IMG/VR virus record: IMGVR_UViG_3300042326_002445
Coordinates: 62,001-126,000 of that record
DNA length: 64,000 bases
Direction: 5' to 3' (one strand)
Made by a program: the position numbers and the translations under genes. Shown one piece after another: positions 1 through 64,000 of the stretch. Under the pieces are notes generated by a model, which saw only the letters and a program-made list of their open reading frames with translations, was not told the origin of the DNA and searched no databases. Each line of letters starts with the position of its first letter. Within the stretch, counting starts at the first letter, position 1.

Positions 1-2
1 CA

Positions 3-1670
3 GCTTATTTTAAACCTCATTTTGCTTTCTTGAAAGAAGATATATTCCCGCCAGCATTAACTGCTAATGGCCAAAAAATTAGAGTAGAAATCAATCTCAC
101 TCAATCGTGTAGCGTGCAAAGAAGTATATTCAATACTAACTTTAAGAATTTTTTGAAGAATTGCATGATAGAAATAGTAACTCCAGAATCTGGTGGTGGA
201 TTAAATTGCGATGGCATTTATTGGGATTCAAGTTTACTTGAGGAGTTTTTAGATTTTAGTAATGACGCAATAGATGTTTTTGCCAAATATTTAGGATACG
301 AAGGTTTTGATGATCCTGATTATATTTCTTGGGCTAGTGTTAATTTTCCATTCCCAAAAACTTCAGGCTGGGAAGTTTCAACAGAAAATGGATATGTTGG
401 AGGTGGCGATAGACCATCCTACAGGGATGCATATCCAGACAATACATTTGAAGGTCTTGGTTATTGGAATCTTGTGAACAATATCAATGATTTAGATGCA
501 AATGAAATTGCAAATTTAAAATCATATGTTAGTATAATTAAAAATAAGTACCACGAAATACTTAGAGAGATATCTGACGCTGTTTCTGTCGCCAGTAATG
601 GGAATGCAGTATTTTTCCCAGGCGAGCTTCCATCTTGGCCAGACCAGCCACATGGTGCTGTTTCCGTAGAAATAGCCAGACATACTCATGCTGTAAAAAC
701 TGAATTTGCAGTAGAGCCAAGAGGCTATAGTGGACTTAGAAAGAAATCAGAGCTCACTGATTCTGTTCTTAATAATGAAAGATTGTATTGCGACATACAA
801 AGGCCGTCAATGTATCTCTCTATGACTTTGAACCAGAAACTTGATTTTGCCTCTGGAAATAAAACTGCTATTCAGTGGAATCCTCAAAGGGTTTGGATAT
901 CTGATTTGCCTTTAGGCACATCTGGAGCAGCAAATACTTTGACAACTTTTAATAGTGATAGATTTTATCTATATCCAACTGGCTATCCGCTATTTTTTGA
1001 AAGAGGATTGGGAAGAGAAGATAGCATTCATGGATATTTAAGAGCAGTATATCAAATTATGATTAAAAATGGTAATATCTTTGATTTTAATACATGGTAC
1101 GGGACTGGATGGACTGGAGATCAAGATGAATTTATACAAGACGCAACTTTGATTAATAATGACGGTTATTATAATAATCCTAATAAGGGAGTATCTCCTG
1201 GAAATACTTATTCATTTTGGCGTAAAGCACTTTATCATGCAAGAAAAATGAAAGAAGAAATTATTAAAGAAGGACTAATATTAAGCATAAGGGAAGCTTA
1301 TTCTTGGGCTGCAATACATGTTTCAACCGCTGGCAGAATAGGGATCAACGCTCCAGTTGCTTGGGGCTCAGGCTATGTGACTGGATCTAATAAGCTTATA
1401 AACTTAACAAATAACACAAATTCTTTAGGACAAAATTGGGGAGAATTCTGGTGGCCCATACTCGGCGCGATGCAATCTTTTGAAAATAAGATGATTCCTT
1501 ACAGCTTAGTTCTTGACGATCAGCTTAAAAATGGGGAATTAAATGGGATTAAGGTAATAGTAGTACCTCATCGTGAATGGCTTTCTCTTGCTCAAGAATT
1601 GCGTCTTGTAGAATTTGTAAGCAGAGGTGGAAAAGTGGTTTATATGGATGAAATATTTAATGTAACTTGA
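3..1670 (+). CDS. 5'-truncated putative glycoside hydrolase with C-terminal GH42-type trimerisation (GATase-like) domain
   Basis: Frame is open from position 3 (GCT TAT TTT AAA CCT...), so the TTG at 30 is probably not the true start. C-terminus IPYSLVLDDQLKNGELNGIKVIVVP...LVEFVSRGGKVV resembles beta-galactosidase trimerisation domains; the body is aromatic-rich. Confidence 0.45.
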   Translation, partial: AYFKPHFAFLKEDIFPPALTANGQKIRVEINLTQSCSVQRSIFNTNFKNFLKNCMIEIVTPESGGGLNCDGIYWDSSLLEEFLDFSNDAIDVFAKYLGYEGFDDPDYISWASVNFPFPKTSGWEVSTENGYVGGGDRPSYRDAYPDNTFEGLGYWNLVNNINDLDANEIANLKSYVSIIKNKYHEILREISDAVSVASNGNAVFFPGELPSWPDQPHGAVSVEIARHTHAVKTEFAVEPRGYSGLRKKSELTDSVLNNERLYCDIQRPSMYLSMTLNQKLDFASGNKTAIQWNPQRVWISDLPLGTSGAANTLTTFNSDRFYLYPTGYPLFFERGLGREDSIHGYLRAVYQIMIKNGNIFDFNTWYGTGWTGDQDEFIQDATLINNDGYYNNPNKGVSPGNTYSFWRKALYHARKMKEEIIKEGLILSIREAYSWAAIHVSTAGRIGINAPVAWGSGYVTGSNKLINLTNNTNSLGQNWGEFWWPILGAMQSFENKMIPYSLVLDDQLKNGELNGIKVIVVPHREWLSLAQELRLVEFVSRGGKVVYMDEIFNVT

Positions 1671-1733
1671 ATCTCTTGTAGTAGTATTTTAAATTAATTT
1701 ACGAAATATCATATAAGGACAGTAATAAATATC

Positions 1734-4700
1734 ATGAACGATCCAAGAAACAAGGGAAGATGGTACTCTTATGAAGATCAGATTTCAGAGTCTGAAAAAT
1801 TTATAAACGCTGTTAAGTCTTCCGCTGGAGAACCAGACTTTAGCGGTACTGTTACCAGTTATGAATATACAGATGGAACCTATAGGAATAAACAGGCCGG
1901 TTGGTTTAGATTGTCTGATCCAGATCAAAATGGTAAATTTTTGATAGGCGTTCATTTACTCAACGATATGTCTTGGATGGACATGAGAAAAAATTCTAGC
2001 ATTCTTAGTGGTATTGACCCAAGATATAACGTACTTAATCCAATCAGTTTGCCCGTTAAGGGTTTAATGGATCAAGATCTTTTTGGTTGGGGAGAAGACT
2101 GGAGAAGTTGGTATAATGAAAATTTTAGCTCTACTGCTCCTCCTCATGCTGGTATTTTGCCATATCCAATTCCTGACCCAAATCCAGATTTAGAAATAAA
2201 ACAATATTTTTATGATCCACATGCTTCTAACATGTGGGGAGAGCCAATGGTTGGTTATGGAAAATATTGGAGCGCAAAGTTAAATTTACGTCTCCCCTCT
2301 GATTTTAAAATCAATAAAGTTTATAAATTTTATGTTAATCAAGAAAACGATCCTAATGATATTGGTATAACGAAGAAGGCTTTTAACTATAGGTCTGCGA
2401 GCGGCTCATCCATAATGTCTATGGCTAATGTGCCTAGTATGCCTAGTATCAATTCTGCAACGAATCCTAATGTTGTTAATATAAAAAATTATGGAGCTAT
2501 TGGGGATGGACTTAATGACGATACGCAGGCATTCGTAAATGCAATTAATGCTGGACCTATAGCTATCTATGTTCCATCTGGAAATTATAAAATTACTTCT
2601 TCATTAAAAATTACTAATAATATAAGTATCTTTGGGGATATAGGATTAACTACGCTGCTTTGCGACATTAAAAATGGCCAGGCTTTATTTAATATTTCCC
2701 CCGATGGATCTCCCGTAACATACACTTATCAGGGACAAGTGTTTTTAAATCAAAAAACATTTGAGTTTTCAAATACTTTTGGTCTTAGTGTGGGTCAGCG
2801 TCTTATTTTTAGAATAGGTTATGAATCTATATCTTCAACTATATTTGAATGCGTTTATGGTGTAACTATAGAATCAATAAACAATAATTTGATTACTTTT
2901 GATGTTGGAGCTCCATTCTCCTCTGATAAACTATTGCATAAAATTGAAGTGTATGCTTCTTCTCCATCTGAAGTGATTGTAGAAGGCTTGAACATTACAA
3001 ATTATGACGACTCATCATCGTATTATAGTTTTAATTTAGTTAACGCTATTGATGTACGCATAAGAAATGTTAATATTTCACATACTTACTTTAGGTCTAT
3101 AAGAGCAAATGCTTGCTCAGGGATTAAAATAGAAAGATGCATATTCAGCAATACAGGCAATGGAGGTGGGGCAGCTGATGAACTTATTTGTTTAAAAACA
3201 AGTTATTGTTACGATATTATTTTTCGTAATATTTATGCAAATAATTGTTTTAGTGGTTTAGTTAATGCTTTTAAGTCAAGAAATTTTGAAGGGTTCAATT
3301 TATGGATGAATGAATGTTCTGATTCTTCATCATTTGCTTACATAAAAGAGGTTGTTAATTTTTCACTTTCAGATATTTATGTAAATAATCAAAATTTAAC
3401 TTTTATTACAGATCTTGGTTTAAATAGCCATTACACCACAAATAATGTATATTTGATTCAACAGCCATTAAAATTTAATGTTGCTAATCATAACGGTATA
3501 TTGAGAATAGAAAATAGAATATTTAATGGAGTAAAATCTGAAGTAGTTAGTGTTCCCATAAACCCTCCAGTTCCACCTGATGATGAAAATGAATCTTTTG
3601 AGGTTGTTGCTTGGGGTGCTGGATCAAATCCTGCAGAATATGATAGAGCAAATGCTTGGAACGATTTGTACACAACATTGCCTAGATTTTATGTAAACAA
3701 AGATCAATCTTATATACGTTATTCAGACAATCCAAAAAAAGTAGAAGTGCAAGAAGGTAATACATTTGTACTAAACGATAGCGGTCATTTGTATTCTACT
3801 GGAAGCACTAAATTTGGAATGAGACCGCTTCCAGCATTTATTTCAGATAATACAGTAATCAATTTTTCTTCTTCTTTATTTCAATTAGGAGTTATACTAG
3901 TAGATTCAGTATCTGGTAATTTAGATGTAGTAGTGCATGGTAAAAAACAATATAATATATGTAGAGATGTAAAGTTTAGTAAAGACGGAGATAGTGTATA
4001 TTATATTAATGGAAATGGTAAAATAGGAAGAGTGAATGTTAATACCCAAGAAGAAGAAGATAATATAATTTTTGGCTCGGACAATGTTTGGGTTGAAGAA
4101 AATCCATTATATATACTTCCATGTAACAGTATACAATTTACCAATGATAACTTGCATGCAATATTTGGATGTTCATATAGTTGGGAGTTTAACGCATATA
4201 ACATAGCTCAAATATACAATATTGCTCAAAAAAATAATGCATACATAAATCCCTCAACAATAGTTTTAAATAGATTAGATCCAGAAAACGCATGGATGCC
4301 AGCATGGACTTGGACTGATTGGCTAGGCAATGAAACTGATATAATAAATGATAGCATTTTGTGTCATTCTGTAAGTGATGACAGTAATCATGTATTTGTA
4401 TTTGGATTGTGGTATATCTACAAAATAAATATTGCATCTCAAGAAATAGTAAGTAAGAAAAAAATATGGGATATTTTTACGCCAGGATTAAATGTAGATG
4501 ATCCTGTTCCTATAGCTTATGCAAGATACTTGCCAAATAGCTCTAAATGGTTGGTCATGCTTTTAGATACTTATAATTTGCCTGATGCAAATGGAAGACT
4601 TGGTGCTATTTTAGACTCTAATTTTAATGTCCTACATTACATAGAGGACTTGTCTGATGACGAAATACCATCTTTGATGTATCCTAATGTGCATAAGCAG

Positions 4701-7700
4701 GTTGATATTAGCAATGATGAAAGTAAAATTGCGATTGCCTCATATTCTTATACTGGAAAATGGACTTTTGTGAGAACAATTAGTGTTGATAGTGGCGATT
4801 CTTTATGGACTTTAAAGTTTGACGATGAAAATTATGATGATTACGTTGCTCGTTATGTGAAATTTTCACAAGATAATAACTATATTGTTGTAGGTTTTGG
4901 AAAAGTTGTTAGAATTATTAATAGTGTTGGTTCAATTTTAGAAATTGATACTCAAGATACCGAATATTTAAAATTTGATTCATTTATTGACGATTTGGCT
5001 ATGGGTGTACAAAACAACGATATTATAGTTTGCACAAGATCAAGTGGCGCATGGTGCATTGCTGGTTGGGAATCTATAATTAGCCTTGTTCCTACAGAAG
5101 AAAGTAACATAGAAAAATTTCCTTTTTGGCTCAGCGCCCTAGGTGGTGTTAGAAAATTTTCGTTTTCTCCAAATGGTAGTAAATGTGTATTTTGGAGTTG
5201 GGACAATAAATATTCAGTTTCAATTACTCCAAGACTTGAAGATTTTAGTTTAGTATCAACAAATTTTATTATTAAAGATAAATCTAATTTGCATATAGAT
5301 GTTTTTGACTATATAGGAGAAAGCATTCCAACTGCAATTGCGATGGGTGAAGACAATGCAACTATAATTTTATCCAACGGATCTTTATTCTCATGGGGCA
5401 CTAACAGGCAAAATGAGACAAATTGTCCAGAAGTATCCAATGCATTAAGCGTGCATTATGTTTCTTCATATTGGTCAAAAGCTTTTTTTGATGACGATGG
5501 ATTTGACGATGGTAGTTTAGTATCTTTGCGTGGCAAGGGATATATAGTTCTCTTAAGAGATGGAAGAATAAAAATTTGGGGTAATTGGGTTTTCTTGGAT
5601 GGCTATTCAGATCTTCTTCTCATAGAAGATGCGGTCAAAATATCTGCTAGTTCTTGGTATGTAACTGTTCTTCACGCAAATGGCACTGCAACTTTGCATG
5701 GAGAAAATGAAATAATTAATTCTGAATATGAATTTCCTAAAAATTCAACAGACATTATAGATATAGCCTCTTCTAGGCTTGGTGGTATGTTATTAAAATC
5801 AACTGGTGATTTAATTTACTGGGGTTATGAAGCTGCAGGTGGAGATTCGTCTACTCCAGATCCATTTACTGAAGGTCTTTATTTAAGTCCTGTCCCACCA
5901 GGTAATATTGGAAAAGTACGCACATTGAATACGTCATATTTTGGAGTATATTCTGTAATTACTGAAAATAAAAGAGTGCGATCTTGGGGCTGGGATAGCT
6001 TTAGATTATGTTCAAGCAGTAATGATGATTTAGATGGAGATGGAATTCCAGAAGTTTTTTGTAGTGGCGTTGTAAGAGAAGGTTATAATTATCATAATGA
6101 CCCACCATTACGTGGTAGTATTATTGATATTTCTGCTGGTAGATTTCATACTGCATTTATAATGAATGATAAAACTGTTTACCTAACAGATTGGGCTTCT
6201 GATAAAGTTGATAATTATATAGATTTTCTTTTATGGTATCCAGCAGCAAATTCTTTTGCTCAATCTGATATTCCGTCACGTTTTAATAAAAATATTAAAA
6301 GTGTTTCTAGTGGATTTGGTTACACTTATTTTATAAGAGAAGACAACTCTGTCTTTGGGATTGGTGCAGACCCTGGAATGGCAACAGTAAATAACTTGTT
6401 TGCATGGTCCTATCCTTGGGACCCAGATTTGGAAATGCCACTTTTTTTACCATATACATTCCAACTAAATACTCCAACACAGCTAACGCATGCAAAAAAA
6501 ATTGCTTCTGGAGATTTTCATACTGCAGCAATTACTATGGACAATAAAGTAATGTGTTGGGGTTATAACAAGTTTGGGCAATGTGATGTTCCAGAAGATG
6601 CTGTTGACGTTATAGATATTGCTGTTGGCAGATTTCATACGGTAGCAATTAAATCAAATGGCTCTGTCGTGTGTTGGGGTAGAAATAATAAAGGACAGTG
6701 CTCTCCTCCTGCTTTCTCTGAAGGCATAAAAAAAGTATCATCGTGCATGAGTCACAATGTTGCTTTAACAATAGGTGGCAATCTGGTTTATTGGGGTAGT
6801 GGAGGTCATTACGATGCACTTTCTCTTTTTAATGGTAATCCATTTCCATCTGAAGTTCCAAACTCTCGTGGAGATTATGCTGGAAGTGGAAATTATGTAG
6901 ATGTTTCTACCGGAGTGTTTCATACTTTAGCTTTAAAGTCTGACGGCACTGTGGCATTATGGGGTAAGGCAAATTATGAAACTGGTATACCTGGATTTAG
7001 TAATAATTTTGGACAATTTGATTATCCAGAATTAAATGGTAAAAAAGTTGTTAAAATTTCAGCTGGACATTATCATAATGTCATATTGCTAAAAAATGAA
7101 AATATTATCACAGAATCTAGAAATTTTGAATTAGCAGATGGCATCGTCAAAAGCATAGAGTTTAGTGTTGGAAGCTCAATTGGCTTAAATGGGTTGCAAA
7201 TATACAATGAAAATAATTTGTCTTCTGCATTTTTTCCAGAAAGCTTGAACGCTACAGTAAACAAAAAAATTGATGGCTTTGATTATTTTGGATTAAATTA
7301 TCCAATTAATGATTACTCTAATAAATCTTTTTCATGGATAGTAAATTCTCTTGCTAGTGCTCAGGATATAACTTTTAAAATAAGTTATTTTGATTACTCC
7401 GATTCTTATTCTGTAGTAGATGACAATGAGATATCTTTATATTACGATGAAGAATCTTCTATGTGGAATGTAAATGTTGACAAAATAGGAATGCATGCAT
7501 TTGTGGTAATGGAGATTCAAAAAACATCTTTATCTTCGAGCAGTAGCAGTTCTTCTAGCTCTTCTAGTTCTTCTAGTTCTTCTAGTTCTTCTAGTTCTTC
7601 TAGTTCTTCTAGTTCTTCTAGTTCTTCAATATGCACAAGAGTATGGAGTGGCCCTTATGGGTGCCCCGACATAAATGGAGATGGCGTTATTGACTTTAGA

Positions 7701-9497
7701 GATTTAGATGCACTTATTGCGCTGTCCGGTCGGGTAAATTACAATTCCAGACAATCCGTTGCTGCTGATTTAAATGGAGACGGCAATATAAATGTAGCTG
7801 ACCAAATATTATTGCTCAATTTTGGGTATGGTTGCTGCGAATGTCCTAATTTTGTTTGGCCAGTTTCCAGTAGCTCTAGTAGTTTTGCTTCGAGCAGTTC
7901 ATCATCTTTTGAAGATGAGTATATTGATTTTGCATCTTCATCAAGTAGTTCACGTCCTATCGGTTCATCTTCAAGTTCATCTTCAAGTTCATCTTCAGAA
8001 GAACCAAGCTCATCAAGTTCTAACGAATTTAATCAAGCTGCAAATTTTGCAAATGTATCTGGTCAAAGATCTTTGTCTATAGGTGAAGAATTTGGCATAC
8101 AATATTATAATACAGGATTTGGTGGATCTGTAGCAGACAGTCTAAATATTAATTTTAGTCAATTGAGTCCTGTTGTTATAGCAAAAGGAGATTCATATAG
8201 TGGAATTATTACGTTCTTTAACGGCTCAAAGGTTGGCAAATATGATGTTATATCTTTAGAAGTCAAAAATGAGTCGATTAAATATGCAGGTTCTGTTCCT
8301 CATGCAGTTCTGGAGGATTCTTTTGAAGGTGTTAATACCGGGCTAACTGCAGGTTTAGGTCAAGTAGAAAATATCAATGTAATATCTCAAAGAAGCAAGA
8401 TGCTAGATATGTATGTTGATAGCATCAGATATGAAACTAATTATCTTGGTTACTATAAATCATTTACTTCTCAAAAAGAAGCGGTCGAATCAAGCGGTTC
8501 GTTTGTAACTAATTTTGAAGAAATTACTTCTAGAAACATAGATAATCTTTCTTCAGACATTTTGCATAAAAAGATTGTTTCTAGTTCTCAAGCAGTTAAG
8601 GAACTTGGCGTTTTACAGCAAGTTGTAGCAGTTAATAATGAATTCATGCTTATAGTTGGTAGTAAAAACCTTGGCAAATTAAACAACAATTTAGATTTTG
8701 ATTTTATAAACTTTAACTTTGAAGATGGAGAGAATTTGCTGAGTGCTAACGTATTCGATGATGGAATAACTGTTTGTACTTCGAGTAGGCTTGCGGTTTT
8801 CACCTTTGAAATGGAATTAAGATATTCAGTTGGCTATCCAGGAGGGATTGGCTCTCCTATATGCGGATATGGCAATGATTCTGAATTTGTATTAAGTACA
8901 AGTTCTGGAATATTCTATAAATTTTATGATGCACCAAATTTTATTAAAGTTTATATTCCTTCGATTACTGGATCAAATATGCCAGATGGAATATATAAAT
9001 TCACACCTACTAGTAGTTCTAATATTGGTTTAGGAAAAAATATATACTGGACAAGCAACAATCAATCGTTCTCAAAAATATCTACAGAAACTGCTTCGTA
9101 TCATGTAAGATCTGTAGCAAAATTCTTTAATAGATATGTAGTTGCAACCGATAAGGGAGTGTTCATCTCTGCACTTAATATGCTTGGGTCTAGCAGTCTG
9201 CAAGCGACTCTTGCTACAGAATCTGTTATTGCAAATAGTTCTACTTCTTTTGTTGATATAGTTGTAGAGGAAAATCAAGTTGGTTCAAATCTTGTTGGTG
9301 CTACTGTGTACGCATTAAGGTCTGATGGGGCACTTTTCGTCTCTGAAGATCCTGCTAATTATTTTGATATTATACAAACTCCTATTGCTAAACCAATTAT
9401 ACTGGTTACAAGCGGATCTGATGTACTTGTATTCTCTAATAACAATGTGTATTCTAAGAATAAAAACATTGTTAAAACTTTAAACAGGAGTATATGA
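1734..9497 (+). CDS. Giant (2587 aa) multidomain tailspike/adhesin-like protein: pectate-lyase-3/beta-helix, beta-propeller, RCC1 repeats, poly-Ser, dockerin-like EF-hand pair, C-terminal propeller
   Basis: VVNIKNYGAIGDGLNDDTQAFVNAI (~2470); RCC1 repeats such as IASGDFHTAAITMDNKVMCWGYNKFGQCDVP (~6500); CPDINGDGVIDFRDL...ADLNGDGNINVAD (7662-7848); no signal peptide. Confidence 0.7.
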   Translation: MNDPRNKGRWYSYEDQISESEKFINAVKSSAGEPDFSGTVTSYEYTDGTYRNKQAGWFRLSDPDQNGKFLIGVHLLNDMSWMDMRKNSSILSGIDPRYNVLNPISLPVKGLMDQDLFGWGEDWRSWYNENFSSTAPPHAGILPYPIPDPNPDLEIKQYFYDPHASNMWGEPMVGYGKYWSAKLNLRLPSDFKINKVYKFYVNQENDPNDIGITKKAFNYRSASGSSIMSMANVPSMPSINSATNPNVVNIKNYGAIGDGLNDDTQAFVNAINAGPIAIYVPSGNYKITSSLKITNNISIFGDIGLTTLLCDIKNGQALFNISPDGSPVTYTYQGQVFLNQKTFEFSNTFGLSVGQRLIFRIGYESISSTIFECVYGVTIESINNNLITFDVGAPFSSDKLLHKIEVYASSPSEVIVEGLNITNYDDSSSYYSFNLVNAIDVRIRNVNISHTYFRSIRANACSGIKIERCIFSNTGNGGGAADELICLKTSYCYDIIFRNIYANNCFSGLVNAFKSRNFEGFNLWMNECSDSSSFAYIKEVVNFSLSDIYVNNQNLTFITDLGLNSHYTTNNVYLIQQPLKFNVANHNGILRIENRIFNGVKSEVVSVPINPPVPPDDENESFEVVAWGAGSNPAEYDRANAWNDLYTTLPRFYVNKDQSYIRYSDNPKKVEVQEGNTFVLNDSGHLYSTGSTKFGMRPLPAFISDNTVINFSSSLFQLGVILVDSVSGNLDVVVHGKKQYNICRDVKFSKDGDSVYYINGNGKIGRVNVNTQEEEDNIIFGSDNVWVEENPLYILPCNSIQFTNDNLHAIFGCSYSWEFNAYNIAQIYNIAQKNNAYINPSTIVLNRLDPENAWMPAWTWTDWLGNETDIINDSILCHSVSDDSNHVFVFGLWYIYKINIASQEIVSKKKIWDIFTPGLNVDDPVPIAYARYLPNSSKWLVMLLDTYNLPDANGRLGAILDSNFNVLHYIEDLSDDEIPSLMYPNVHKQVDISNDESKIAIASYSYTGKWTFVRTISVDSGDSLWTLKFDDENYDDYVARYVKFSQDNNYIVVGFGKVVRIINSVGSILEIDTQDTEYLKFDSFIDDLAMGVQNNDIIVCTRSSGAWCIAGWESIISLVPTEESNIEKFPFWLSALGGVRKFSFSPNGSKCVFWSWDNKYSVSITPRLEDFSLVSTNFIIKDKSNLHIDVFDYIGESIPTAIAMGEDNATIILSNGSLFSWGTNRQNETNCPEVSNALSVHYVSSYWSKAFFDDDGFDDGSLVSLRGKGYIVLLRDGRIKIWGNWVFLDGYSDLLLIEDAVKISASSWYVTVLHANGTATLHGENEIINSEYEFPKNSTDIIDIASSRLGGMLLKSTGDLIYWGYEAAGGDSSTPDPFTEGLYLSPVPPGNIGKVRTLNTSYFGVYSVITENKRVRSWGWDSFRLCSSSNDDLDGDGIPEVFCSGVVREGYNYHNDPPLRGSIIDISAGRFHTAFIMNDKTVYLTDWASDKVDNYIDFLLWYPAANSFAQSDIPSRFNKNIKSVSSGFGYTYFIREDNSVFGIGADPGMATVNNLFAWSYPWDPDLEMPLFLPYTFQLNTPTQLTHAKKIASGDFHTAAITMDNKVMCWGYNKFGQCDVPEDAVDVIDIAVGRFHTVAIKSNGSVVCWGRNNKGQCSPPAFSEGIKKVSSCMSHNVALTIGGNLVYWGSGGHYDALSLFNGNPFPSEVPNSRGDYAGSGNYVDVSTGVFHTLALKSDGTVALWGKANYETGIPGFSNNFGQFDYPELNGKKVVKISAGHYHNVILLKNENIITESRNFELADGIVKSIEFSVGSSIGLNGLQIYNENNLSSAFFPESLNATVNKKIDGFDYFGLNYPINDYSNKSFSWIVNSLASAQDITFKISYFDYSDSYSVVDDNEISLYYDEESSMWNVNVDKIGMHAFVVMEIQKTSLSSSSSSSSSSSSSSSSSSSSSSSSSSSSSSSSICTRVWSGPYGCPDINGDGVIDFRDLDALIALSGRVNYNSRQSVAADLNGDGNINVADQILLLNFGYGCCECPNFVWPVSSSSSSFASSSSSSFEDEYIDFASSSSSSRPIGSSSSSSSSSSSEEPSSSSSNEFNQAANFANVSGQRSLSIGEEFGIQYYNTGFGGSVADSLNINFSQLSPVVIAKGDSYSGIITFFNGSKVGKYDVISLEVKNESIKYAGSVPHAVLEDSFEGVNTGLTAGLGQVENINVISQRSKMLDMYVDSIRYETNYLGYYKSFTSQKEAVESSGSFVTNFEEITSRNIDNLSSDILHKKIVSSSQAVKELGVLQQVVAVNNEFMLIVGSKNLGKLNNNLDFDFINFNFEDGENLLSANVFDDGITVCTSSRLAVFTFEMELRYSVGYPGGIGSPICGYGNDSEFVLSTSSGIFYKFYDAPNFIKVYIPSITGSNMPDGIYKFTPTSSSNIGLGKNIYWTSNNQSFSKISTETASYHVRSVAKFFNRYVVATDKGVFISALNMLGSSSLQATLATESVIANSSTSFVDIVVEENQVGSNLVGATVYALRSDGALFVSEDPANYFDIIQTPIAKPIILVTSGSDVLVFSNNNVYSKNKNIVKTLNRSI
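7533..7628 (+). repeat. 32-Ser tract encoded largely by a 9-nt tandem repeat (TCTTCTAGT)x7 at 7560-7622
   Basis: Read directly: seven perfect copies preceded by TCTTCTAGC. Confidence 0.95.
7866..8021 (+). repeat. Interrupted poly-Ser low-complexity region
   Basis: SSSSSSFASSSSSSFEDEYIDFASSSSSSRPIGSSSSSSSSSSSEEPSSSSS. Confidence 0.9.
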
Positions 9498-10987
9498 TGG
9501 CATATATGGCTTCTTTATCTAATGAATATATGTTAGAATGTGGCGGATTTCCAGGGCCAATGGGTGACAAGTCTTTTATTTATAGAGAAAATGTATACTT
9601 TTTGGGAAAAATAGAAGTTTCTAATTCTTCTGCCGAGTATCTTGGTTTTCCAGGTTATTTTAAAATTTACGAAGCACCATTTGCTATTGTGTCTGGCTTT
9701 GACGCTAGCACTAATAATTTGCGTCTTGTATCAAATGGCTATAATCCTCCAGTTTTTAGAAATAGAGGTATCTGTAAGGACGATATAGTTGTTGGCGCAA
9801 AAAGTGGAGCTGTCAGATATGCTGCGCGTGATTGGAAAGTTTACACTGCAGATGGATCTTCTATAGAAAAATCAGGAATTAAAGAAATAGGGTACAACCC
9901 TACATATCATGATTTGTTTGATTTTTCTACTCATTCAGATGGCGCAATTTTTAATAGAATTTTTCCATTAAATAGAAATTTTTATAATAATACTATTTTT
10001 AATAATTTAGATCAAAAATTTTCTTGTGTAGCATTATTTGATAGAATTCCACTACCTGTTCCTTACAGTGCAAATAAGCACGGCTTTAGGCAGGCTGTGG
10101 CTGTAACTCCTATGCATGTATGTTTTTCTGAGCACGTTTGGCCATATATGGGATATGATTTATTATTTTATGACACCATTGAAAAAACTATTATCAATAG
10201 AAGAATAGTAAAAAAATTTAATTTTAACCTACCTAGTTATATTTTAAAGAATGAAGATAATGATAATATTCCATTTTTTCAAAATGATCAGGGAATAGGG
10301 TTGCTTGACAGTCCGCTTCCTCCAGGTGTTTTATTAGCTAATGTTCCAGATATAGCTTATAAGAAATATCCTGACGAAGCTACTAAAACAAGAAAAATTC
10401 CACTTGTAGCAATAGACTTGTCTGGACGTGGAATGTGTTGTAATGCGATATCTGGTTTTTTTAAAAATGACTCTTTTATTAATATATTAAATATAAAATC
10501 TAGTCAATTTATAGATGCATTAGCATATCAAAATGCATGTTTAGATACTCTTGGAGTTGGAGATTCTAGTACAATGTTTTTTACTTGTATTGGTAATCGT
10601 TTAATATATATGGGTTCTATAGTAACAGTATCAAATACGCTACATGGACTGAATGGAACATTTATAAATCAAGAAATTGGATATGGCAAAATAGATTTGT
10701 CTTTCTTTCATTATCCTGACAGAAATGGGACTTTATCTTCTAGTGTTGAAAATAGATATTTTCAAAATCAACTATATGGTACTTCCCTTTCTTTTTGGGC
10801 TAAAGTAGGAAATAGAGCTTTAAATTACATATTCACATCTCCTGATATTTGGGGTGAACCAATAGATCCATCATATGTGCCTGCAAGGATAAAAATTACT
10901 AATGATATAAATATTACAGAGTCTAATTCTTATTTAAATCTATCTAACGATAACCTAATAGATAGAAAAATTAAATTTATATCATGA
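9494..10987 (+). CDS. Putative trypsin/chymotrypsin-fold serine protease
   Basis: Triad-like motifs in the correct order: AVTPMHVCFSEH (His 10133), NDQGIGLLDSPLP (Asp 10286), GDSSTMFF...LIYMG (Ser 10565). SD AGGAG at 9486; ATGA overlaps with both neighbours. Confidence 0.55.
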   Translation: MMAYMASLSNEYMLECGGFPGPMGDKSFIYRENVYFLGKIEVSNSSAEYLGFPGYFKIYEAPFAIVSGFDASTNNLRLVSNGYNPPVFRNRGICKDDIVVGAKSGAVRYAARDWKVYTADGSSIEKSGIKEIGYNPTYHDLFDFSTHSDGAIFNRIFPLNRNFYNNTIFNNLDQKFSCVALFDRIPLPVPYSANKHGFRQAVAVTPMHVCFSEHVWPYMGYDLLFYDTIEKTIINRRIVKKFNFNLPSYILKNEDNDNIPFFQNDQGIGLLDSPLPPGVLLANVPDIAYKKYPDEATKTRKIPLVAIDLSGRGMCCNAISGFFKNDSFINILNIKSSQFIDALAYQNACLDTLGVGDSSTMFFTCIGNRLIYMGSIVTVSNTLHGLNGTFINQEIGYGKIDLSFFHYPDRNGTLSSSVENRYFQNQLYGTSLSFWAKVGNRALNYIFTSPDIWGEPIDPSYVPARIKITNDINITESNSYLNLSNDNLIDRKIKFIS

Positions 10988-13900
10988 TTAATTTTAGTAA
11001 ATGTTCACTGAATGGATGCAGCTTTAAGCTTTTATACGATCAGCAGTCTTCAATTTTAGAAGATCAGATATCTTATTTGGCAGTTAATTTTTTTAATTCT
11101 GATTCTTATTGGGTTCCTTACAAAACTAATTATCCATCTTTGTCAGATATTTCTATGAAATTGGGCAAAGTGTCTTTAGATGCTTCTGTAGCCGATACCT
11201 CTGAATATTCTTCTGGAAGCATTTCATTCTCAGTAGATATTAAAGATGAGGGAGATTATGTAGCTGCGTTTAAAGTTTCAAAAGAAAATGGGATTTCTAT
11301 ATGCTCATCTTTAACTATTTCTCATTCTTTGCTTCCTGGGACCAACACTACTTCTTACCTTTTTTACCCTGATAGATATGGGGTCTTTAGTGAAGTGCCT
11401 GTAAATCAAGATAATAAAATTTTTGATTTTCAGCATAATATGTCACAAATTGGACAAGACTCAGTGTGGATTACTATTGAATTTTCTGCTCTTGTAGCTG
11501 GTCGTTATATATTTAATATGAGTGTTGCAAGTAATGAGTCATTTGATTTTATTGATTTAGATACTTCAAATTTTATAGTTGAAGGTTTTACTATTTTTAA
11601 AAAGACACATTTTGATACTAGCGGTTTGTCTTTGAGAAATACCGCAAGTGTCAACTCCTCTACTTTTAGTTCTTATAGGGTAAATTCATTAGCAGAATCT
11701 CATCCATTATCATTTAATTCATTTTTGAATACCATTAAACAGGGTGAAGCAAGAATAATTGGTTTGTTTGGTCTTTATGAAGACAGCAAATTTTATTCTT
11801 TAGAGAAAAGTGTTTCTTTTAAACTTTCTGATTTTTCAGAAAATCCTAGATCTGTTATTTCGATTATACCTGGCGGTATATCAGCAGATGAAACATTATT
11901 AAATAAATTATGTGTTATTTTTAGTGAGCACTATAATAATAGTTTGTGGCATTTTTCTTATTCTGCAGATTCATCTGGAGTATCTGGTAAGACTTTTAAG
12001 TTAATGGGTGAAGATTTAGGAATACAGCAAAAAACTATTTCTTTAGATATTTTTTCATCAGATAATAAATATAGTAGTGAAGATTCAGGTGATAATTTTA
12101 CAAAAAACAAAGTTGTTATACAGCCGCCTGTTGGGGTTCCACTAGAAATAAGTAAAATTACAGATAATTCTATTTCAGAAAATTTAAAAGACAATTTTGC
12201 CTTGTTGTCAGATGATCGTGGTGAATATTATGCTCTGAATTTACCAGATAGACACCAATCATTTGTTTTAGATCATAGCGGAAGTATGTCTTGGTCAGAT
12301 GTAAGCGGTGAAAGATTTGGATTGATTAATGACATAGTTGACAAGTTTGAGCAAATATATCCTGGCAGTGTCAGCTATTCTTTGACAACATTCAAAGGCA
12401 CTCCAGTGATAGTGGAGTGGTTTGGTGCAATTGAAAATAATGTAGAAGACAGCAATGATCCAGATTCTGTGAGAACAGGATTTCTTCAAGGTAAATATAC
12501 AAACTTTAGAGGATGCCACATAGTAAGAAAGAAAGGTGTTGCTCCGTCTAGTCCTACTGATGGAGAAATTTTATTCAATGGTTTTGATAAAGTATTTTAT
12601 GATACTGGTCTAGAAGAATCAGTTGATTATTACTATAGTATTTATCCACTAGACAGTAATAATAGACTAGGCTCTCCTTCTATAATAAAAGCAAAAACAC
12701 GGTCAAACGAAATCGTAAAGGGTATAAAAAGCTTATCAGGCAAAGAGTTAATAGGTACTGGTATTCGTAGAGATGAGAGATCATTTTTTATATACCATAT
12801 GAACGAAGGCTCTGGCAGTAAAGTATATGATTTTTCTGGAAATAACTTACACCTTTTTATTCCTAGTGCTGCTAGAAACTCAATTATTTGGCTTGACGAG
12901 TCAGAGTCTCCTCCTGTAGACGCAGATTCTAATGTAGGAAAGGGATCTGGGCTTAGACTGACTGGAAGAAATAGCCTATGTTCTTGGACTGGAAGTCTTC
13001 AATCGGTTTTTAATGGTCTTAATATTTCATTTTGGTGTTATTTGTTTCAAAATATAGGTACTATAGAAAAAAACTTTATTTCTATACGTTCTGGAGAAAA
13101 ACTGTTTGAAATAAAGTTGGGAAGCGAAAAAATATCTGTCAGACTAAACGGAACTACTGTTGGTGTTTTATCATTTAGTTTTGAAGTTGAGTCATGGAAC
13201 CATGTATCTGTAAATATATCTGAAGATTGGAATACGTGTACTCTTTATGTAAACGGTGTGCCGGTTGATTCTTTTTTGCTTGGTTATTACAAAGAGCTAA
13301 TATCCTTGTTTTATTCTAATTACATTAATGCTATAGAGTTAGGAGATATTAGCGACAATGGCTTTAAGGGAAAAATTTCAGAAGTTTCATGCAGAAAAGA
13401 AAGTGTATCTAGTGCAGAAATAGAATATGAAAGCTCTTTTGTGCCTAAAGATAATGGCGACAGACTTTTACTGCTTTCTTGGTTTACTAATCTTGACAAC
13501 ACTGGACACAGAATTGTTATAAAATATAAACAAGAATCTGGTCCTCTTAGACTTTTAGATGAGGATATTGCAGGCCCAGCTAATTATGGTAGGTATCAAG
13601 GTGATTCTACTTTTGGTAACCCTCCAAATACTCCTCCTGGTAGAATCATTCAGTCCGACTTGAGAGCAAGAATTTGCTACGGGGACGACATCGGTCCAGT
13701 TTCTGCAGATGATGGAATAAGTGTTTTTGATTCTTACGTAGATGGTGATGTCAATGAGTGTGCATTTGCATACCAATTTAATTCATCAATAACAAAGAAA
13801 AATAGATTTTCAGTTGACATACCTGGATTTAGGAATTTCTTTAGAATATTTAGGATTAACGAAAATGGAGAGCAGAGCTATCCAGACGACAGTGGCTTAT

Positions 13901-16900
13901 TAGAATATACTCCAGCATCTTACGAAGACTCTTCTTTGCCAAATAATGGAGTGGGTGCAGTAGAAAATATCTCTGTCATTACTGGCAATAGAAAAATAAG
14001 ATTGAAATGGGATGTTCCGCAAAATAGCAATATAGAGTCTGTAATAATATATTATTCTGACGAGCCTATTGAAGAAGATTTCTTAGATCGCAGTGATAAT
14101 TATCCTCAAAAATATCCAGTGTTTGCTGGTATTAAAGAGCAAAATAGTTTTACTCATTTCTATGGAAGAGTAAGAGACTCTCAAAGAAAAAGTGCAGCAC
14201 CAGGCTCATTCCAAAGCACTTTGACTGCAGCAATAGCGGAATCTGAGGATGATTTAGATAATGGCAAAACAGCTTATTATGCAATAGTATCAAGAGATCA
14301 ATATGGAAGGATGTCAAGTCCTGTTTTTGTCAACGGAACTCCGAATGAGGAAAACAATGACTCCGGGATACCTCCAGAAAATATAATTGCACATCGTGCT
14401 TATGGAGTTGATTACAACACTATATCTTTAAGATGGATTAATCCAGTATCTGCTTCAAGGTTTTTTGATATTAATGGATGGCTAGATGATAATGTTGTTC
14501 TTTATTTTAGGGTGACAGATATTTATGGAAGAAGAATAGATGAGCAAGGTGATTTTCAAATCAAATTTAGATTTAATGATTTTTTAAATGGAATAGTTTT
14601 TACCAGTATATCTGGTGGAGATGACATAAAGCCAGCATCAATTGTTGGTTTATTTGATACAGAAAATGGATCTCCTGTAGTAGAAAATATCAGTTTTTCT
14701 GAACTTGTTTCCTATAATGTGAGCAATTTAAGTAATGGCTGGACAAGAATAACTGTTAACACAAATAATGCTTCTCTTTCTGATAGGAATTGGGCTGATG
14801 CAGTCTATACCGAAGTTTCAATGGTGTTTGTAAGAAATAATAATGTTGGTCAAGATCCTATATTTTCATTTTCTACTCAACCTATTAGGATATATTTAAA
14901 GCATCCTTTAAAATTTGATTTAATAGTTAACGACGCAGTTTTCTATAGTCCACAATCATACTCTATCTCTGGTCCCAACGCATCTGGTCCAGCTATATGC
15001 GATTATGTATATAATGGTGGAAACACTGACATAGGTGGAGAATCTTTGGTTTATGGTGCTTACAATGGCAGATCTTTACCGTATACTTTTGCTGTTAATG
15101 CATCATATAAAAATTCACCATTGCCAGTTGGTTCTACGGCAAATATAGATATATTTGAGGATTCCGAGCCTTCTTTTGCAAATACTATTGATGGTCCTGC
15201 TTTGCTTTTGCGTGGCGGTTTTTCTGGAATTGTTGGCGCCAATCCAGAATTAGGAACTCCTGCTTCTCAGGCAGGATTAAGTAATGAAGGTCTTATTGTA
15301 AGAAATTCCTATCCGTTTAGTACAACCATAAGTCCCATATCAGGACAGATTTTATTTGAAGATACCCCATCTGGTAAAGAGTCATTTGGAATTGGTGAAA
15401 TAAGAGTTCCAGGATCAAGATCATTTGGCAGAGTTTTTGCGACTGTAAGAGTCGGATTGTTCTATAGAACTCTTGGTTTTTATGTGGCATTTATTCCTAC
15501 TTTATATGTAAAAATAAATGCATCTGCTCCTAATCCTGATGGAGAGGACGTTGCAACTCAATACGCTTACGCATATATAGTTGATCCAAATAAATTTAGG
15601 ATTTCTATGAATGAAAATTTTAATGGAAATATATCCATAGAAAATTTTGCAAAACCTGTTCCAGATGGCACTCAAGTTTTGTGGCGTTTAACAAAAATGA
15701 GAAATGCAATAGATAGACCTTTTTATTCAACTTCTCAAAGAAGTGTTTCTGGAAATGCTGTTGACAAAACTATAGATGGTATATCTCAAAATGTTGTTTT
15801 TGGTCCAGCGGCAAATATAAATTCTAGTATCATTGAAGTAGACAGCGGTAATGTGTTGCTTATTCCAGAAGAATATGTTATTACAGCTACAGTTTCATAT
15901 GGAGGAGCTACAGCCTCTGCATCTCAAGCAGCTTGTATATACCCTGTTACTGTAAATGCAGATCAAGTTTTACCAGCTATTAGTCAAACTTCTTTTTACT
16001 TTGCTGGCAAATCATTTGGCAAAAATGTAAGTTATGTTCAATCAGTGTATGCAGACGGAGAAGATTTTGCAGTTTTAGAAATAATCAAAGATCCAAGACT
16101 TCTTCTTGGAAGCGATTCAGACATAAGAATAGAAGACATAAAAGCATTTTGTAAATGTTACAATGCTGATGGCACTAATGGCGGTGTAGAAAATGCTTAC
16201 TTAACAACCTTGCCAACCAATCAGATTATTGAGATTAAGGCAAATAAATTACCGGATTGTCAGGGTTCTGGATTGTCTTCTTATATACGTGGGAAGATAG
16301 AAATACTTCATGGATCAAGTTTAAATTATTATGTTGGTAGTAACGGAAAACTATTGGCATCATCAAATGAAATAGGTCTTGATTCTACTCTAACCGAAGT
16401 TAGAGAGTCTAATCGTGCAGATATAGTAGTCAGGGCAAATACTTTTATCCCATTAAAGTGGAAGTATTACACTAAGCTAGAGGCAGATCCAGGTCCGTTA
16501 ACACCAGTTTTTTGTAATTTTATAAATTCTGGTTTTGCAAGTTCAGTATATCATAATGTTACAATCTCTGCCTCTACCTCTGTAATCATAAACGGAATGG
16601 AAAAATCAATATTTAGTGATGGCGGAATTGCCTCCGGCAACCCACCTAAAATGCTTAAATTTATTGAACCTCTTTATTTGCAATTTGCATACATACTTAA
16701 AAATGGACAGAAAGTTAATGGCGAAGTGATAGAGGTTGATGGAAATAGTGTCTATGAATTTATATTTGCTATCAAATTTGCAGGACTTCCAGTACCAGAT
16801 GGCACAGAAGTAAAGTTTTATAAGTGTGGCAGTAATGAGCTAGTATTAAATTCAAATGTTGGTTATACTTTTACTAAAGAAGAGATAGGTCCATGGAGCT

Positions 16901-19900
16901 ATGGTCCGAATGGAGAGTTGGAAACTTCATCCATAAGCATGGTATCTATGAAAATATCTCCTATATCTCCAGTTAACCCAATCTTCGGATCATTGTTTGC
17001 TGAAATAAATTATGATAAAAATGGACAAGTATTTAGGCAAAGGGTGGCTGGGATAGATTTTGTTTACACTGGGGCTAATAGTTTGGCAGTTACTTCTAGC
17101 AATTTGCCAAACACAGGCTCTGGCGCAGTAAACACTGGAAATGATCCTGGAAATGGACAATTTGGCTCTGGATTGCCTTCTGGAGGTGGGTCTGCGGGTG
17201 GAAATGGCCAGTCTAATAACTTTGGTTCTATTGGGGGCGGAACTTCTGGCAGTCCTCCTGGATCAAATCCCGCTACATCTTTGTTGCCATTTCCTGAAAT
17301 ATTTGCAGAATTAGAAAATGCTACTTCTAGACTTTTGATAAATACTGCTTTTAGTAATGAGTGTTATATATATGATTTATTAGTTTCTGATGCAAGCTAC
17401 AAGTGGCGTAAAATTGCCAATATGAACCTTAGGCGAGCTATGCATGTCTCTGAATTTGTGTCTGGAAATCTTTATTCTATCGGAGGGCTAGTCGGATTTA
17501 CAAGTAGCGACACAAACGCAGATGCTACTGTTTTAGTAACAGACACATGCGAAAGATGGAATCCTTCAGAAAACAGGTGGACCACTGCAAGAAAGTGTCT
17601 GTCCAAGCGATTCGGGTGTCTTTCATGTGCAGACGATAGATTTATTTATTTAATAGGTGGTTTTGAAACAAAATTGAAAGGATCGATTTCTCCAAGTGGT
17701 CAAGCGGTTCAGTCGAGAGTTCCTTATGTAAGCAGAAGATTTGAAAGGTACGATACAATAACTAATACATGGCTTTCTATGGCTCCGATGCCAGTATTTG
17801 ACTTAAATGGCAATCAATTAGATATCGCTGCTGAAAATACATTGACTGACAGGATAGGTAATGATGATGTCAATTTTGAGCAATATGGCTGTGCTCTTGG
17901 AAAAGCATTTATTAAAAACAATAAAATTATTATTATTAATGGTGCAAGAAAAGTTGATGATAAATTAAATGTAGAAAAATATAATGATAAAATAATGGTA
18001 TACGACATAGGCACAAACACTTGGAGTGTAAGTGCAAATATTCCATCTAGCCTTGCATCTGAATTCTGTAGATTATATCCAATTGTGTGGGAAGAGAATG
18101 ACTCTGTTCACATATATGGCGGGTCTTCTTCTATTATTGAAAACGTAAATGCAGAAGTTGGAGATGAAGAATTTATAATAGAAAAAAATAGAAGTTTTGC
18201 TTTGCAAAATTCTTTTGGAATTCCTTTAGAAGATATAGTATATGGAGCCATATCTATAGAAAATATATATAGATCTGATTATCTTTTTGGTAACTTGCCA
18301 AAAGCAAGAGACCAAGTTTCTTTTGCTCATATTTATGGAGAGGGCGTATACCTGTTTGGCGGCAGAGTATTTGCTCAAAATGAAAGTCTTGGAACTAATG
18401 CCACTAGAACTGCAGAAAGAATATCGGAAGTAGACGAAGCTTATATAGTAGAAAATTTAGTAAAATCACCTTTTGGATTTAGCAATACTGGATGTACTAA
18501 TGACGGCAGTCGGTTGATATATATTACAGGCGGAACTACTACAAATCAATCTCCAGGATTTGTAAGATTAGAGATCGAGGCTTATGGAGAACAAACCGAG
18601 CAAATTAATACAGAAAGATTTAGTAGCATAGAGCCAGCAAATGCTACTGTGAGGCTTGATGGTTTTTCTGGAGTAGATTTAAAAATTAGTGCATATGATG
18701 ACGAGGGAGATTATGTAGTAGGAAATTTAGAAGTAGAAATTTCTGGTTTATTAGCTTATGGAACTGGAGATGACGAATTAGAAGGTGGAGCATCAATAGG
18801 TGGGATGCAGAGAGCTCCAACATTAAACAGAAGAAGAAAAAGAAAAGGTACTAGAGTATATCCAATAGTCTTAAATCCATACAGGGTAAATCTTTCTAAT
18901 GGGATTGGATATTCGCGACTTGAGGGAAGAAGCGAAGATGTGCTAAAGAGTCTCACAGAAATACAGGAAATATTAAACGCAGATTTGTCTGCTGACCAAG
19001 CAGTTTTAGGTACTGCTTCCGAATTACAGCTTAGGCAAGGAAGCGTTAGATTTCCTTATAGAATTAGTATAGTTGGTAGAGTGATTGATGATTTCTATTT
19101 TGGAAAGACTTCTTATGTATCTACTGAAGATCAGGAAGTACAACAAGAAGTTTTCTTACCAGAAAATGAGGTCACTGATGTAATCGCTGATGCCGGAGAC
19201 TTTGGTAGCGCAACAGTAATGCCTCCAATGCTGCCAGCTTATGCTAGTTCCTCTTCTCCTTTACCAATAGCAGACTATGGCCCTGTTTTAACATGCAGTG
19301 CAATAGGCGTTATAGGTCCAGTAGGTGACGTAGATTTGTTTGCTTTTATTCCACCAAAATCTGGGGTGTATACTATAACAATAGAGCAAAGAGGTTTTTC
19401 TCAACTTTTGCCAATGGTGTCTGTATTCAACGAGTCTCAATTTCCTTATCCAATTAACGGTACGGCATCTAACGAAATTAGATTTGATAATTTTGGCTAT
19501 TCTAGTGATGGGAGAACCGCAAACATAGAATTACTAAAGGATGTAACTTATTATTTCCAAATTTCTTCATATGCGGGAGCAGATAGTGCAGAAGTCAATA
19601 AAGTTGGTGCTTATAGGATAAGATTTACTATACCAATTGCAATAATACAAAATCAAGGCACAAGCAGCAGTAGCAGTAGTAGCTCTGGAAATAATTCAAG
19701 TAGCAGTTCAAGTAGTAATCAAAATTCTGGAGAAGTTGTATCTTTTAATATATTTGAATATGTTACGGAAAATACTATCGCAAATCTTAGTACTCCGTGG
19801 TCTTCTGTGCTAAGAGATTTCTATAATACTTATTTTAGATTTTTACTAGCAAATGGCGGCTATAATAGTCAGGCTTTACAGGTCGCCATAGATACTGTAA

Positions 19901-22881
19901 ACTCAATATCTTCTTGTCCTTTTAAGTGCCCATCTTGTGTTGAATCTACAGGCGGAAATGATGCATGCTCTGCAGCAAATTTTGAATGCACAGGATCTGA
20001 CAATACAACTTGCGTTACCATAATTGGTTTAGGAAATATATTATTGCCAAGTACTTCTAGTTCTTCGAGTTCAAGTAATTTTAATTCTTCTAGCAGTTCA
20101 TCAAATAATGTTTACGATCCTTATTCTGAATACTCTGATGGAAGTAATTTTGTAGAGCCATACAATCCAGATATCCCTCCTTTTGAGCTACCTCCTGCTG
20201 GCTCAAATGAATTAATAATAGAAGACATTCCATTTGAGACTCTATCAATTCCTGCTAGTTCAATTTTTTCAGGAGAAAATGCTTCATCTCTAAGAGAGGG
20301 AGATAGTCCAATAGTTCAATACTATTCTGATATTGATTGGATTCCAGAAATAAACACTGATTTATTTACTGGGTTAACTGCTTCTTATGATCTTAAAATG
20401 AAAGTCAGAAAAATTAAACAAAGTATTCCATTTGGCTCTTCTCCTATTTTTGATGGCATAAATGATGCGGCAAGATTAATAAAGTCAACTTTTGACTCAG
20501 ATCAAATAATAAAAAATATTCTCATTCTAAGTGACAATGATGAGAATACTAGTGGAATTTCTCCACTGCAAGTTATTGAAAATGTTAATGCTATTGACGG
20601 TTCAAGAAAAGTAAAAATAAATTCATTTAATATCAGTACTTTCTATCCAGTTACTGTTAGTGCTCAAGCTTCAAGGGCAAACATGTCTGGAGTTGGTGAA
20701 GTTGTGAAACAGACAGGTGGTTCTAATTTTGCCCTATTGTCATCTAGTTTACTTGATGAGGCTTCTGAATTTGCATTTACTGGCTCAGCTGGCTCAGCTG
20801 GTGCAGGCAAATTGTCTTTAACTCTTGATTTTGAAGAACAAATAATTATAAATTCTGTAAATCCAAATATAGAAATTGGAAAAGCAGATTTTATATCTTA
20901 TAAAATTGCTTATTCAAATGATGGTGAAAATTATACTTATATTCCAGAAGAATTTGACGCTGGTACCGCATGTCAGGTTAATGTAAAATCTAAATATTTA
21001 AAAATAGACTTTGAAGGCATAATAGATTTTGATAAGATAGATGAATATTTCTCAGCAGACCCATATGATCCATATAGTGAATCTATAAAAATTAGTAAAT
21101 ATGATTTATCAAAAATAAGAGGTATTAATTTAAATATTTCTGCAGCAGATGATAATTACATATATTTGGATAAAATCAGTCTATCATCCGCTCCACAACA
21201 AATTATTATATTTGTTAATTGGGAGGGTCCATCTGATTCTGAGATATCTGCTGGTGTTTCTACTTCTGATAGTGGTGACTGGAAAGATTACTCTCGTGAT
21301 GCTCAAAATGTAGCCATGGGTTCTGGCAAAGTAATTATACCAATAAGGTATAAAGATAAATTTAATGTTATACGTGAAGAGCTAGCTCAAATTAGTCCGT
21401 TTGTTTTTGAATTGCCTCACGGTTCTGTGCATAAAAATGCAGTGATTGCCATCTATAAAGACAATGGAGATTTACTAAATGAGTCAGAATATGCTGTAGA
21501 TAGAGATTTGGGTTTAATTAGAATGCAATATTCTATGTACGGAGAAAAGCTTTACGTTACTGTAGATGAAGAAAAAAGCTTAAAAATTGGAGTAAAAGCA
21601 TCTTTTGGTACAAAACCTGGTAATATATCTATAAGTAGTATAGGTTACATGCTAACAGTAAACGAAAATCTTACTCCAGTTAATGTCAATCAGCCACCAA
21701 TCGCCGTTAATGTGCGAATTAATCCACTGATAGTGTACCCGTACACTAATGTATATGTTTCTTATAGATATCTGGATCAAGATGGTGATGTTGAAGATGT
21801 AGATAAAAGAGTGATAAAATGGTATAAAAATGGCGTAGAGATTCCAGAGTTAATGAATATTTTATCATATAATGACTTGCATGATAGCGAGGATGTAACA
21901 TACTCATTCTATTATACTTCTAATTATGCAGAAATAGAAGCAATGTCTCCTGGGGTAACTGCAGAATTGCTTGCAAGTTTTGCTAATGAAAGAATATTTG
22001 AGCCAGGAGATCAGATTTATTTTACAGTTCAGGTGCATGATGGAGTGCAATTAAGTAACGCTTTCAGAAGTCCTACTGTAACGGTTTCAGATTATCCAGT
22101 TTCTCCATCTTCTATAACAATTAGATCTAGATACGCAAGTGCTGCAGATATTAAACTTACTACGGGAGGAGTTTTGGGGGGTGGAGGAAATGCTGCTGAT
22201 CCTGCTAATTTTGGTCAACTTGCTAATGAATTCACTAATAGAACAAGATTGTTTTTAGACTTTGATCTTTTTTCTCCAGCAGCATTTAATCTTGCGGTGG
22301 TCACGTGGTATGTGGTGGACAATGCTGGTAATATCATTACATTTAAATCAGGTAAAATATCGGATGTCCAATCTGGCATGTATTCAATAGGCCCATCTGA
22401 TATAAATATTTTTAATTTTGAAGCTGTTAAAATTGGACATCAGATTTATGCAGATTTGTTTATCCCAAGAAATGCAGCTCCTGGTATTTTAAATGACATA
22501 ACTATCAGAAGTAATACAGTAACAATCACCAATCTTGTTCCAAGAGCATCAAGCGTTGTATTGGAAAAAATAGTAGATGCTGGTACTGTTATATCTTATT
22601 GGAGATTTACTTACATGTTTGAAGATGAAGATGTTTATCAAAATGAGCCAGGACAATCGGATAACAGCACCATAAGGCTTTATAAGAAAACTCCAGCAGA
22701 AGATGTATTTACCTTAGAGACAAGAATTACAGATCCACTTAACTTCTTTATACCAAGTGATTATTACGATGAGGGTACGCAGATCTATTTAGAAGTAATA
22801 CCATTTGACAATGTTGCATATGGCGCTTCTGTAAAAAGTGAAATAGCGACTTGGACCAGGCCAAGTGGTCCTCCGCTGTAG
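10984..22881 (+). CDS. Giant (3965 aa) multidomain virion/adhesion protein: split vWA, FN3/Ig-like, LamG, Kelch propeller, PPC domain, Gly/Ser linkers
   Basis: FVLDHSGSM (12262-12288); YHMNEGSGSKVYDFSGNNLH LamG (~12790); Kelch repeats WRKIANMNLRRAMH...LYSIGG (~17400-18545); GVIGPVGDVDLFAF PPC (~19306); vWA second half GSSPIFDGI...ILILSDNDEN...TGG (~20430-20730). Confidence 0.65.
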   Translation: MINFSKCSLNGCSFKLLYDQQSSILEDQISYLAVNFFNSDSYWVPYKTNYPSLSDISMKLGKVSLDASVADTSEYSSGSISFSVDIKDEGDYVAAFKVSKENGISICSSLTISHSLLPGTNTTSYLFYPDRYGVFSEVPVNQDNKIFDFQHNMSQIGQDSVWITIEFSALVAGRYIFNMSVASNESFDFIDLDTSNFIVEGFTIFKKTHFDTSGLSLRNTASVNSSTFSSYRVNSLAESHPLSFNSFLNTIKQGEARIIGLFGLYEDSKFYSLEKSVSFKLSDFSENPRSVISIIPGGISADETLLNKLCVIFSEHYNNSLWHFSYSADSSGVSGKTFKLMGEDLGIQQKTISLDIFSSDNKYSSEDSGDNFTKNKVVIQPPVGVPLEISKITDNSISENLKDNFALLSDDRGEYYALNLPDRHQSFVLDHSGSMSWSDVSGERFGLINDIVDKFEQIYPGSVSYSLTTFKGTPVIVEWFGAIENNVEDSNDPDSVRTGFLQGKYTNFRGCHIVRKKGVAPSSPTDGEILFNGFDKVFYDTGLEESVDYYYSIYPLDSNNRLGSPSIIKAKTRSNEIVKGIKSLSGKELIGTGIRRDERSFFIYHMNEGSGSKVYDFSGNNLHLFIPSAARNSIIWLDESESPPVDADSNVGKGSGLRLTGRNSLCSWTGSLQSVFNGLNISFWCYLFQNIGTIEKNFISIRSGEKLFEIKLGSEKISVRLNGTTVGVLSFSFEVESWNHVSVNISEDWNTCTLYVNGVPVDSFLLGYYKELISLFYSNYINAIELGDISDNGFKGKISEVSCRKESVSSAEIEYESSFVPKDNGDRLLLLSWFTNLDNTGHRIVIKYKQESGPLRLLDEDIAGPANYGRYQGDSTFGNPPNTPPGRIIQSDLRARICYGDDIGPVSADDGISVFDSYVDGDVNECAFAYQFNSSITKKNRFSVDIPGFRNFFRIFRINENGEQSYPDDSGLLEYTPASYEDSSLPNNGVGAVENISVITGNRKIRLKWDVPQNSNIESVIIYYSDEPIEEDFLDRSDNYPQKYPVFAGIKEQNSFTHFYGRVRDSQRKSAAPGSFQSTLTAAIAESEDDLDNGKTAYYAIVSRDQYGRMSSPVFVNGTPNEENNDSGIPPENIIAHRAYGVDYNTISLRWINPVSASRFFDINGWLDDNVVLYFRVTDIYGRRIDEQGDFQIKFRFNDFLNGIVFTSISGGDDIKPASIVGLFDTENGSPVVENISFSELVSYNVSNLSNGWTRITVNTNNASLSDRNWADAVYTEVSMVFVRNNNVGQDPIFSFSTQPIRIYLKHPLKFDLIVNDAVFYSPQSYSISGPNASGPAICDYVYNGGNTDIGGESLVYGAYNGRSLPYTFAVNASYKNSPLPVGSTANIDIFEDSEPSFANTIDGPALLLRGGFSGIVGANPELGTPASQAGLSNEGLIVRNSYPFSTTISPISGQILFEDTPSGKESFGIGEIRVPGSRSFGRVFATVRVGLFYRTLGFYVAFIPTLYVKINASAPNPDGEDVATQYAYAYIVDPNKFRISMNENFNGNISIENFAKPVPDGTQVLWRLTKMRNAIDRPFYSTSQRSVSGNAVDKTIDGISQNVVFGPAANINSSIIEVDSGNVLLIPEEYVITATVSYGGATASASQAACIYPVTVNADQVLPAISQTSFYFAGKSFGKNVSYVQSVYADGEDFAVLEIIKDPRLLLGSDSDIRIEDIKAFCKCYNADGTNGGVENAYLTTLPTNQIIEIKANKLPDCQGSGLSSYIRGKIEILHGSSLNYYVGSNGKLLASSNEIGLDSTLTEVRESNRADIVVRANTFIPLKWKYYTKLEADPGPLTPVFCNFINSGFASSVYHNVTISASTSVIINGMEKSIFSDGGIASGNPPKMLKFIEPLYLQFAYILKNGQKVNGEVIEVDGNSVYEFIFAIKFAGLPVPDGTEVKFYKCGSNELVLNSNVGYTFTKEEIGPWSYGPNGELETSSISMVSMKISPISPVNPIFGSLFAEINYDKNGQVFRQRVAGIDFVYTGANSLAVTSSNLPNTGSGAVNTGNDPGNGQFGSGLPSGGGSAGGNGQSNNFGSIGGGTSGSPPGSNPATSLLPFPEIFAELENATSRLLINTAFSNECYIYDLLVSDASYKWRKIANMNLRRAMHVSEFVSGNLYSIGGLVGFTSSDTNADATVLVTDTCERWNPSENRWTTARKCLSKRFGCLSCADDRFIYLIGGFETKLKGSISPSGQAVQSRVPYVSRRFERYDTITNTWLSMAPMPVFDLNGNQLDIAAENTLTDRIGNDDVNFEQYGCALGKAFIKNNKIIIINGARKVDDKLNVEKYNDKIMVYDIGTNTWSVSANIPSSLASEFCRLYPIVWEENDSVHIYGGSSSIIENVNAEVGDEEFIIEKNRSFALQNSFGIPLEDIVYGAISIENIYRSDYLFGNLPKARDQVSFAHIYGEGVYLFGGRVFAQNESLGTNATRTAERISEVDEAYIVENLVKSPFGFSNTGCTNDGSRLIYITGGTTTNQSPGFVRLEIEAYGEQTEQINTERFSSIEPANATVRLDGFSGVDLKISAYDDEGDYVVGNLEVEISGLLAYGTGDDELEGGASIGGMQRAPTLNRRRKRKGTRVYPIVLNPYRVNLSNGIGYSRLEGRSEDVLKSLTEIQEILNADLSADQAVLGTASELQLRQGSVRFPYRISIVGRVIDDFYFGKTSYVSTEDQEVQQEVFLPENEVTDVIADAGDFGSATVMPPMLPAYASSSSPLPIADYGPVLTCSAIGVIGPVGDVDLFAFIPPKSGVYTITIEQRGFSQLLPMVSVFNESQFPYPINGTASNEIRFDNFGYSSDGRTANIELLKDVTYYFQISSYAGADSAEVNKVGAYRIRFTIPIAIIQNQGTSSSSSSSSGNNSSSSSSSNQNSGEVVSFNIFEYVTENTIANLSTPWSSVLRDFYNTYFRFLLANGGYNSQALQVAIDTVNSISSCPFKCPSCVESTGGNDACSAANFECTGSDNTTCVTIIGLGNILLPSTSSSSSSSNFNSSSSSSNNVYDPYSEYSDGSNFVEPYNPDIPPFELPPAGSNELIIEDIPFETLSIPASSIFSGENASSLREGDSPIVQYYSDIDWIPEINTDLFTGLTASYDLKMKVRKIKQSIPFGSSPIFDGINDAARLIKSTFDSDQIIKNILILSDNDENTSGISPLQVIENVNAIDGSRKVKINSFNISTFYPVTVSAQASRANMSGVGEVVKQTGGSNFALLSSSLLDEASEFAFTGSAGSAGAGKLSLTLDFEEQIIINSVNPNIEIGKADFISYKIAYSNDGENYTYIPEEFDAGTACQVNVKSKYLKIDFEGIIDFDKIDEYFSADPYDPYSESIKISKYDLSKIRGINLNISAADDNYIYLDKISLSSAPQQIIIFVNWEGPSDSEISAGVSTSDSGDWKDYSRDAQNVAMGSGKVIIPIRYKDKFNVIREELAQISPFVFELPHGSVHKNAVIAIYKDNGDLLNESEYAVDRDLGLIRMQYSMYGEKLYVTVDEEKSLKIGVKASFGTKPGNISISSIGYMLTVNENLTPVNVNQPPIAVNVRINPLIVYPYTNVYVSYRYLDQDGDVEDVDKRVIKWYKNGVEIPELMNILSYNDLHDSEDVTYSFYYTSNYAEIEAMSPGVTAELLASFANERIFEPGDQIYFTVQVHDGVQLSNAFRSPTVTVSDYPVSPSSITIRSRYASAADIKLTTGGVLGGGGNAADPANFGQLANEFTNRTRLFLDFDLFSPAAFNLAVVTWYVVDNAGNIITFKSGKISDVQSGMYSIGPSDINIFNFEAVKIGHQIYADLFIPRNAAPGILNDITIRSNTVTITNLVPRASSVVLEKIVDAGTVISYWRFTYMFEDEDVYQNEPGQSDNSTIRLYKKTPAEDVFTLETRITDPLNFFIPSDYYDEGTQIYLEVIPFDNVAYGASVKSEIATWTRPSGPPL
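17086..17280 (+). repeat. Gly/Asn/Ser-rich flexible linker
   Basis: GSGAVNTGNDPGNGQFGSGLPSGGGSAGGNGQSNNFGSIGGGTSGSPPGS. Confidence 0.8.
19663..19716 (+). repeat. Poly-Ser tract
   Basis: SSSSSSSSGNNSSSSSSS. Confidence 0.9.
20050..20103 (+). repeat. Poly-Ser tract
   Basis: STSSSSSSSNFNSSSSSS. Confidence 0.9.
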
Positions 22882-22903
22882 CTTTAAATTACGATAAATT
22901 AGC

Positions 22904-23629
22904 ATGAATCTCTTGATTGGCATATTGCAATACAACAAGTCGGCTGTTACCGCCAAGTGTATAACCTGTATAGAAAATTATACACATGATATAAATTATT
23001 CAATATATCTTTTAGATAATAATTCCAGCGATGGGTCATTTCAAGAAATTGTTAATTTTTGTAAAGATAAAAAAAATATTACAATTGAAAAAAGCGAAAC
23101 CAATACTGGAGTGATAGGCGGAAGAAATATGATATTTAATTTTTTTAAACAACAAAATCAATTTAGTCATATTATGTTTATAGACAATGATCAGTTTGTG
23201 AAAGAAAAATGGGCAGAAGGATATGTAGATTTATTTAATCTTCATAAGAAGTCTTTGTGTGGCATTGAGGCTTGGATTTTATCTAGTAATTTTACACCAT
23301 TAAGAAAATGTTCTTTAAAAGATAGTGGGTTTTCTTACGTAGGATGTGGAGGAATGATGATTTCGCGAGAAGCTTTTGACGAAATAGGAAGTTTTGACGA
23401 TAGTTTTAATCCCGCATACTTTGAAGATCCAGATTATTGTTTAAGAGCGTATGACAAAAAAATTCCTGTATTATGGAATAAAAATTCAAAGATAGATCAC
23501 ATGCCTCATCAAACTCTTGGTCAAAGATCATTGAATGCCTCTATGTCATTTCGAAAATCTCTTAATAATTTTAGAAACAAATGGAGAGGTAGATTTGGTG
23601 GTGGTATACTTTTTAGGAATGAAGCATGA
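22904..23629 (+). CDS. Glycosyltransferase family 2
   Basis: LLDNNSSDGS, NTGVIGGRN, FIDNDQ (DxD), GGMMISREAFDEIGSFDDSFNPAYFEDPDYCLRA. Confidence 0.9.
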   Translation: MNLLIGILQYNKSAVTAKCITCIENYTHDINYSIYLLDNNSSDGSFQEIVNFCKDKKNITIEKSETNTGVIGGRNMIFNFFKQQNQFSHIMFIDNDQFVKEKWAEGYVDLFNLHKKSLCGIEAWILSSNFTPLRKCSLKDSGFSYVGCGGMMISREAFDEIGSFDDSFNPAYFEDPDYCLRAYDKKIPVLWNKNSKIDHMPHQTLGQRSLNASMSFRKSLNNFRNKWRGRFGGGILFRNEA

Positions 23630-24702
23630 AAAAAGCATGTATTTTATCTAACCATATTTATCCATTTCACGTTGGTGGATCTGAAATGGTTATTAAAAAT
23701 GTAACAGAACATTTATTAGACAAAAACATATGTGTTGACGTATTCGGTTGGGATGTTTCAAAAGATACTGTACACAACGGAGTAAATATTTATAAAATGA
23801 ATATTGAAAAGATTAAATATATTCTTTTTCATTATGATGTTATAATTATATATAGTGATGCTTTTATAAATCTTATGCAAGTTTTGAAGTTAAATGTAGA
23901 ATTCAAAAAACGTATAATTATTTTTCCTGTTGGATTTACGGGAATGAGGTCGAGTTCTGCGCTAAAAGAAACAATGTTAAAAAATTTAACGCATATTAAT
24001 TTTGTATGTCATGATGAAAATTACGTTGATGCAATTTTCCTTAGGGAAAATAACATCCCATATTCGATTATCCCAAATGGCGTAAGTGAAAAAGAGTTTA
24101 AATTTACACCTAAAAATATATCTAATGGAGATATAAAAAATATCATTTGTGTGGCAAATACTTTTCCTAAAAAAGGACATGTTGAGCTTTTACAAGTTTG
24201 CGATATTTTATTAGAAAAATTAAAATTTAACTTACACATTTTTTGTCATACCCCGTCATGGGATGTTGGTAAGCGATTGCAAAATCAGCTTTGTCAATTT
24301 AGTAAAACAAAAAAGTATCCAGTATATTTTCATATAGATAAAGATCGTTCTGAGCTTATAAAAGGGCTAGAGTCTAGCGATTTGTTTTTATTCTGTTCTC
24401 TTAAGGAAGTTGCTCCTTTGTGCATTATAGAGAGTGCTGCTTCAGGTCTTCCTTGGGTGTCATTTAATGTTGGCAACGTTAGTAGTATTTCCGGTGGCAT
24501 TGTTAATAAGGATTGCTCTTATGACCATGCAGGTTACGTTATTCCAGAACAAAATTTGTTACATAATCATGTAAAAGTTATTTTAGAATTATTAAATGAT
24601 GATAAAAAGTACTCACAGTTATCTGAAGAAGGTGTAGATTTTGCTAAAAAAATAACTTGGAGCAATATAGCTAAACAGTATGCAAAAATTATACAAGATT
24701 AA
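23626..24702 (+). CDS. Glycosyltransferase family 4 (GT-B)
   Basis: GGSE N-terminal motif, IIPNGV, KKGH, SDLFLFCSLKEVAPLCIIESAASGLPWVSFNVG. Confidence 0.9.
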   Translation: MKKACILSNHIYPFHVGGSEMVIKNVTEHLLDKNICVDVFGWDVSKDTVHNGVNIYKMNIEKIKYILFHYDVIIIYSDAFINLMQVLKLNVEFKKRIIIFPVGFTGMRSSSALKETMLKNLTHINFVCHDENYVDAIFLRENNIPYSIIPNGVSEKEFKFTPKNISNGDIKNIICVANTFPKKGHVELLQVCDILLEKLKFNLHIFCHTPSWDVGKRLQNQLCQFSKTKKYPVYFHIDKDRSELIKGLESSDLFLFCSLKEVAPLCIIESAASGLPWVSFNVGNVSSISGGIVNKDCSYDHAGYVIPEQNLLHNHVKVILELLNDDKKYSQLSEEGVDFAKKITWSNIAKQYAKIIQD

Positions 24703-25471
24703 ATCAAGAATCACTCGCAGTAATCACGATGTATGTGTTATATGCTGTGCTCGTAATGGATCTGTATATGCAAAAGAGTCACTTGAATCTGTTATCTTAC
24801 AAAAGTCTTGTGCTTTTAAATTGATGCTACTGGATGATGCATCTGAAGATTCTACTTTAGATGTGTGTTCTCAAATTTTGTCTAGTAGTGAAGTGGATTA
24901 TGAAATATATCATGTCAAAAATAATCTAGGAGTTCCCTCTGCCAGAAATATTCTTATATCTCATTGTGATTGTCAATTTATTGCCATACACGACATAGAT
25001 GATATCATGATGCCATTTAGATTATTTTTTCAAATTAATTTTTTAAAACAATTTTCAGATGTTCATGCTGTTGGCGGTCATGCGTATAAAATAGATAGTC
25101 AAGGCAACTTTATAGACACAATGTCTTATCCCCCAAGAGATAATGCCGATATACTCAATATGTTGCCAGGAAGGGTTAATCCGATGATTGATCCCACCGT
25201 AATGATGAGATTACATTCTTTTCAAAAAATGAATGGTTATTCTGAAAATGAAAATTTAAGACTGGCGCAAGATTTTGATTTATGGATTAGAATGTGTAAA
25301 AGTGGTATGAGACTAGCAAATATTCAAGGTCCTCTCACAATTTATAGAGTCTCAGATTCTGGATTGACTGTTAGTAAAAAAAATGACATGATAAAAGCTC
25401 ATGTATACGTTCAATCTATTCACAAATCTTTTTTAGAACAAATTAGGAGCATAAATGGCAAAAGCAAATAA
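24680..25471 (+). CDS. Glycosyltransferase family 2
   Basis: LLDDASEDST, NLGVPSARN, IAIHDIDD, AQDFDLWIR. Confidence 0.9.
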   Translation: MQKLYKIKSRITRSNHDVCVICCARNGSVYAKESLESVILQKSCAFKLMLLDDASEDSTLDVCSQILSSSEVDYEIYHVKNNLGVPSARNILISHCDCQFIAIHDIDDIMMPFRLFFQINFLKQFSDVHAVGGHAYKIDSQGNFIDTMSYPPRDNADILNMLPGRVNPMIDPTVMMRLHSFQKMNGYSENENLRLAQDFDLWIRMCKSGMRLANIQGPLTIYRVSDSGLTVSKKNDMIKAHVYVQSIHKSFLEQIRSINGKSK

Positions 25472-26675
25472 TAAGCCTATGGCTGACGGCAGTATCGAGA
25501 ATAATGCATGGGGAGTCGAAGATTTAGAGTATCTTTACTTGGCTAAAATGCAAGGTGTTCCTTATGCTGTCATAGCAGAGGAGTTAAAGAGGTCTGTAGA
25601 AGCGTGCAAAAGCAAGTGGCTTAAACATGACTGGGTTTCTTCTGGTATAGCAGACATAGTTTTAGAAAGAAATGCGAAAGCTAAGAAGGCTGCTTTTGAA
25701 CAGAAGCAAATGAAGTCAGTAGAAGACAGGCTTAGCATGTACAGAATGAGATATGACATTGTTGCTGATCGCATGGAAAAAGCCGTTAAAAAATTGCCAG
25801 AAATTAAACGTTGCAATTGGAACCCACCAAGACGAAAGAATCACAGGGGTGAAGAGCATGTCGGTTTAATACTTAGTGATTTACACATAGGTCACTCTCA
25901 TAGTATGGAGGAAACTGGTGGATTGTCGCAATACAATTTAGACATTTTTATTAAAAGGTTGCATTGTTTGCAAAAAAGTGTTTCTGATATATATGAATTG
26001 CATAGCTACCTTTACGAGTTGCCTACTTTGCATATATTTTGTTTAGGTGATATTGTGGATGGGAGTAATGCTGCAGGAGCATGGTCTCCAGTATATATTG
26101 ACACTCCAGTATATGACCAATTAATGCTTGGTTTTGAGCACTTGTCTCAAAGCATTCAATATCTTTTGACTATATTCAAGAACATTAAATTTTATGGAGT
26201 GCGTGGCAATCATGGTCGCATAGCTCCTAATGGAGTAGAAAAAGATTACGCCAACTGGGATAATGTTATTTACCATATGCTAAGAGTAAAATTTTCAGAA
26301 AATCCCCGTATAGAGTTTAATATTCCAAAGACCTGGTGGATTATGGAAAACATTAAAGACCATAATTTTTTACTAGTCCATGGTGACGACGTAAGAGGTA
26401 GTGGTAATGCCATTAAAAACTTAGAAAGATTTTCTGCAAGCATGTCGGGTATGCTGAAAGCAAGGCCAGACTATACAATATGTGGACACTTTCATGAATC
26501 TACAGAATTAACATCTAATTTTGGCAAAATGATTATTAATGGGTCATTTGTGGGAGCCGATGTTTATGCCATAAAAAACTTACATAAGTATAGCAGGCCC
26601 GAGCAGAAGATTTTTGGTATTAATAATAGTCATGGAGTGACATGGCGGTACGACCTTGACTTGGGGAACATGTAA
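25455..26675 (+). CDS. Calcineurin-like metallophosphoesterase with N-terminal Myb/HTH-like domain
   Basis: SDLHIG, LGDIVDG, GNHGR, VHGD, GHFH motifs; N-terminal WGVEDLEYL...IAEELKRSVEACKSKW; SD AGGAG at 25445. Confidence 0.8.
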   Translation: MAKANNKPMADGSIENNAWGVEDLEYLYLAKMQGVPYAVIAEELKRSVEACKSKWLKHDWVSSGIADIVLERNAKAKKAAFEQKQMKSVEDRLSMYRMRYDIVADRMEKAVKKLPEIKRCNWNPPRRKNHRGEEHVGLILSDLHIGHSHSMEETGGLSQYNLDIFIKRLHCLQKSVSDIYELHSYLYELPTLHIFCLGDIVDGSNAAGAWSPVYIDTPVYDQLMLGFEHLSQSIQYLLTIFKNIKFYGVRGNHGRIAPNGVEKDYANWDNVIYHMLRVKFSENPRIEFNIPKTWWIMENIKDHNFLLVHGDDVRGSGNAIKNLERFSASMSGMLKARPDYTICGHFHESTELTSNFGKMIINGSFVGADVYAIKNLHKYSRPEQKIFGINNSHGVTWRYDLDLGNM

Positions 26676-27136
26676 TGCTAAATATACCTGATTGGGCTCA
26701 TAATTTTATGAAAAAGCGAGAATGCCCTCATTGTTCTGGTTCCATGAGGGATGCTGCTATAGTGCAAGTGGGCATAAAACTACAGGATAAAAAGCCATGT
26801 TTATTTTACGAAAGTAGATGCAAATTTTGTAATAAAGTTTCTCATACCACAATATACACTGATGCAAATCTTTCTGCATACCAATTAGCAGCCGAAATAT
26901 TGAATAGTTTTGACGAAGAGCCGATTGTTGTAGAACACTCTAAGGTTGGAGCTTCAAAGAAAAAGAAAAGTAAAATGGTAAGTTTCGAAAAAGATTTTTT
27001 AAAGTTAAAAAATTTTATGAAACATAATGATAATTATTTGGAGTTTTTAAAATACTTGGGATTGACAGATGCTGAAATTGAAATGTACGCAAAATGGGAC
27101 AATTTAGAAAATGAAGACACAGATATCTCTAAATAA
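26675..27136 (+). CDS. Hypothetical zinc-ribbon protein
   Basis: CPHC...CKFC; TAATG coupling to the upstream gene. Confidence 0.6.
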   Translation: MLNIPDWAHNFMKKRECPHCSGSMRDAAIVQVGIKLQDKKPCLFYESRCKFCNKVSHTTIYTDANLSAYQLAAEILNSFDEEPIVVEHSKVGASKKKKSKMVSFEKDFLKLKNFMKHNDNYLEFLKYLGLTDAEIEMYAKWDNLENEDTDISK

Positions 27137-28118
27137 TTTTGTATTGCCTTATTTCATAATTAAGTCAGCATGTAGGGACTATGGTGTTTATCCATTTGAT
27201 ATATCTATAAATATGACTGACAGTCAGGTGGGCGATAGTAATCCATTGGAATTTTGTATTTACAAAAAATTTTCCCGCAAACAAATTAATCTTACCATAG
27301 TAAATAAATATTTTAGTAATTTTAAAACGCTACACGGCATAGAAATAGATCAGTCTGTAATGGAAAACGGATTAAGCTCTTGCTCTGTTTTAAGTGATCT
27401 ATATTTTAACAATAGCGAATATCATATTCCTAATGCAAATACTGATGGTCAAAACTTTCCATTTTACGTTATAGCAACAAAGAACGTTATATACCCATAC
27501 TTTAATATTGATAAAATAGATTTAAATGTGCAGTGTCATTCTTACGGATGTTACGATTTTTCTGTCAATGAAAAAGGTTATAGTATAGGTATAAGAAATT
27601 TAAAATCTGAGTTTAGAGATGCTTTTATATTAATTTTAGCTGATTATATGCAAAAATCTCAAAAGAAAAACTCTTCTGGATTTATCAAAGACTCATTAAA
27701 TAGTCCAGAAATTATGAGGATGCTTTATCCATTTGCTGTTTCTTATTTTAATGATGATATGGTTAAGGCAGATGCTTTTATAGGCTTATTGCAAATGTAT
27801 TCTGATACTATCGCTGGCAAACACTGGCTTAACTCTACGACATCTTCAATTAAAACAGCAAGAATGAATCTTAATGATGGAAATTTCTGGATATATGGTT
27901 TGATAGAAAAAATGCTAGCTCCAGCTAGAGGCCCAGATTTTAATATTACAAAAAAATGGGCTCCAATCACAAATGCTATTTGGGAAAATATTGAAAGTGC
28001 TCGTAAAGAATCGGGACTTTCTGGAGCAAGCTTGGAGTTTATGTTAAGAGTAAAGGACCACGGATCTTCAGATGATACTATGGTTATACAAAAGCTAATT
28101 GAGGAGATGCGTTCATGA
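27111..28118 (+). CDS. Hypothetical protein
   Basis: 335 aa ORF in operon context; no motif recognised. Confidence 0.6.
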   Translation: MKTQISLNNFVLPYFIIKSACRDYGVYPFDISINMTDSQVGDSNPLEFCIYKKFSRKQINLTIVNKYFSNFKTLHGIEIDQSVMENGLSSCSVLSDLYFNNSEYHIPNANTDGQNFPFYVIATKNVIYPYFNIDKIDLNVQCHSYGCYDFSVNEKGYSIGIRNLKSEFRDAFILILADYMQKSQKKNSSGFIKDSLNSPEIMRMLYPFAVSYFNDDMVKADAFIGLLQMYSDTIAGKHWLNSTTSSIKTARMNLNDGNFWIYGLIEKMLAPARGPDFNITKKWAPITNAIWENIESARKESGLSGASLEFMLRVKDHGSSDDTMVIQKLIEEMRS

Positions 28119-28303
28119 AAAAAGAAGAAATAGAATTAGAATTAGAAAATTTAAAAAAAATATTGCAAAAGATTGACACAATAATAAGTTTCAACCTTTC
28201 TGGTAAATTTATTTTATCACATGAAAAAATAATTGGTGTTAGGCAAATGGTGCTTAACAGCACACTTAGATTAAAAGATAATTTGGAAAAATCAAATGGG
28301 TAA
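28115..28303 (+). CDS. Small hypothetical protein
   Basis: ATGA overlap; coiled-coil-like composition. Confidence 0.55.
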   Translation: MKKEEIELELENLKKILQKIDTIISFNLSGKFILSHEKIIGVRQMVLNSTLRLKDNLEKSNG

Positions 28304-28520
28304 GGGAAGAACGTCTGGTCCAGTAGATGGTTTTGGCGATTCTGGATTGCCACATTTTAATAAAAATGTTTCTTATCCATCCCTTGAGTTGAGTGGAATG
28401 GATGTTAAGATAAATAAAAATAACCGGATGAAAAAAAGAAGAATATATCAACTTGGCTTAATTATGCCGTGCCAAGAAAATGACGATGAATGCAAAGATG
28501 ATGAAGCTGAAAGTAGATAA
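28296..28520 (+). CDS. Small hypothetical protein
   Basis: Fills the gap between coupled genes; no motif recognised. Confidence 0.4.
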   Translation: MGKGRTSGPVDGFGDSGLPHFNKNVSYPSLELSGMDVKINKNNRMKKRRIYQLGLIMPCQENDDECKDDEAESR

Positions 28521-29997
28521 TGTCGTAACTTACATCAATCCGCCTTTGTCTGGGCAAATTTACGCCGAGTTTAAAAAGAAACTTGGATACAAGCCACAAG
28601 ATGCTGTTTGGATGTCAAACGCAAATCCTCATTGGGACGGCTGGATAACAACCGTTTGTTATGGCTCTGGAAAATGCAGATGTCCAAATAAAAAGTCAGA
28701 AATGCATTTTCCTACAGGCTTATTGTCTCATGCAAGAGAATTCTTTGATTCTAAAGGCATAAGCTATGAAATTGTTGATTGTAGAGAGAAAATCGATGAT
28801 CTTTGCCCATTAGATTTAAGTGACGTATACAGCTTAAGAGACTATCAAGAAGAGGCGGTGTCTAATGCTGTTAAGAAGCAACGTGGCATCATAAAGGCTG
28901 CTACTGGAGCTGGCAAGACCGTTATCGCAGGTTCTATTATCGCTAAGGTAGGGGCCTTTCCTGTATGCTTCTTTGTAACAACCAAGGATTTGCTACATCA
29001 GGCTAAGGAAGAGTTGGAAAAACTTATTATGTCTAATGGTAAGCCTGTAGAGGTTGGCGTGGTTGGAGCTGGCAGGTGCGACATTAAAGATATAAATGTG
29101 GTTACAGTACAAACAGCTATAAGAGCTTTTGGCATAAAATATCAACAATTTGATGAAGAAGACGATGAAGATAGTTCTGAGTTTATTGATAAAGATGATT
29201 CAAAAAGGCAAGCAATTAAAGATCTTATCAACAAGTCTAAAATGATTATCTGTGATGAAGTGCAGCACTGGGCCGCATCTACATGTCAAATAATAAGCGA
29301 TCATTGCAAATCTGCTCGTTATAGATATGGAGTGTCAGCTACTCCATGGCGCGACATGGATGATGATTTGCTTATTGATGCTTGTTTTGGTAAAATTATT
29401 TCTGAAATTAGTGCCAGTAAGTTAATAGAAAAAAACGTTCTTGTTCCGCCTAAGATATATTTTGTTCACATTAAAAATAGGCTTGGCGGTACATATGCAG
29501 AAGTATACAAAAGAGGCATCGTAGAGAATACATATCGGAACACAATTATTAAAAATCTTGCAGAGCAAATGGTCGCTGATGGTCGCCAAACTTTAATATT
29601 AGTTAGACATGTCGCTCATGGCGAAATTCTTCAAGATATGATACCTAATTCTATATTTTTACATGGGTCAATTGCCAGTAAGAGTAGGCAAAACGCAATT
29701 AGCATGATGAAGAAGGGAAAGCATAGGTGTATTATTGCCTCTTCAATATTTGATGAGGGCGTAGACGTAAGACCGCTTAGTGCATTAATTCTTGCTGGTT
29801 CTGGAAAAAGTCAAACCAGAGCTTTACAAAGAATAGGAAGGGTAATCAGATCTTATGAGGGTAAAAAAGATGCCATTATCATTGATTTTTTTGATGATAT
29901 AAAATACATGAGAAAGCACAGTCAGGCTAGAAGAAAAATGTACAAAACTGAGCCAAAATTTGAAATCTCAGACATAGAGATGGATAGTAATGGGTAG
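28480..29997 (+). CDS. Superfamily 2 helicase (UvsW/XPB/ResIII-like); true start possibly 28501
   Basis: LRDYQEEAV, ATGAGKT, CDEVQH, SATP, FDEGVDV, QRIGRVIR. Confidence 0.9.
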   Translation: MTMNAKMMKLKVDNVVTYINPPLSGQIYAEFKKKLGYKPQDAVWMSNANPHWDGWITTVCYGSGKCRCPNKKSEMHFPTGLLSHAREFFDSKGISYEIVDCREKIDDLCPLDLSDVYSLRDYQEEAVSNAVKKQRGIIKAATGAGKTVIAGSIIAKVGAFPVCFFVTTKDLLHQAKEELEKLIMSNGKPVEVGVVGAGRCDIKDINVVTVQTAIRAFGIKYQQFDEEDDEDSSEFIDKDDSKRQAIKDLINKSKMIICDEVQHWAASTCQIISDHCKSARYRYGVSATPWRDMDDDLLIDACFGKIISEISASKLIEKNVLVPPKIYFVHIKNRLGGTYAEVYKRGIVENTYRNTIIKNLAEQMVADGRQTLILVRHVAHGEILQDMIPNSIFLHGSIASKSRQNAISMMKKGKHRCIIASSIFDEGVDVRPLSALILAGSGKSQTRALQRIGRVIRSYEGKKDAIIIDFFDDIKYMRKHSQARRKMYKTEPKFEISDIEMDSNG

Positions 29998-30838
29998 GAT
30001 GAATAAGCTAGCCATTAAAGACGCCGTTAAGAAGGCAAAAGAAGAAGTCGATGGGGTATCTATTGAAATTAAAAAACAAATTTCTTTTCAAGAAAATTCC
30101 GACCTCTTTCCTTCAGAAACTTTCAAAATAGCAAATTCAGATTGGCTTGACGAGCGTATTGCTGGTGAATTTAGATCAAAAAACATCATTGAATGGAACA
30201 AGAAAGACTTTTTAGATTTTGTTAAGCATCTTTATTTTCAAAAATTTGTTTCTTCCGTGCACATACCTCCAGCTCATGGATATATGTATTTGAATGTTAT
30301 TGAAGAAATCTGCGTCAACAACTTTCCAGAATGCCAAGTCAAGATGCTAAAGGCTCGATATATATCTTGGTATTTTGAAAATCAAGTGTTAAAAGATACT
30401 GTTAGATCTAGAAGTTGGAATATTAAAAAAATGGTGCATCCAAAAGTTGTTGCATCTTTTATCATGCATTTTTCTTCTTCATCTTCTGAAAATCTTGAGG
30501 TAAAAAATAAAGATAGTAGACTTCCAGTAAATGAGTCTTTACTTGACTTATATTTTAGGGGAGACGCTGCAGAATTTGTCAAATGCTATGGAGTTGTAAT
30601 TCCATTTGCATTCTTATTTTATTCTAAAAAGTTTTCGTGGGAAGATGCTTTGGAATATGTTGCTGCAGCAGTTGCAGATTTAGTAACTACAAGAAATATT
30701 AAGGATAGCGTATTGAGGAAAACAACTGAGCAATACGGTCCTTATAGTGAGCGTTTTGACAAAATAGCGCCTGAGCGTTTGTTTGTTGCGTTGACAGACA
30801 AAACTGGCGTAAACTTTATAGGAGTAAAGATAAGATAA
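29990..30838 (+). CDS. Hypothetical protein
   Basis: 282 aa ORF coupled to both neighbours. Confidence 0.6.
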   Translation: MGRMNKLAIKDAVKKAKEEVDGVSIEIKKQISFQENSDLFPSETFKIANSDWLDERIAGEFRSKNIIEWNKKDFLDFVKHLYFQKFVSSVHIPPAHGYMYLNVIEEICVNNFPECQVKMLKARYISWYFENQVLKDTVRSRSWNIKKMVHPKVVASFIMHFSSSSSENLEVKNKDSRLPVNESLLDLYFRGDAAEFVKCYGVVIPFAFLFYSKKFSWEDALEYVAAAVADLVTTRNIKDSVLRKTTEQYGPYSERFDKIAPERLFVALTDKTGVNFIGVKIR

Positions 30839-31332
30839 TGAGTTCCTTAGCTCAAAAATACCCGGTTAATTTCAACATTCGTGCTTCTTTTGTGCACCTG
30901 ATTGATGAGTCAGGAAGGTCTTGTGGTTCTGTACATATTGATGATGCCCTTAGGAGGGCGCGAGATGCAGGGCTGGACCTTGTTCAGGTTTCTGTTGACT
31001 CAAACCGTCCAACTTGCAAGATTATGGATTTTGGAAAGTTCAAATATGAACTTTCAAAGCAGAAACAGTCCTCCACGCACAAAACGAAAGAGCTTTTTAT
31101 AACTGCCCATATTGGCAAGCATGACCTTGAAACTAAGGTAAATAAGCTAAAAGAGTTTGTTTCCAAAAAATATTCTGTTCTTTTTGGAGTGAAGTTTAAG
31201 ACAAAAAAAGAAAAGTTTAATGTTGAGCCACTCAAGCAGATGATAGTAAATTGCTTGAGCGAAGCTGGTATTGTCACTGAAAATATTGAGTTTCAGTATT
31301 CTCCCGATAAAATTACTGTGTTTATAAAATGA
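30838..31332 (+). CDS. infC: Translation initiation factor IF-3
   Basis: NFNIRASFVHLIDESG...DALRRARDAGLDLVQV...PTCKIMDFGKFKYE (IF3-N); KELFITAHIGKHDLETKVNKLKEF (IF3-C). Confidence 0.9.
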   Translation: MSSLAQKYPVNFNIRASFVHLIDESGRSCGSVHIDDALRRARDAGLDLVQVSVDSNRPTCKIMDFGKFKYELSKQKQSSTHKTKELFITAHIGKHDLETKVNKLKEFVSKKYSVLFGVKFKTKKEKFNVEPLKQMIVNCLSEAGIVTENIEFQYSPDKITVFIK

Positions 31333-32108
31333 CCGAAATAGAAAGTGTATATAACAAAAAGCTTTCAGAATTGAGAGCAAAATGTGGAGTGTACAGGCCT
31401 GCTGAGAATAGGTGTCCTGCGGCTCGCTGTATTTGTTCATCAATGGCTGAGTGCATGGCTTATCATAGCAGTGCTCTACCCCATGGTTACGTAGACGTAG
31501 AAATATCTTCTTTCAACGGTCATGTAAACGGTAATAGAACTGTAGATAATCATGTAGTGGCTACAGCTATAGCTAAAGTCATGAATTATTGTTTTGGTGA
31601 TTCTTTAGTTAAGCCAGATGCTTCTAGGTATGACTTGTACAAAGCTTCTGTTATGGATCAAAGATTTTCTTCAGGCACTAATCTTATTATACACGGAGAA
31701 AGTAAATCTGCCAATAAGAATAAGTTAGGCAAAACTATGCTTGCTTCTATAGTCATGAAAGAAGCAATTTGGAGAAGAATGTTTAAAGACAATAAGGCAT
31801 ACACTTACATGTTTAAAAGTTGTGCTGAGATTGTTGATGATATTATATCAAAAAGGTCTGCTGATGCTCAGGTTAATTCTTTTAATGCAGACTGGCTTTG
31901 CATAGACGATTTATTTTTGTCTAGTAGGCAATCGCAGGGGCATATATTAGATCAAATAATGTCGGTTAGGTTGAGAGAAAATTTACCATCTATATTGGTT
32001 ATACAGTTTGACCCTTTTAAAATAAACAATCCAGAAGAGTCACTTGGCAACCATGTGATGAAGATGCTATCCGATAAATCAAATACGTTTGTAGTTTCTT
32101 TGGGTTGA
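31329..32108 (+). CDS. DnaC/DnaI (IstB-like) helicase loader
   Basis: Cys-rich N-terminus; HGESKSANKNKLGKT (expanded Walker A); WLCIDDL (Walker B); directly upstream of DnaB. Confidence 0.65.
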   Translation: MTEIESVYNKKLSELRAKCGVYRPAENRCPAARCICSSMAECMAYHSSALPHGYVDVEISSFNGHVNGNRTVDNHVVATAIAKVMNYCFGDSLVKPDASRYDLYKASVMDQRFSSGTNLIIHGESKSANKNKLGKTMLASIVMKEAIWRRMFKDNKAYTYMFKSCAEIVDDIISKRSADAQVNSFNADWLCIDDLFLSSRQSQGHILDQIMSVRLRENLPSILVIQFDPFKINNPEESLGNHVMKMLSDKSNTFVVSLG

Positions 32109-32109
32109 T

Positions 32110-33564
32110 ATGCAAGCAGATACAGAAAATCCACATGTAAAGTTGTTATTTCTTTTGATACAATCAAAAGAAAATGTTGAAGAAGTTCTTGCTACTGTTC
32201 AAGAGCCAAGTAATCTATTTGTTGAGCCATCTCACCAAGCTCTTCTTAAGGCATGCATTTGGGCAAGAGACAAGAATAAAAATTTGACTTCCGAGCAATT
32301 GGAGCATTTCTGTAGATTTAATCTTAACTATACTCCTCAAAAGACTGCAGTATTAGTAGCAGAATATTCTGCTATTGAAATGATAGAGGGCACTAAGAAG
32401 GAAGATTTGAATGTTTTGGTGAGTGAATGTCAAAATCTTTATTATTATAGATTTTTAAAATTTGAATTAGACAAGATTAAGACAGACAGGTCTCCAGATT
32501 TCTTTAAGAAATTAAATACGTTACATGACAGTATTGGAAAATGCTTATCTACTGGAGCTAGTAATTCTTTTAGTTTTCATGATACAGTTGAAAACTTTTC
32601 CTCATTCGTAGAAGATCTGCATGTTAAGGCCAATCACCCTGAAAAAAGAATTGTATGTGGCATCAAGGAAATTGATGACTGCATGACTGTAGGATTTAGG
32701 CCTGGCACGCTGACCCTTACTGTTGCTGACGTTGGTGGAGGTAAGTCCACCATGATGCTTAACATAGCTTACAATTTATGGAAAAGAAATTGTAACGTGC
32801 TATTCCTTCCGCTAGAAATGCCATGGGAAGAAATATTTAAAAAGTTTTTATCAAGAGAAACTTTAATTGAATTTGAAAAGTTTGCTAGACCAGAATTGAT
32901 GACGGAAAAAGACTGGGAAATTTTACGAAAAAGATCTGATGAACTTGCTTCAATGAGGCAAAAGCTTGTGTGGGCTGATGTAAAAAGTAGACCAACAGTT
33001 CAGGAAATAAAAAGAGCTATTGAAAGCAAAATGCATTACTTTAAGCCAGATGTGGTTGTTATTGATTATATTGCGAATATAAAACCTGATGGCAAGGTAG
33101 ATAATTGGCTTGCAATTGGAGACATCTTAAAAGAACTAAGAGCATTTGGAAAACAGTATGGATTTGCGATATTGAGTGCTGCCCAAATGACAAGAGATGG
33201 TATTAAGAAGCTTAAAACGGATAAAGATCAGTCTAAGAGTCCTGGCAGCGAAGACCTGCGTGGTAGTCATGAATATTCTGCAGATGCAGACAACATATTT
33301 GCGCAGTCTCCGTCTCCTGATGAGCCAAATAGAAAGATGCTTTTATGGTGTATCAAAGCTCGTTATGGAAAAAAGACTTTTGATGGTAAAAATTATGCTA
33401 TTTTAGATTTCTATCCAGAATACAGCAAGATAGACAGCTCTACTGCTTATTCTTTTGATGTTAACGATGAAGAGTTTAAAAAGCAGCTTGATGCTATGTC
33501 TGGATTCGCTAAGCCACAGCAATCTGAGCAGGCTACAGAAGATGACTATGGGTGGATGACTTAA
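32110..33564 (+). CDS. dnaB: Replicative DNA helicase DnaB family
   Basis: GFRPGTLTLTVADVGGGKST, LPLEM, VVIDY, SAAQMTR, SHEYSADAD, KARYG. Confidence 0.9.
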   Translation: MQADTENPHVKLLFLLIQSKENVEEVLATVQEPSNLFVEPSHQALLKACIWARDKNKNLTSEQLEHFCRFNLNYTPQKTAVLVAEYSAIEMIEGTKKEDLNVLVSECQNLYYYRFLKFELDKIKTDRSPDFFKKLNTLHDSIGKCLSTGASNSFSFHDTVENFSSFVEDLHVKANHPEKRIVCGIKEIDDCMTVGFRPGTLTLTVADVGGGKSTMMLNIAYNLWKRNCNVLFLPLEMPWEEIFKKFLSRETLIEFEKFARPELMTEKDWEILRKRSDELASMRQKLVWADVKSRPTVQEIKRAIESKMHYFKPDVVVIDYIANIKPDGKVDNWLAIGDILKELRAFGKQYGFAILSAAQMTRDGIKKLKTDKDQSKSPGSEDLRGSHEYSADADNIFAQSPSPDEPNRKMLLWCIKARYGKKTFDGKNYAILDFYPEYSKIDSSTAYSFDVNDEEFKKQLDAMSGFAKPQQSEQATEDDYGWMT

Positions 33565-34091
33565 TGAAAGAGTATATTGACAAGCTAAAGCGCAAAGTCA
33601 GGATCGCAGATGTCTTAAGAGAAAGAGGTATCAATCCATCTAGATCTCATGGCGGTAAATTAGTTTATAAGTGTCCGTTGCATAAGGGGGATAATTCTCC
33701 AAGTTTTTATGTGTATGAAAAAGATACTGGAGATGATTATTTTTGCTATGGCTGTAAAGCTGGCGGTAATGTAGTTCATTTAGTAAAATCTCTTAATAAT
33801 TGTAGTGGTTCTGAGGCTGTTAAGTCTTTAGGTGAGATAGCTGGCATAGAAGTTGATCCGTATTTTTATCAATATGATCTTGATGTTTATATTGAAAGTC
33901 CATCATACGCCAGTGTTGATATAGATGAGTTGTTATGCAAGTCTACCTTGTCTTTTAGGAAACTAAGACAAATGAATGCAATAAAGCACATTGACAGCAT
34001 TGATGTCAAGTGGAAAAAAATTGACATTGCTTATTGGGCTAACGATGTACAATCAATGAAAGAAAATCATTCATGGATCAATGGAAAATAA
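33564..34091 (+). CDS. Stand-alone primase zinc-binding domain (CHC2) protein; start ATG 33564 (TAATG overlap with dnaB)
   Basis: IADVL...CPLHKGDNSPSF...YFCYGCKAGGNVVHLV...EAVKSL. Confidence 0.85.
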   Translation: MKEYIDKLKRKVRIADVLRERGINPSRSHGGKLVYKCPLHKGDNSPSFYVYEKDTGDDYFCYGCKAGGNVVHLVKSLNNCSGSEAVKSLGEIAGIEVDPYFYQYDLDVYIESPSYASVDIDELLCKSTLSFRKLRQMNAIKHIDSIDVKWKKIDIAYWANDVQSMKENHSWINGK

Positions 34092-34501
34092 AAAATAAAG
34101 AAGAAGATTATTCAGTATCCTTTGATAGTTCTTTAATAGAAAAGTGTCTTGGTCAATATTCTAGAGTTGTTAAAAAGATGAATGAGGTAGATCCTTTTGC
34201 TCTTAAATGGACATTGCAATCTAGTCTTACCGTGAATCATCCAGTCGGTTCTTTTACTTGTGTATGTAATTTTTATTATGATGGAAAAGTGGTAATATAT
34301 GACGCAGGTGGTCAAATCATGAAAGCTCATAATATAAATGATATTAGATTTATTAAAAAATCAATTTCATGGTTAGGCTGGAAGTTGTTGACCGCAACTC
34401 CATCCGAAATAGATAGTAGCGTAGATTTTTGGAAGCGTTGCTGGGAAACTGGCCTAATAGACAGTGACTATTTAGATCAAAAGTACAAAAGGAAAAATTA
34501 A
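34073..34501 (+). CDS. Hypothetical protein
   Basis: ORF in operon context; Trp-rich. Confidence 0.55.
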   Translation: MDQWKIKNKEEDYSVSFDSSLIEKCLGQYSRVVKKMNEVDPFALKWTLQSSLTVNHPVGSFTCVCNFYYDGKVVIYDAGGQIMKAHNINDIRFIKKSISWLGWKLLTATPSEIDSSVDFWKRCWETGLIDSDYLDQKYKRKN

Positions 34502-34502
34502 G

Positions 34503-35009
34503 ATGGCTATTATAACTCAAAAAGAAAGTTTTTTACTTAAATTTAAACAAGAAAATTCTCAGGTAGGTTCAAATCCTCTTGAAATTTCTGTCACCAAATC
34601 CAGCAATGATTATGTAATAGAAATTCGTTCTGATAAGAAAAATTTAATTAAGACTGATTTAGATTCTTTAAGGGAAATAATTAACTACATAGATTCAAAA
34701 ATAAACTTTACAAAACCAGTTGTAAAAAATAGCAGTTCTTTTGAAGACTTAATAGGAAACAAAGAAGCAGAAAGATATTTAAAAATTAGTGGTAACAGTA
34801 ATATTACTTTTAACAATAATCAAGGTGCTAACGGTCCATCGCAAATTGAAAGTGTGACTCAATCATCGTCAGATGATGTTGGAGATTATTCAGATCTTTT
34901 AAAAGATATAGAAAAAAACAGTACAAACTCGATGCCAGGTGGGTTATATAATTCTCAGGCAGACGTGATTTTATCAAATGCCATAGATATGAGCTCTTTA
35001 ACAGATTAA
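34503..35009 (+). CDS. Hypothetical protein
   Basis: ORF in operon context. Confidence 0.55.
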   Translation: MAIITQKESFLLKFKQENSQVGSNPLEISVTKSSNDYVIEIRSDKKNLIKTDLDSLREIINYIDSKINFTKPVVKNSSSFEDLIGNKEAERYLKISGNSNITFNNNQGANGPSQIESVTQSSSDDVGDYSDLLKDIEKNSTNSMPGGLYNSQADVILSNAIDMSSLTD

Positions 35010-35013
35010 GTAT

Positions 35014-35262
35014 ATGGAATATAAATGCAGATTTGAAAGACTTGACAAAATAAAAACAGAAGACTTAAAGAAAATTAGTCTTTGCACTGATTGTCATAGC
35101 TTTGATTGTAGCAACCCAATACAAAATGTTACTATTAGTGTTTTTGGCATTAATAAAACAGTGCGAGCTTATGTAACTCCAAACAATATATATGGAGTTC
35201 AGGATTGTGAAGGTTTTAGCTGTCGTTCTCTTACGGAGGAAGAAGATGAGTCTGAAGATTAA
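35014..35262 (+). CDS. Small Cys-rich hypothetical protein
   Basis: CTDCHSFDC...DCEGFSC. Confidence 0.55.
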   Translation: MEYKCRFERLDKIKTEDLKKISLCTDCHSFDCSNPIQNVTISVFGINKTVRAYVTPNNIYGVQDCEGFSCRSLTEEEDESED

Positions 35263-36544
35263 TAATAGTAATTTTGTTCATTTACACAATCATTCTGAAT
35301 TTAGTGCATTCGATGGTTTGAATAAAATGTCAGAGTTTCCCAGACTTGCTAGAAAAATGGGATTTAAGTCTCTTGGAATAACTGATCACGGTAATGTCGG
35401 CGGTTTAATTAAGTTTTTTCAAGAATGCACTAAGTCAGTTGACAAGAATGGTGTAAAAATAGAATATGATCCGATCAAGCCTATTTTAGGTTGTGAATTT
35501 TATCTTGCAAAAGATAGATTTGCAAAGAGTAAAAAAGATCAACCTGATGGAAGAAAAGGAAACAGGCACATTGTTTTGATAGCAAAAAATTGGCAAGGCT
35601 TTCAGAATTTATGCACGCTTTCAGAAAAAAGCTGGACAGAGGGTTTTTATAATGACCCAAGAATTGATTTTGATTTATTAACTAAGCACCATGAAGGACT
35701 TATATGCAGCACTGCATGTTTAAGTTCTGTGGTAAATAATAATTTGCTGCATGGCAGATATGATCAGGCTAAAAAAGTTGCAACTATATTAAAAAATATA
35801 TTTGGAGAAGATTTTTATTTTGAGGTGATGTATCACGGATTAGATGCTGAAAGGTACATTATCCCAGATATTTTTAAACTTTCAGATTCACTAGGATGCA
35901 AAGTATTAGCAACCAATGATGTTCACTATTCTCACAAAGAAGATGGTGCAAGTCATGAAGTACTCATGTGCATGAGTACTTCAAGATGCATACATGATCC
36001 AAAAAGATTAAAGTTTCCTTATCATGAGTTTTATCTAAAAAGCGCTGAGGAAATGGCTCAGATTTTTAAAAATCGTTTAGATTCCTTATACAATACTCTT
36101 GAGGTCGCTGATAAGATAGATCATAAGGATATATCAAAAAACTTCGGAGGTATGAGACTGCCAAAGTTCCCATTACCAAATGATTTTTCTGATCCTCATG
36201 ACTATTTGGAATATTTAGCTTGGGACGGACTAAAGCAGTTGCACTTAGATCATTCTCAAAAGCATATCGACAGATTAAGACTTGAGCTTGAAGATGTAAA
36301 GATTGCTAAAATGAACAACAATTATGACTTTGCAACTTATTTTTTAATTGTTCGTGACTATATACAATATGCAAATAATAAGGGCATACTTACAGGATGT
36401 GGCAGAGGTTCTGGATTTGGTAGCCTTTTACTAAAGACTCTAGGCATTACATATGGAGTTGACCCAATAGAACATGATTTGTTGTGGGAGCGCTTCTTAG
36501 GCTTTGACACAAAGCGTTTTGTAAAGGAGCAAGACTTTGTCTAA
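35246..36544 (+). CDS. dnaE: DNA polymerase III alpha, N-terminal piece (PHP domain plus start of palm); start ATG 35246
   Basis: FVHLHNHSEFSAFDG, ITDHG, GCEFY, RHIVL, STACL, ATNDVHY, GRGSGFGS, WERFL; SD GGAGGA at 35235. Confidence 0.92.
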   Translation: MSLKINNSNFVHLHNHSEFSAFDGLNKMSEFPRLARKMGFKSLGITDHGNVGGLIKFFQECTKSVDKNGVKIEYDPIKPILGCEFYLAKDRFAKSKKDQPDGRKGNRHIVLIAKNWQGFQNLCTLSEKSWTEGFYNDPRIDFDLLTKHHEGLICSTACLSSVVNNNLLHGRYDQAKKVATILKNIFGEDFYFEVMYHGLDAERYIIPDIFKLSDSLGCKVLATNDVHYSHKEDGASHEVLMCMSTSRCIHDPKRLKFPYHEFYLKSAEEMAQIFKNRLDSLYNTLEVADKIDHKDISKNFGGMRLPKFPLPNDFSDPHDYLEYLAWDGLKQLHLDHSQKHIDRLRLELEDVKIAKMNNNYDFATYFLIVRDYIQYANNKGILTGCGRGSGFGSLLLKTLGITYGVDPIEHDLLWERFLGFDTKRFVKEQDFV

Positions 36545-38489
36545 TCTAGAAGAAATAAAAAATAAACTTTCTAATTCTTCTAGGTATGCTCAATTGAATA
36601 GTATTGGCAAACAAAGATGTATAGATGAAATAGAATCAATGAACTTTTCTCCTGGGCTATCTGGAGATACTGTGTTAGAAGAGTTCTTTGCCCTTGTTAA
36701 AAAACTGGAAGGCAAAAATGGTTCTAAAAATTCCATAAATAGTTTTGTTGCCTATTGCTTTGAAATGACATCAAAGCTTCCTGACATAAAAGATGAATTC
36801 TTGCCGTCTCGACGCATTTTTGCTAGAGCTGGATTTCCTGATATTGACGCAGATTTTGACTATGAAAGACGACATGAGGTATATGAATATCTGATTGAAA
36901 AGTACGGGAGAGATAGAGTCGGGAATATTGGGACTTATGGCACATTAAAAATGAAAAGCTATATTACCAGAGTTGTTAAGGCTCTTGATCTAACAAATAG
37001 TTTTCATTTAGGTAAGGAAAGTTATGTCAAAAACAACAACATGTTAGTTCGTGAGATCATAGATTCTTTGCCTGAGCAAAAAGGTGCATTTTTAAAGGTT
37101 AGAGATGACGAAGGTGAAGATCATGTTATAAAAAATCTTTCTGACGCCATGGCTCACTGCGATTCTTTTTCTCAATATATGAAAAAGTATTCCCAGATAT
37201 CTGAACATTCAAAAAGGATAGAAGGTTTGGCTTCAAGTTACGGGGTTCACGCTGCAGGAATTGTGATATCTGGAGAGCCCTTGGCTCAAGTCGCTCCATT
37301 AAGAGCCACAAGTAAGTCTGATGAAAATTCTGGAGCGGAATATGCCACGCAATTTGCTTATGAAGATCTTGAATATCTAGGGCTTATTAAATTTGACATA
37401 TTGGCTCTTAGTACGTTGAGTGTAATATCTGAAACTGTAAAAACTATAAAAGAACGTCTTAACATTGATATTGATGTTCAAAAATTACCGCTCGATGATG
37501 AAAAATCATTTGAGCTTTACAGGAGCGGTAATTTGACAGGTGTCTTTCAATGTGAAGAAAAAGGTATGCAAAAGACCATGATGCAAATGGGGGTGGACAG
37601 ATTTGAAGACATTTGCGCAGGCATAGCTCTATTTAGACCTGGACCAATGGCTAGTATTCCAAAATATTGTGCTAGAAAAAATGGGACAGAGCAAATAGAC
37701 TATTATCATGAGTCTATTGTCAAATATGTTGAAAAAATTTTAAAACCCACATATGGCATTCTTGTATATCAAGAACAGGTTATGCAGATTTGTAACAGCC
37801 TTGCTGGGATGACCGTAAGCGATGGATATCAAGTTATTAAAGCTGTAGGCAAGAAAAAAGAAGATCAATTAAATAAATACAAATCTATCTTTGTTGATGG
37901 ATGTTGCATTAATGGAGTTGATAAATCCCTGGCTTCTAGATATTGGAATGAATTTATTATGCCATTTGCAGCGTATGGATTCAATAAATCACATTCTTAT
38001 TGCTATGGTCTTTTAAGTTATCAAACTGCATATTTAAAAGCTAATTTTCCATCAGAGTTTATGCTGAGCTATCTAAACGTTGAATGTTTACAAAAGAAAT
38101 GGGATCGTGTAGATTTGCTTATTGATGAAACTAAGAGAATGGGTATTTCAATAGGGTTAAAAAATCTTAATGTTTGCAAGCTTAAATTTGTGATGAACGA
38201 AGATCGCGTTGGAAATAGGGTAAAATATTACATTACACCATCTTTATTGTGCAAAGGTTTAAAAATGAGCGCAGCTGAAGAGATACAAGAAAAGCAGCCA
38301 TTTAAAAGTTATGAAGATTTTGTTCAAAAAGTTGACACTAGCGTTGTGGATACCGAAGCTATTACTGCATTGCAAGACGCTGGATTCTTCCCAAAAACAA
38401 AAGACCCAGTAGAGAAATTTGTAAAACTTAGAGATCATATACGAGCAACACGAAAAAAAGGCATGAGCGGTGTCGATATATTTCAATAA
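36537..38489 (+). CDS. dnaE: DNA polymerase III alpha, C-terminal piece (catalytic palm, thumb, fingers; no OB/CTD)
   Basis: FPDIDADF (36837), GVHAAG, TQF, GLIKFDILAL (Asp 37395), GVFQCE, ALFRPGP, GILVYQEQVM, YGFNKSHS; TTG start with SD AAGGAG 7 nt upstream. Confidence 0.92.
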   Translation: MSNLEEIKNKLSNSSRYAQLNSIGKQRCIDEIESMNFSPGLSGDTVLEEFFALVKKLEGKNGSKNSINSFVAYCFEMTSKLPDIKDEFLPSRRIFARAGFPDIDADFDYERRHEVYEYLIEKYGRDRVGNIGTYGTLKMKSYITRVVKALDLTNSFHLGKESYVKNNNMLVREIIDSLPEQKGAFLKVRDDEGEDHVIKNLSDAMAHCDSFSQYMKKYSQISEHSKRIEGLASSYGVHAAGIVISGEPLAQVAPLRATSKSDENSGAEYATQFAYEDLEYLGLIKFDILALSTLSVISETVKTIKERLNIDIDVQKLPLDDEKSFELYRSGNLTGVFQCEEKGMQKTMMQMGVDRFEDICAGIALFRPGPMASIPKYCARKNGTEQIDYYHESIVKYVEKILKPTYGILVYQEQVMQICNSLAGMTVSDGYQVIKAVGKKKEDQLNKYKSIFVDGCCINGVDKSLASRYWNEFIMPFAAYGFNKSHSYCYGLLSYQTAYLKANFPSEFMLSYLNVECLQKKWDRVDLLIDETKRMGISIGLKNLNVCKLKFVMNEDRVGNRVKYYITPSLLCKGLKMSAAEEIQEKQPFKSYEDFVQKVDTSVVDTEAITALQDAGFFPKTKDPVEKFVKLRDHIRATRKKGMSGVDIFQ

Positions 38490-38492
38490 GCT

Positions 38493-38789
38493 ATGAATAT
38501 AGAAATACGAAAATCAATATCTAGAAAAATAAATACTGGACAATATGAAAATATTGTAATTACTTGTGAGTTACAAGGTAACTCTGTTGTTGAAAATGAT
38601 GCAGACTTATATAAATTACAAAAAGAGATAACAGATAAGCTAATTAAAGATTATGTTATTACAGAGAATGCAGTTCTTGAAGAGCTTGAGTTACAAGAAA
38701 AAAAAGCTTTTATGGAGTCGCCAAGCACTGCTGATAATAAAGTAAAATTGTCTTTAACTCCAGAGCAGGAAAGTGAGTTGTTTGGATGA
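38493..38789 (+). CDS. Hypothetical phage protein
   Basis: RKINTGQYENIVI resembles a motif recurrent in small phage proteins (recalled, not searched). Confidence 0.55.
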   Translation: MNIEIRKSISRKINTGQYENIVITCELQGNSVVENDADLYKLQKEITDKLIKDYVITENAVLEELELQEKKAFMESPSTADNKVKLSLTPEQESELFG

Positions 38790-39913
38790 TTGACAAAAAC
38801 GATCTCGATGATATATTTGGAATACCTCAAGATGGAAGTCATCTTGATGATGATAGTGGTAGCACAGATGATGTAGCCTTTGGTGGAGTTGTTTCTCAAA
38901 ACAGTAATAAAACTTTTTTTGATCAAGTAAATGTTTTGATTAATGATACAAATTCTATAGCTAAATCTGAAGATGAAATTATAAAGGATTCTAAAATTAA
39001 AAAAGATAAAAAAGAATCAGGAGGCGATGGCGATGAGCTTCAAATTAAAAAAAATAATCAATCAGCACAAACGCATAGTGAAGATACTACTTCCCTCAAC
39101 AGCAAAGCCGATCATAAAGTTCTTGCCGAATCCGATGAACTTCTGGGAGATAAACTTCATACCAGAGAAGGACTTCATAGACCTGAGATGGATAACGCCG
39201 TCAAGAGCAATGCAGTTGAAGCGCAAGTAATAATAAAACTAAGCGAGTGGAATGTTAATTCAAAAGACTTGTCATTTGCATCATTTTATGAAATGAAAAA
39301 AGATGCTTTGTCAAGCTGGCTATTGCCTGGTGGTGAAATTAATTTTATACATACACACGATGAACTGGTGAATGCAAAAGTTGATTTAAGTACAATAGAA
39401 TTTGGTGATTTACACGCCATGTTTGATGCATTAAAAGGTGTTCAGCACTGGAAGGACAGAGTAGTTGAAATCAGTTTAAGAGTTAATGCTCAATATTATT
39501 CGTGGAAAAGAGCTATAGATCTTTTCCGTGGCACTCTTGCAAGAATGCATTATGAAAAGCCAGCGGAAAAACAGGATGGCGTAGTTATGGAACACATGGG
39601 AGATATGATAAGATATTTCTCTCAACTTGAATCTTTGCATGCAAATGTAGATGCAATTGTTAGAAATTTGGATAATGCTTTCGATTGTATATCAAGACAA
39701 ATAACTGTTTCATTGCCACAAATTACAAAAGATACTGATAGTTTAGAAAAAAGAGCTTCTAAAAGTATTCACAATGCCAGTGCAACACATGATGGTTTTG
39801 CCGATATAATGCAATCAGCAGATCGTTTGCCGTTGAGCAAAAGTTCTGCTTTTAAAAACAATAACGCCTCTTCTTCAAAGAAGATAGGCACAGTCGAATG
39901 GAATGAGATCTAA
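38786..39913 (+). CDS. Hypothetical protein, acidic disordered N-terminus plus helical C-terminus (possible recombination mediator)
   Basis: Lies immediately before SSB and RecA; helical segment ending DCISRQIT. Confidence 0.4.
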   Translation: MIDKNDLDDIFGIPQDGSHLDDDSGSTDDVAFGGVVSQNSNKTFFDQVNVLINDTNSIAKSEDEIIKDSKIKKDKKESGGDGDELQIKKNNQSAQTHSEDTTSLNSKADHKVLAESDELLGDKLHTREGLHRPEMDNAVKSNAVEAQVIIKLSEWNVNSKDLSFASFYEMKKDALSSWLLPGGEINFIHTHDELVNAKVDLSTIEFGDLHAMFDALKGVQHWKDRVVEISLRVNAQYYSWKRAIDLFRGTLARMHYEKPAEKQDGVVMEHMGDMIRYFSQLESLHANVDAIVRNLDNAFDCISRQITVSLPQITKDTDSLEKRASKSIHNASATHDGFADIMQSADRLPLSKSSAFKNNNASSSKKIGTVEWNEI

Positions 39914-39933
39914 TTTTTAGAAAGAGGTAACAA

Positions 39934-40581
39934 ATGGGACTAGTTGATTGGACATCGTTTGGTAAGGGAGAAAAGTCAGGTAATGGAGCAAAGTACCTGA
40001 AGCTTGAGGCTGGCAAGTCTTATCGCATACGGCCTGTATTCAAGCCACACATTTTCTATAAGTATTTTGTTGAAAGACCTCAGGGAGGTTTTGGCCAGGC
40101 TATTACCGATACTCCAGATTCTTGTGTAATCAGAAAGAAGTATGGAGAGCAGGCAAAGCAGCGTTTTGCAGTTAATGTGATTGACAGAGCAGACGGCATT
40201 ATTAAGGTCCTTGAGGGCCCTATTAGTATCCTGAAGCAGTTTTCCACATGGGCTAGTGAGACTGGCACAGATCCTGGCAGCAAGGATGGTGGTGAATTTG
40301 CGATTAGAGTTGAATGCCCAGGGAATGATAAGAAGAAGACTAGGTATGTGGTCAGCTTTATTAACTATGCGCCATTTACAGATGAGGAAAAAGCTCTTAT
40401 CAAGTCTGGAGCTATGAATGATCTTGAGAACTTGTATAAGGCCACTCCTCAAGAGCAGATTGAGGCTAAGGTTTATGGATCTGAAGAAGATTCTGGCTCA
40501 TCATCTCAAAAGGGCAAAAAGGCTCCAGAGAAGCAGGGTGCTTCTTCGAAGTCGCAACTTTCTGACGATCTTGACTTTTAA
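39934..40581 (+). CDS. Single-stranded DNA-binding protein, gp32-like
   Basis: YLKLEAGKSYRIRPV, FAVNVIDRADGIIKVLE, DPGSKDGGEFAIRVE, TRYVV, acidic tail SDDLDF; SD GAGGT. Confidence 0.75.
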   Translation: MGLVDWTSFGKGEKSGNGAKYLKLEAGKSYRIRPVFKPHIFYKYFVERPQGGFGQAITDTPDSCVIRKKYGEQAKQRFAVNVIDRADGIIKVLEGPISILKQFSTWASETGTDPGSKDGGEFAIRVECPGNDKKKTRYVVSFINYAPFTDEEKALIKSGAMNDLENLYKATPQEQIEAKVYGSEEDSGSSSQKGKKAPEKQGASSKSQLSDDLDF

Positions 40582-40601
40582 TTTATTAAGAAGGAAAAAT
40601 A

Positions 40602-41786
40602 ATGAAGAAATCATCGGTTGGTATTGATAATTTGAAAGGCTTTCAGCTTGGAGCAAATGTTGAGGTAAAAGACCTTATCCCAACTGGTCATGCAGAGTTG
40701 GACCACACTATTGCTGCAGGTCTGATGGAGGATGGAGAAAAGTTCACTACAGGTGGTCTTCCTCTTGGTAAGTTATGCCTTTTTTATGGAAATGAAGGAA
40801 GCGGAAAGAGTAGCTTAGCTTATCGCGTTGTTGGATCTGCTCAACGTATGGGGTATAACTGCGCGTGGGTTGATACAGAACATTCTTTTAGCGATCAGCT
40901 TGCTGAAGTAAATGGTGTTGATAAGAAAAAGCTTTTTTATAGTAACCTCATTAACCTTGAAGATCCAGATAAAATTTCTACAGCAGAAAATGTAATGGAT
41001 ATGGTTATTAGCGCATGTGCTAGCAAGAAGATTAACGTCATTGTGCTAGACTCCGTAGCTAATTTGATTCCAGAGCGTGTTATGGATAATGACGCAGATA
41101 AAGATACCGTGGCAGAATTAGCTAGAGTTCTTAGTAAGACACTTGGAAAAATGCTGAGTTTTGCTGCTTCTAACAATGTATTGGTCATTTTTATCAATCA
41201 GTTAAGAGAAAAAATTGGAGTAATGTTTGGCAGTCCAGATACTATGCCAGGAGGAAGAGCTCTCAAACATGCCTCTAGCTTAATACTGAAGGTTACTAAG
41301 CTTGAGTCAAAAGCTCATAACATCATGATGCAAAATGAAGATGGCACAGAGCGTTTGATAGGAAGATATTCTAGCGTCATGATTGAAAAAAATAGATTTG
41401 CAAAACCAAATCAGGGATCTATCCCAGTTGCAATTTATTATGAACCATATTTTCCAGATGTTTCTGACGTTGCATTTGATGCAGGCAGAAATACAAAAGT
41501 GATCAAAGTTAGAAATGGTACTTTTGCATGGAGAGATATCAAGGCGGACGGAAGAAAGGCTTTTATAGATCTCATTAAAGATGCAGATGTTCTTGAAAAG
41601 TTAGTAGAAGAAATTAGAGAGCAGGCCGAAGAGCAGTCTATTGTTTTGCCAATAGAATTGGTAAAGTTTGATAAGGAAAAGTATATTGAGACTATCAAAA
41701 ATACTAAGCCTGCAGGCCAAAGCTCAGATTCTCAGACAGTTAGTGCTAAGAAAAAGAAAGAAGTCCCTGAAGAGGCAGAAGCCTGA
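40602..41786 (+). CDS. recA: RecA recombinase
   Basis: GGLPLGK...YGNEGSGKS, VDTEH, VIVLDSVANL, FINQLREKIGVMFGSPDTMPGGRALKH, KNRF. Confidence 0.95.
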   Translation: MKKSSVGIDNLKGFQLGANVEVKDLIPTGHAELDHTIAAGLMEDGEKFTTGGLPLGKLCLFYGNEGSGKSSLAYRVVGSAQRMGYNCAWVDTEHSFSDQLAEVNGVDKKKLFYSNLINLEDPDKISTAENVMDMVISACASKKINVIVLDSVANLIPERVMDNDADKDTVAELARVLSKTLGKMLSFAASNNVLVIFINQLREKIGVMFGSPDTMPGGRALKHASSLILKVTKLESKAHNIMMQNEDGTERLIGRYSSVMIEKNRFAKPNQGSIPVAIYYEPYFPDVSDVAFDAGRNTKVIKVRNGTFAWRDIKADGRKAFIDLIKDADVLEKLVEEIREQAEEQSIVLPIELVKFDKEKYIETIKNTKPAGQSSDSQTVSAKKKKEVPEEAEA

Positions 41787-42544
41787 TGGAATCAGATCAG
41801 TTCTCAATGCTTGAGAGAGAGCAAATCATAGCTCTTTCTCAAGCATCTTTATATGAGAATAGCAATGACGCTGCTGAGGCAAGAAGTTATTTATTTGAAA
41901 CTAGAAAAATATGTGAAGAAACAGTAAGAGATTTTTATTTAGGATATGTTCCAGTAAGGGTAAACGACAGAAAAATAAGTGGTCGTATTATTTTTCCCAT
42001 TTGGGATTGTCACGGAGAAACCGTTGCTCTTTCAACAAGAGATTTTAGATCTTCTATTAAAAACAGAGGGCATTGGCATGAATCTTTTAATAAAAAACAT
42101 CATTTGTATGGCTGGAAAATGGCAGAGTCTTTTATTAAAGATACTGGTCAGGTTATAGTGGTAGAGGGTCAGTTTGATGTTCTTGCTATGCATTCTCATG
42201 GATTCAAAAATACGGTAGGAATTCTTGGCAGTCATTTGTCAGTATTTCATATTATGTTATTGATAAGATATGCAGATGAGATTGTATTTGCATTTGATAA
42301 CGATGAGGCTGGCAAAAAAGCTTATCAAGAAAGTTACAAAATAATAGCATCAAATGGATTATTGTACGATAAAACATTGAGTTTCTTTAAGGTTGATCTG
42401 GGCGTTCACAAGGATCCAGACGAATTATTAAAGAGTTCAGGAAGAGACGACATGGAAATGCACATAGAAGCATCAAGAAAGGTGAAGAAAAAATATGACG
42501 CAGCACAATGGTCAGCAAATGTATCTGATCTCTCAATTGATTGA
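41786..42544 (+). CDS. dnaG: DnaG-type primase catalytic (TOPRIM) core lacking the zinc-binding domain
   Basis: ARSYL, LGYVP, GRIIFPI, HLYG, VVEGQFDV, FDNDEAG, KDPDE; no CHC2 motif at the N-terminus. Confidence 0.9.
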   Translation: MESDQFSMLEREQIIALSQASLYENSNDAAEARSYLFETRKICEETVRDFYLGYVPVRVNDRKISGRIIFPIWDCHGETVALSTRDFRSSIKNRGHWHESFNKKHHLYGWKMAESFIKDTGQVIVVEGQFDVLAMHSHGFKNTVGILGSHLSVFHIMLLIRYADEIVFAFDNDEAGKKAYQESYKIIASNGLLYDKTLSFFKVDLGVHKDPDELLKSSGRDDMEMHIEASRKVKKKYDAAQWSANVSDLSID

Positions 42545-43430
42545 TCAATTTTTGCTCTACAAGCAAAGTAAGCCTAGTAACAGATCTTATAAGGTATTCC
42601 ACCCAAGCGCATTTGGCAAGTGCCTTCGTAAAATGCAATACCAAAAATATGTTGCAGAGGGAATGATGGAGGCTCCAGTACAGTCTGTTGAGCCGAGAAT
42701 GATAAGAATATGGGATACTGGTCACACTATGCATTCTAGATGGAGTACGTACATGGAGGAACTTGGCGTACTTAGAGGTGTTTGGAAATGCGCCAATCCT
42801 CTTTGCAAGCATATCCATGGAGAGGATGAAAAGATAGGTATTTTTAAGCCAGCAAAATGCGAAAAATGCGATTCTACTAAATTTCATTATGAAGAAATAA
42901 CCATTGATTACCCAGAGTTAAATTTTCATGGACATTGCGATCAGGTCTTAGACTTTGCTAATATGGACGAAGAGTTTAAAAATAGTAGTCAATTTCAATC
43001 CCTTGCTAGTATGATGCAGTTTATGCCATCTTCTCCAATTGTTGTTGACATGAAAACTATTGGGAAGAATCAGTGGTCTAAATTGGAAAAAGGTGCGCAT
43101 TTTTATTATATAGTTCAGCTTACTGTCTATCTACATGTTCTTAATTTAGATATGGGAATTATTATATATGAAAGAAAAGATGATTCCGAAATTAAGATGT
43201 TTAAAGTTACAAGGAATGATGAGTGGTGGAGCGTGATAAACAAGCAGGCTAAGTTAATGCTCAGTATGTTTGAGAAAAAAACTTTGCCACCGCCAAGGCC
43301 CGTAGGAAAAGCAGATTTTGATTGTAAATTTTGTGAATTTAGAGATACATGTCATGACTCTAATATATGGAATTCTCCTAATTTGGATGAATTGAGGAGA
43401 AAATTTTATAGTTTTGATTACTTTGAATAA
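42495..43430 (+). CDS. Cas4-like PD-(D/E)xK exonuclease with Fe-S Cys motif and an inserted zinc-finger-like segment
   Basis: HPSAFGKC, GHTMH, GHCD, VDMKT, QLTVY, CKFCEFRDTC; insert CANPLC...CEKC. Confidence 0.8.
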   Translation: MTQHNGQQMYLISQLIDQFLLYKQSKPSNRSYKVFHPSAFGKCLRKMQYQKYVAEGMMEAPVQSVEPRMIRIWDTGHTMHSRWSTYMEELGVLRGVWKCANPLCKHIHGEDEKIGIFKPAKCEKCDSTKFHYEEITIDYPELNFHGHCDQVLDFANMDEEFKNSSQFQSLASMMQFMPSSPIVVDMKTIGKNQWSKLEKGAHFYYIVQLTVYLHVLNLDMGIIIYERKDDSEIKMFKVTRNDEWWSVINKQAKLMLSMFEKKTLPPPRPVGKADFDCKFCEFRDTCHDSNIWNSPNLDELRRKFYSFDYFE

Positions 43431-43442
43431 TAGGAGATTTGT

Positions 43443-43769
43443 ATGAGTGCACAAAACATTGATAATGTTTTAAAGATTCGTGGAGATAAGGAATTTCAGC
43501 AGAATAATGCCAGTGGAAAAGCATATATCAGAAAGCTTGCTTCTGCGATATTAACAGTTCTTGATAAGTATGATGAAGTTAAGCTTAAAGCTGTTGGGGC
43601 TCCATCGGTTAATAATGCAGTGAAGGCTTTTATTGTTGCAAGAAATATGTCAAAAAACAAGAGTTTAGACCTTGTTTGTACTGCATCTTTTGACGTTGCT
43701 GAATTTGATGGTGGTCAAAAGACTGCGATCATGTTCACCATATTCGCAGATGAGGTTGTTGATGAATAA
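43443..43769 (+). CDS. spoVS: SpoVS family (Alba-like fold) protein
   Basis: LASAIL...VKLKAVGAPSVNNAVKAFIVAR...LDLVCTASF..AEFDGGQKTAIMF aligns with the SpoVS pattern IQAIGAGALNQAVKAVAIAR...LICIPAF...IDGEERTAI; SD AGGAG. Confidence 0.8.
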   Translation: MSAQNIDNVLKIRGDKEFQQNNASGKAYIRKLASAILTVLDKYDEVKLKAVGAPSVNNAVKAFIVARNMSKNKSLDLVCTASFDVAEFDGGQKTAIMFTIFADEVVDE

Positions 43770-44280
43770 TAAAATATCTGAATGCGTTCAAAAGGTTAAA
43801 GATTTAGATAATCTTATAGAGAATTTGTCAAATGAAAAGAAATCTATAGACTCTAAAATGGCAGAATGCAAAAAAGAAAGAGATGCCATTAGGGAATCAA
43901 TATCTCACATGATGAATGAAAATTCTTCTATCTTTGCTACTCTGCATGATGGAACAGAAATTTCTATTAGAAATGGAGTGAAAACTTTTGAATGGCCATC
44001 AGATACTGATATGATAGATTATCTTAAATCAATAGGTAAATTTGAAAAAATATGTACAGTTGAAACTGTCATAAATAAAAGAAAGTTAAAGTCTATATTA
44101 GATGATCTTTGTGACTGTGATGGACTTCCTGATTTTGTAAAAATTAATCAAGAAAAAGTTTTGCAAATTAGGTCTCCTAGTAAGCAGTCAGAAGAAAACG
44201 GCTCTGCAAAACAAGCTTCAAGCAAGTCTCAAAAGATGAGCATAGATGACTTTGATGACAACTCATTAGATGGAATATAA
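43762..44280 (+). CDS. Coiled-coil protein, possibly Mu Gam/Gp157-like; start ATG 43762
   Basis: N-terminal coiled coil, then GTEISIR...DYLKSIG...VETVINKRKLK; SD GAGGT. Confidence 0.4.
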   Translation: MNNKISECVQKVKDLDNLIENLSNEKKSIDSKMAECKKERDAIRESISHMMNENSSIFATLHDGTEISIRNGVKTFEWPSDTDMIDYLKSIGKFEKICTVETVINKRKLKSILDDLCDCDGLPDFVKINQEKVLQIRSPSKQSEENGSAKQASSKSQKMSIDDFDDNSLDGI

Positions 44281-44509
44281 AATGTCAAATGAAGTAGTAT
44301 GTTTAAATTTGTCTTACGACGATAGCAACGACATGTTGCTATGGACTATAAAGTTTCTTCATAATGAAGAAGTTATGAATATAGCATCTCCTGCTGCGTC
44401 TTTTGCAGATGCAGTAGGAATTAAGGGGAAAATTAATAAAGAAGATTGGGAAGAATTTTGCATTAAGATGAAAAACAAAAAATGCAATTTTGTTTTACCT
44501 AAGGAGTAG
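44270..44509 (+). CDS. Hypothetical protein
   Basis: ORF in operon context. Confidence 0.5.
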   Translation: MEYKMSNEVVCLNLSYDDSNDMLLWTIKFLHNEEVMNIASPAASFADAVGIKGKINKEDWEEFCIKMKNKKCNFVLPKE

Positions 44510-44512
44510 CAA

Positions 44513-44848
44513 ATGAGCGACAATGCAAGCAAATTAAAAATTAGAATTTTTGGTGCAAACGAATGTATGTATTGTAAAAAACTTTGTGAAGAAATGTCAA
44601 TGATTGGTGTTCCTTATGATTTTGTAGATGCTAATTCTTCTGAAACTCAACAGCTTTGCGATCAATATAATGTCGATAAATTACCACACACACAGTGTTA
44701 CGATAATATAAATGGAAATATCGTATTTGAGCACGCAGGGACTATAGGTGCTCAAGATTTTATGAATAAATTGGCTGAAAAAATAAGTGGCAAAAAAGGT
44801 GCGACTTTTACAGGGAAGCCAAGATGCAATAATTGTAAGAAAAAATAA
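44513..44848 (+). CDS. Thioredoxin/glutaredoxin-fold protein
   Basis: IRIFGANECMYCKKL, YNVDKLP (cis-Pro), C-terminal CNNC. Confidence 0.75.
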   Translation: MSDNASKLKIRIFGANECMYCKKLCEEMSMIGVPYDFVDANSSETQQLCDQYNVDKLPHTQCYDNINGNIVFEHAGTIGAQDFMNKLAEKISGKKGATFTGKPRCNNCKKK

Positions 44849-44849
44849 A

Positions 44850-46781
44850 ATGAGTAAATTAAATGAAGAACAGATAATGGCTGTGGACCATTTCTTTGGT
44901 CCATGCCTGGTTAGTGCATGTCCAGGTGCAGGAAAAACAAGAGTTATTACTCACAGGGCTATATCATTGGTCAGCAAGGGTGTAAGCCCTAGTAAAATCT
45001 TACTTGTTACTTTTACAAACAAAGCTGCTAGAGAAATGCAAGAAAGAATATCTAATCTTGCAAAAGATACCGGTACTAATATGGATGGAATATCTATTGG
45101 AACATTCCATAAAACTTGTTTGCAGATATTGAGAAATTCTAAAAATGTAAAAAGGTCATATAAGCACTGCAATATTATGGACCCAGACGATGTAGAGTCT
45201 TTGTTAAAATCAGTGGCTGAAGATCATCATGTTTCTCTTGAAAAAGAAGAGTTGGAAAAGTTTAAGTATTTGTATGATTCTTTAAGAGAAAAAGCTTTGA
45301 CGCAAGATCAAATTGTGTCCGAACTTAATAAAATTAATACTTGCTATTACGATCTGTATAATTTATATGAACAGGCAATAATAAATGTGAATGCAATAGA
45401 TTTTAGTGGTATTATGTATAATTTTTGGACTGAGTTAAATAATAATAATGACTTTAAAAATGAAGTGCAATCTTTGTATAATTTTATGATGGTTGATGAA
45501 GTTCAAGACACTAATATTATTCAGTTTGAAATAGCTAAAATTATTACGTCAACACACCAAAATATTTTTATGGTTGGAGATACAGATCAGAGTATATATC
45601 AATGGCGTGGAGCCAATCCTGGTCAAGTATCAAAATTTATAAAAGAAACTGGATGTAAAGTTTATAGACTTAGTAAAAACTATAGATGTACAGGTAATAT
45701 TGCTAATACAGCTTCTAATTTGATTTGCAATAATCCAAATAGATTGAATGCTCAAATTTTGGCTCATAGAGAAATGGGCAGTCCTATTGGATTAAGTGTA
45801 CACATGACACGAGATGAAGAGGCTGACAAAATAGCTAGATCTATTACTAGAATGAAGTTGATGAATACAAAGCTTAAAGATGTTGCCATTCTTGTAAGGG
45901 CTAGTCACTTAACAAGAGGTATTGAGCAGGCTTTAATGCGCCACAATGTAGCTTACACTATGACTGGTGGATTTAGGTTCTATGATAGAGAAGAAATTAA
46001 AGACGTTGTAGCCATGCTTAAGTTTATTAATAATCCCAAAGATGTTTTAAGTCTTTGTCGATTTATGAATAAGCCTAAGCGTGGACTCGGCGGAAAGTGT
46101 GTACAATTTATCAGCTCTTTGTCTCTAAGAAATGGAATATCTGATAATATAATAGATCATATCAACAATACTTCAGAGTTAAAAGAAGCGCAAAAAAGTT
46201 CATTAACGAGACTTTTACAAAGCTTATTTAGTAATGAAGTTAAAAATATGTCACTCCCAGATCTGATTAATCATGTAGTTTCTGCTACTAAATATTCAGA
46301 TTATATAAATACATTTAAAGGAGATGTTCCATTAGATAAACACGACAATATTCAAGAGTTGGTCAAGAGCGTTTCTACTAACGTGCAGTCTTTAGAAGAT
46401 TTTTTAACTTCTGTATCTTTAATGTCTACTCCAAAAGAGGCGTCAGAAGAAGATGAAATGCATTCCGTAAAAATTATGACTATGCACGCTGCAAAGGGAT
46501 TAGAGTTTAAAAATGTGTTTATTCCATGTTTTGAGGAAAATATAATACCTCATCGTAGATCTATAGCAGAAAGTCATACAGGGATTGAAGAGGAGAGAAG
46601 GCTTGCTTATGTAGCTGTTACTAGAGCTATGGACAACCTTTATATTAGCACTTCATTATCTGATGGTGGTTTTTCTAAAGAAATAAAGATGCCAAGTAGA
46701 TTCTTATTTGAGAGCGGCCTCTGCGACCAGCAATCTTACTATGATCTCGTACAAGAAGCTAGAAACAATTTCATGGTCTAA
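44850..46781 (+). CDS. UvrD/PcrA/Rep SF1 helicase; start ATG 44850
   Basis: LNEEQ, ACPGAGKT, TFTNKAAREM, VDEVQDTN, VGDTDQSIYQWRGA, NYRC, TMHAAKGLEF, EERRLAYVAVTRA. Confidence 0.95.
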   Translation: MSKLNEEQIMAVDHFFGPCLVSACPGAGKTRVITHRAISLVSKGVSPSKILLVTFTNKAAREMQERISNLAKDTGTNMDGISIGTFHKTCLQILRNSKNVKRSYKHCNIMDPDDVESLLKSVAEDHHVSLEKEELEKFKYLYDSLREKALTQDQIVSELNKINTCYYDLYNLYEQAIINVNAIDFSGIMYNFWTELNNNNDFKNEVQSLYNFMMVDEVQDTNIIQFEIAKIITSTHQNIFMVGDTDQSIYQWRGANPGQVSKFIKETGCKVYRLSKNYRCTGNIANTASNLICNNPNRLNAQILAHREMGSPIGLSVHMTRDEEADKIARSITRMKLMNTKLKDVAILVRASHLTRGIEQALMRHNVAYTMTGGFRFYDREEIKDVVAMLKFINNPKDVLSLCRFMNKPKRGLGGKCVQFISSLSLRNGISDNIIDHINNTSELKEAQKSSLTRLLQSLFSNEVKNMSLPDLINHVVSATKYSDYINTFKGDVPLDKHDNIQELVKSVSTNVQSLEDFLTSVSLMSTPKEASEEDEMHSVKIMTMHAAKGLEFKNVFIPCFEENIIPHRRSIAESHTGIEEERRLAYVAVTRAMDNLYISTSLSDGGFSKEIKMPSRFLFESGLCDQQSYYDLVQEARNNFMV

Positions 46782-47505
46782 CAAGCCTATAGTCATTCTC
46801 GGCGCTGGCCCGTCGTTGCGTAATTATGATTTCAGTATATGTAGCTGTCACATGCTAACAGTGAATAGCGCAATTTTAAAGACCAATTGGAGTGCCCCCT
46901 GTAATGACAATACTCTTCGTGGATGGATTAGCAATGATAGCTTATGTAGGAAATGGTCATATTTTGATAAAGTAAAAAAAGACCATTGTTACAAAATTGT
47001 AAGAGACTCTTGGTTAAAGTACGAGAGCGAATTAAAGGATTTTCTATTTTTTAAACCAAGAAAAACAAGAGAAGATGTAATAGAAGAAAATGACGATGGA
47101 TTATTATATAACTCTTCTGTGCCTTCCGCTATAGATTTGGCTATAAAGCTTGGCTTTAAAGAGATATACTTGTTTGGCATAGATCACATTGCGATAGGAG
47201 ATAGAACTCATTTTTGGCAATTTTTGCCAAAAGAATTGCAGCCAAAAGAAAAAATATTAGGGAAAGATAGAACAATATATGCAGCCCCTGTTCGAATTAT
47301 GCAACCTATTCCTATGCAAAAAAATGTTTGGAAAATGAACGTTGATGTTTTCAATTCTATTATTAATTATGCAAAAATTAAAAATGTGTCTATAAAAAAT
47401 GTAAATCACAATAAAACCTGTCTGCCTTTTAACGAAACAATTTTAGAAAATACAATATTAAAAAAATATGGCATTAAATTTGTGTCAATTTCAGAACATT
47501 CATAA
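46708..47505 (+). CDS. Maf/DUF115 (MptE-like) family putative nonulosonate transferase, paralog 1; start TTG 46708 or ATG 46741
   Basis: IVILGAGPSL, LTVNSA, ISND, NSSVPSAIDLAIKLGFKEIYLFGID. Confidence 0.7.
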   Translation: MRAASATSNLTMISYKKLETISWSNKPIVILGAGPSLRNYDFSICSCHMLTVNSAILKTNWSAPCNDNTLRGWISNDSLCRKWSYFDKVKKDHCYKIVRDSWLKYESELKDFLFFKPRKTREDVIEENDDGLLYNSSVPSAIDLAIKLGFKEIYLFGIDHIAIGDRTHFWQFLPKELQPKEKILGKDRTIYAAPVRIMQPIPMQKNVWKMNVDVFNSIINYAKIKNVSIKNVNHNKTCLPFNETILENTILKKYGIKFVSISEHS

Positions 47506-48214
47506 AGATAAACTTGGATTCATTATAGGTTCAGGTCCGTCTTTAAAAGATGTCAATCCTGAATTGCTGTCTGACTATGTTACAATGACAGTAAATTCTT
47601 CAATTTTATTTAATAAATCATGCGATTACTTTGTAAGTGACGACTGGTCAGTTTCTAACTGGTCTTATTTTATTAGAGATTTAGCTCAATCAAGCTGCAT
47701 TAAGTTTTTATATAATAAAAAATTTCAAGGTCGTGCATATCATCTTAGACAGCATGAAGTGTGCATGTTTGACCATACTTGGTATTTTGATCCAAAAACT
47801 AATAAATATAATATGAAAGGTTTAATTATGAACAAAGATTGTCAGCAGCCAATTATTGGCGCTAGGACAAGTTTGGCAAGCGGAATTCATATTATGAGGA
47901 TCATGGGGTGCAATCCTATAGTCATGATAGGATGTGACTGCAAAATGGTCGGAGATAAAAGATATTTTTGGGAATATCCAGGCTTTACTAAGCCTGTAAG
48001 ATTAGATAGAAAAGCAATTATACCATCTAGTGCAAAAATAGCTATTGGATCAAAAGAATGTCAAGACATATTGGATTATTGGAAGTTATTTAAAAAGATG
48101 AACGAAAAGTGTGACACTAGCATTATAAATGCTACTAAAGATTCTGCTTTAAATATTTTTGAACAACATCAGCTCGATAAATTGTTAGAAAAATATGGTG
48201 ACAGGAAAAAATAA
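47468..48214 (+). CDS. Maf/DUF115 (MptE-like) family putative nonulosonate transferase, paralog 2
   Basis: GFIIGSGPSL, MTVNSS, FVSDD, RTSLASGIHIMRIMGCNPIVMIGCD. Confidence 0.7.
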   Translation: MALNLCQFQNIHKDKLGFIIGSGPSLKDVNPELLSDYVTMTVNSSILFNKSCDYFVSDDWSVSNWSYFIRDLAQSSCIKFLYNKKFQGRAYHLRQHEVCMFDHTWYFDPKTNKYNMKGLIMNKDCQQPIIGARTSLASGIHIMRIMGCNPIVMIGCDCKMVGDKRYFWEYPGFTKPVRLDRKAIIPSSAKIAIGSKECQDILDYWKLFKKMNEKCDTSIINATKDSALNIFEQHQLDKLLEKYGDRKK

Positions 48215-48946
48215 ATGAACAATATTTGCTTTATACCTGCAAGAGGTGGATCAAAAGGAATTAAAAACAAAAATCTAGCTGTACTTGATGGCCTACCTTT
48301 GTTGTACTGGTCTGTACTTGGCGCTCTAGACGCTGGAATTTTTAGTAATATATATGTTTCTTCTGATGATACGTCTATCTTGGAGCATGTAAAGATAATT
48401 TCTAGCAATCCGTCTGCCTGTAGAGTTCATGGTATTTTAAGGTCTGCAAAAAATAGTGGAGATAAATCTACTACTGAATCTGCAATATTAGAATTTTTAC
48501 AATTTGAATCAAATATAAAAAATGAAGATTTTTTGTATATACTTCAGCCTACATCTCCATTTAGGCATGGTGATTTGATAGCTGAATTTAGTGCAGATTT
48601 TACATCATCTAATAGAGATGCTGGTTTTACCGCATCTTCGATTACCCCATTTTTGTGGAAAAATGAAAAGCCCATGTATAACATCAATGAAAGAAAAATG
48701 AGACAAGATTTGCACAAAGATGAATTTTACTATCATGAAGATGGGAATTTGTATGCATGCTCTGTTGGTCATATAAGAAATAAAAATGTAAGATTGTGCG
48801 ATAATTCTTACGTTCATATTAATGACGATATTAAATCTTTACAGATTGATACGTACTTGGAATTGGATTTCATGAATTTTATAGCACAAAAAGATAAGGA
48901 GATTATTGAATGGAAAAAAGATCTTGTCAGCTTGTTGCAGAATTAG
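48215..48946 (+). CDS. neuA: Acylneuraminate cytidylyltransferase (CMP-nonulosonate synthetase)
   Basis: FIPARGGSKGIKNKN, VSSDD, LQPTSPFR, EDGNLY, QIDT. Confidence 0.9.
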   Translation: MNNICFIPARGGSKGIKNKNLAVLDGLPLLYWSVLGALDAGIFSNIYVSSDDTSILEHVKIISSNPSACRVHGILRSAKNSGDKSTTESAILEFLQFESNIKNEDFLYILQPTSPFRHGDLIAEFSADFTSSNRDAGFTASSITPFLWKNEKPMYNINERKMRQDLHKDEFYYHEDGNLYACSVGHIRNKNVRLCDNSYVHINDDIKSLQIDTYLELDFMNFIAQKDKEIIEWKKDLVSLLQN

Positions 48947-49755
48947 GGGCAGTTCACGCTGGGTCTTTGCCTAGAGCGATTATGCTTATAGAATTGGCAG
49001 CTTATAATGGAGCTGATATTGTAAAGTTTCAAAAGCGAAATCCTTACAAATCAGTACCTCCAGATATTGCTAATCAACCACATCCTAATCCTTATTTTTC
49101 TTATGGCTCTACTTACTTAGATCATAGGCTTGCTCTTGAACTAGACATTAAAGATCATGAAATTTTAAAACAAAAATGTAAGGAGCTTGGAGTTGGGTAT
49201 GGATGCAGCGTCTGGGATTTGGATAGCGCTGAAGAAATAATCAGAATACATCCTGATCTATTAAAAATACCAAGCGCTTGTAATATGCATTTTGATCTTA
49301 TTGATTATTGTCTTGCTAATTTTGAAGGGGTTGTGCATATAAGTTTAGGGATGCTGAGCCAAGATGATAGAAAGTTTTTATTTAAAAAATATGAAAAAGC
49401 TAACGTTTTATTTTATCATACCACCACTGAATACCCGTGTCCATTTGAAAGGTTGTATGTTAAGGAAGTATCAAACATATATAATATATTTGGCAGGGCT
49501 GGCTTTAGTAATCATGGATACGGTATTGCTGCAGACATTGCAGCATTAGCTATGGGTGCTAGCTTTATAGAAAGACATTTTATAGATGATAGGACTTTTA
49601 GGCACACCGATGCTGCGGCAAGTCTTGAGCCTCATGGACTAAAAACTTTAAAAAGAGATATTGTTAACGTTAGTAAAAGCTTAAAATTTATGAATGTAGA
49701 ATGCTCAGATGAAGAAAAAAGTCAGTCTGTTAAATTAAGGAATTCAAGTAAATGA
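48910..49755 (+). CDS. neuB: N-acetylneuraminate/KDN-9-P synthase family (short form, no SAF domain)
   Basis: VAELGAVHAG, GADIVKFQKR, SVWD, LKIPS, ISLGM, HTTTEYP, GFSNH, IERHF, ASLEP. Confidence 0.9.
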   Translation: MEKRSCQLVAELGAVHAGSLPRAIMLIELAAYNGADIVKFQKRNPYKSVPPDIANQPHPNPYFSYGSTYLDHRLALELDIKDHEILKQKCKELGVGYGCSVWDLDSAEEIIRIHPDLLKIPSACNMHFDLIDYCLANFEGVVHISLGMLSQDDRKFLFKKYEKANVLFYHTTTEYPCPFERLYVKEVSNIYNIFGRAGFSNHGYGIAADIAALAMGASFIERHFIDDRTFRHTDAAASLEPHGLKTLKRDIVNVSKSLKFMNVECSDEEKSQSVKLRNSSK

Positions 49756-50228
49756 TTATTTTTTCAGACATAGACGGAGTTTTGACTGATGGTTTTTATT
49801 ATCATAGTGAAGATGGGATGATAGGAAAGGGATTTTGTACTAGAGATTTTCATGCAATTAATAATTTTAGTCAGAATGGGTTTAATTTTATCTTTCTAAC
49901 TGCATCAACAGACATAGCAACTATAAAAAAATTTAAATATAATAAATTGAAAATAGTACCTAATTGTAAAGATAAAAAAGAAGCAGTGATATCTTCATGC
50001 ATTCAACTTGGATATGTTGCGTCCGATTGCATTTTTGTAGGAGATGGACCTCAAGACATGTGTGCTATGGAGGTATGTGGTCAATCATTTTGTCCCAACG
50101 ATGCTTGTCACGCTGTTTTAAGTATGCCTTTTGTTATAAGATTGAATTCCAACGGTGGCAAAGGAGTAATAGATGAAATGCTATTTAAAGCATTTAGAAA
50201 AGATTATGAAAGCATAATGATCAAATGA
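49752..50228 (+). CDS. KdsC-family HAD phosphatase (KDO-8-P/KDN-9-P phosphatase-like)
   Basis: SDIDGVLTDG, FCTRD, LTAS, KDK, VGDGPQD, GGKGVIDE. Confidence 0.9.
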   Translation: MIIFSDIDGVLTDGFYYHSEDGMIGKGFCTRDFHAINNFSQNGFNFIFLTASTDIATIKKFKYNKLKIVPNCKDKKEAVISSCIQLGYVASDCIFVGDGPQDMCAMEVCGQSFCPNDACHAVLSMPFVIRLNSNGGKGVIDEMLFKAFRKDYESIMIK

Positions 50229-51826
50229 AGCTTGTTCATGTTATAGAAAAAACATTTAACTCGGGTGCAGCTTCATCTCTTAAACAAATATATGAAGCTT
50301 TAAGTGATTCATCTGTTATAAATGAACAAGATGTCATCTGCGTTAATCATAGATTATCTAACAAAAACATTGGCAGTCATTTTCCTGTACCTGTCAAACA
50401 GGCTACTTTTGAGTCTGTAATTAATGATGCAAAAAGCGAAAAGTTTAAAGATTGTGTTTTTGTATTCCATAAACTAATGTGCTCTCCCACCAAGATGTTT
50501 GCTAATTTATTATGGAAAACAAAATGCCCATATTTTGTAATTAATCACACTTATTCTGATTCAAACGGTTTTAATAAACTTTTTAATTTTACTGAATGCG
50601 TTTGCGTCAGTGATCATATGTCTAAAAAGATGAAGTCAATAAATAAAAATACAAATTTTTACACTATTAAAAATATTGTAGATTTTTCATATGTTTCAAA
50701 ATTTGCATGTACACAAGAAAAAAATGAATCTTTTTTTAAAACTGGCAGAATAAATTCATTAAACGCTATAAAATACAATCCAGAATTTGTTAAGTGGATA
50801 AGTAGTATTAAATTGTCAAAACAGCATATTCATGAGTATATTGGTACTGGACAGCATTATAATGAAGCGTACACTCTAGCGGAATCTTGCAAGACTAAGG
50901 AAAGTCATTGCGTAATGGTTGGTTCTGTAAATGATGAAAAAATAAAATTTAGTAAATTAAAATCTTGGGATTTATTTGTATATCACATAAACAGGCCTGA
51001 GGGAACGTCAATGGCTGTACTTGAGAGCTTAGCCGCTGGCGTACCCGTAATCTGCTCAAACATACCTGGGAATAGTGAGCTTGTGATAAATGGAGTTAAT
51101 GGATACACTTTTGAATCATTTTCGGAAGCAGAATTAATACTGAAGAACGTTTTTTCTGATGTTGAAAAATTAAAACGCTTAAAAGAGTCTACTGCAAATT
51201 GGGCTTCAGAAAATCTGAATAAAAATTATTTCAAAAAACAATATGAAGAAGTTATAAATGATATCGTAGAAAATTTTAAAAATAAGTCTTCAGGTAATAA
51301 TAAAAGTTATCAAAAGGTAAGTGTTAGCAAAAACTCTAGAGATACTTTAATACGGCAGAACATAAAAAAAGTAGTTGAAGAAAGAACTTCTTCAAAAACA
51401 TACCATAAAGCTAAAAGTCTTTACCCAAAAGGTACAAACCGCACAAAACACGTGATCGGTAGTAAAGTAATAAATAAAAAAACTGAACTAAAAGAAGTAT
51501 TAGGCATAAGTACTGTCGATCAAAGAACATTTTTTCCTATTATAAATGTGCGCGACATAAACAGCTATGTTAGTTTTTATTCAGACATGATAGGAATATC
51601 ATGTGAAAATTGCGATCACAATAACCCGAGGATGATATACAAAAAAGACTATGAAAATTGTCAGTACTTTATTATTAATACTTTAGATGATTCATTAGAA
51701 AAATTAAATGATTTAGAGCAAAAGCTATTTTTAAAGTCCGATATATTATATATTAGTAATAATAATATTAATAATTTTAAAAACTTAATCAATAAAAAAA
51801 ACATATGGGCAGAAAACGAAAAATAA
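50225..51826 (+). CDS. Glycosyltransferase family 4 with basic C-terminal extension
   Basis: SGAASS, TIKNIVD, GRIN, WDLFVY...EGTSMAVLESLAAGVPVICSNIPGNSELVINGVNGY. Confidence 0.85.
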   Translation: MKLVHVIEKTFNSGAASSLKQIYEALSDSSVINEQDVICVNHRLSNKNIGSHFPVPVKQATFESVINDAKSEKFKDCVFVFHKLMCSPTKMFANLLWKTKCPYFVINHTYSDSNGFNKLFNFTECVCVSDHMSKKMKSINKNTNFYTIKNIVDFSYVSKFACTQEKNESFFKTGRINSLNAIKYNPEFVKWISSIKLSKQHIHEYIGTGQHYNEAYTLAESCKTKESHCVMVGSVNDEKIKFSKLKSWDLFVYHINRPEGTSMAVLESLAAGVPVICSNIPGNSELVINGVNGYTFESFSEAELILKNVFSDVEKLKRLKESTANWASENLNKNYFKKQYEEVINDIVENFKNKSSGNNKSYQKVSVSKNSRDTLIRQNIKKVVEERTSSKTYHKAKSLYPKGTNRTKHVIGSKVINKKTELKEVLGISTVDQRTFFPIINVRDINSYVSFYSDMIGISCENCDHNNPRMIYKKDYENCQYFIINTLDDSLEKLNDLEQKLFLKSDILYISNNNINNFKNLINKKNIWAENEK

Positions 51827-52110
51827 AAAGAGTATATTTAAAAAAGTCAAATATTGACATTACAGAAGTCTTGCAGCATGTTAGCTACGCTCAATTAGTA
51901 AAAAAGAATACTATATTTTATGTTTCAGAGCACGATAGTCATACTGTAGATAACTTATTGCGAGATGCAAATGTGATTTACAACAGAAATTACCTTGTAA
52001 GAAGTAAGAGATTTAAATATCAAATAATTGTTAAACAGTCGAATGAAAAGGAATCAGTCGATATAGTCAGTGAGTTCATTAATAACTTTAAATTGAAGGA
52101 GAAAAAATGA
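51805..52110 (+). CDS. Hypothetical protein
   Basis: ORF in operon context. Confidence 0.5.
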   Translation: MGRKRKIKRVYLKKSNIDITEVLQHVSYAQLVKKNTIFYVSEHDSHTVDNLLRDANVIYNRNYLVRSKRFKYQIIVKQSNEKESVDIVSEFINNFKLKEKK

Positions 52111-52433
52111 TCAGAAAATTGCATGCGTATGTTAATGATGATGGAATAAAGATTGAGCATATTGAGAAGGCTAGTGATGGCGACTCTTTAGAGTTTTCTT
52201 ATTTTGGTGTAGCTCAAATGGTCACTAACTTTGGTCAGTCTGAGGTTAGATTTGTCATACCAGCAGCATCTTTAGAAGAAGCTTTTGAAAAGTATGAAGA
52301 AGAACTTAAGAAGTTCTCTGAAGAGATGAAGAAGCAGATTGCTGAAAGACAGGCTGCGGCACAAAAGAAGCAGTCCGAGTCTATTTCTGCTCCAGTTCAA
52401 GGAGAAGTTCTTAGCACTCAGCCTGCTGACTGA
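52107..52433 (+). CDS. Hypothetical protein
   Basis: SD AAGGAG; C-terminal coiled coil; high-expression-like codons. Confidence 0.65.
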   Translation: MIRKLHAYVNDDGIKIEHIEKASDGDSLEFSYFGVAQMVTNFGQSEVRFVIPAASLEEAFEKYEEELKKFSEEMKKQIAERQAAAQKKQSESISAPVQGEVLSTQPAD

Positions 52434-52468
52434 TATTTTAAGTTAACTAGTTGTGCTGGACATTTTAA

Positions 52469-53116
52469 ATGAAAATAGGATTTTGTACAGACTTATGTGA
52501 CGGTCTTTTTGATTTAAAAGAAAATTTAGACTGTTTAATTTGCTGTGGCAACTTTTTGCCTATTTATGACAAAGAGCTTTTAACTTGGAATATTACAAAT
52601 CAGGTAGATTGGATAGAAGACAATCTTAACAAGTGGATGGATAAATATCCATCCACTTGTTTTATTTTTAGTGGTGGTCCAAATGATCATCTGGCAAAGT
52701 TTTATGGTTCACACTCTAATTACTATATGAGAGCAAACTATATTCAAGATGAATTGATAACTTTTAAGGGTCTTAAAATTTACTCAATGCCTTGGGTCCC
52801 TATTCATTTTTCAAATTTAGATCCCAATGCTTTTAAATCAAAAGACATAAATCTTTATACTACTGCCATAGAAAGCATTCCGGCAGAAACTGACATACTA
52901 GTTACATGGAACCACTGCTATATGCACAAGAACTGCACCAACATATCAGATCAAGGCGACATATATCTAAATAAAAAAATCAATACTCTAAAAAACTTGA
53001 AGATTCATGCATTTGGGCAGATGGTTGAGGATACTGTAATACAGAACGCAACAAGTCACTTAGTCGTGTGTGCTAATAGATCCCATGTTGGGAACTACAC
53101 GACGGTGCAGATTTGA
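52469..53116 (+). CDS. Degenerate metallophosphoesterase-fold protein
   Basis: Motif spacing of the MPP family but altered residues: CTDLC, CGNF, GPNDH, VTWNH, HAFGQMVE. Confidence 0.6.
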   Translation: MKIGFCTDLCDGLFDLKENLDCLICCGNFLPIYDKELLTWNITNQVDWIEDNLNKWMDKYPSTCFIFSGGPNDHLAKFYGSHSNYYMRANYIQDELITFKGLKIYSMPWVPIHFSNLDPNAFKSKDINLYTTAIESIPAETDILVTWNHCYMHKNCTNISDQGDIYLNKKINTLKNLKIHAFGQMVEDTVIQNATSHLVVCANRSHVGNYTTVQI

Positions 53117-53127
53117 TGGAGTAGGAT

Positions 53128-53463
53128 ATGAATCCTGAGGATATTAGTAAGTTTATTCACGGTTGTGAAATTGGAGATCTTAAGGGAGCTGACTTTGATG
53201 GACACATTGGTATATTAATGATGTACCATTTTCTGTCAAAGTCTGCTTTAGATGTCAGCAAATTTGCTAGAGATAATAAGTTTAATTACGAAACTTGCAT
53301 GGCTATAGCTGATAGATTTGCAGTCAATGGTTTTATGCAGTCTAGCAACTGGGTATGTAAGTCAAGAAACAGTATGCTCTCAGTCCTTAAGCACAAGAGT
53401 AAAATTTCTGTGAAAGACTGGTGCTATGTTGCTGGCGTTGCTTCTGGCTACACTGGAAAGTAA
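53128..53463 (+). CDS. Hypothetical protein
   Basis: ORF with SD-like GGAG/AGGA upstream. Confidence 0.55.
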   Translation: MNPEDISKFIHGCEIGDLKGADFDGHIGILMMYHFLSKSALDVSKFARDNKFNYETCMAIADRFAVNGFMQSSNWVCKSRNSMLSVLKHKSKISVKDWCYVAGVASGYTGK

Positions 53464-53466
53464 ACT

Positions 53467-53973
53467 GTGAAACCAGCAAGAAAAATTGCCCACAAAGTGG
53501 CCGATATCATATTAAAATCGGCCACCAATAGTTTAGAACCTGATCGCATGAGGGACATGTATCTGCAAACCTCTACGATTAGTTCAGATCCAACTGATGA
53601 GGTTGATCAGCACAATAGCGCTATAGTTGTTGCTGCTTGGGTAGACTCCATCATTGAGCATATGGCAACAAGAAAAGATAGGATTATATCTGACTATGTG
53701 TTAGATTTAATTCAAAGCATTGAAAAACATTTAGAATCTAGCTACACAGAAGAAGAGCTTGACTTTATAGCAAAAGTAATTGAAGATCATGCTTTTAAGA
53801 AGATGCTGCTTGACGGCAAAATCTTTGAGTCTGTGGTAGAGGCTAAGGAAGTTTTCAACAATAAAGTTTTAAAAGAAATGCAGTCAGAAGAATGCGTAAA
53901 TATTATGCAAAAAAAGCTGCGTGGCATGATGATGCGAAAGCATTTTGACGATAACACATTAGGCTCCGATTGA
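53467..53973 (+). CDS. Hypothetical protein (GTG start)
   Basis: ORF in operon context; helical composition. Confidence 0.55.
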   Translation: MKPARKIAHKVADIILKSATNSLEPDRMRDMYLQTSTISSDPTDEVDQHNSAIVVAAWVDSIIEHMATRKDRIISDYVLDLIQSIEKHLESSYTEEELDFIAKVIEDHAFKKMLLDGKIFESVVEAKEVFNNKVLKEMQSEECVNIMQKKLRGMMMRKHFDDNTLGSD

Positions 53974-54005
53974 GGAGACAAAGCTATTTTAAAGGAGAAA
54001 AAGCT

Positions 54006-54260
54006 ATGATGATTTACAAGAGAGTTGTTTCAACGAAGCGCCACACCATTGGTTACATGATCACAGGAGTTGGTCAGGTTTCTCGCCGTGAGGCTGTCCG
54101 TCTTGCCAAGGCTGGCAAGATCAAGGGAGTTCGTGTTGCTCGTAGTCCGCAGGGTGAGTACATCACCAGCAGCACTTCGCGCAACCTCTACAGCCTCCCA
54201 ACTGTCGTCGCCTCTCGCAATGAGGCCCGTCGTCCAGTCGCAGCTGGTCGTCGTCGTTGA
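54006..54260 (+). CDS. Small basic DUF3892-like protein; start ATG 54006
   Basis: SD AAAGGAG at 53991; EAVRLAKAGKIKGVRV...YITS...NLYSLP resembles DUF3892; Arg-rich; ~60% GC. Confidence 0.6.
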   Translation: MMIYKRVVSTKRHTIGYMITGVGQVSRREAVRLAKAGKIKGVRVARSPQGEYITSSTSRNLYSLPTVVASRNEARRPVAAGRRR

Positions 54261-54282
54261 TAGTTTTTGAGCGCTTTTGCCG

Positions 54283-54326
54283 ACATAGTGGGAGAGGTTT
54301 TTGCCTCTCCCACTATGTTTTTATTT
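54283..54326 (+). terminator. Rho-independent terminator, perfect 15-bp stem
   Basis: ACATAGTGGGAGAGG (54283-97), loop TTTTTG, CCTCTCCCACTATGT (54304-18), then a T-rich tail. Confidence 0.85.
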
Positions 54327-55223
54327 AAAGAAAATTTTATTCATAAAGATATATACAAATATATAAATTGTAATTTTGAAAAAACAAAATTGATTAGTTT
54401 TTTTTATGGAAGTTTAGAAAACAATTTTGTTAATAATATAAATACGTATAAAAATGTTGATGATGAATATCTATTATATAAAAAATTATATTCTTTAACC
54501 AATCAGAATTTTTCAGAGCAAGAAAGAAATAGTTTATATTTTTTCTCTAAACTTAGAAGTATAATTTCTTCACACAAAATGAATGGACTTTCATTATTTT
54601 CTCATCTATTTTTAAATTTGTTTAATTATAAAAGTCAATTTGAAATTGCGGAACAAATTTGGAACATGGAGATGATGCGTTCTATAGAAGTCACAAATTA
54701 TAATATATATTATTTGTTTTGTGAACTTTCTCAGTCCGGTGGCGATGATTGCATTGAAGAGGTAAGTAATAGTAGGTTGTGTAGTTTTCACGATACCGGC
54801 TGCAGTATTTCTTGTATTGAAAAAGATTTTATCAAATTTTACATGCATATTATAAGTTCAAAAATTAATGAAAATCCTTATTTGCATAAATGTGTCATAG
54901 AATCTCAAAAAACTTTTAGGTGCAATAAAAATTTAAATATAGATATATTGAGAAAAAACTTCTCCATCTTAGATGATCATATAATATTAATAATGTTATA
55001 CCATTTGGAGCAAGACGCAATAATGTCATCTGTAAATGGTACAATTGCAATGCATAAAGATTTCATAAAAAATCATAGAATTTTTAAAAGTAAAACCGCC
55101 ATTTTCAATAAGCATGTCAATAATTTAATCGATTCAATTTCTTACGGAAAACATGAATTAAAAAAATGCGACGATAGAGATGTATTAAAAATATATAGGA
55201 GTATATGCAATGGGAAAATGTGA
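54315..55223 (+). CDS. Hypothetical protein, very AT-rich; start probably ATG 54315
   Basis: In-frame ATG inside the hairpin 3' arm; the upstream TTG 54267 would read through the terminator. Confidence 0.5.
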   Translation: MFLFKENFIHKDIYKYINCNFEKTKLISFFYGSLENNFVNNINTYKNVDDEYLLYKKLYSLTNQNFSEQERNSLYFFSKLRSIISSHKMNGLSLFSHLFLNLFNYKSQFEIAEQIWNMEMMRSIEVTNYNIYYLFCELSQSGGDDCIEEVSNSRLCSFHDTGCSISCIEKDFIKFYMHIISSKINENPYLHKCVIESQKTFRCNKNLNIDILRKNFSILDDHIILIMLYHLEQDAIMSSVNGTIAMHKDFIKNHRIFKSKTAIFNKHVNNLIDSISYGKHELKKCDDRDVLKIYRSICNGKM

Positions 55224-55638
55224 GTGGATTGAGATGGCTGATGCCAAAAAAATTGCTATTTCATTAATTAATAAGTATGACGATAAATTTGGAAAAATTC
55301 CTTACGAAAGACTTAAGTTTATTGGTATCCTTAATGCTAAACCTCCAAAAGAACATAATAAAATATGGCACTTTGTATTTATAGCAGATCCTGTTAACGA
55401 GCTTTTGGAAACAGACTTAGCTGTAATTATTAATTTTGATTGCTGGTCCGACATGGATGAAAAAGCTCAGGCAATAGTCGTGGCCTCTATGCTATCTTGC
55501 ATGGAATGTAAAGAAAGAATTGTTGCAAGAGGTTACGATTTACACGACTCTAAATCTATGGTGTTAAATTTTGGAGTAGACTACGAAACCAATCCAGATA
55601 TACCCGATATAATTAATACACATCACCATTGGAGGTAA
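55210..55638 (+). CDS. Phage metallopeptidase-like protein lacking HExxH
   Basis: DLAVIINFDCWSDMDEKAQAIVVASMLSCM matches the D.II.I...W..L....+AL+.HEL.H pattern with the metal ligands replaced. Confidence 0.5.
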   Translation: MGKCEWIEMADAKKIAISLINKYDDKFGKIPYERLKFIGILNAKPPKEHNKIWHFVFIADPVNELLETDLAVIINFDCWSDMDEKAQAIVVASMLSCMECKERIVARGYDLHDSKSMVLNFGVDYETNPDIPDIINTHHHWR

Positions 55639-55641
55639 AAC

Positions 55642-56040
55642 ATGATAGAAGTATGGATGAGAGATGAATATGGTCAGGCAAACATTCAAGGTAGATATAA
55701 GACATCTGCAGAGGCTACCAAGAAAGCTATAGAGGTCTTAGACTCTATCAACACAGATAATGCTCTTACTTCCGCAGAAAGAGATAAGAATTGGGAATGC
55801 TTTATGCCACAGGCATCTGATTCTGAGGGTTTTTTGTATGGCGGTAAGGTTAGGGGGAGTGTGCATTTTTTCTTTAATCCAGAAGATAACTCAAAGACTG
55901 AAAGTAAGTCTGCAAAAATATTGCTCGGCAATAGAAATGGTAAGCCATGGTTCGCTAAGAACCACAAAAGTGTAGATATATCCGTGGTGGATGATCCAAG
56001 CTTGAACAATAAGGCTTTTATTTTCTTTAAAAAGGTTTAA
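55642..56040 (+). CDS. Hypothetical protein
   Basis: SD GGAGGT upstream. Confidence 0.65.
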   Translation: MIEVWMRDEYGQANIQGRYKTSAEATKKAIEVLDSINTDNALTSAERDKNWECFMPQASDSEGFLYGGKVRGSVHFFFNPEDNSKTESKSAKILLGNRNGKPWFAKNHKSVDISVVDDPSLNNKAFIFFKKV

Positions 56041-56046
56041 ATAAAA

Positions 56047-56853
56047 ATGAAGGCGGTTATTGCGATTGCTGGATGCAAAAATTCCGGCAAGAGTAGCCTT
56101 TGTCGCTACTTAACATATTTAATTGCTCGTGTAGACGGTCTCATACTTAATGATAAATTGGCTGGCTCTTTCGACAATAGACTATTGGCTCAAGTTCCAA
56201 AGGATGCGAGTCAAAAAGTGTACATAACTGACAACGGCAGAAATTATGTTGAAGCTAAATTGAAAAGAGATCCAAACGTAGAGACTATTAGTTTTGCTGG
56301 TCCAATTAAGGATTTTTGCATCAATGTGCTAGATATCGATTACAATAGCATATACGGCTCAGATGAGCAAAAGAACTTAACAACTAAATATGTTTGGGAA
56401 AATATGCCTGAACATATAAAAAATTCATATGGATCTTTTAAGTCTGGCCAAATGACAGCTCGTGAAATTATGCAGATACTTGGCACAGATATATTCAGAA
56501 ACTATTTTTCTCAATCTGTATGGGTTGACTGCCTCATTAGTAGAATTAAAAAATCTGATGCAGATGTAATTTTTGTTGATGATTTACGGTTTAACAATGA
56601 AGCAATTTCCTTAATGAAAGAAGATGCAATGATTATCCACTTAGCAAGAATGTGGGGTCAAGGCGGATCTCATAAAAGCGAAAATGGATTAGATTTAAGT
56701 TTATTTACTGGCTATCCTCATTTTTATAGCATTCCAGATGTTGATATCATGTCGAAAAATGACATAGCATTCAAAGCAACAAGAAAGTATTTCGAAAATG
56801 TCCTACGTAAACAAGACGAACTTAGCGAACAAGTACAGACCCAAACTGCTTGA
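56047..56853 (+). CDS. Deoxynucleoside monophosphate kinase (phage dNMP kinase family)
   Basis: IAGCKNSGKS, SFAGPIK, TAREIMQILGTDIFR, WVD, DDLRFNNE. Confidence 0.85.
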   Translation: MKAVIAIAGCKNSGKSSLCRYLTYLIARVDGLILNDKLAGSFDNRLLAQVPKDASQKVYITDNGRNYVEAKLKRDPNVETISFAGPIKDFCINVLDIDYNSIYGSDEQKNLTTKYVWENMPEHIKNSYGSFKSGQMTAREIMQILGTDIFRNYFSQSVWVDCLISRIKKSDADVIFVDDLRFNNEAISLMKEDAMIIHLARMWGQGGSHKSENGLDLSLFTGYPHFYSIPDVDIMSKNDIAFKATRKYFENVLRKQDELSEQVQTQTA

Positions 56854-57928
56854 AGATGTTGTTGGGCAAGATCACGTAAAAGCATATTTTAAAAATGCTA
56901 TTGCTAAAAACATGCTTCATCATGCTTATCTTTTTACTGGATCTTCTGGTACTGGAAAGACCACGGTTGCAAGAATAATAGCAGCAGCAGTAAACAATGA
57001 GTCAGGTCAGTCTTTGTCACCAGACATGTCCCCTGGTAGTTTATCTCTTAAGATTGTAGATGGCATGTGCAATGACATAAGAGAGATTGATGCTGCTTCT
57101 AATAGAAGCATTGACGATATCAGAAATTTGAGACAGGAAATCAAATATGCACCTTTTGAATGTCGTAAAAGGTTTGTAATTATAGATGAAGCTCATGGAC
57201 TTACGGGGCAAGCGATAGAAGCTGCTCTTAAGATGATAGAAGAGCCGCCCAGTCATACTGTATTTATATTCTGCACTACAGAGGTAGAAAAGCTTAAGGA
57301 AACTATTATTAATAGATGTATTGACTTTGTCTTTAAGCCTGTGTCTAATCAGATGATATGTGCACATCTTGGCAAGATTTGTTCTTTAGAAAATCAAAAG
57401 GCAGACACGGATGCTTTGTCTATCATAGCTGATCATAGTGATGGCTGTGTTAGAAAGTCATTGCAATTACTTGAGAAAATCATAACTTGTGCTGATGGGG
57501 TTATATCTAAAGAGGAAGTTAAAAAATATTTAATGATTGTTGATGAAGATCAATTTGTTGATATATTTAATTGCATCTTGAAGAAAGACGCTGCTGGTTG
57601 CGTAGAGAAGTCATTAAAGCTTGCAAATGATGGGATTACATATGAAAATAATTTAAAAAATATGGCTAGAATTATTAGATACATACTTTTGGCAAAAACA
57701 TGTCCAAATGCTAATGAACTTATTGACATAAATCCTAAAACAAAATTTTATATAAAGCAAATTTTGTCGAAAATAAGTATTGAAAGCCTTATTGAAATTG
57801 TTGGTTTTATAAAAGAAGCAAAAGAAGAAATGACGCAAGGAATTATACCAGCACTAGCATTTGAAACTTTCGTAGTTAAATCTATTATATCATATCATAA
57901 AAATCATGTCAAAAAAGAAAGCAAATAA
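56798..57928 (+). CDS. dnaX: DNA polymerase III clamp loader subunit gamma/tau (gamma-sized)
   Basis: ANKYRPKLLEDVVGQDHV, HAYLFTGSSGTGKT, EIDAASN, IDEAH, KMIEEPP, INRC, DGCVRKSL. Confidence 0.93.
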   Translation: MSYVNKTNLANKYRPKLLEDVVGQDHVKAYFKNAIAKNMLHHAYLFTGSSGTGKTTVARIIAAAVNNESGQSLSPDMSPGSLSLKIVDGMCNDIREIDAASNRSIDDIRNLRQEIKYAPFECRKRFVIIDEAHGLTGQAIEAALKMIEEPPSHTVFIFCTTEVEKLKETIINRCIDFVFKPVSNQMICAHLGKICSLENQKADTDALSIIADHSDGCVRKSLQLLEKIITCADGVISKEEVKKYLMIVDEDQFVDIFNCILKKDAAGCVEKSLKLANDGITYENNLKNMARIIRYILLAKTCPNANELIDINPKTKFYIKQILSKISIESLIEIVGFIKEAKEEMTQGIIPALAFETFVVKSIISYHKNHVKKESK

Positions 57929-58670
57929 AAAAGTACCAAAAAAGTCTTCTGTCAAAAAGACTGGTTCAAAAAAAGAACAAGTTGCACAAAAGCCCAGTGT
58001 CGCAAGACCTGGCTCAATAGCAGAAATGGTTATAAAGCTTCAGAAAGAAAGAACTAAGGCAGGCCAAGATATCATATTCAACGATATAATAGAAAAAATT
58101 GATCCACTTATAAAAAGAATAGTTGGCAAATTTAATATTCCCGGATATGAAAGTTCTGATTTATATCAAGAAGCTTTGTACGCAGTAAGGTTCAAAGCAA
58201 TATCAGACTTCGACGTTAGTAGAATCATTGGTGATGATTTTGTTGGGTTTGAAAAATTTGCTGCACTTTGTGTCAAAAGACATCTATCTACTTTGCTAAA
58301 GTGCAGTTTTCAGAATAAGAAGGCAGCTTTAAATACATCTGTAAGTTTTAATGCTTTGGCTTCAGAAGATGAAGAAAGTTTTGACATGAGCGCTTTAATG
58401 AATTCAGAAGAAACTTCTCAGTCTATAGCAAGTGAAAATCAGGAAATATTTCGTTCAATTATATCTAATTTAATGGAGCACCTGTCAGACTTTGAAAAAA
58501 AGGTTCTTGCTCTATATGCACAAAGGTTTAGCTATGAAGAGATTGCCGATAAACTCAATAGAAATGGAGACGGCAAAAAAGTCAACATAAAAGGCGTAGA
58601 TAACGCTTTGAGCAGAATAAAAATAAAAGCTAAACAAGTTGTTGATGAATTAGGCATTGAGCCGTTTTAA
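57906..58670 (+). CDS. Sigma-70 family factor, SigH-like, with Lys-rich N-terminal extension
   Basis: DLYQEAL, FEKFAALCVKRHLSTLLK...QNKKAALNTSVSF, LSDFEKKVL, SYEEIADKL, KGVDNALSRIKIK. Confidence 0.85.
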   Translation: MSKKKANKKVPKKSSVKKTGSKKEQVAQKPSVARPGSIAEMVIKLQKERTKAGQDIIFNDIIEKIDPLIKRIVGKFNIPGYESSDLYQEALYAVRFKAISDFDVSRIIGDDFVGFEKFAALCVKRHLSTLLKCSFQNKKAALNTSVSFNALASEDEESFDMSALMNSEETSQSIASENQEIFRSIISNLMEHLSDFEKKVLALYAQRFSYEEIADKLNRNGDGKKVNIKGVDNALSRIKIKAKQVVDELGIEPF

Positions 58671-58672
58671 AT

Positions 58673-59815
58673 ATGAATATATTTGATGTAGCAAAAGCGC
58701 TCTCTGGAATATCTCAAAAGTTAATACCAAAAGATGTAGCAAGCCATGGACTTCTATCTTTGATTATCAAGGAAAGTCGTACATTCTTAGCTGTTTATAG
58801 TGATAAATTTTCATGCATAGTTCCAGTAAGTATAAAGCATAACTCACCAGCAGACTTAGAATGCATGGTAGATGGTAAATTGCTTTCAAAATTTATTAAT
58901 AAAAGCAAAGATGAAACTATAGATGTAGAGTTTATATTTAATGTGGAAGGTACTCCTTCTTCTTTAAAGATATCTAGTGGTAATAACACCAATGTTTCTA
59001 TGCCACTTTCTCAGCCTACTGGCTCCTTAAAGAACAAAAAACTTTGTAAAGAATGCGTAGAGGTTTCAACTGCATCTTTTATATCCGTTATTAAAAGTAC
59101 ATCTTTTGCTGGCTCTGACATTGATGCTGAGAGGCCTTATTATTATGCGTTGTTAGGTTTTATTGACAAAAACATATCATGTATTTGTGGTAATGGTTCT
59201 TTTTTTGCATACACCAAATGTGAAGCTCTTAAAGAAGCATCACAAGAAAAGCAGTGTATATTGCCTATAGGTGTTGTTAATGCAATTATGCCAGTTTTAG
59301 ATTTGTGTGACGATGATTATGTTAAGTTTAGTTTTGATGATCATAGTGTTGTCATACAGTCTTCATGCATGAAGTTTTATATAGCCGTGGACAAAAAGTC
59401 TATAAATTGGCCAGATGCATCATCTATATTAAACCGTAATACTGGCACTGACTATACCGTAGTGACTTCTGATCTAAAAGAAATATGCTCAAACATAGAT
59501 TTAGCTTGCGAATCTTATGACGGGAAAAATAACACATTAAAATGCAAGCTTACTACTTTTAAAAATAGTATAAATTTTTTAGTCGATGGTTCATGCAAGG
59601 TAGAGTCTCACATAAATTCTTTATCAGAAGACGATGAAAGCAGGGACGTAACCATAGATGCTGTTTGCATACCAATGTCTATGAAGTCAAAAATGCTTGG
59701 CGAAAAAGTAACGATAAATATAGATGCTTCAAATTTTAAAGGCAAAAGTTCTCCAGTTCTTTTAACTTCTTTAGTTGAGAATTGCGTATATAAAACTTTT
59801 TTTGCAGTCACATGA
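58673..59815 (+). CDS. dnaN: DNA polymerase III beta sliding clamp (divergent)
   Basis: 380 aa; VDGKLLSKFINK, TSFAGS..DAERPYY, GNG, CILP, WPD...IL three-domain pattern; near dnaX. Confidence 0.75.
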   Translation: MNIFDVAKALSGISQKLIPKDVASHGLLSLIIKESRTFLAVYSDKFSCIVPVSIKHNSPADLECMVDGKLLSKFINKSKDETIDVEFIFNVEGTPSSLKISSGNNTNVSMPLSQPTGSLKNKKLCKECVEVSTASFISVIKSTSFAGSDIDAERPYYYALLGFIDKNISCICGNGSFFAYTKCEALKEASQEKQCILPIGVVNAIMPVLDLCDDDYVKFSFDDHSVVIQSSCMKFYIAVDKKSINWPDASSILNRNTGTDYTVVTSDLKEICSNIDLACESYDGKNNTLKCKLTTFKNSINFLVDGSCKVESHINSLSEDDESRDVTIDAVCIPMSMKSKMLGEKVTINIDASNFKGKSSPVLLTSLVENCVYKTFFAVT

Positions 59816-60729
59816 TAGTCTTAGCAGATGTTCCATTTTTTGATGCATTTACTCACGCTAAGTCTCTGAGTAAAAATTCAAACTTGTCATATTGGTCTCC
59901 TGGAGAGCCAATGCCCATCATTAGTTCTGATATCTTTTCTATTGAAGACCAGAGTGACGTATGTCTAGTATGTAATATAAAAAATTTAGAAGATTTTGAA
60001 AATTGTGTTTTCTTAAATAAGTCATACAAGTTTTTGTTTTTGTGGAATTCTGATTTTGATAAAGCAAAACAATATTTAACAAAAAATGCAGTGGAATTTA
60101 AAAGTGTCTCTATACCTAAGTATATAGATTTAAAACATAGTATTTTGGAATCTACAGATATAGAAAAAGAAATTGCTTCAAATTTGGTTAAGCAAATAGA
60201 GTCTACTCCACTTTCTGAAAGACTCTCTAGAGATTTTGTGAGTAATATCTTGCACAAAATAAATGTTGTCTATTGTCAAAATAATAATAGTTGTCATGCT
60301 GCAGATTTGTCTTTGGGCGTACCGGCAAGCTCTCTTGATATGACTAATGCTTTTTGCAAATCAGAAAGTGATTTTATTAACTTTTGTTATTATTATTTTA
60401 GTAATTCAAAACAAGTTAATACTCAAATGTCAATGTGGGTTCATACCGTGTCTAAATTTTTAATATCAAATGGAGACACTTCTCATTTAATTAACAAAAC
60501 AAATTTGGGATTTTCATCTAAATTAACAGAGATGATATATCAAAAATTAAAAGGTTTTATAAAACTTGAAGATTGCATGTTCTGTTCTTTATGTTGGTCC
60601 TACATTGCAAGAATGAAAACATTTGAAAATAGTTTATTAAGTATAGTTTATGTGAGAGCAGCAATTACTGGAAAAGTAAACAAAAAACAATCGATAAATT
60701 TAATAAGGAATTTACATGAGCAAGAATAA
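59812..60729 (+). CDS. Hypothetical protein, possibly a divergent clamp-loader delta (HolA)-like subunit
   Basis: 305 aa; ATGA-coupled to the beta clamp; SSDIFS..VCLV resembles the HolA SLF motif only weakly. Confidence 0.3.
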   Translation: MIVLADVPFFDAFTHAKSLSKNSNLSYWSPGEPMPIISSDIFSIEDQSDVCLVCNIKNLEDFENCVFLNKSYKFLFLWNSDFDKAKQYLTKNAVEFKSVSIPKYIDLKHSILESTDIEKEIASNLVKQIESTPLSERLSRDFVSNILHKINVVYCQNNNSCHAADLSLGVPASSLDMTNAFCKSESDFINFCYYYFSNSKQVNTQMSMWVHTVSKFLISNGDTSHLINKTNLGFSSKLTEMIYQKLKGFIKLEDCMFCSLCWSYIARMKTFENSLLSIVYVRAAITGKVNKKQSINLIRNLHEQE

Positions 60730-61069
60730 CGACAAAAATAATAGCCAGCCACTTGATGATCTTGGAATAAAAAATGATCAAATAATTAATTGTGCAGAAA
60801 AAATAGTAGATGAGCTATGGATTAGATTACATAATCCAAGCTCAAAAGACATTAATGCAACTGACATGCACGCATATAGTGCTACATTATGCAATGTTTG
60901 GTCTTTAGTAAAAAATATGATGGAATTTTTAGAAGAAAATTACGATGACGAAATGGCGAACATGACAGGTAGCGACATATCGCCAATGGATGACGACGAT
61001 GATGATGACGACGATGATGATTTTGATGATGACGATGATTTAGAGGCCGATGTAGACGGAAAGAAATAA
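60716..61069 (+). CDS. Hypothetical protein with poly-Asp tail
   Basis: D11-F-D5 tract at 60989-61039. Confidence 0.6.
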   Translation: MSKNNDKNNSQPLDDLGIKNDQIINCAEKIVDELWIRLHNPSSKDINATDMHAYSATLCNVWSLVKNMMEFLEENYDDEMANMTGSDISPMDDDDDDDDDDDFDDDDDLEADVDGKK

Positions 61070-61071
61070 TT

Positions 61072-61287
61072 ATGTTATACAAAAATATAAAACATGCTTC
61101 ATCTGCAGACATAGAGGTTATTAACGAAATTAAAGATGTTAAGTTCGGAGATAATCATAATTACTTTCTAATTGCAAAAAAAGATAAATTATTTATAGTT
61201 CAAAGTAAAGACGGATTCAATTTGATAGTTGATTCAAACATAGTAGACATTTTGAAAGAAAAAGATTTACTAGGAGGTATCAAATGA
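61072..61287 (+). CDS. Small hypothetical protein
   Basis: ORF in operon context. Confidence 0.55.
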   Translation: MLYKNIKHASSADIEVINEIKDVKFGDNHNYFLIAKKDKLFIVQSKDGFNLIVDSNIVDILKEKDLLGGIK

Positions 61288-62246
61288 GAATTTTGATTAC
61301 TGGAGCCGCTGGCTTTATAGGATCTGCAATTTTTAGAGAATGCGTTATCAATAAGGAAAAGTGGAACATAGACAGTGTCTTAGGCGTAGATATAGATTCT
61401 TTTGCTTGCGACAAGTTGAGAATGAACCTTGGCACTGATTGGGCGAACGGAACATCTCATCATTTAATTAACGTAGATTTTTGTAGTAGTCAGATATTGG
61501 ATCAAGTCTCAGATGGAATGTTTGATAGAATAATACATTTGGCAGCTCTTCCAAGAGTTGCTTACTCTGTAGAAAATCCACGTAGAACTGATGAATACAA
61601 TATAAATAAATCTGTGGCACTATTGGAGTCTTGCCTTAAGTCTAATACTTCTATGGTTTTTGCTTCATCGTCTTCGGTTTACGGAGGAGCAAAAAATTTA
61701 CCAACATTTGAAGATGAGCCATTAAAGCAAATTAGTCCATATGCTTTGCAAAAAGCAACTTTTGAAAAATATCTAAATATATATAAAGACATAAAAAATT
61801 ATAACAGTATCATTTTGAGATTTTTTAATGTTTATGGTCCAGGCCAAGATGGGTCTTCTGCTTATTCAACAGTTTTGGCCGCATGGATGCATAAAATAAA
61901 AAATGGTTTACCTATTTCAATGGAGGGTGATGGTGAGCAGAGAAGAGATTTTTGCTATATTGGAGACGTAGTAAATGCTTGCTTGCTTTCTGCGCAAAAA
62001 GCTGATAGTATGCATGAAGCTTTTAATATTGGTTGTGGCAAAAACTATTCTTGTAATGAATTATTAAATTATTTAACAGATAGATTTGCAGATGGAATGA
62101 TTTCTGTGTCTAATAAGCCTCCAAGACCAGGAGATGTAAGAGAGACTTTAGCTAGTATAGAAAAAGCTAAACGTATTTTAGGCTATGAGCCACAAGCTGA
62201 CTTCTGGAAAGGCGTAGACAACACAATAGATTGGTGGTTTTCATAA
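61284..62246 (+). CDS. NAD-dependent NDP-sugar epimerase/dehydratase (extended SDR)
   Basis: TGAAGFIG, HLAA, ASSSSVYG, SPYALQK (YxxxK), RFFNVYGP, RDF, FNIG; SD AGGAGGT. Confidence 0.93.
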   Translation: MRILITGAAGFIGSAIFRECVINKEKWNIDSVLGVDIDSFACDKLRMNLGTDWANGTSHHLINVDFCSSQILDQVSDGMFDRIIHLAALPRVAYSVENPRRTDEYNINKSVALLESCLKSNTSMVFASSSSVYGGAKNLPTFEDEPLKQISPYALQKATFEKYLNIYKDIKNYNSIILRFFNVYGPGQDGSSAYSTVLAAWMHKIKNGLPISMEGDGEQRRDFCYIGDVVNACLLSAQKADSMHEAFNIGCGKNYSCNELLNYLTDRFADGMISVSNKPPRPGDVRETLASIEKAKRILGYEPQADFWKGVDNTIDWWFS

Positions 62247-62809
62247 TGATATTTGTTGGCATAGATCCAGGCATTAGCGGTGGAATAGCGGCAATTAACG
62301 ATAATGGTAAGTGTTTTTTTATAAAAACTACCCCATGCATAAGTATTAAAAAAAATAATAAAAAAAAATCTGACTATGATGTTGCAACTATGTCTGCATA
62401 CCTCAAACAATTTGTTGGAAAAGAAGCTCATGTATGCCAGGAGCTTACCCATGCAATGCCTGGAAATGGAGGGGTTTCTATGTATCATTTTGGTAGGGGT
62501 CATGGCATATGGGAGGGTATAGTCGGCGCTCTTGGCCTTTCACATATATTTTGCACTCCTCAAAAGTGGAAAGATATGTATCCAGAGCTGTATCAAGAAA
62601 AATTGACAAAAGAACAAAGAGCCTTGATGTCTGCGTCTCAAATATCTTCATGGAAACGTAAACAAAAAGCAGAAGCTAAGAAAAAGGGAATAGAGCTAGC
62701 CAAAAAATTATTTCCTGAAATAGCTTCAGAGATAACCCAAGTAAAACATGATGGCATGGCAGAAGCCTTGCTGATGGCTAATTGGCTAAGGAGAAATTAT
62801 GGCAAATGA
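62246..62809 (+). CDS. RuvC-like Holliday junction resolvase; start ATG 62246
   Basis: FVGIDPGISGGIA, CQE, FGRGHGIWEG, PQKWK, DGMAEALLMA. Confidence 0.85.
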   Translation: MIFVGIDPGISGGIAAINDNGKCFFIKTTPCISIKKNNKKKSDYDVATMSAYLKQFVGKEAHVCQELTHAMPGNGGVSMYHFGRGHGIWEGIVGALGLSHIFCTPQKWKDMYPELYQEKLTKEQRALMSASQISSWKRKQKAEAKKKGIELAKKLFPEIASEITQVKHDGMAEALLMANWLRRNYGK

Positions 62810-63263
62810 ATTTTTAGAACCCAAAGCATTTTCAATTGATGAAAGTGGGTTGGAAAATATGCTTATGAATATAGGTAGAGGTGGTCCAGCTCAGCAAGTT
62901 AAGGCTGTTTCTCAAGATCGAGATACAAGTAACAAGCAAAGCTTTAAAGACTTAGAGAAATTAAACAATATAATATCAGAGTTACCAGAAGAAAAGAAAA
63001 TAAAATGTATTAGTTTATTAGAAAAATATGCAATTAAGTTTAATATGACTATAGTATGCAATTATACTTCTAATATATCTGAAGAAAAGTGCCAAATAGG
63101 TTCCAAAGAAAACGAGATATTATATAATAATTTTTCGATTCAAGGTCAATGGAGCGGTTTGGAAGTAATAATAATGGGAGATGAAGGTAGGCCCATTGTC
63201 GCCAAAAGTAGAGGCCAAGAGTGGGATAATATTTCAAAACATTTTAAGATAGTTGAATTATGA
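62799..63263 (+). CDS. Hypothetical protein
   Basis: SD AAGGAG upstream. Confidence 0.6.
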   Translation: MANEFLEPKAFSIDESGLENMLMNIGRGGPAQQVKAVSQDRDTSNKQSFKDLEKLNNIISELPEEKKIKCISLLEKYAIKFNMTIVCNYTSNISEEKCQIGSKENEILYNNFSIQGQWSGLEVIIMGDEGRPIVAKSRGQEWDNISKHFKIVEL

Positions 63264-63559
63264 TTTATTATTTAGATGATTTTATGACAAAACTGGTAAG
63301 GGCTCATAATTGTGTCAATACTGACCAAAAAAAAGCTATTGATATAATTAAATCTGTTATTCAAGAATTTAAGCCAGAAGACGAAAAAGTATTATATTTA
63401 CTAAAATCATCTTGTGAAGTCGGCCTAGATAGTCCAAAAAAATTCCAATCTTACATTAAAGAGTGTATGGATTTGGTGCATAAAAATCATGAAATTATGA
63501 TAGAATCTTATAAATCTAATAAAAAATCAAATGGAAGACAGAGCTCTAAGAACAATTAA
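63260..63559 (+). CDS. Hypothetical protein
   Basis: ATGA overlap. Confidence 0.55.
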   Translation: MIYYLDDFMTKLVRAHNCVNTDQKKAIDIIKSVIQEFKPEDEKVLYLLKSSCEVGLDSPKKFQSYIKECMDLVHKNHEIMIESYKSNKKSNGRQSSKNN

Positions 63560-64000
63560 TTCTATTAGTAAGCAAAAAGCTGATGCAGTTATTATAAAAA
63601 GTAATTGCAAGCTTTGCAATAGCGCATTCAGGCAGGACGCAGAAGAACTGTATGGACATGAGAAAAATCTGACTGCCGTGCATAGGCTCTTGAAGTCAAA
63701 TAATGAAGATATTTCTATTCCTTCAATTAGGTCACATATGATTAATCATTTTATTGATGTCAATAGGCACGAAAAAATGAGAGAATATGTTGAAGATCTT
63801 TCAAAGTGGAAAGAGGTATCTGCATCAAAAGCAGAAAGATTGCAAACTTATTTGTCTATATTAGAAAAAAGAATATTTCAGATTGCTAGTGCTGTTGAGG
63901 ATAGAACAGATCCTGAAAGCATGAAGCAGACTGAAGTCTTGAATAAGCTTATAGATCAGGCAAATACTATACAACTAGCTCTTACTGAAGAATCTGAACG
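63531..64000 (+). CDS. 3'-truncated hypothetical protein (not in the ORF track) with CxxC plus HTH-like segment
   Basis: Translated by hand: MEDRALRTINSISKQKADAVIIKSNCKLCNSAFRQDAEELY...SIRSHMINHF...; open to the window edge. Confidence 0.6.
   Translation, partial: MEDRALRTINSISKQKADAVIIKSNCKLCNSAFRQDAEELYGHEKNLTAVHRLLKSNNEDISIPSIRSHMINHFIDVNRHEKMREYVEDLSKWKEVSASKAERLQTYLSILEKRIFQIASAVEDRTDPESMKQTEVLNKLIDQANTIQLALTEESE

What the first reader, a model, noticed from the sequence alone, without database searches (positions are those of the whole stretch)
35246..38489. Intein-less two-piece DnaE split through the palm, with a degenerate duplicated junction segment
Seen: piece 1 (PHP with all nine metal-ligand positions apparently intact, GRGS, ERFL) stops at 36544. 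Piece 2 starts at TTG 36537 with its own SD (AAGGAG, 7 nt) and carries PDIDAD and KFD. There are no intein motifs. The first ~95 aa of piece 2 echo the end of piece 1: RCIDEIE~RLRLELE, EEFFALVK~TYFLIVR, NSFVAYCFEMTSKLP~GSLLLKTLGITYGVDP (canonical GSLVAYxLGIT). Known: in E. coli DnaE the G363-S364 motif and R390 bind the triphosphate while D401/D403/D555 bind metal, and natural cyanobacterial split DnaE relies on an intein. Inference: duplication-then-fission gave a heterodimer whose active site is shared between chains and whose proofreading PHP is a separate subunit. A +1 frameshift at TTT-GTC is a less likely alternative.
Basis: partly seen in the sequence, partly recalled or inferred. Interest (0 to 1): 0.75.

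Follow-up and report, generated by a model that had tools for sequence, protein, structure and literature searches.

The report
Two-gene DnaE polymerase of huge phages
A giant lake-water phage encodes its replicative DNA polymerase (DnaE) as two separate genes cut through the catalytic palm, with no intein or frameshift, and the second gene keeps a decayed but conserved copy of the segment that the first gene supplies; the layout is shared by a whole clade of 350-500 kb phages.

Summary
Piece 1 (35246..36544) carries a PHP exonuclease domain with all nine metal ligands, plus the dNTP-binding half of the palm (GRGS, ERFL). Piece 2 (36537..38489; TTG start, AAGGAG 7 nt upstream) carries the catalytic aspartates, fingers and HhH domain.

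It is not an assembly error. Contigs from four independent lake metagenomes cross the junction with no differences.

It is not a frameshift. In relatives the two genes overlap (+1 frame), lie 3-14 nt apart in other frames, or are separated by 0.6-3 kb of ordinary genes. This includes complete 461 and 499 kb phage genomes.

No intein features are present.

The "echo" is real but only visible through profiles. Piece 2's first ~93 residues match the canonical DnaE N-palm segment (hhalign probability 92%, E 7e-7). The triphosphate-binding residues are replaced there, and the segment is still under purifying selection.

Best reading: an obligate two-subunit Pol III alpha whose active site is built from both chains, probably made by translational coupling. 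This is inferred, not assayed.

Closest precedent: the "minimal" split Pol III alpha of other jumbo phages (Iyer et al. 2021). I rate it a new variant of a known kind, of moderate interest.

The parts
35246..36544 (+). Piece 1 gene (432 aa from ATG 35246; GGAGG at 35235-35239). Contains the PHP exonuclease domain and the N-terminal, dNTP-binding half of the palm.
   Evidence: Homologues of 430-432 aa start at the same Met. An upstream in-frame ATG at 35192 is less likely.
35285..35926 (+). PHP domain, from first to last metal ligand. Nine ligands in 432-aa numbering: H14 H16 D23 H48 E84 H108 C158 D225 H227.
   Evidence: Pfam PF02811 E 9e-44. All nine are invariant in 31 homologues and identical to Taq Pol III alpha in a phmmer alignment. 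The nine-ligand trinuclear centre is defined in PMC5636811.
36203..36511 (+). Functional N-palm segment of piece 1. GRGS at 36401-36412; the R of ERFL at 36491-36493.
   Evidence: PF07733 positions 2-98. Aligns to E. coli alpha 272-393, including G363 S364 R390. GRGS and W-ERFL are invariant in 31 homologues.
36524..36544 (+). Junction: SD-like AAGGAG 36524-36529, TTG start 36537-36539, piece-1 stop TAA 36542-36544. The two genes overlap by 8 nt, with piece 2 in the +1 frame.
   Evidence: The same 8- or 11-nt overlap, with a TTG or ATG start, occurs in four relatives of 57-78% identity and shows no common slippery site.
36537..38489 (+). Piece 2 gene (650 aa): pseudo-N-palm, catalytic C-palm, thumb, fingers, HhH.
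   Evidence: AF2 model pLDDT 86. VIA Z 25-28 to E. coli, Mtb and Taq Pol III alpha over residues 93-650.
36537..36815 (+). Pseudo-N-palm (aa 1-93). It is a degenerate copy of the canonical segment: RLxxEL helix, YFLIV helix, GRGS strand, GSLVAY helix, ERFLNPxR. GRGS is replaced by G-S-K-N and the R of ERFL is lost.
   Evidence: hhalign probability 91.9%, E 6.9e-7. HMM versus shuffles. phmmer to Taq 426 onward. Streptomyces-phage DnaE align from aa 29. Conserved E31 N65 N68 S69 A72 T78 P82. dN/dS about 0.2-0.4. pLDDT 80-92, helical, in the model of piece 2 alone.
36837..36857 (+). PDIDADF strand, carrying the two catalytic aspartates (E. coli D401/D403 equivalents).
   Evidence: Invariant P101 D102 D104 D106 F107 in 85 homologues. 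Aligned to the Taq PDIDTDF.
37389..37397 (+). K-F-D containing the third catalytic aspartate (D287; E. coli D555 equivalent).
   Evidence: K285 and D287 are invariant. Aligned to Taq LKMDFLGL.
37413..37907 (+). Fingers domain.
   Evidence: PF17657 E 2.6e-50.
38250..38399 (+). Helix-hairpin-helix (duplex-binding) domain.
   Evidence: PF14579, 27.1 bits against a cut-off of 25.6.
38469..38486 (+). C-terminal G-V-D-I-F-Q, a possible clamp-binding motif. The protein ends here, with no OB or tau-binding domain.
   Evidence: G642 and F649 are nearly invariant in 85 homologues. The link to the E. coli QADMF motif is from my own knowledge and was not tested.

Best explanation
The two genes encode two subunits of one C-family replicative polymerase. 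Piece 1 supplies the zinc-dependent PHP 3'-5' exonuclease and the dNTP-triphosphate-binding half of the palm (GS motif, Arg of ERFL). Piece 2 supplies the three metal-binding aspartates, thumb, fingers, duplex-binding HhH and probably the clamp contact. In the window, piece 2 is translated from its own TTG start, which overlaps the piece-1 stop, so translational coupling would give roughly equimolar subunits. The subunits then associate non-covalently so that one palm and one active site are built from both chains. Piece 2 begins with a decayed copy of the N-palm segment. This copy has lost the catalytic residues but stays conserved. I infer that it acts as a structural adaptor, either covering the open face of the half-palm or helping dock piece 1. 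The overlap is the footprint expected if the split arose by duplication followed by complementary loss. Shown: the anatomy, the homology of the pseudo-copy, conservation, independence of the two cistrons, and reproducibility of the sequence. Inferred: physical association, joint activity, coupling, and the role of the pseudo-copy.
For: Separate cistrons across the clade. The genes overlap by 8-11 nt (+1 frame) in the window and four relatives. They share a frame with one stop codon and 12 nt between them in L084. Three nt separate stop and start in L007. Gaps of 11-14 nt occur in 487-502 kb Tara contigs. In L003-L006 and L010-L012, 0.6-3 kb of Dam methylase, ClpP, SAM-methylase and unknown genes separate them. 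Complete 461 and 499 kb genomes with terminal repeats have one piece 1 each. Complementary invariant residues: GRGS and ERFL occur only in piece 1; the Asp triad occurs only in piece 2. Natural fusion is tolerated: P0098 reads straight through the junction and its AF2 model is a normal Pol III alpha (pLDDT 88, pTM 0.81, TM 0.72 to Mtb DnaE1). In that model piece 1's copy sits in the canonical palm with high confidence. Pseudo-copy homology and constraint. No PolA or PolB was found in the 224 kb of this genome that is held. The sequence is reproducible across runs.
Against: There is no direct evidence that the chains bind each other or that both are needed. No multimer prediction could be run. 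In the model of piece 2 alone, the pseudo-N-palm is confidently folded (pLDDT 80-92). Piece 2 could therefore have a self-contained, non-canonical palm. The structural aligner did not place that module on the canonical N-palm (alignments start at residues 93-101), so its position is unknown. The genome is only about 55% complete, so another polymerase may exist. In several relatives the genes are kilobases apart, so tight coupling is not a general requirement.
Confidence: 0.75

Rival explanations
1. Piece 2 is a self-sufficient polymerase that uses its own diverged N-palm. Piece 1 is a free-standing PHP exonuclease or accessory whose N-palm segment is only a docking remnant.
For: Piece 2 carries a complete-looking palm. 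Its N-terminal module is conserved and confidently folded when modelled alone. The genes can lie kilobases apart.
Against: The pseudo-copy lacks the GS motif and the ERFL arginine. From published Pol III alpha structures (my knowledge), these bind the incoming triphosphate. In piece 1 those residues are invariant across 31 homologues down to 57% identity, which a mere docking remnant would not require. The pseudo-copy evolves about 3-5 times faster at non-synonymous sites than the rest of piece 2. The insertion-less fused relatives L008 and L009 keep only the piece-1-type copy.
Confidence: 0.12
2. A programmed +1 ribosomal frameshift near GAC-TTT-GTC-TAA fuses the two frames into one about-1080-aa DnaE that contains an internal insertion.
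For: The +1 relation and the DF-codon context are conserved in the window's subclade. An SD-like element lies upstream. A natural fused homologue exists (P0098).
Against: Any shift would have to occur within 36525-36544. There is no shared slippery motif: L087 has a different sequence and an ATG start. The SD spacing of 7 nt suits initiation. Other relatives have the pieces in frame with a stop, in the third frame relation, or separated by up to 3 kb of other genes.
Confidence: 0.03
3. The two products are ligated by protein trans-splicing through a cryptic or atypical split intein formed by the piece-1 tail and the piece-2 N-terminus.
For: Split-intein DnaE genes exist in cyanobacteria and in 'fractured' metagenomic loci (PMC2677866). 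Inteins occur elsewhere in this family. A conserved N-S dipeptide lies at residues 68-69.
Against: No HINT or intein family hit at the junction. The region is all-helical in both models, whereas HINT is a beta fold. The window's piece 1 has at most one residue beyond the conserved body (ends DF-V). Splicing at N68/S69 would give a product with two GS-helix segments. The region is homologous to the palm instead.
Confidence: 0.02
4. The split is an assembly or sequencing error, or a decaying pseudogene.
For: The window comes from a single metagenome-assembled contig. Only contigs, not raw reads, could be laid on it.
Against: The identical junction appears in contigs of four independent runs at depths of 5-20, and at least 19 runs hold it. 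Both halves are conserved across thousands of clusters, with catalytic residues invariant.
Confidence: 0.01

Closest known systems
Minimal split DNA polymerase III alpha of group 2.2 jumbo phages (Iyer, Anantharaman, Krishnan, Burroughs, Aravind 2021, PMC7824862)
   Same: A phage C-family polymerase palm divided, without an intein, into an N-terminal NTP-binding protein and a C-terminal Mg2+/template-binding protein. The two are encoded by separate genes and are proposed to reconstitute one enzyme.
   Different: That version is described as a minimal core with no other Pol III domains. It accompanies a family B polymerase, and its genes are distant. Here the enzyme is full-size (active-looking PHP, fingers, HhH). 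No PolB was found in the part of the genome held. The genes are usually adjacent. Piece 2 retains a decayed copy of the N-palm. No direct sequence comparison with their proteins was made.
Cyanobacterial split DnaE and metagenomic 'fractured' dnaE genes (PMC2677866)
   Same: dnaE is encoded in two genes whose products must cooperate.
   Different: Those carry split inteins that ligate the halves, at other positions, and the fractured loci hold a free-standing homing endonuclease. Here there is no HINT motif and no endonuclease, and the break lies between the GS-motif subdomain and the DxD strand.
Intein-less two-subunit family B polymerases: Methanothermobacter PolB1/PolB2, and gp43A/gp43B of Aeh1-type T4-like phages
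   Same: A replicative polymerase catalytic chain is naturally split into two genes, with both products needed.
   Different: They belong to a different polymerase family and fold. No retained duplicated segment is known to me.
Mycobacterium tuberculosis DnaE1 and Thermus aquaticus Pol III alpha (7PU7, 2HPI)
   Same: Overall fold, nine-ligand PHP exonuclease site, GS motif, Asp triad, fingers.
   Different: They are single chains of about 1180-1220 aa with OB and tau-binding C-terminal domains. The phage enzyme is two chains and stops after the HhH domain.
Gene fission by duplication and complementary degeneration (general model, e.g. Drosophila monkey-king; my own knowledge)
   Same: Two daughter genes keep complementary parts of a parent and share a retained overlap.
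   Different: Here the overlap is inside an active-site domain, and one copy has become a conserved pseudo-module.

Membership tests
C-family DNA polymerase, DnaE type (Pol III alpha) | N-terminal PHP domain; in proofreading-proficient members, nine metal ligands | tested here: met
   PF02811 E 9e-44. The nine ligands are invariant and identical to Taq. Exonuclease activity itself was not assayed.
C-family DNA polymerase, DnaE type (Pol III alpha) | Pol-beta-like palm: GS motif and Arg for the triphosphate, plus three catalytic carboxylates | tested here: met
   GRGS and ERFL in piece 1 align to E. coli 361-364 and 389-392. D102, D104 and D287 in piece 2 are invariant and aligned to Taq. The residues are spread over two chains.
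C-family DNA polymerase, DnaE type (Pol III alpha) | Fingers and HhH duplex-binding domains; overall fold | tested here: met
   PF17657 E 3e-50 and PF14579 27.1 bits. Piece 2 model Z 25-28 to 2HNH, 7PU7 and 2HPI. Fused relative TM 0.72 to 7PU7.
C-family DNA polymerase, DnaE type (Pol III alpha) | Catalytic subunit is one polypeptide | tested here: not met
   Two ORFs in different frames. Separate genes throughout the clade.
C-family DNA polymerase, DnaE type (Pol III alpha) | C-terminal OB fold and tau-binding domain (DnaE1) | tested here: not met
   Piece 2 ends about 30 aa after the HhH domain, and no further Pfam hit is found. Structural alignments stop near E. coli residue 911-927.
Split-intein dnaE (cyanobacterial or 'fractured gene' type) | HINT splicing motifs at the ends of the two halves | tested here: not met
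   No intein or HINT family in either piece, although the same search finds inteins in relatives. The junction regions are helical or disordered. Piece 1 has no tail.
Split-intein dnaE (cyanobacterial or 'fractured gene' type) | Free-standing homing endonuclease between the halves (fractured genes) | tested here: not met
   The ORFs overlap in the window. Intervening genes in relatives are Dam methylase, ClpP, SAM-methylase and unknowns.
Programmed +1 frameshift gene | Conserved slippery site and a fixed frame relation among relatives | tested here: not met
   All three frame relations, intergenic spacers and intervening genes occur. There is no shared slip motif.
Minimal split Pol III alpha of jumbo phages (Iyer et al. 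2021) | Split between the NTP-binding and the Mg2+/template-binding subdomains of the palm | tested here: met
   The break lies between ERFL and PDIDxDF. This matches the boundary as described in PMC7824862.
Minimal split Pol III alpha of jumbo phages (Iyer et al. 2021) | Minimal architecture without PHP or other Pol III domains, alongside a family B polymerase | tested here: not met
   PHP, fingers and HhH are present. No PF00136 match in the 224 kb held, but the genome is about 55% complete.
Minimal split Pol III alpha of jumbo phages (Iyer et al. 2021) | Direct sequence relationship to the published proteins | not tested
   Their accessions were not retrieved. No cultured phage in INPHARED is more than 35% identical to piece 2.

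The most novel reading that the evidence does not exclude
The conserved pseudo-N-palm is a built-in placeholder. In free piece 2 it occupies or shields the site of the missing dNTP-binding subdomain, keeping the half-enzyme soluble and inactive. The genuine N-palm of piece 1 displaces it on assembly. Polymerase activity would then be switched on only when the proofreading subunit is present. This would be a natural example of overlapping-fragment complementation inside a replicase active site, and a clear molecular fossil of fission by duplication and complementary decay.
Probability: 0.2. Interest if true: 0.75.

Novelty: new variant of a known kind. Interest (0 to 1): 0.55.

Why it matters
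A replicase active site shared between two chains is a natural test of how far the C-family palm can be taken apart. It also offers a handle for studying coupling between proofreading and synthesis, because the exonuclease chain carries the dNTP-binding residues. The retained pseudo-copy is a rare legible record of how a gene fission happened. On the practical side, annotation pipelines call both halves 'DNA polymerase III alpha' or 'PHP domain protein', and may flag them as frameshifted or fragmentary. Knowing that the split is real and clade-wide avoids false 'repair', and gives a marker for this group of uncultured 350-500 kb freshwater and marine phages.

Tried and rejected
- Pairwise BLASTP of the piece-1 C-terminus against the piece-2 N-terminus found nothing.
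- hhalign of whole-family profiles A2 versus A1 found no junction hit. The echo cannot be shown against piece 1 itself, only against canonical DnaE.
- blastn of the locus against phage records gave no match.
- The search for related loci with the single protein gave nothing. It worked only with an alignment.
- Structure: VIA alignment of the piece-2 model starts at residues 93-101, so it did not show where the pseudo-N-palm sits. In the fused model that segment has only pLDDT 50-75. No third structure job was available to fold the module alone, and no multimer tool exists.
- Polarity of events: the ML tree nests the insertion-less fused L008 and L009 inside the split clade (87/88 and 95/75 support). 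The AU test does not reject them as sister (p 0.41). It does reject excluding P0098 as well (p 0.013). I therefore call only P0098 a secondary fusion.
- dN/dS: synonymous sites are near saturation, so the ratios are rough.
- Homing-endonuclease origin of the split: no endonuclease was found in any intervening region.
- Literature: five searches found no description of this full-length split.
Full report
**Context.** The window is bases 62001-126000 of a 223.6 kb IMG/VR virus record. CheckV rates it about 55% complete, so the phage is roughly 400 kb. All large ORFs are on the + strand and GC is about 0.34. The finding sits in a replication module:
- DnaB-type helicase (32110..33564)
- a primase zinc-ribbon protein (33552..34091)
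- the two DnaE pieces
- three unassigned ORFs
- a RecA/UvsX-like recombinase (40602..41786)
- a Toprim primase core (41786..42544)

**The observation.** Piece 1 most likely starts at ATG 35246, with GGAGG six nt upstream. Close homologues of 430-432 aa start at the same Met. It stops at TAA 36542-44. Piece 2 starts at TTG 36537, seven nt after AAGGAG, in the +1 frame. That frame is closed by TAA at 36522-24, so any frame change would have to occur within 20 nt.

Pfam results:
- Piece 1: PHP (E 9e-44) and PF07733 profile positions 2-98.
- Piece 2: PF07733 positions 69-260, the finger domain (E 3e-50) and HHH_6.
- No intein family hit in either piece.

The nine PHP metal-ligand positions are invariant in 31 homologues. 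They are identical to those of Taq Pol III alpha in a phmmer alignment. The nine-ligand trinuclear zinc site is the one defined for Mtb DnaE1 (PMC5636811). GRGS and ERFL of piece 1 align to E. coli alpha 361-364 and 389-392. PDIDADF and KFD of piece 2 align to the catalytic aspartate positions and are invariant in 85 homologues.

**Not an artefact.** At least 19 lake-water metagenome runs from different samples and studies hold the junction region. Contigs from four of them cross it with no substitutions, indels or joints, at word depths of 5-20. These are assembler contigs, not raw reads. They show reproducibility but cannot exclude rare variants.

**A clade-wide two-gene arrangement.**
- Piece-2-like proteins of about 650 aa are abundant, at 47-88% identity, on contigs up to 505 kb.
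- Stand-alone piece-1-like proteins of 430-480 aa number 2887 clusters at E <= 1e-10.
- The window and four relatives of 57-78% identity overlap by 8 or 11 nt with piece 2 in the +1 frame. Four use a TTG start and one uses ATG. They share no slippery motif.
- In L084 the genes are in the same frame, separated by one TAA and 12 nt.
- In L007, 3 nt separate stop and start.
- In two Tara contigs of 487 and 502 kb the gaps are 11 and 14 nt, in the third frame relation (coordinates).
- In L003, L004, L005, L006, L010, L011 and L012, 0.6 to about 3 kb lies between the pieces. These stretches hold one to seven ORFs, including a D12 Dam methylase, a ClpP protease and a SAM methylase. None is a homing endonuclease.
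- Two of these records are complete genomes with direct terminal repeats (461 and 499 kb). Each has a single piece 1.

This variety excludes a programmed frameshift as the general mechanism. It shows that each piece is an independent cistron. The stop/start overlap in the window's subclade is the usual signature of translational coupling (inference).

**The duplicated segment.** Direct comparison of the piece-1 C-terminus with the piece-2 N-terminus is not significant. I then took everything upstream of PDIDxDF in 30 piece-2 proteins. I compared it with the equivalent segment (GRGS-65 to PDID-1) of 64 ordinary single-chain phage DnaE proteins from L013-L082. The PDID motif and everything after it were excluded from both sides.
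- hhalign gives probability 91.9%, E 6.9e-7, over 91 colinear columns covering both profiles end to end.
- The canonical-segment HMM scores individual piece-2 N-termini up to 17.4 bits. The maximum over 600 shuffles is 5.1 and the 99th percentile is 2.5. The window's own sequence reaches 3.8 bits over residues 66-92.
- phmmer on the window's own sequence aligns piece 2 from residue 65 to Taq 426 onward, while piece 1 aligns through Taq 455.
- tblastn alignments of Streptomyces-phage DnaE reach back to residue 29 of piece 2.

In the copy, GRGS has become G-x-K-N (N65 invariant), the GS of GSLVAY has become N-S, and ERFL has become (D/E)-F-L without the arginine.

The copy is not decaying freely:
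- E31, N65, N68, S69, A72, T78 and P82 are invariant or nearly so.
- Non-synonymous to synonymous ratios are about 0.2-0.4 for codons 25-91. They are about 0.7-1 for codons 1-24 and about 0.08 for the rest, though synonymous sites are close to saturation.
- A profile of the module finds 71 cluster representatives among 1.84 billion (37 at E <= 1e-10). In nearly all, the module is at the protein's N-terminus. Four full-length proteins carry it internally.

**Fused relatives.** P0098 (1106 aa) reads through the junction. It has the end of piece 1, a 12-residue linker, then a complete piece 2 including the pseudo-copy. It is sister to the split P0089 with full support, so it is a secondary fusion.

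Its AF2 model (pLDDT 88, pTM 0.81) is a normal Pol III alpha, with TM 0.72 to Mtb DnaE1:
- Piece 1's GS-motif segment is modelled with pLDDT 86-92.
- The linker is disordered.
- The pseudo-copy forms four helices at pLDDT 50-75.

L008 and L009 are about 1000-aa relatives with no pseudo-copy (ERFL, about 12 residues, then RVFARPGFPDID). The ML tree nests them inside the split clade, but the AU test allows them to be its sister. They are therefore either the pre-duplication state or re-fusions that discarded the pseudo-copy. In both cases the pseudo-copy goes with the split state, apart from rare secondary fusions.

**Piece 2 alone.** The AF2 model (pLDDT 86) predicts the first 90 residues confidently (80-92). 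The pattern is helix, helix, short strand, helix, the same order as the canonical N-palm. A disordered linker follows at residues 93-100. Rigid alignment to solved Pol III alpha structures (Z 25-28) begins at residues 93-101, so the position of the module relative to the body is not established.

**Mechanism.** From published Pol III alpha and PolC structures (my knowledge), the GS motif and the ERFL arginine hold the incoming triphosphate, and the three aspartates hold the metals. Here the former are invariant only in piece 1 and the latter only in piece 2. The simplest reading is an obligate heterodimer with a composite active site. The proofreading PHP domain is on the same chain as the dNTP-binding half. 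I put this at 0.75. The main rival is that piece 2 works alone with a non-canonical N-palm (0.12). Frameshifting, trans-splicing and artefact together get about 0.06.

**Comparison with what is known.** The nearest description is the 'minimal' Pol III alpha of group 2.2 jumbo phages. It is split into NTP-binding and Mg2+/template-binding proteins (PMC7824862). The boundary is the same. That enzyme lacks PHP and other domains and accompanies a PolB. No PolA or PolB was found in the 224 kb held here. Split-intein dnaE genes (PMC2677866) differ in mechanism and position. No cultured phage in INPHARED is more than 35% identical. Five literature searches found no account of this full-length split or of its retained pseudo-segment. 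Absence from the searched library does not prove it is unpublished.

**Verdict.** It is a new variant of a known kind (an intein-less split polymerase). Its distinctive point is the conserved decayed copy of the active-site half. Interest is 0.55.

Noticed in passing
window 33552..34091 and 41786..42544: The DnaG-type primase is also encoded in two genes 7.7 kb apart. One is a zinc-ribbon-only protein (PF01807). The other is a DNAG_N plus Toprim protein just after the recombinase gene. Relatives L084 and L085 show the same layout. Gene fission seems to be a theme of this replisome.
   Followed up: partly
window 38469..38486: Piece 2 ends in G-V-D-I-F-Q. The G and F are nearly invariant in 85 homologues. 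It looks like a clamp-binding peptide at the extreme C-terminus. No beta-clamp domain (PF02768) was found in the 224 kb held.
   Followed up: partly
L003, L005-L007, L010-L012 and P0154-P0234 (relatives of piece 1): More distant piece-1 proteins carry a 25-45 aa acidic tail ending in a conserved D-x-G-G-V-D-R-Y. The window's subclade lacks it and stops right after D-F. The tail's function is unknown; it may be a docking peptide.
   Followed up: no
L007:268-2862; P0092, P0099, P0119, P0034, P0038; L009 around 4158-5791: Genuine inteins (HINT plus LAGLIDADG) interrupt the PHP domain of one relative's piece 1 and the fingers/GFNKS region of several relatives' piece 2. The fused L009 gene is interrupted by about 1.6 kb near residue 483. 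Bacillus phage KLEB27-3 has a DnaE split by an HNH endonuclease.
   Followed up: partly
window 1734..9497 and 10984..22881: Two giant ORFs (2587 and 3965 aa) have no PHROG match.
   Followed up: no
window 36501..36515: A 6-bp hairpin followed by a T-rich tract lies just upstream of the piece-2 Shine-Dalgarno, inside piece-1 codons F-D-T-K-R-F. It could modulate coupling or be a by-product of the codons. The scan found 4 such sites against 1.8 expected.
   Followed up: no
window 38493..40581: The three ORFs between piece 2 and the recombinase (98, 375 and 215 aa) keep their order and size in all close relatives (L083-L088) but have no Pfam hit. The 215-aa protein has only a weak hit to a PHROG family of unknown function (phrog_8542). 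They are candidates for further replisome subunits.
   Followed up: no
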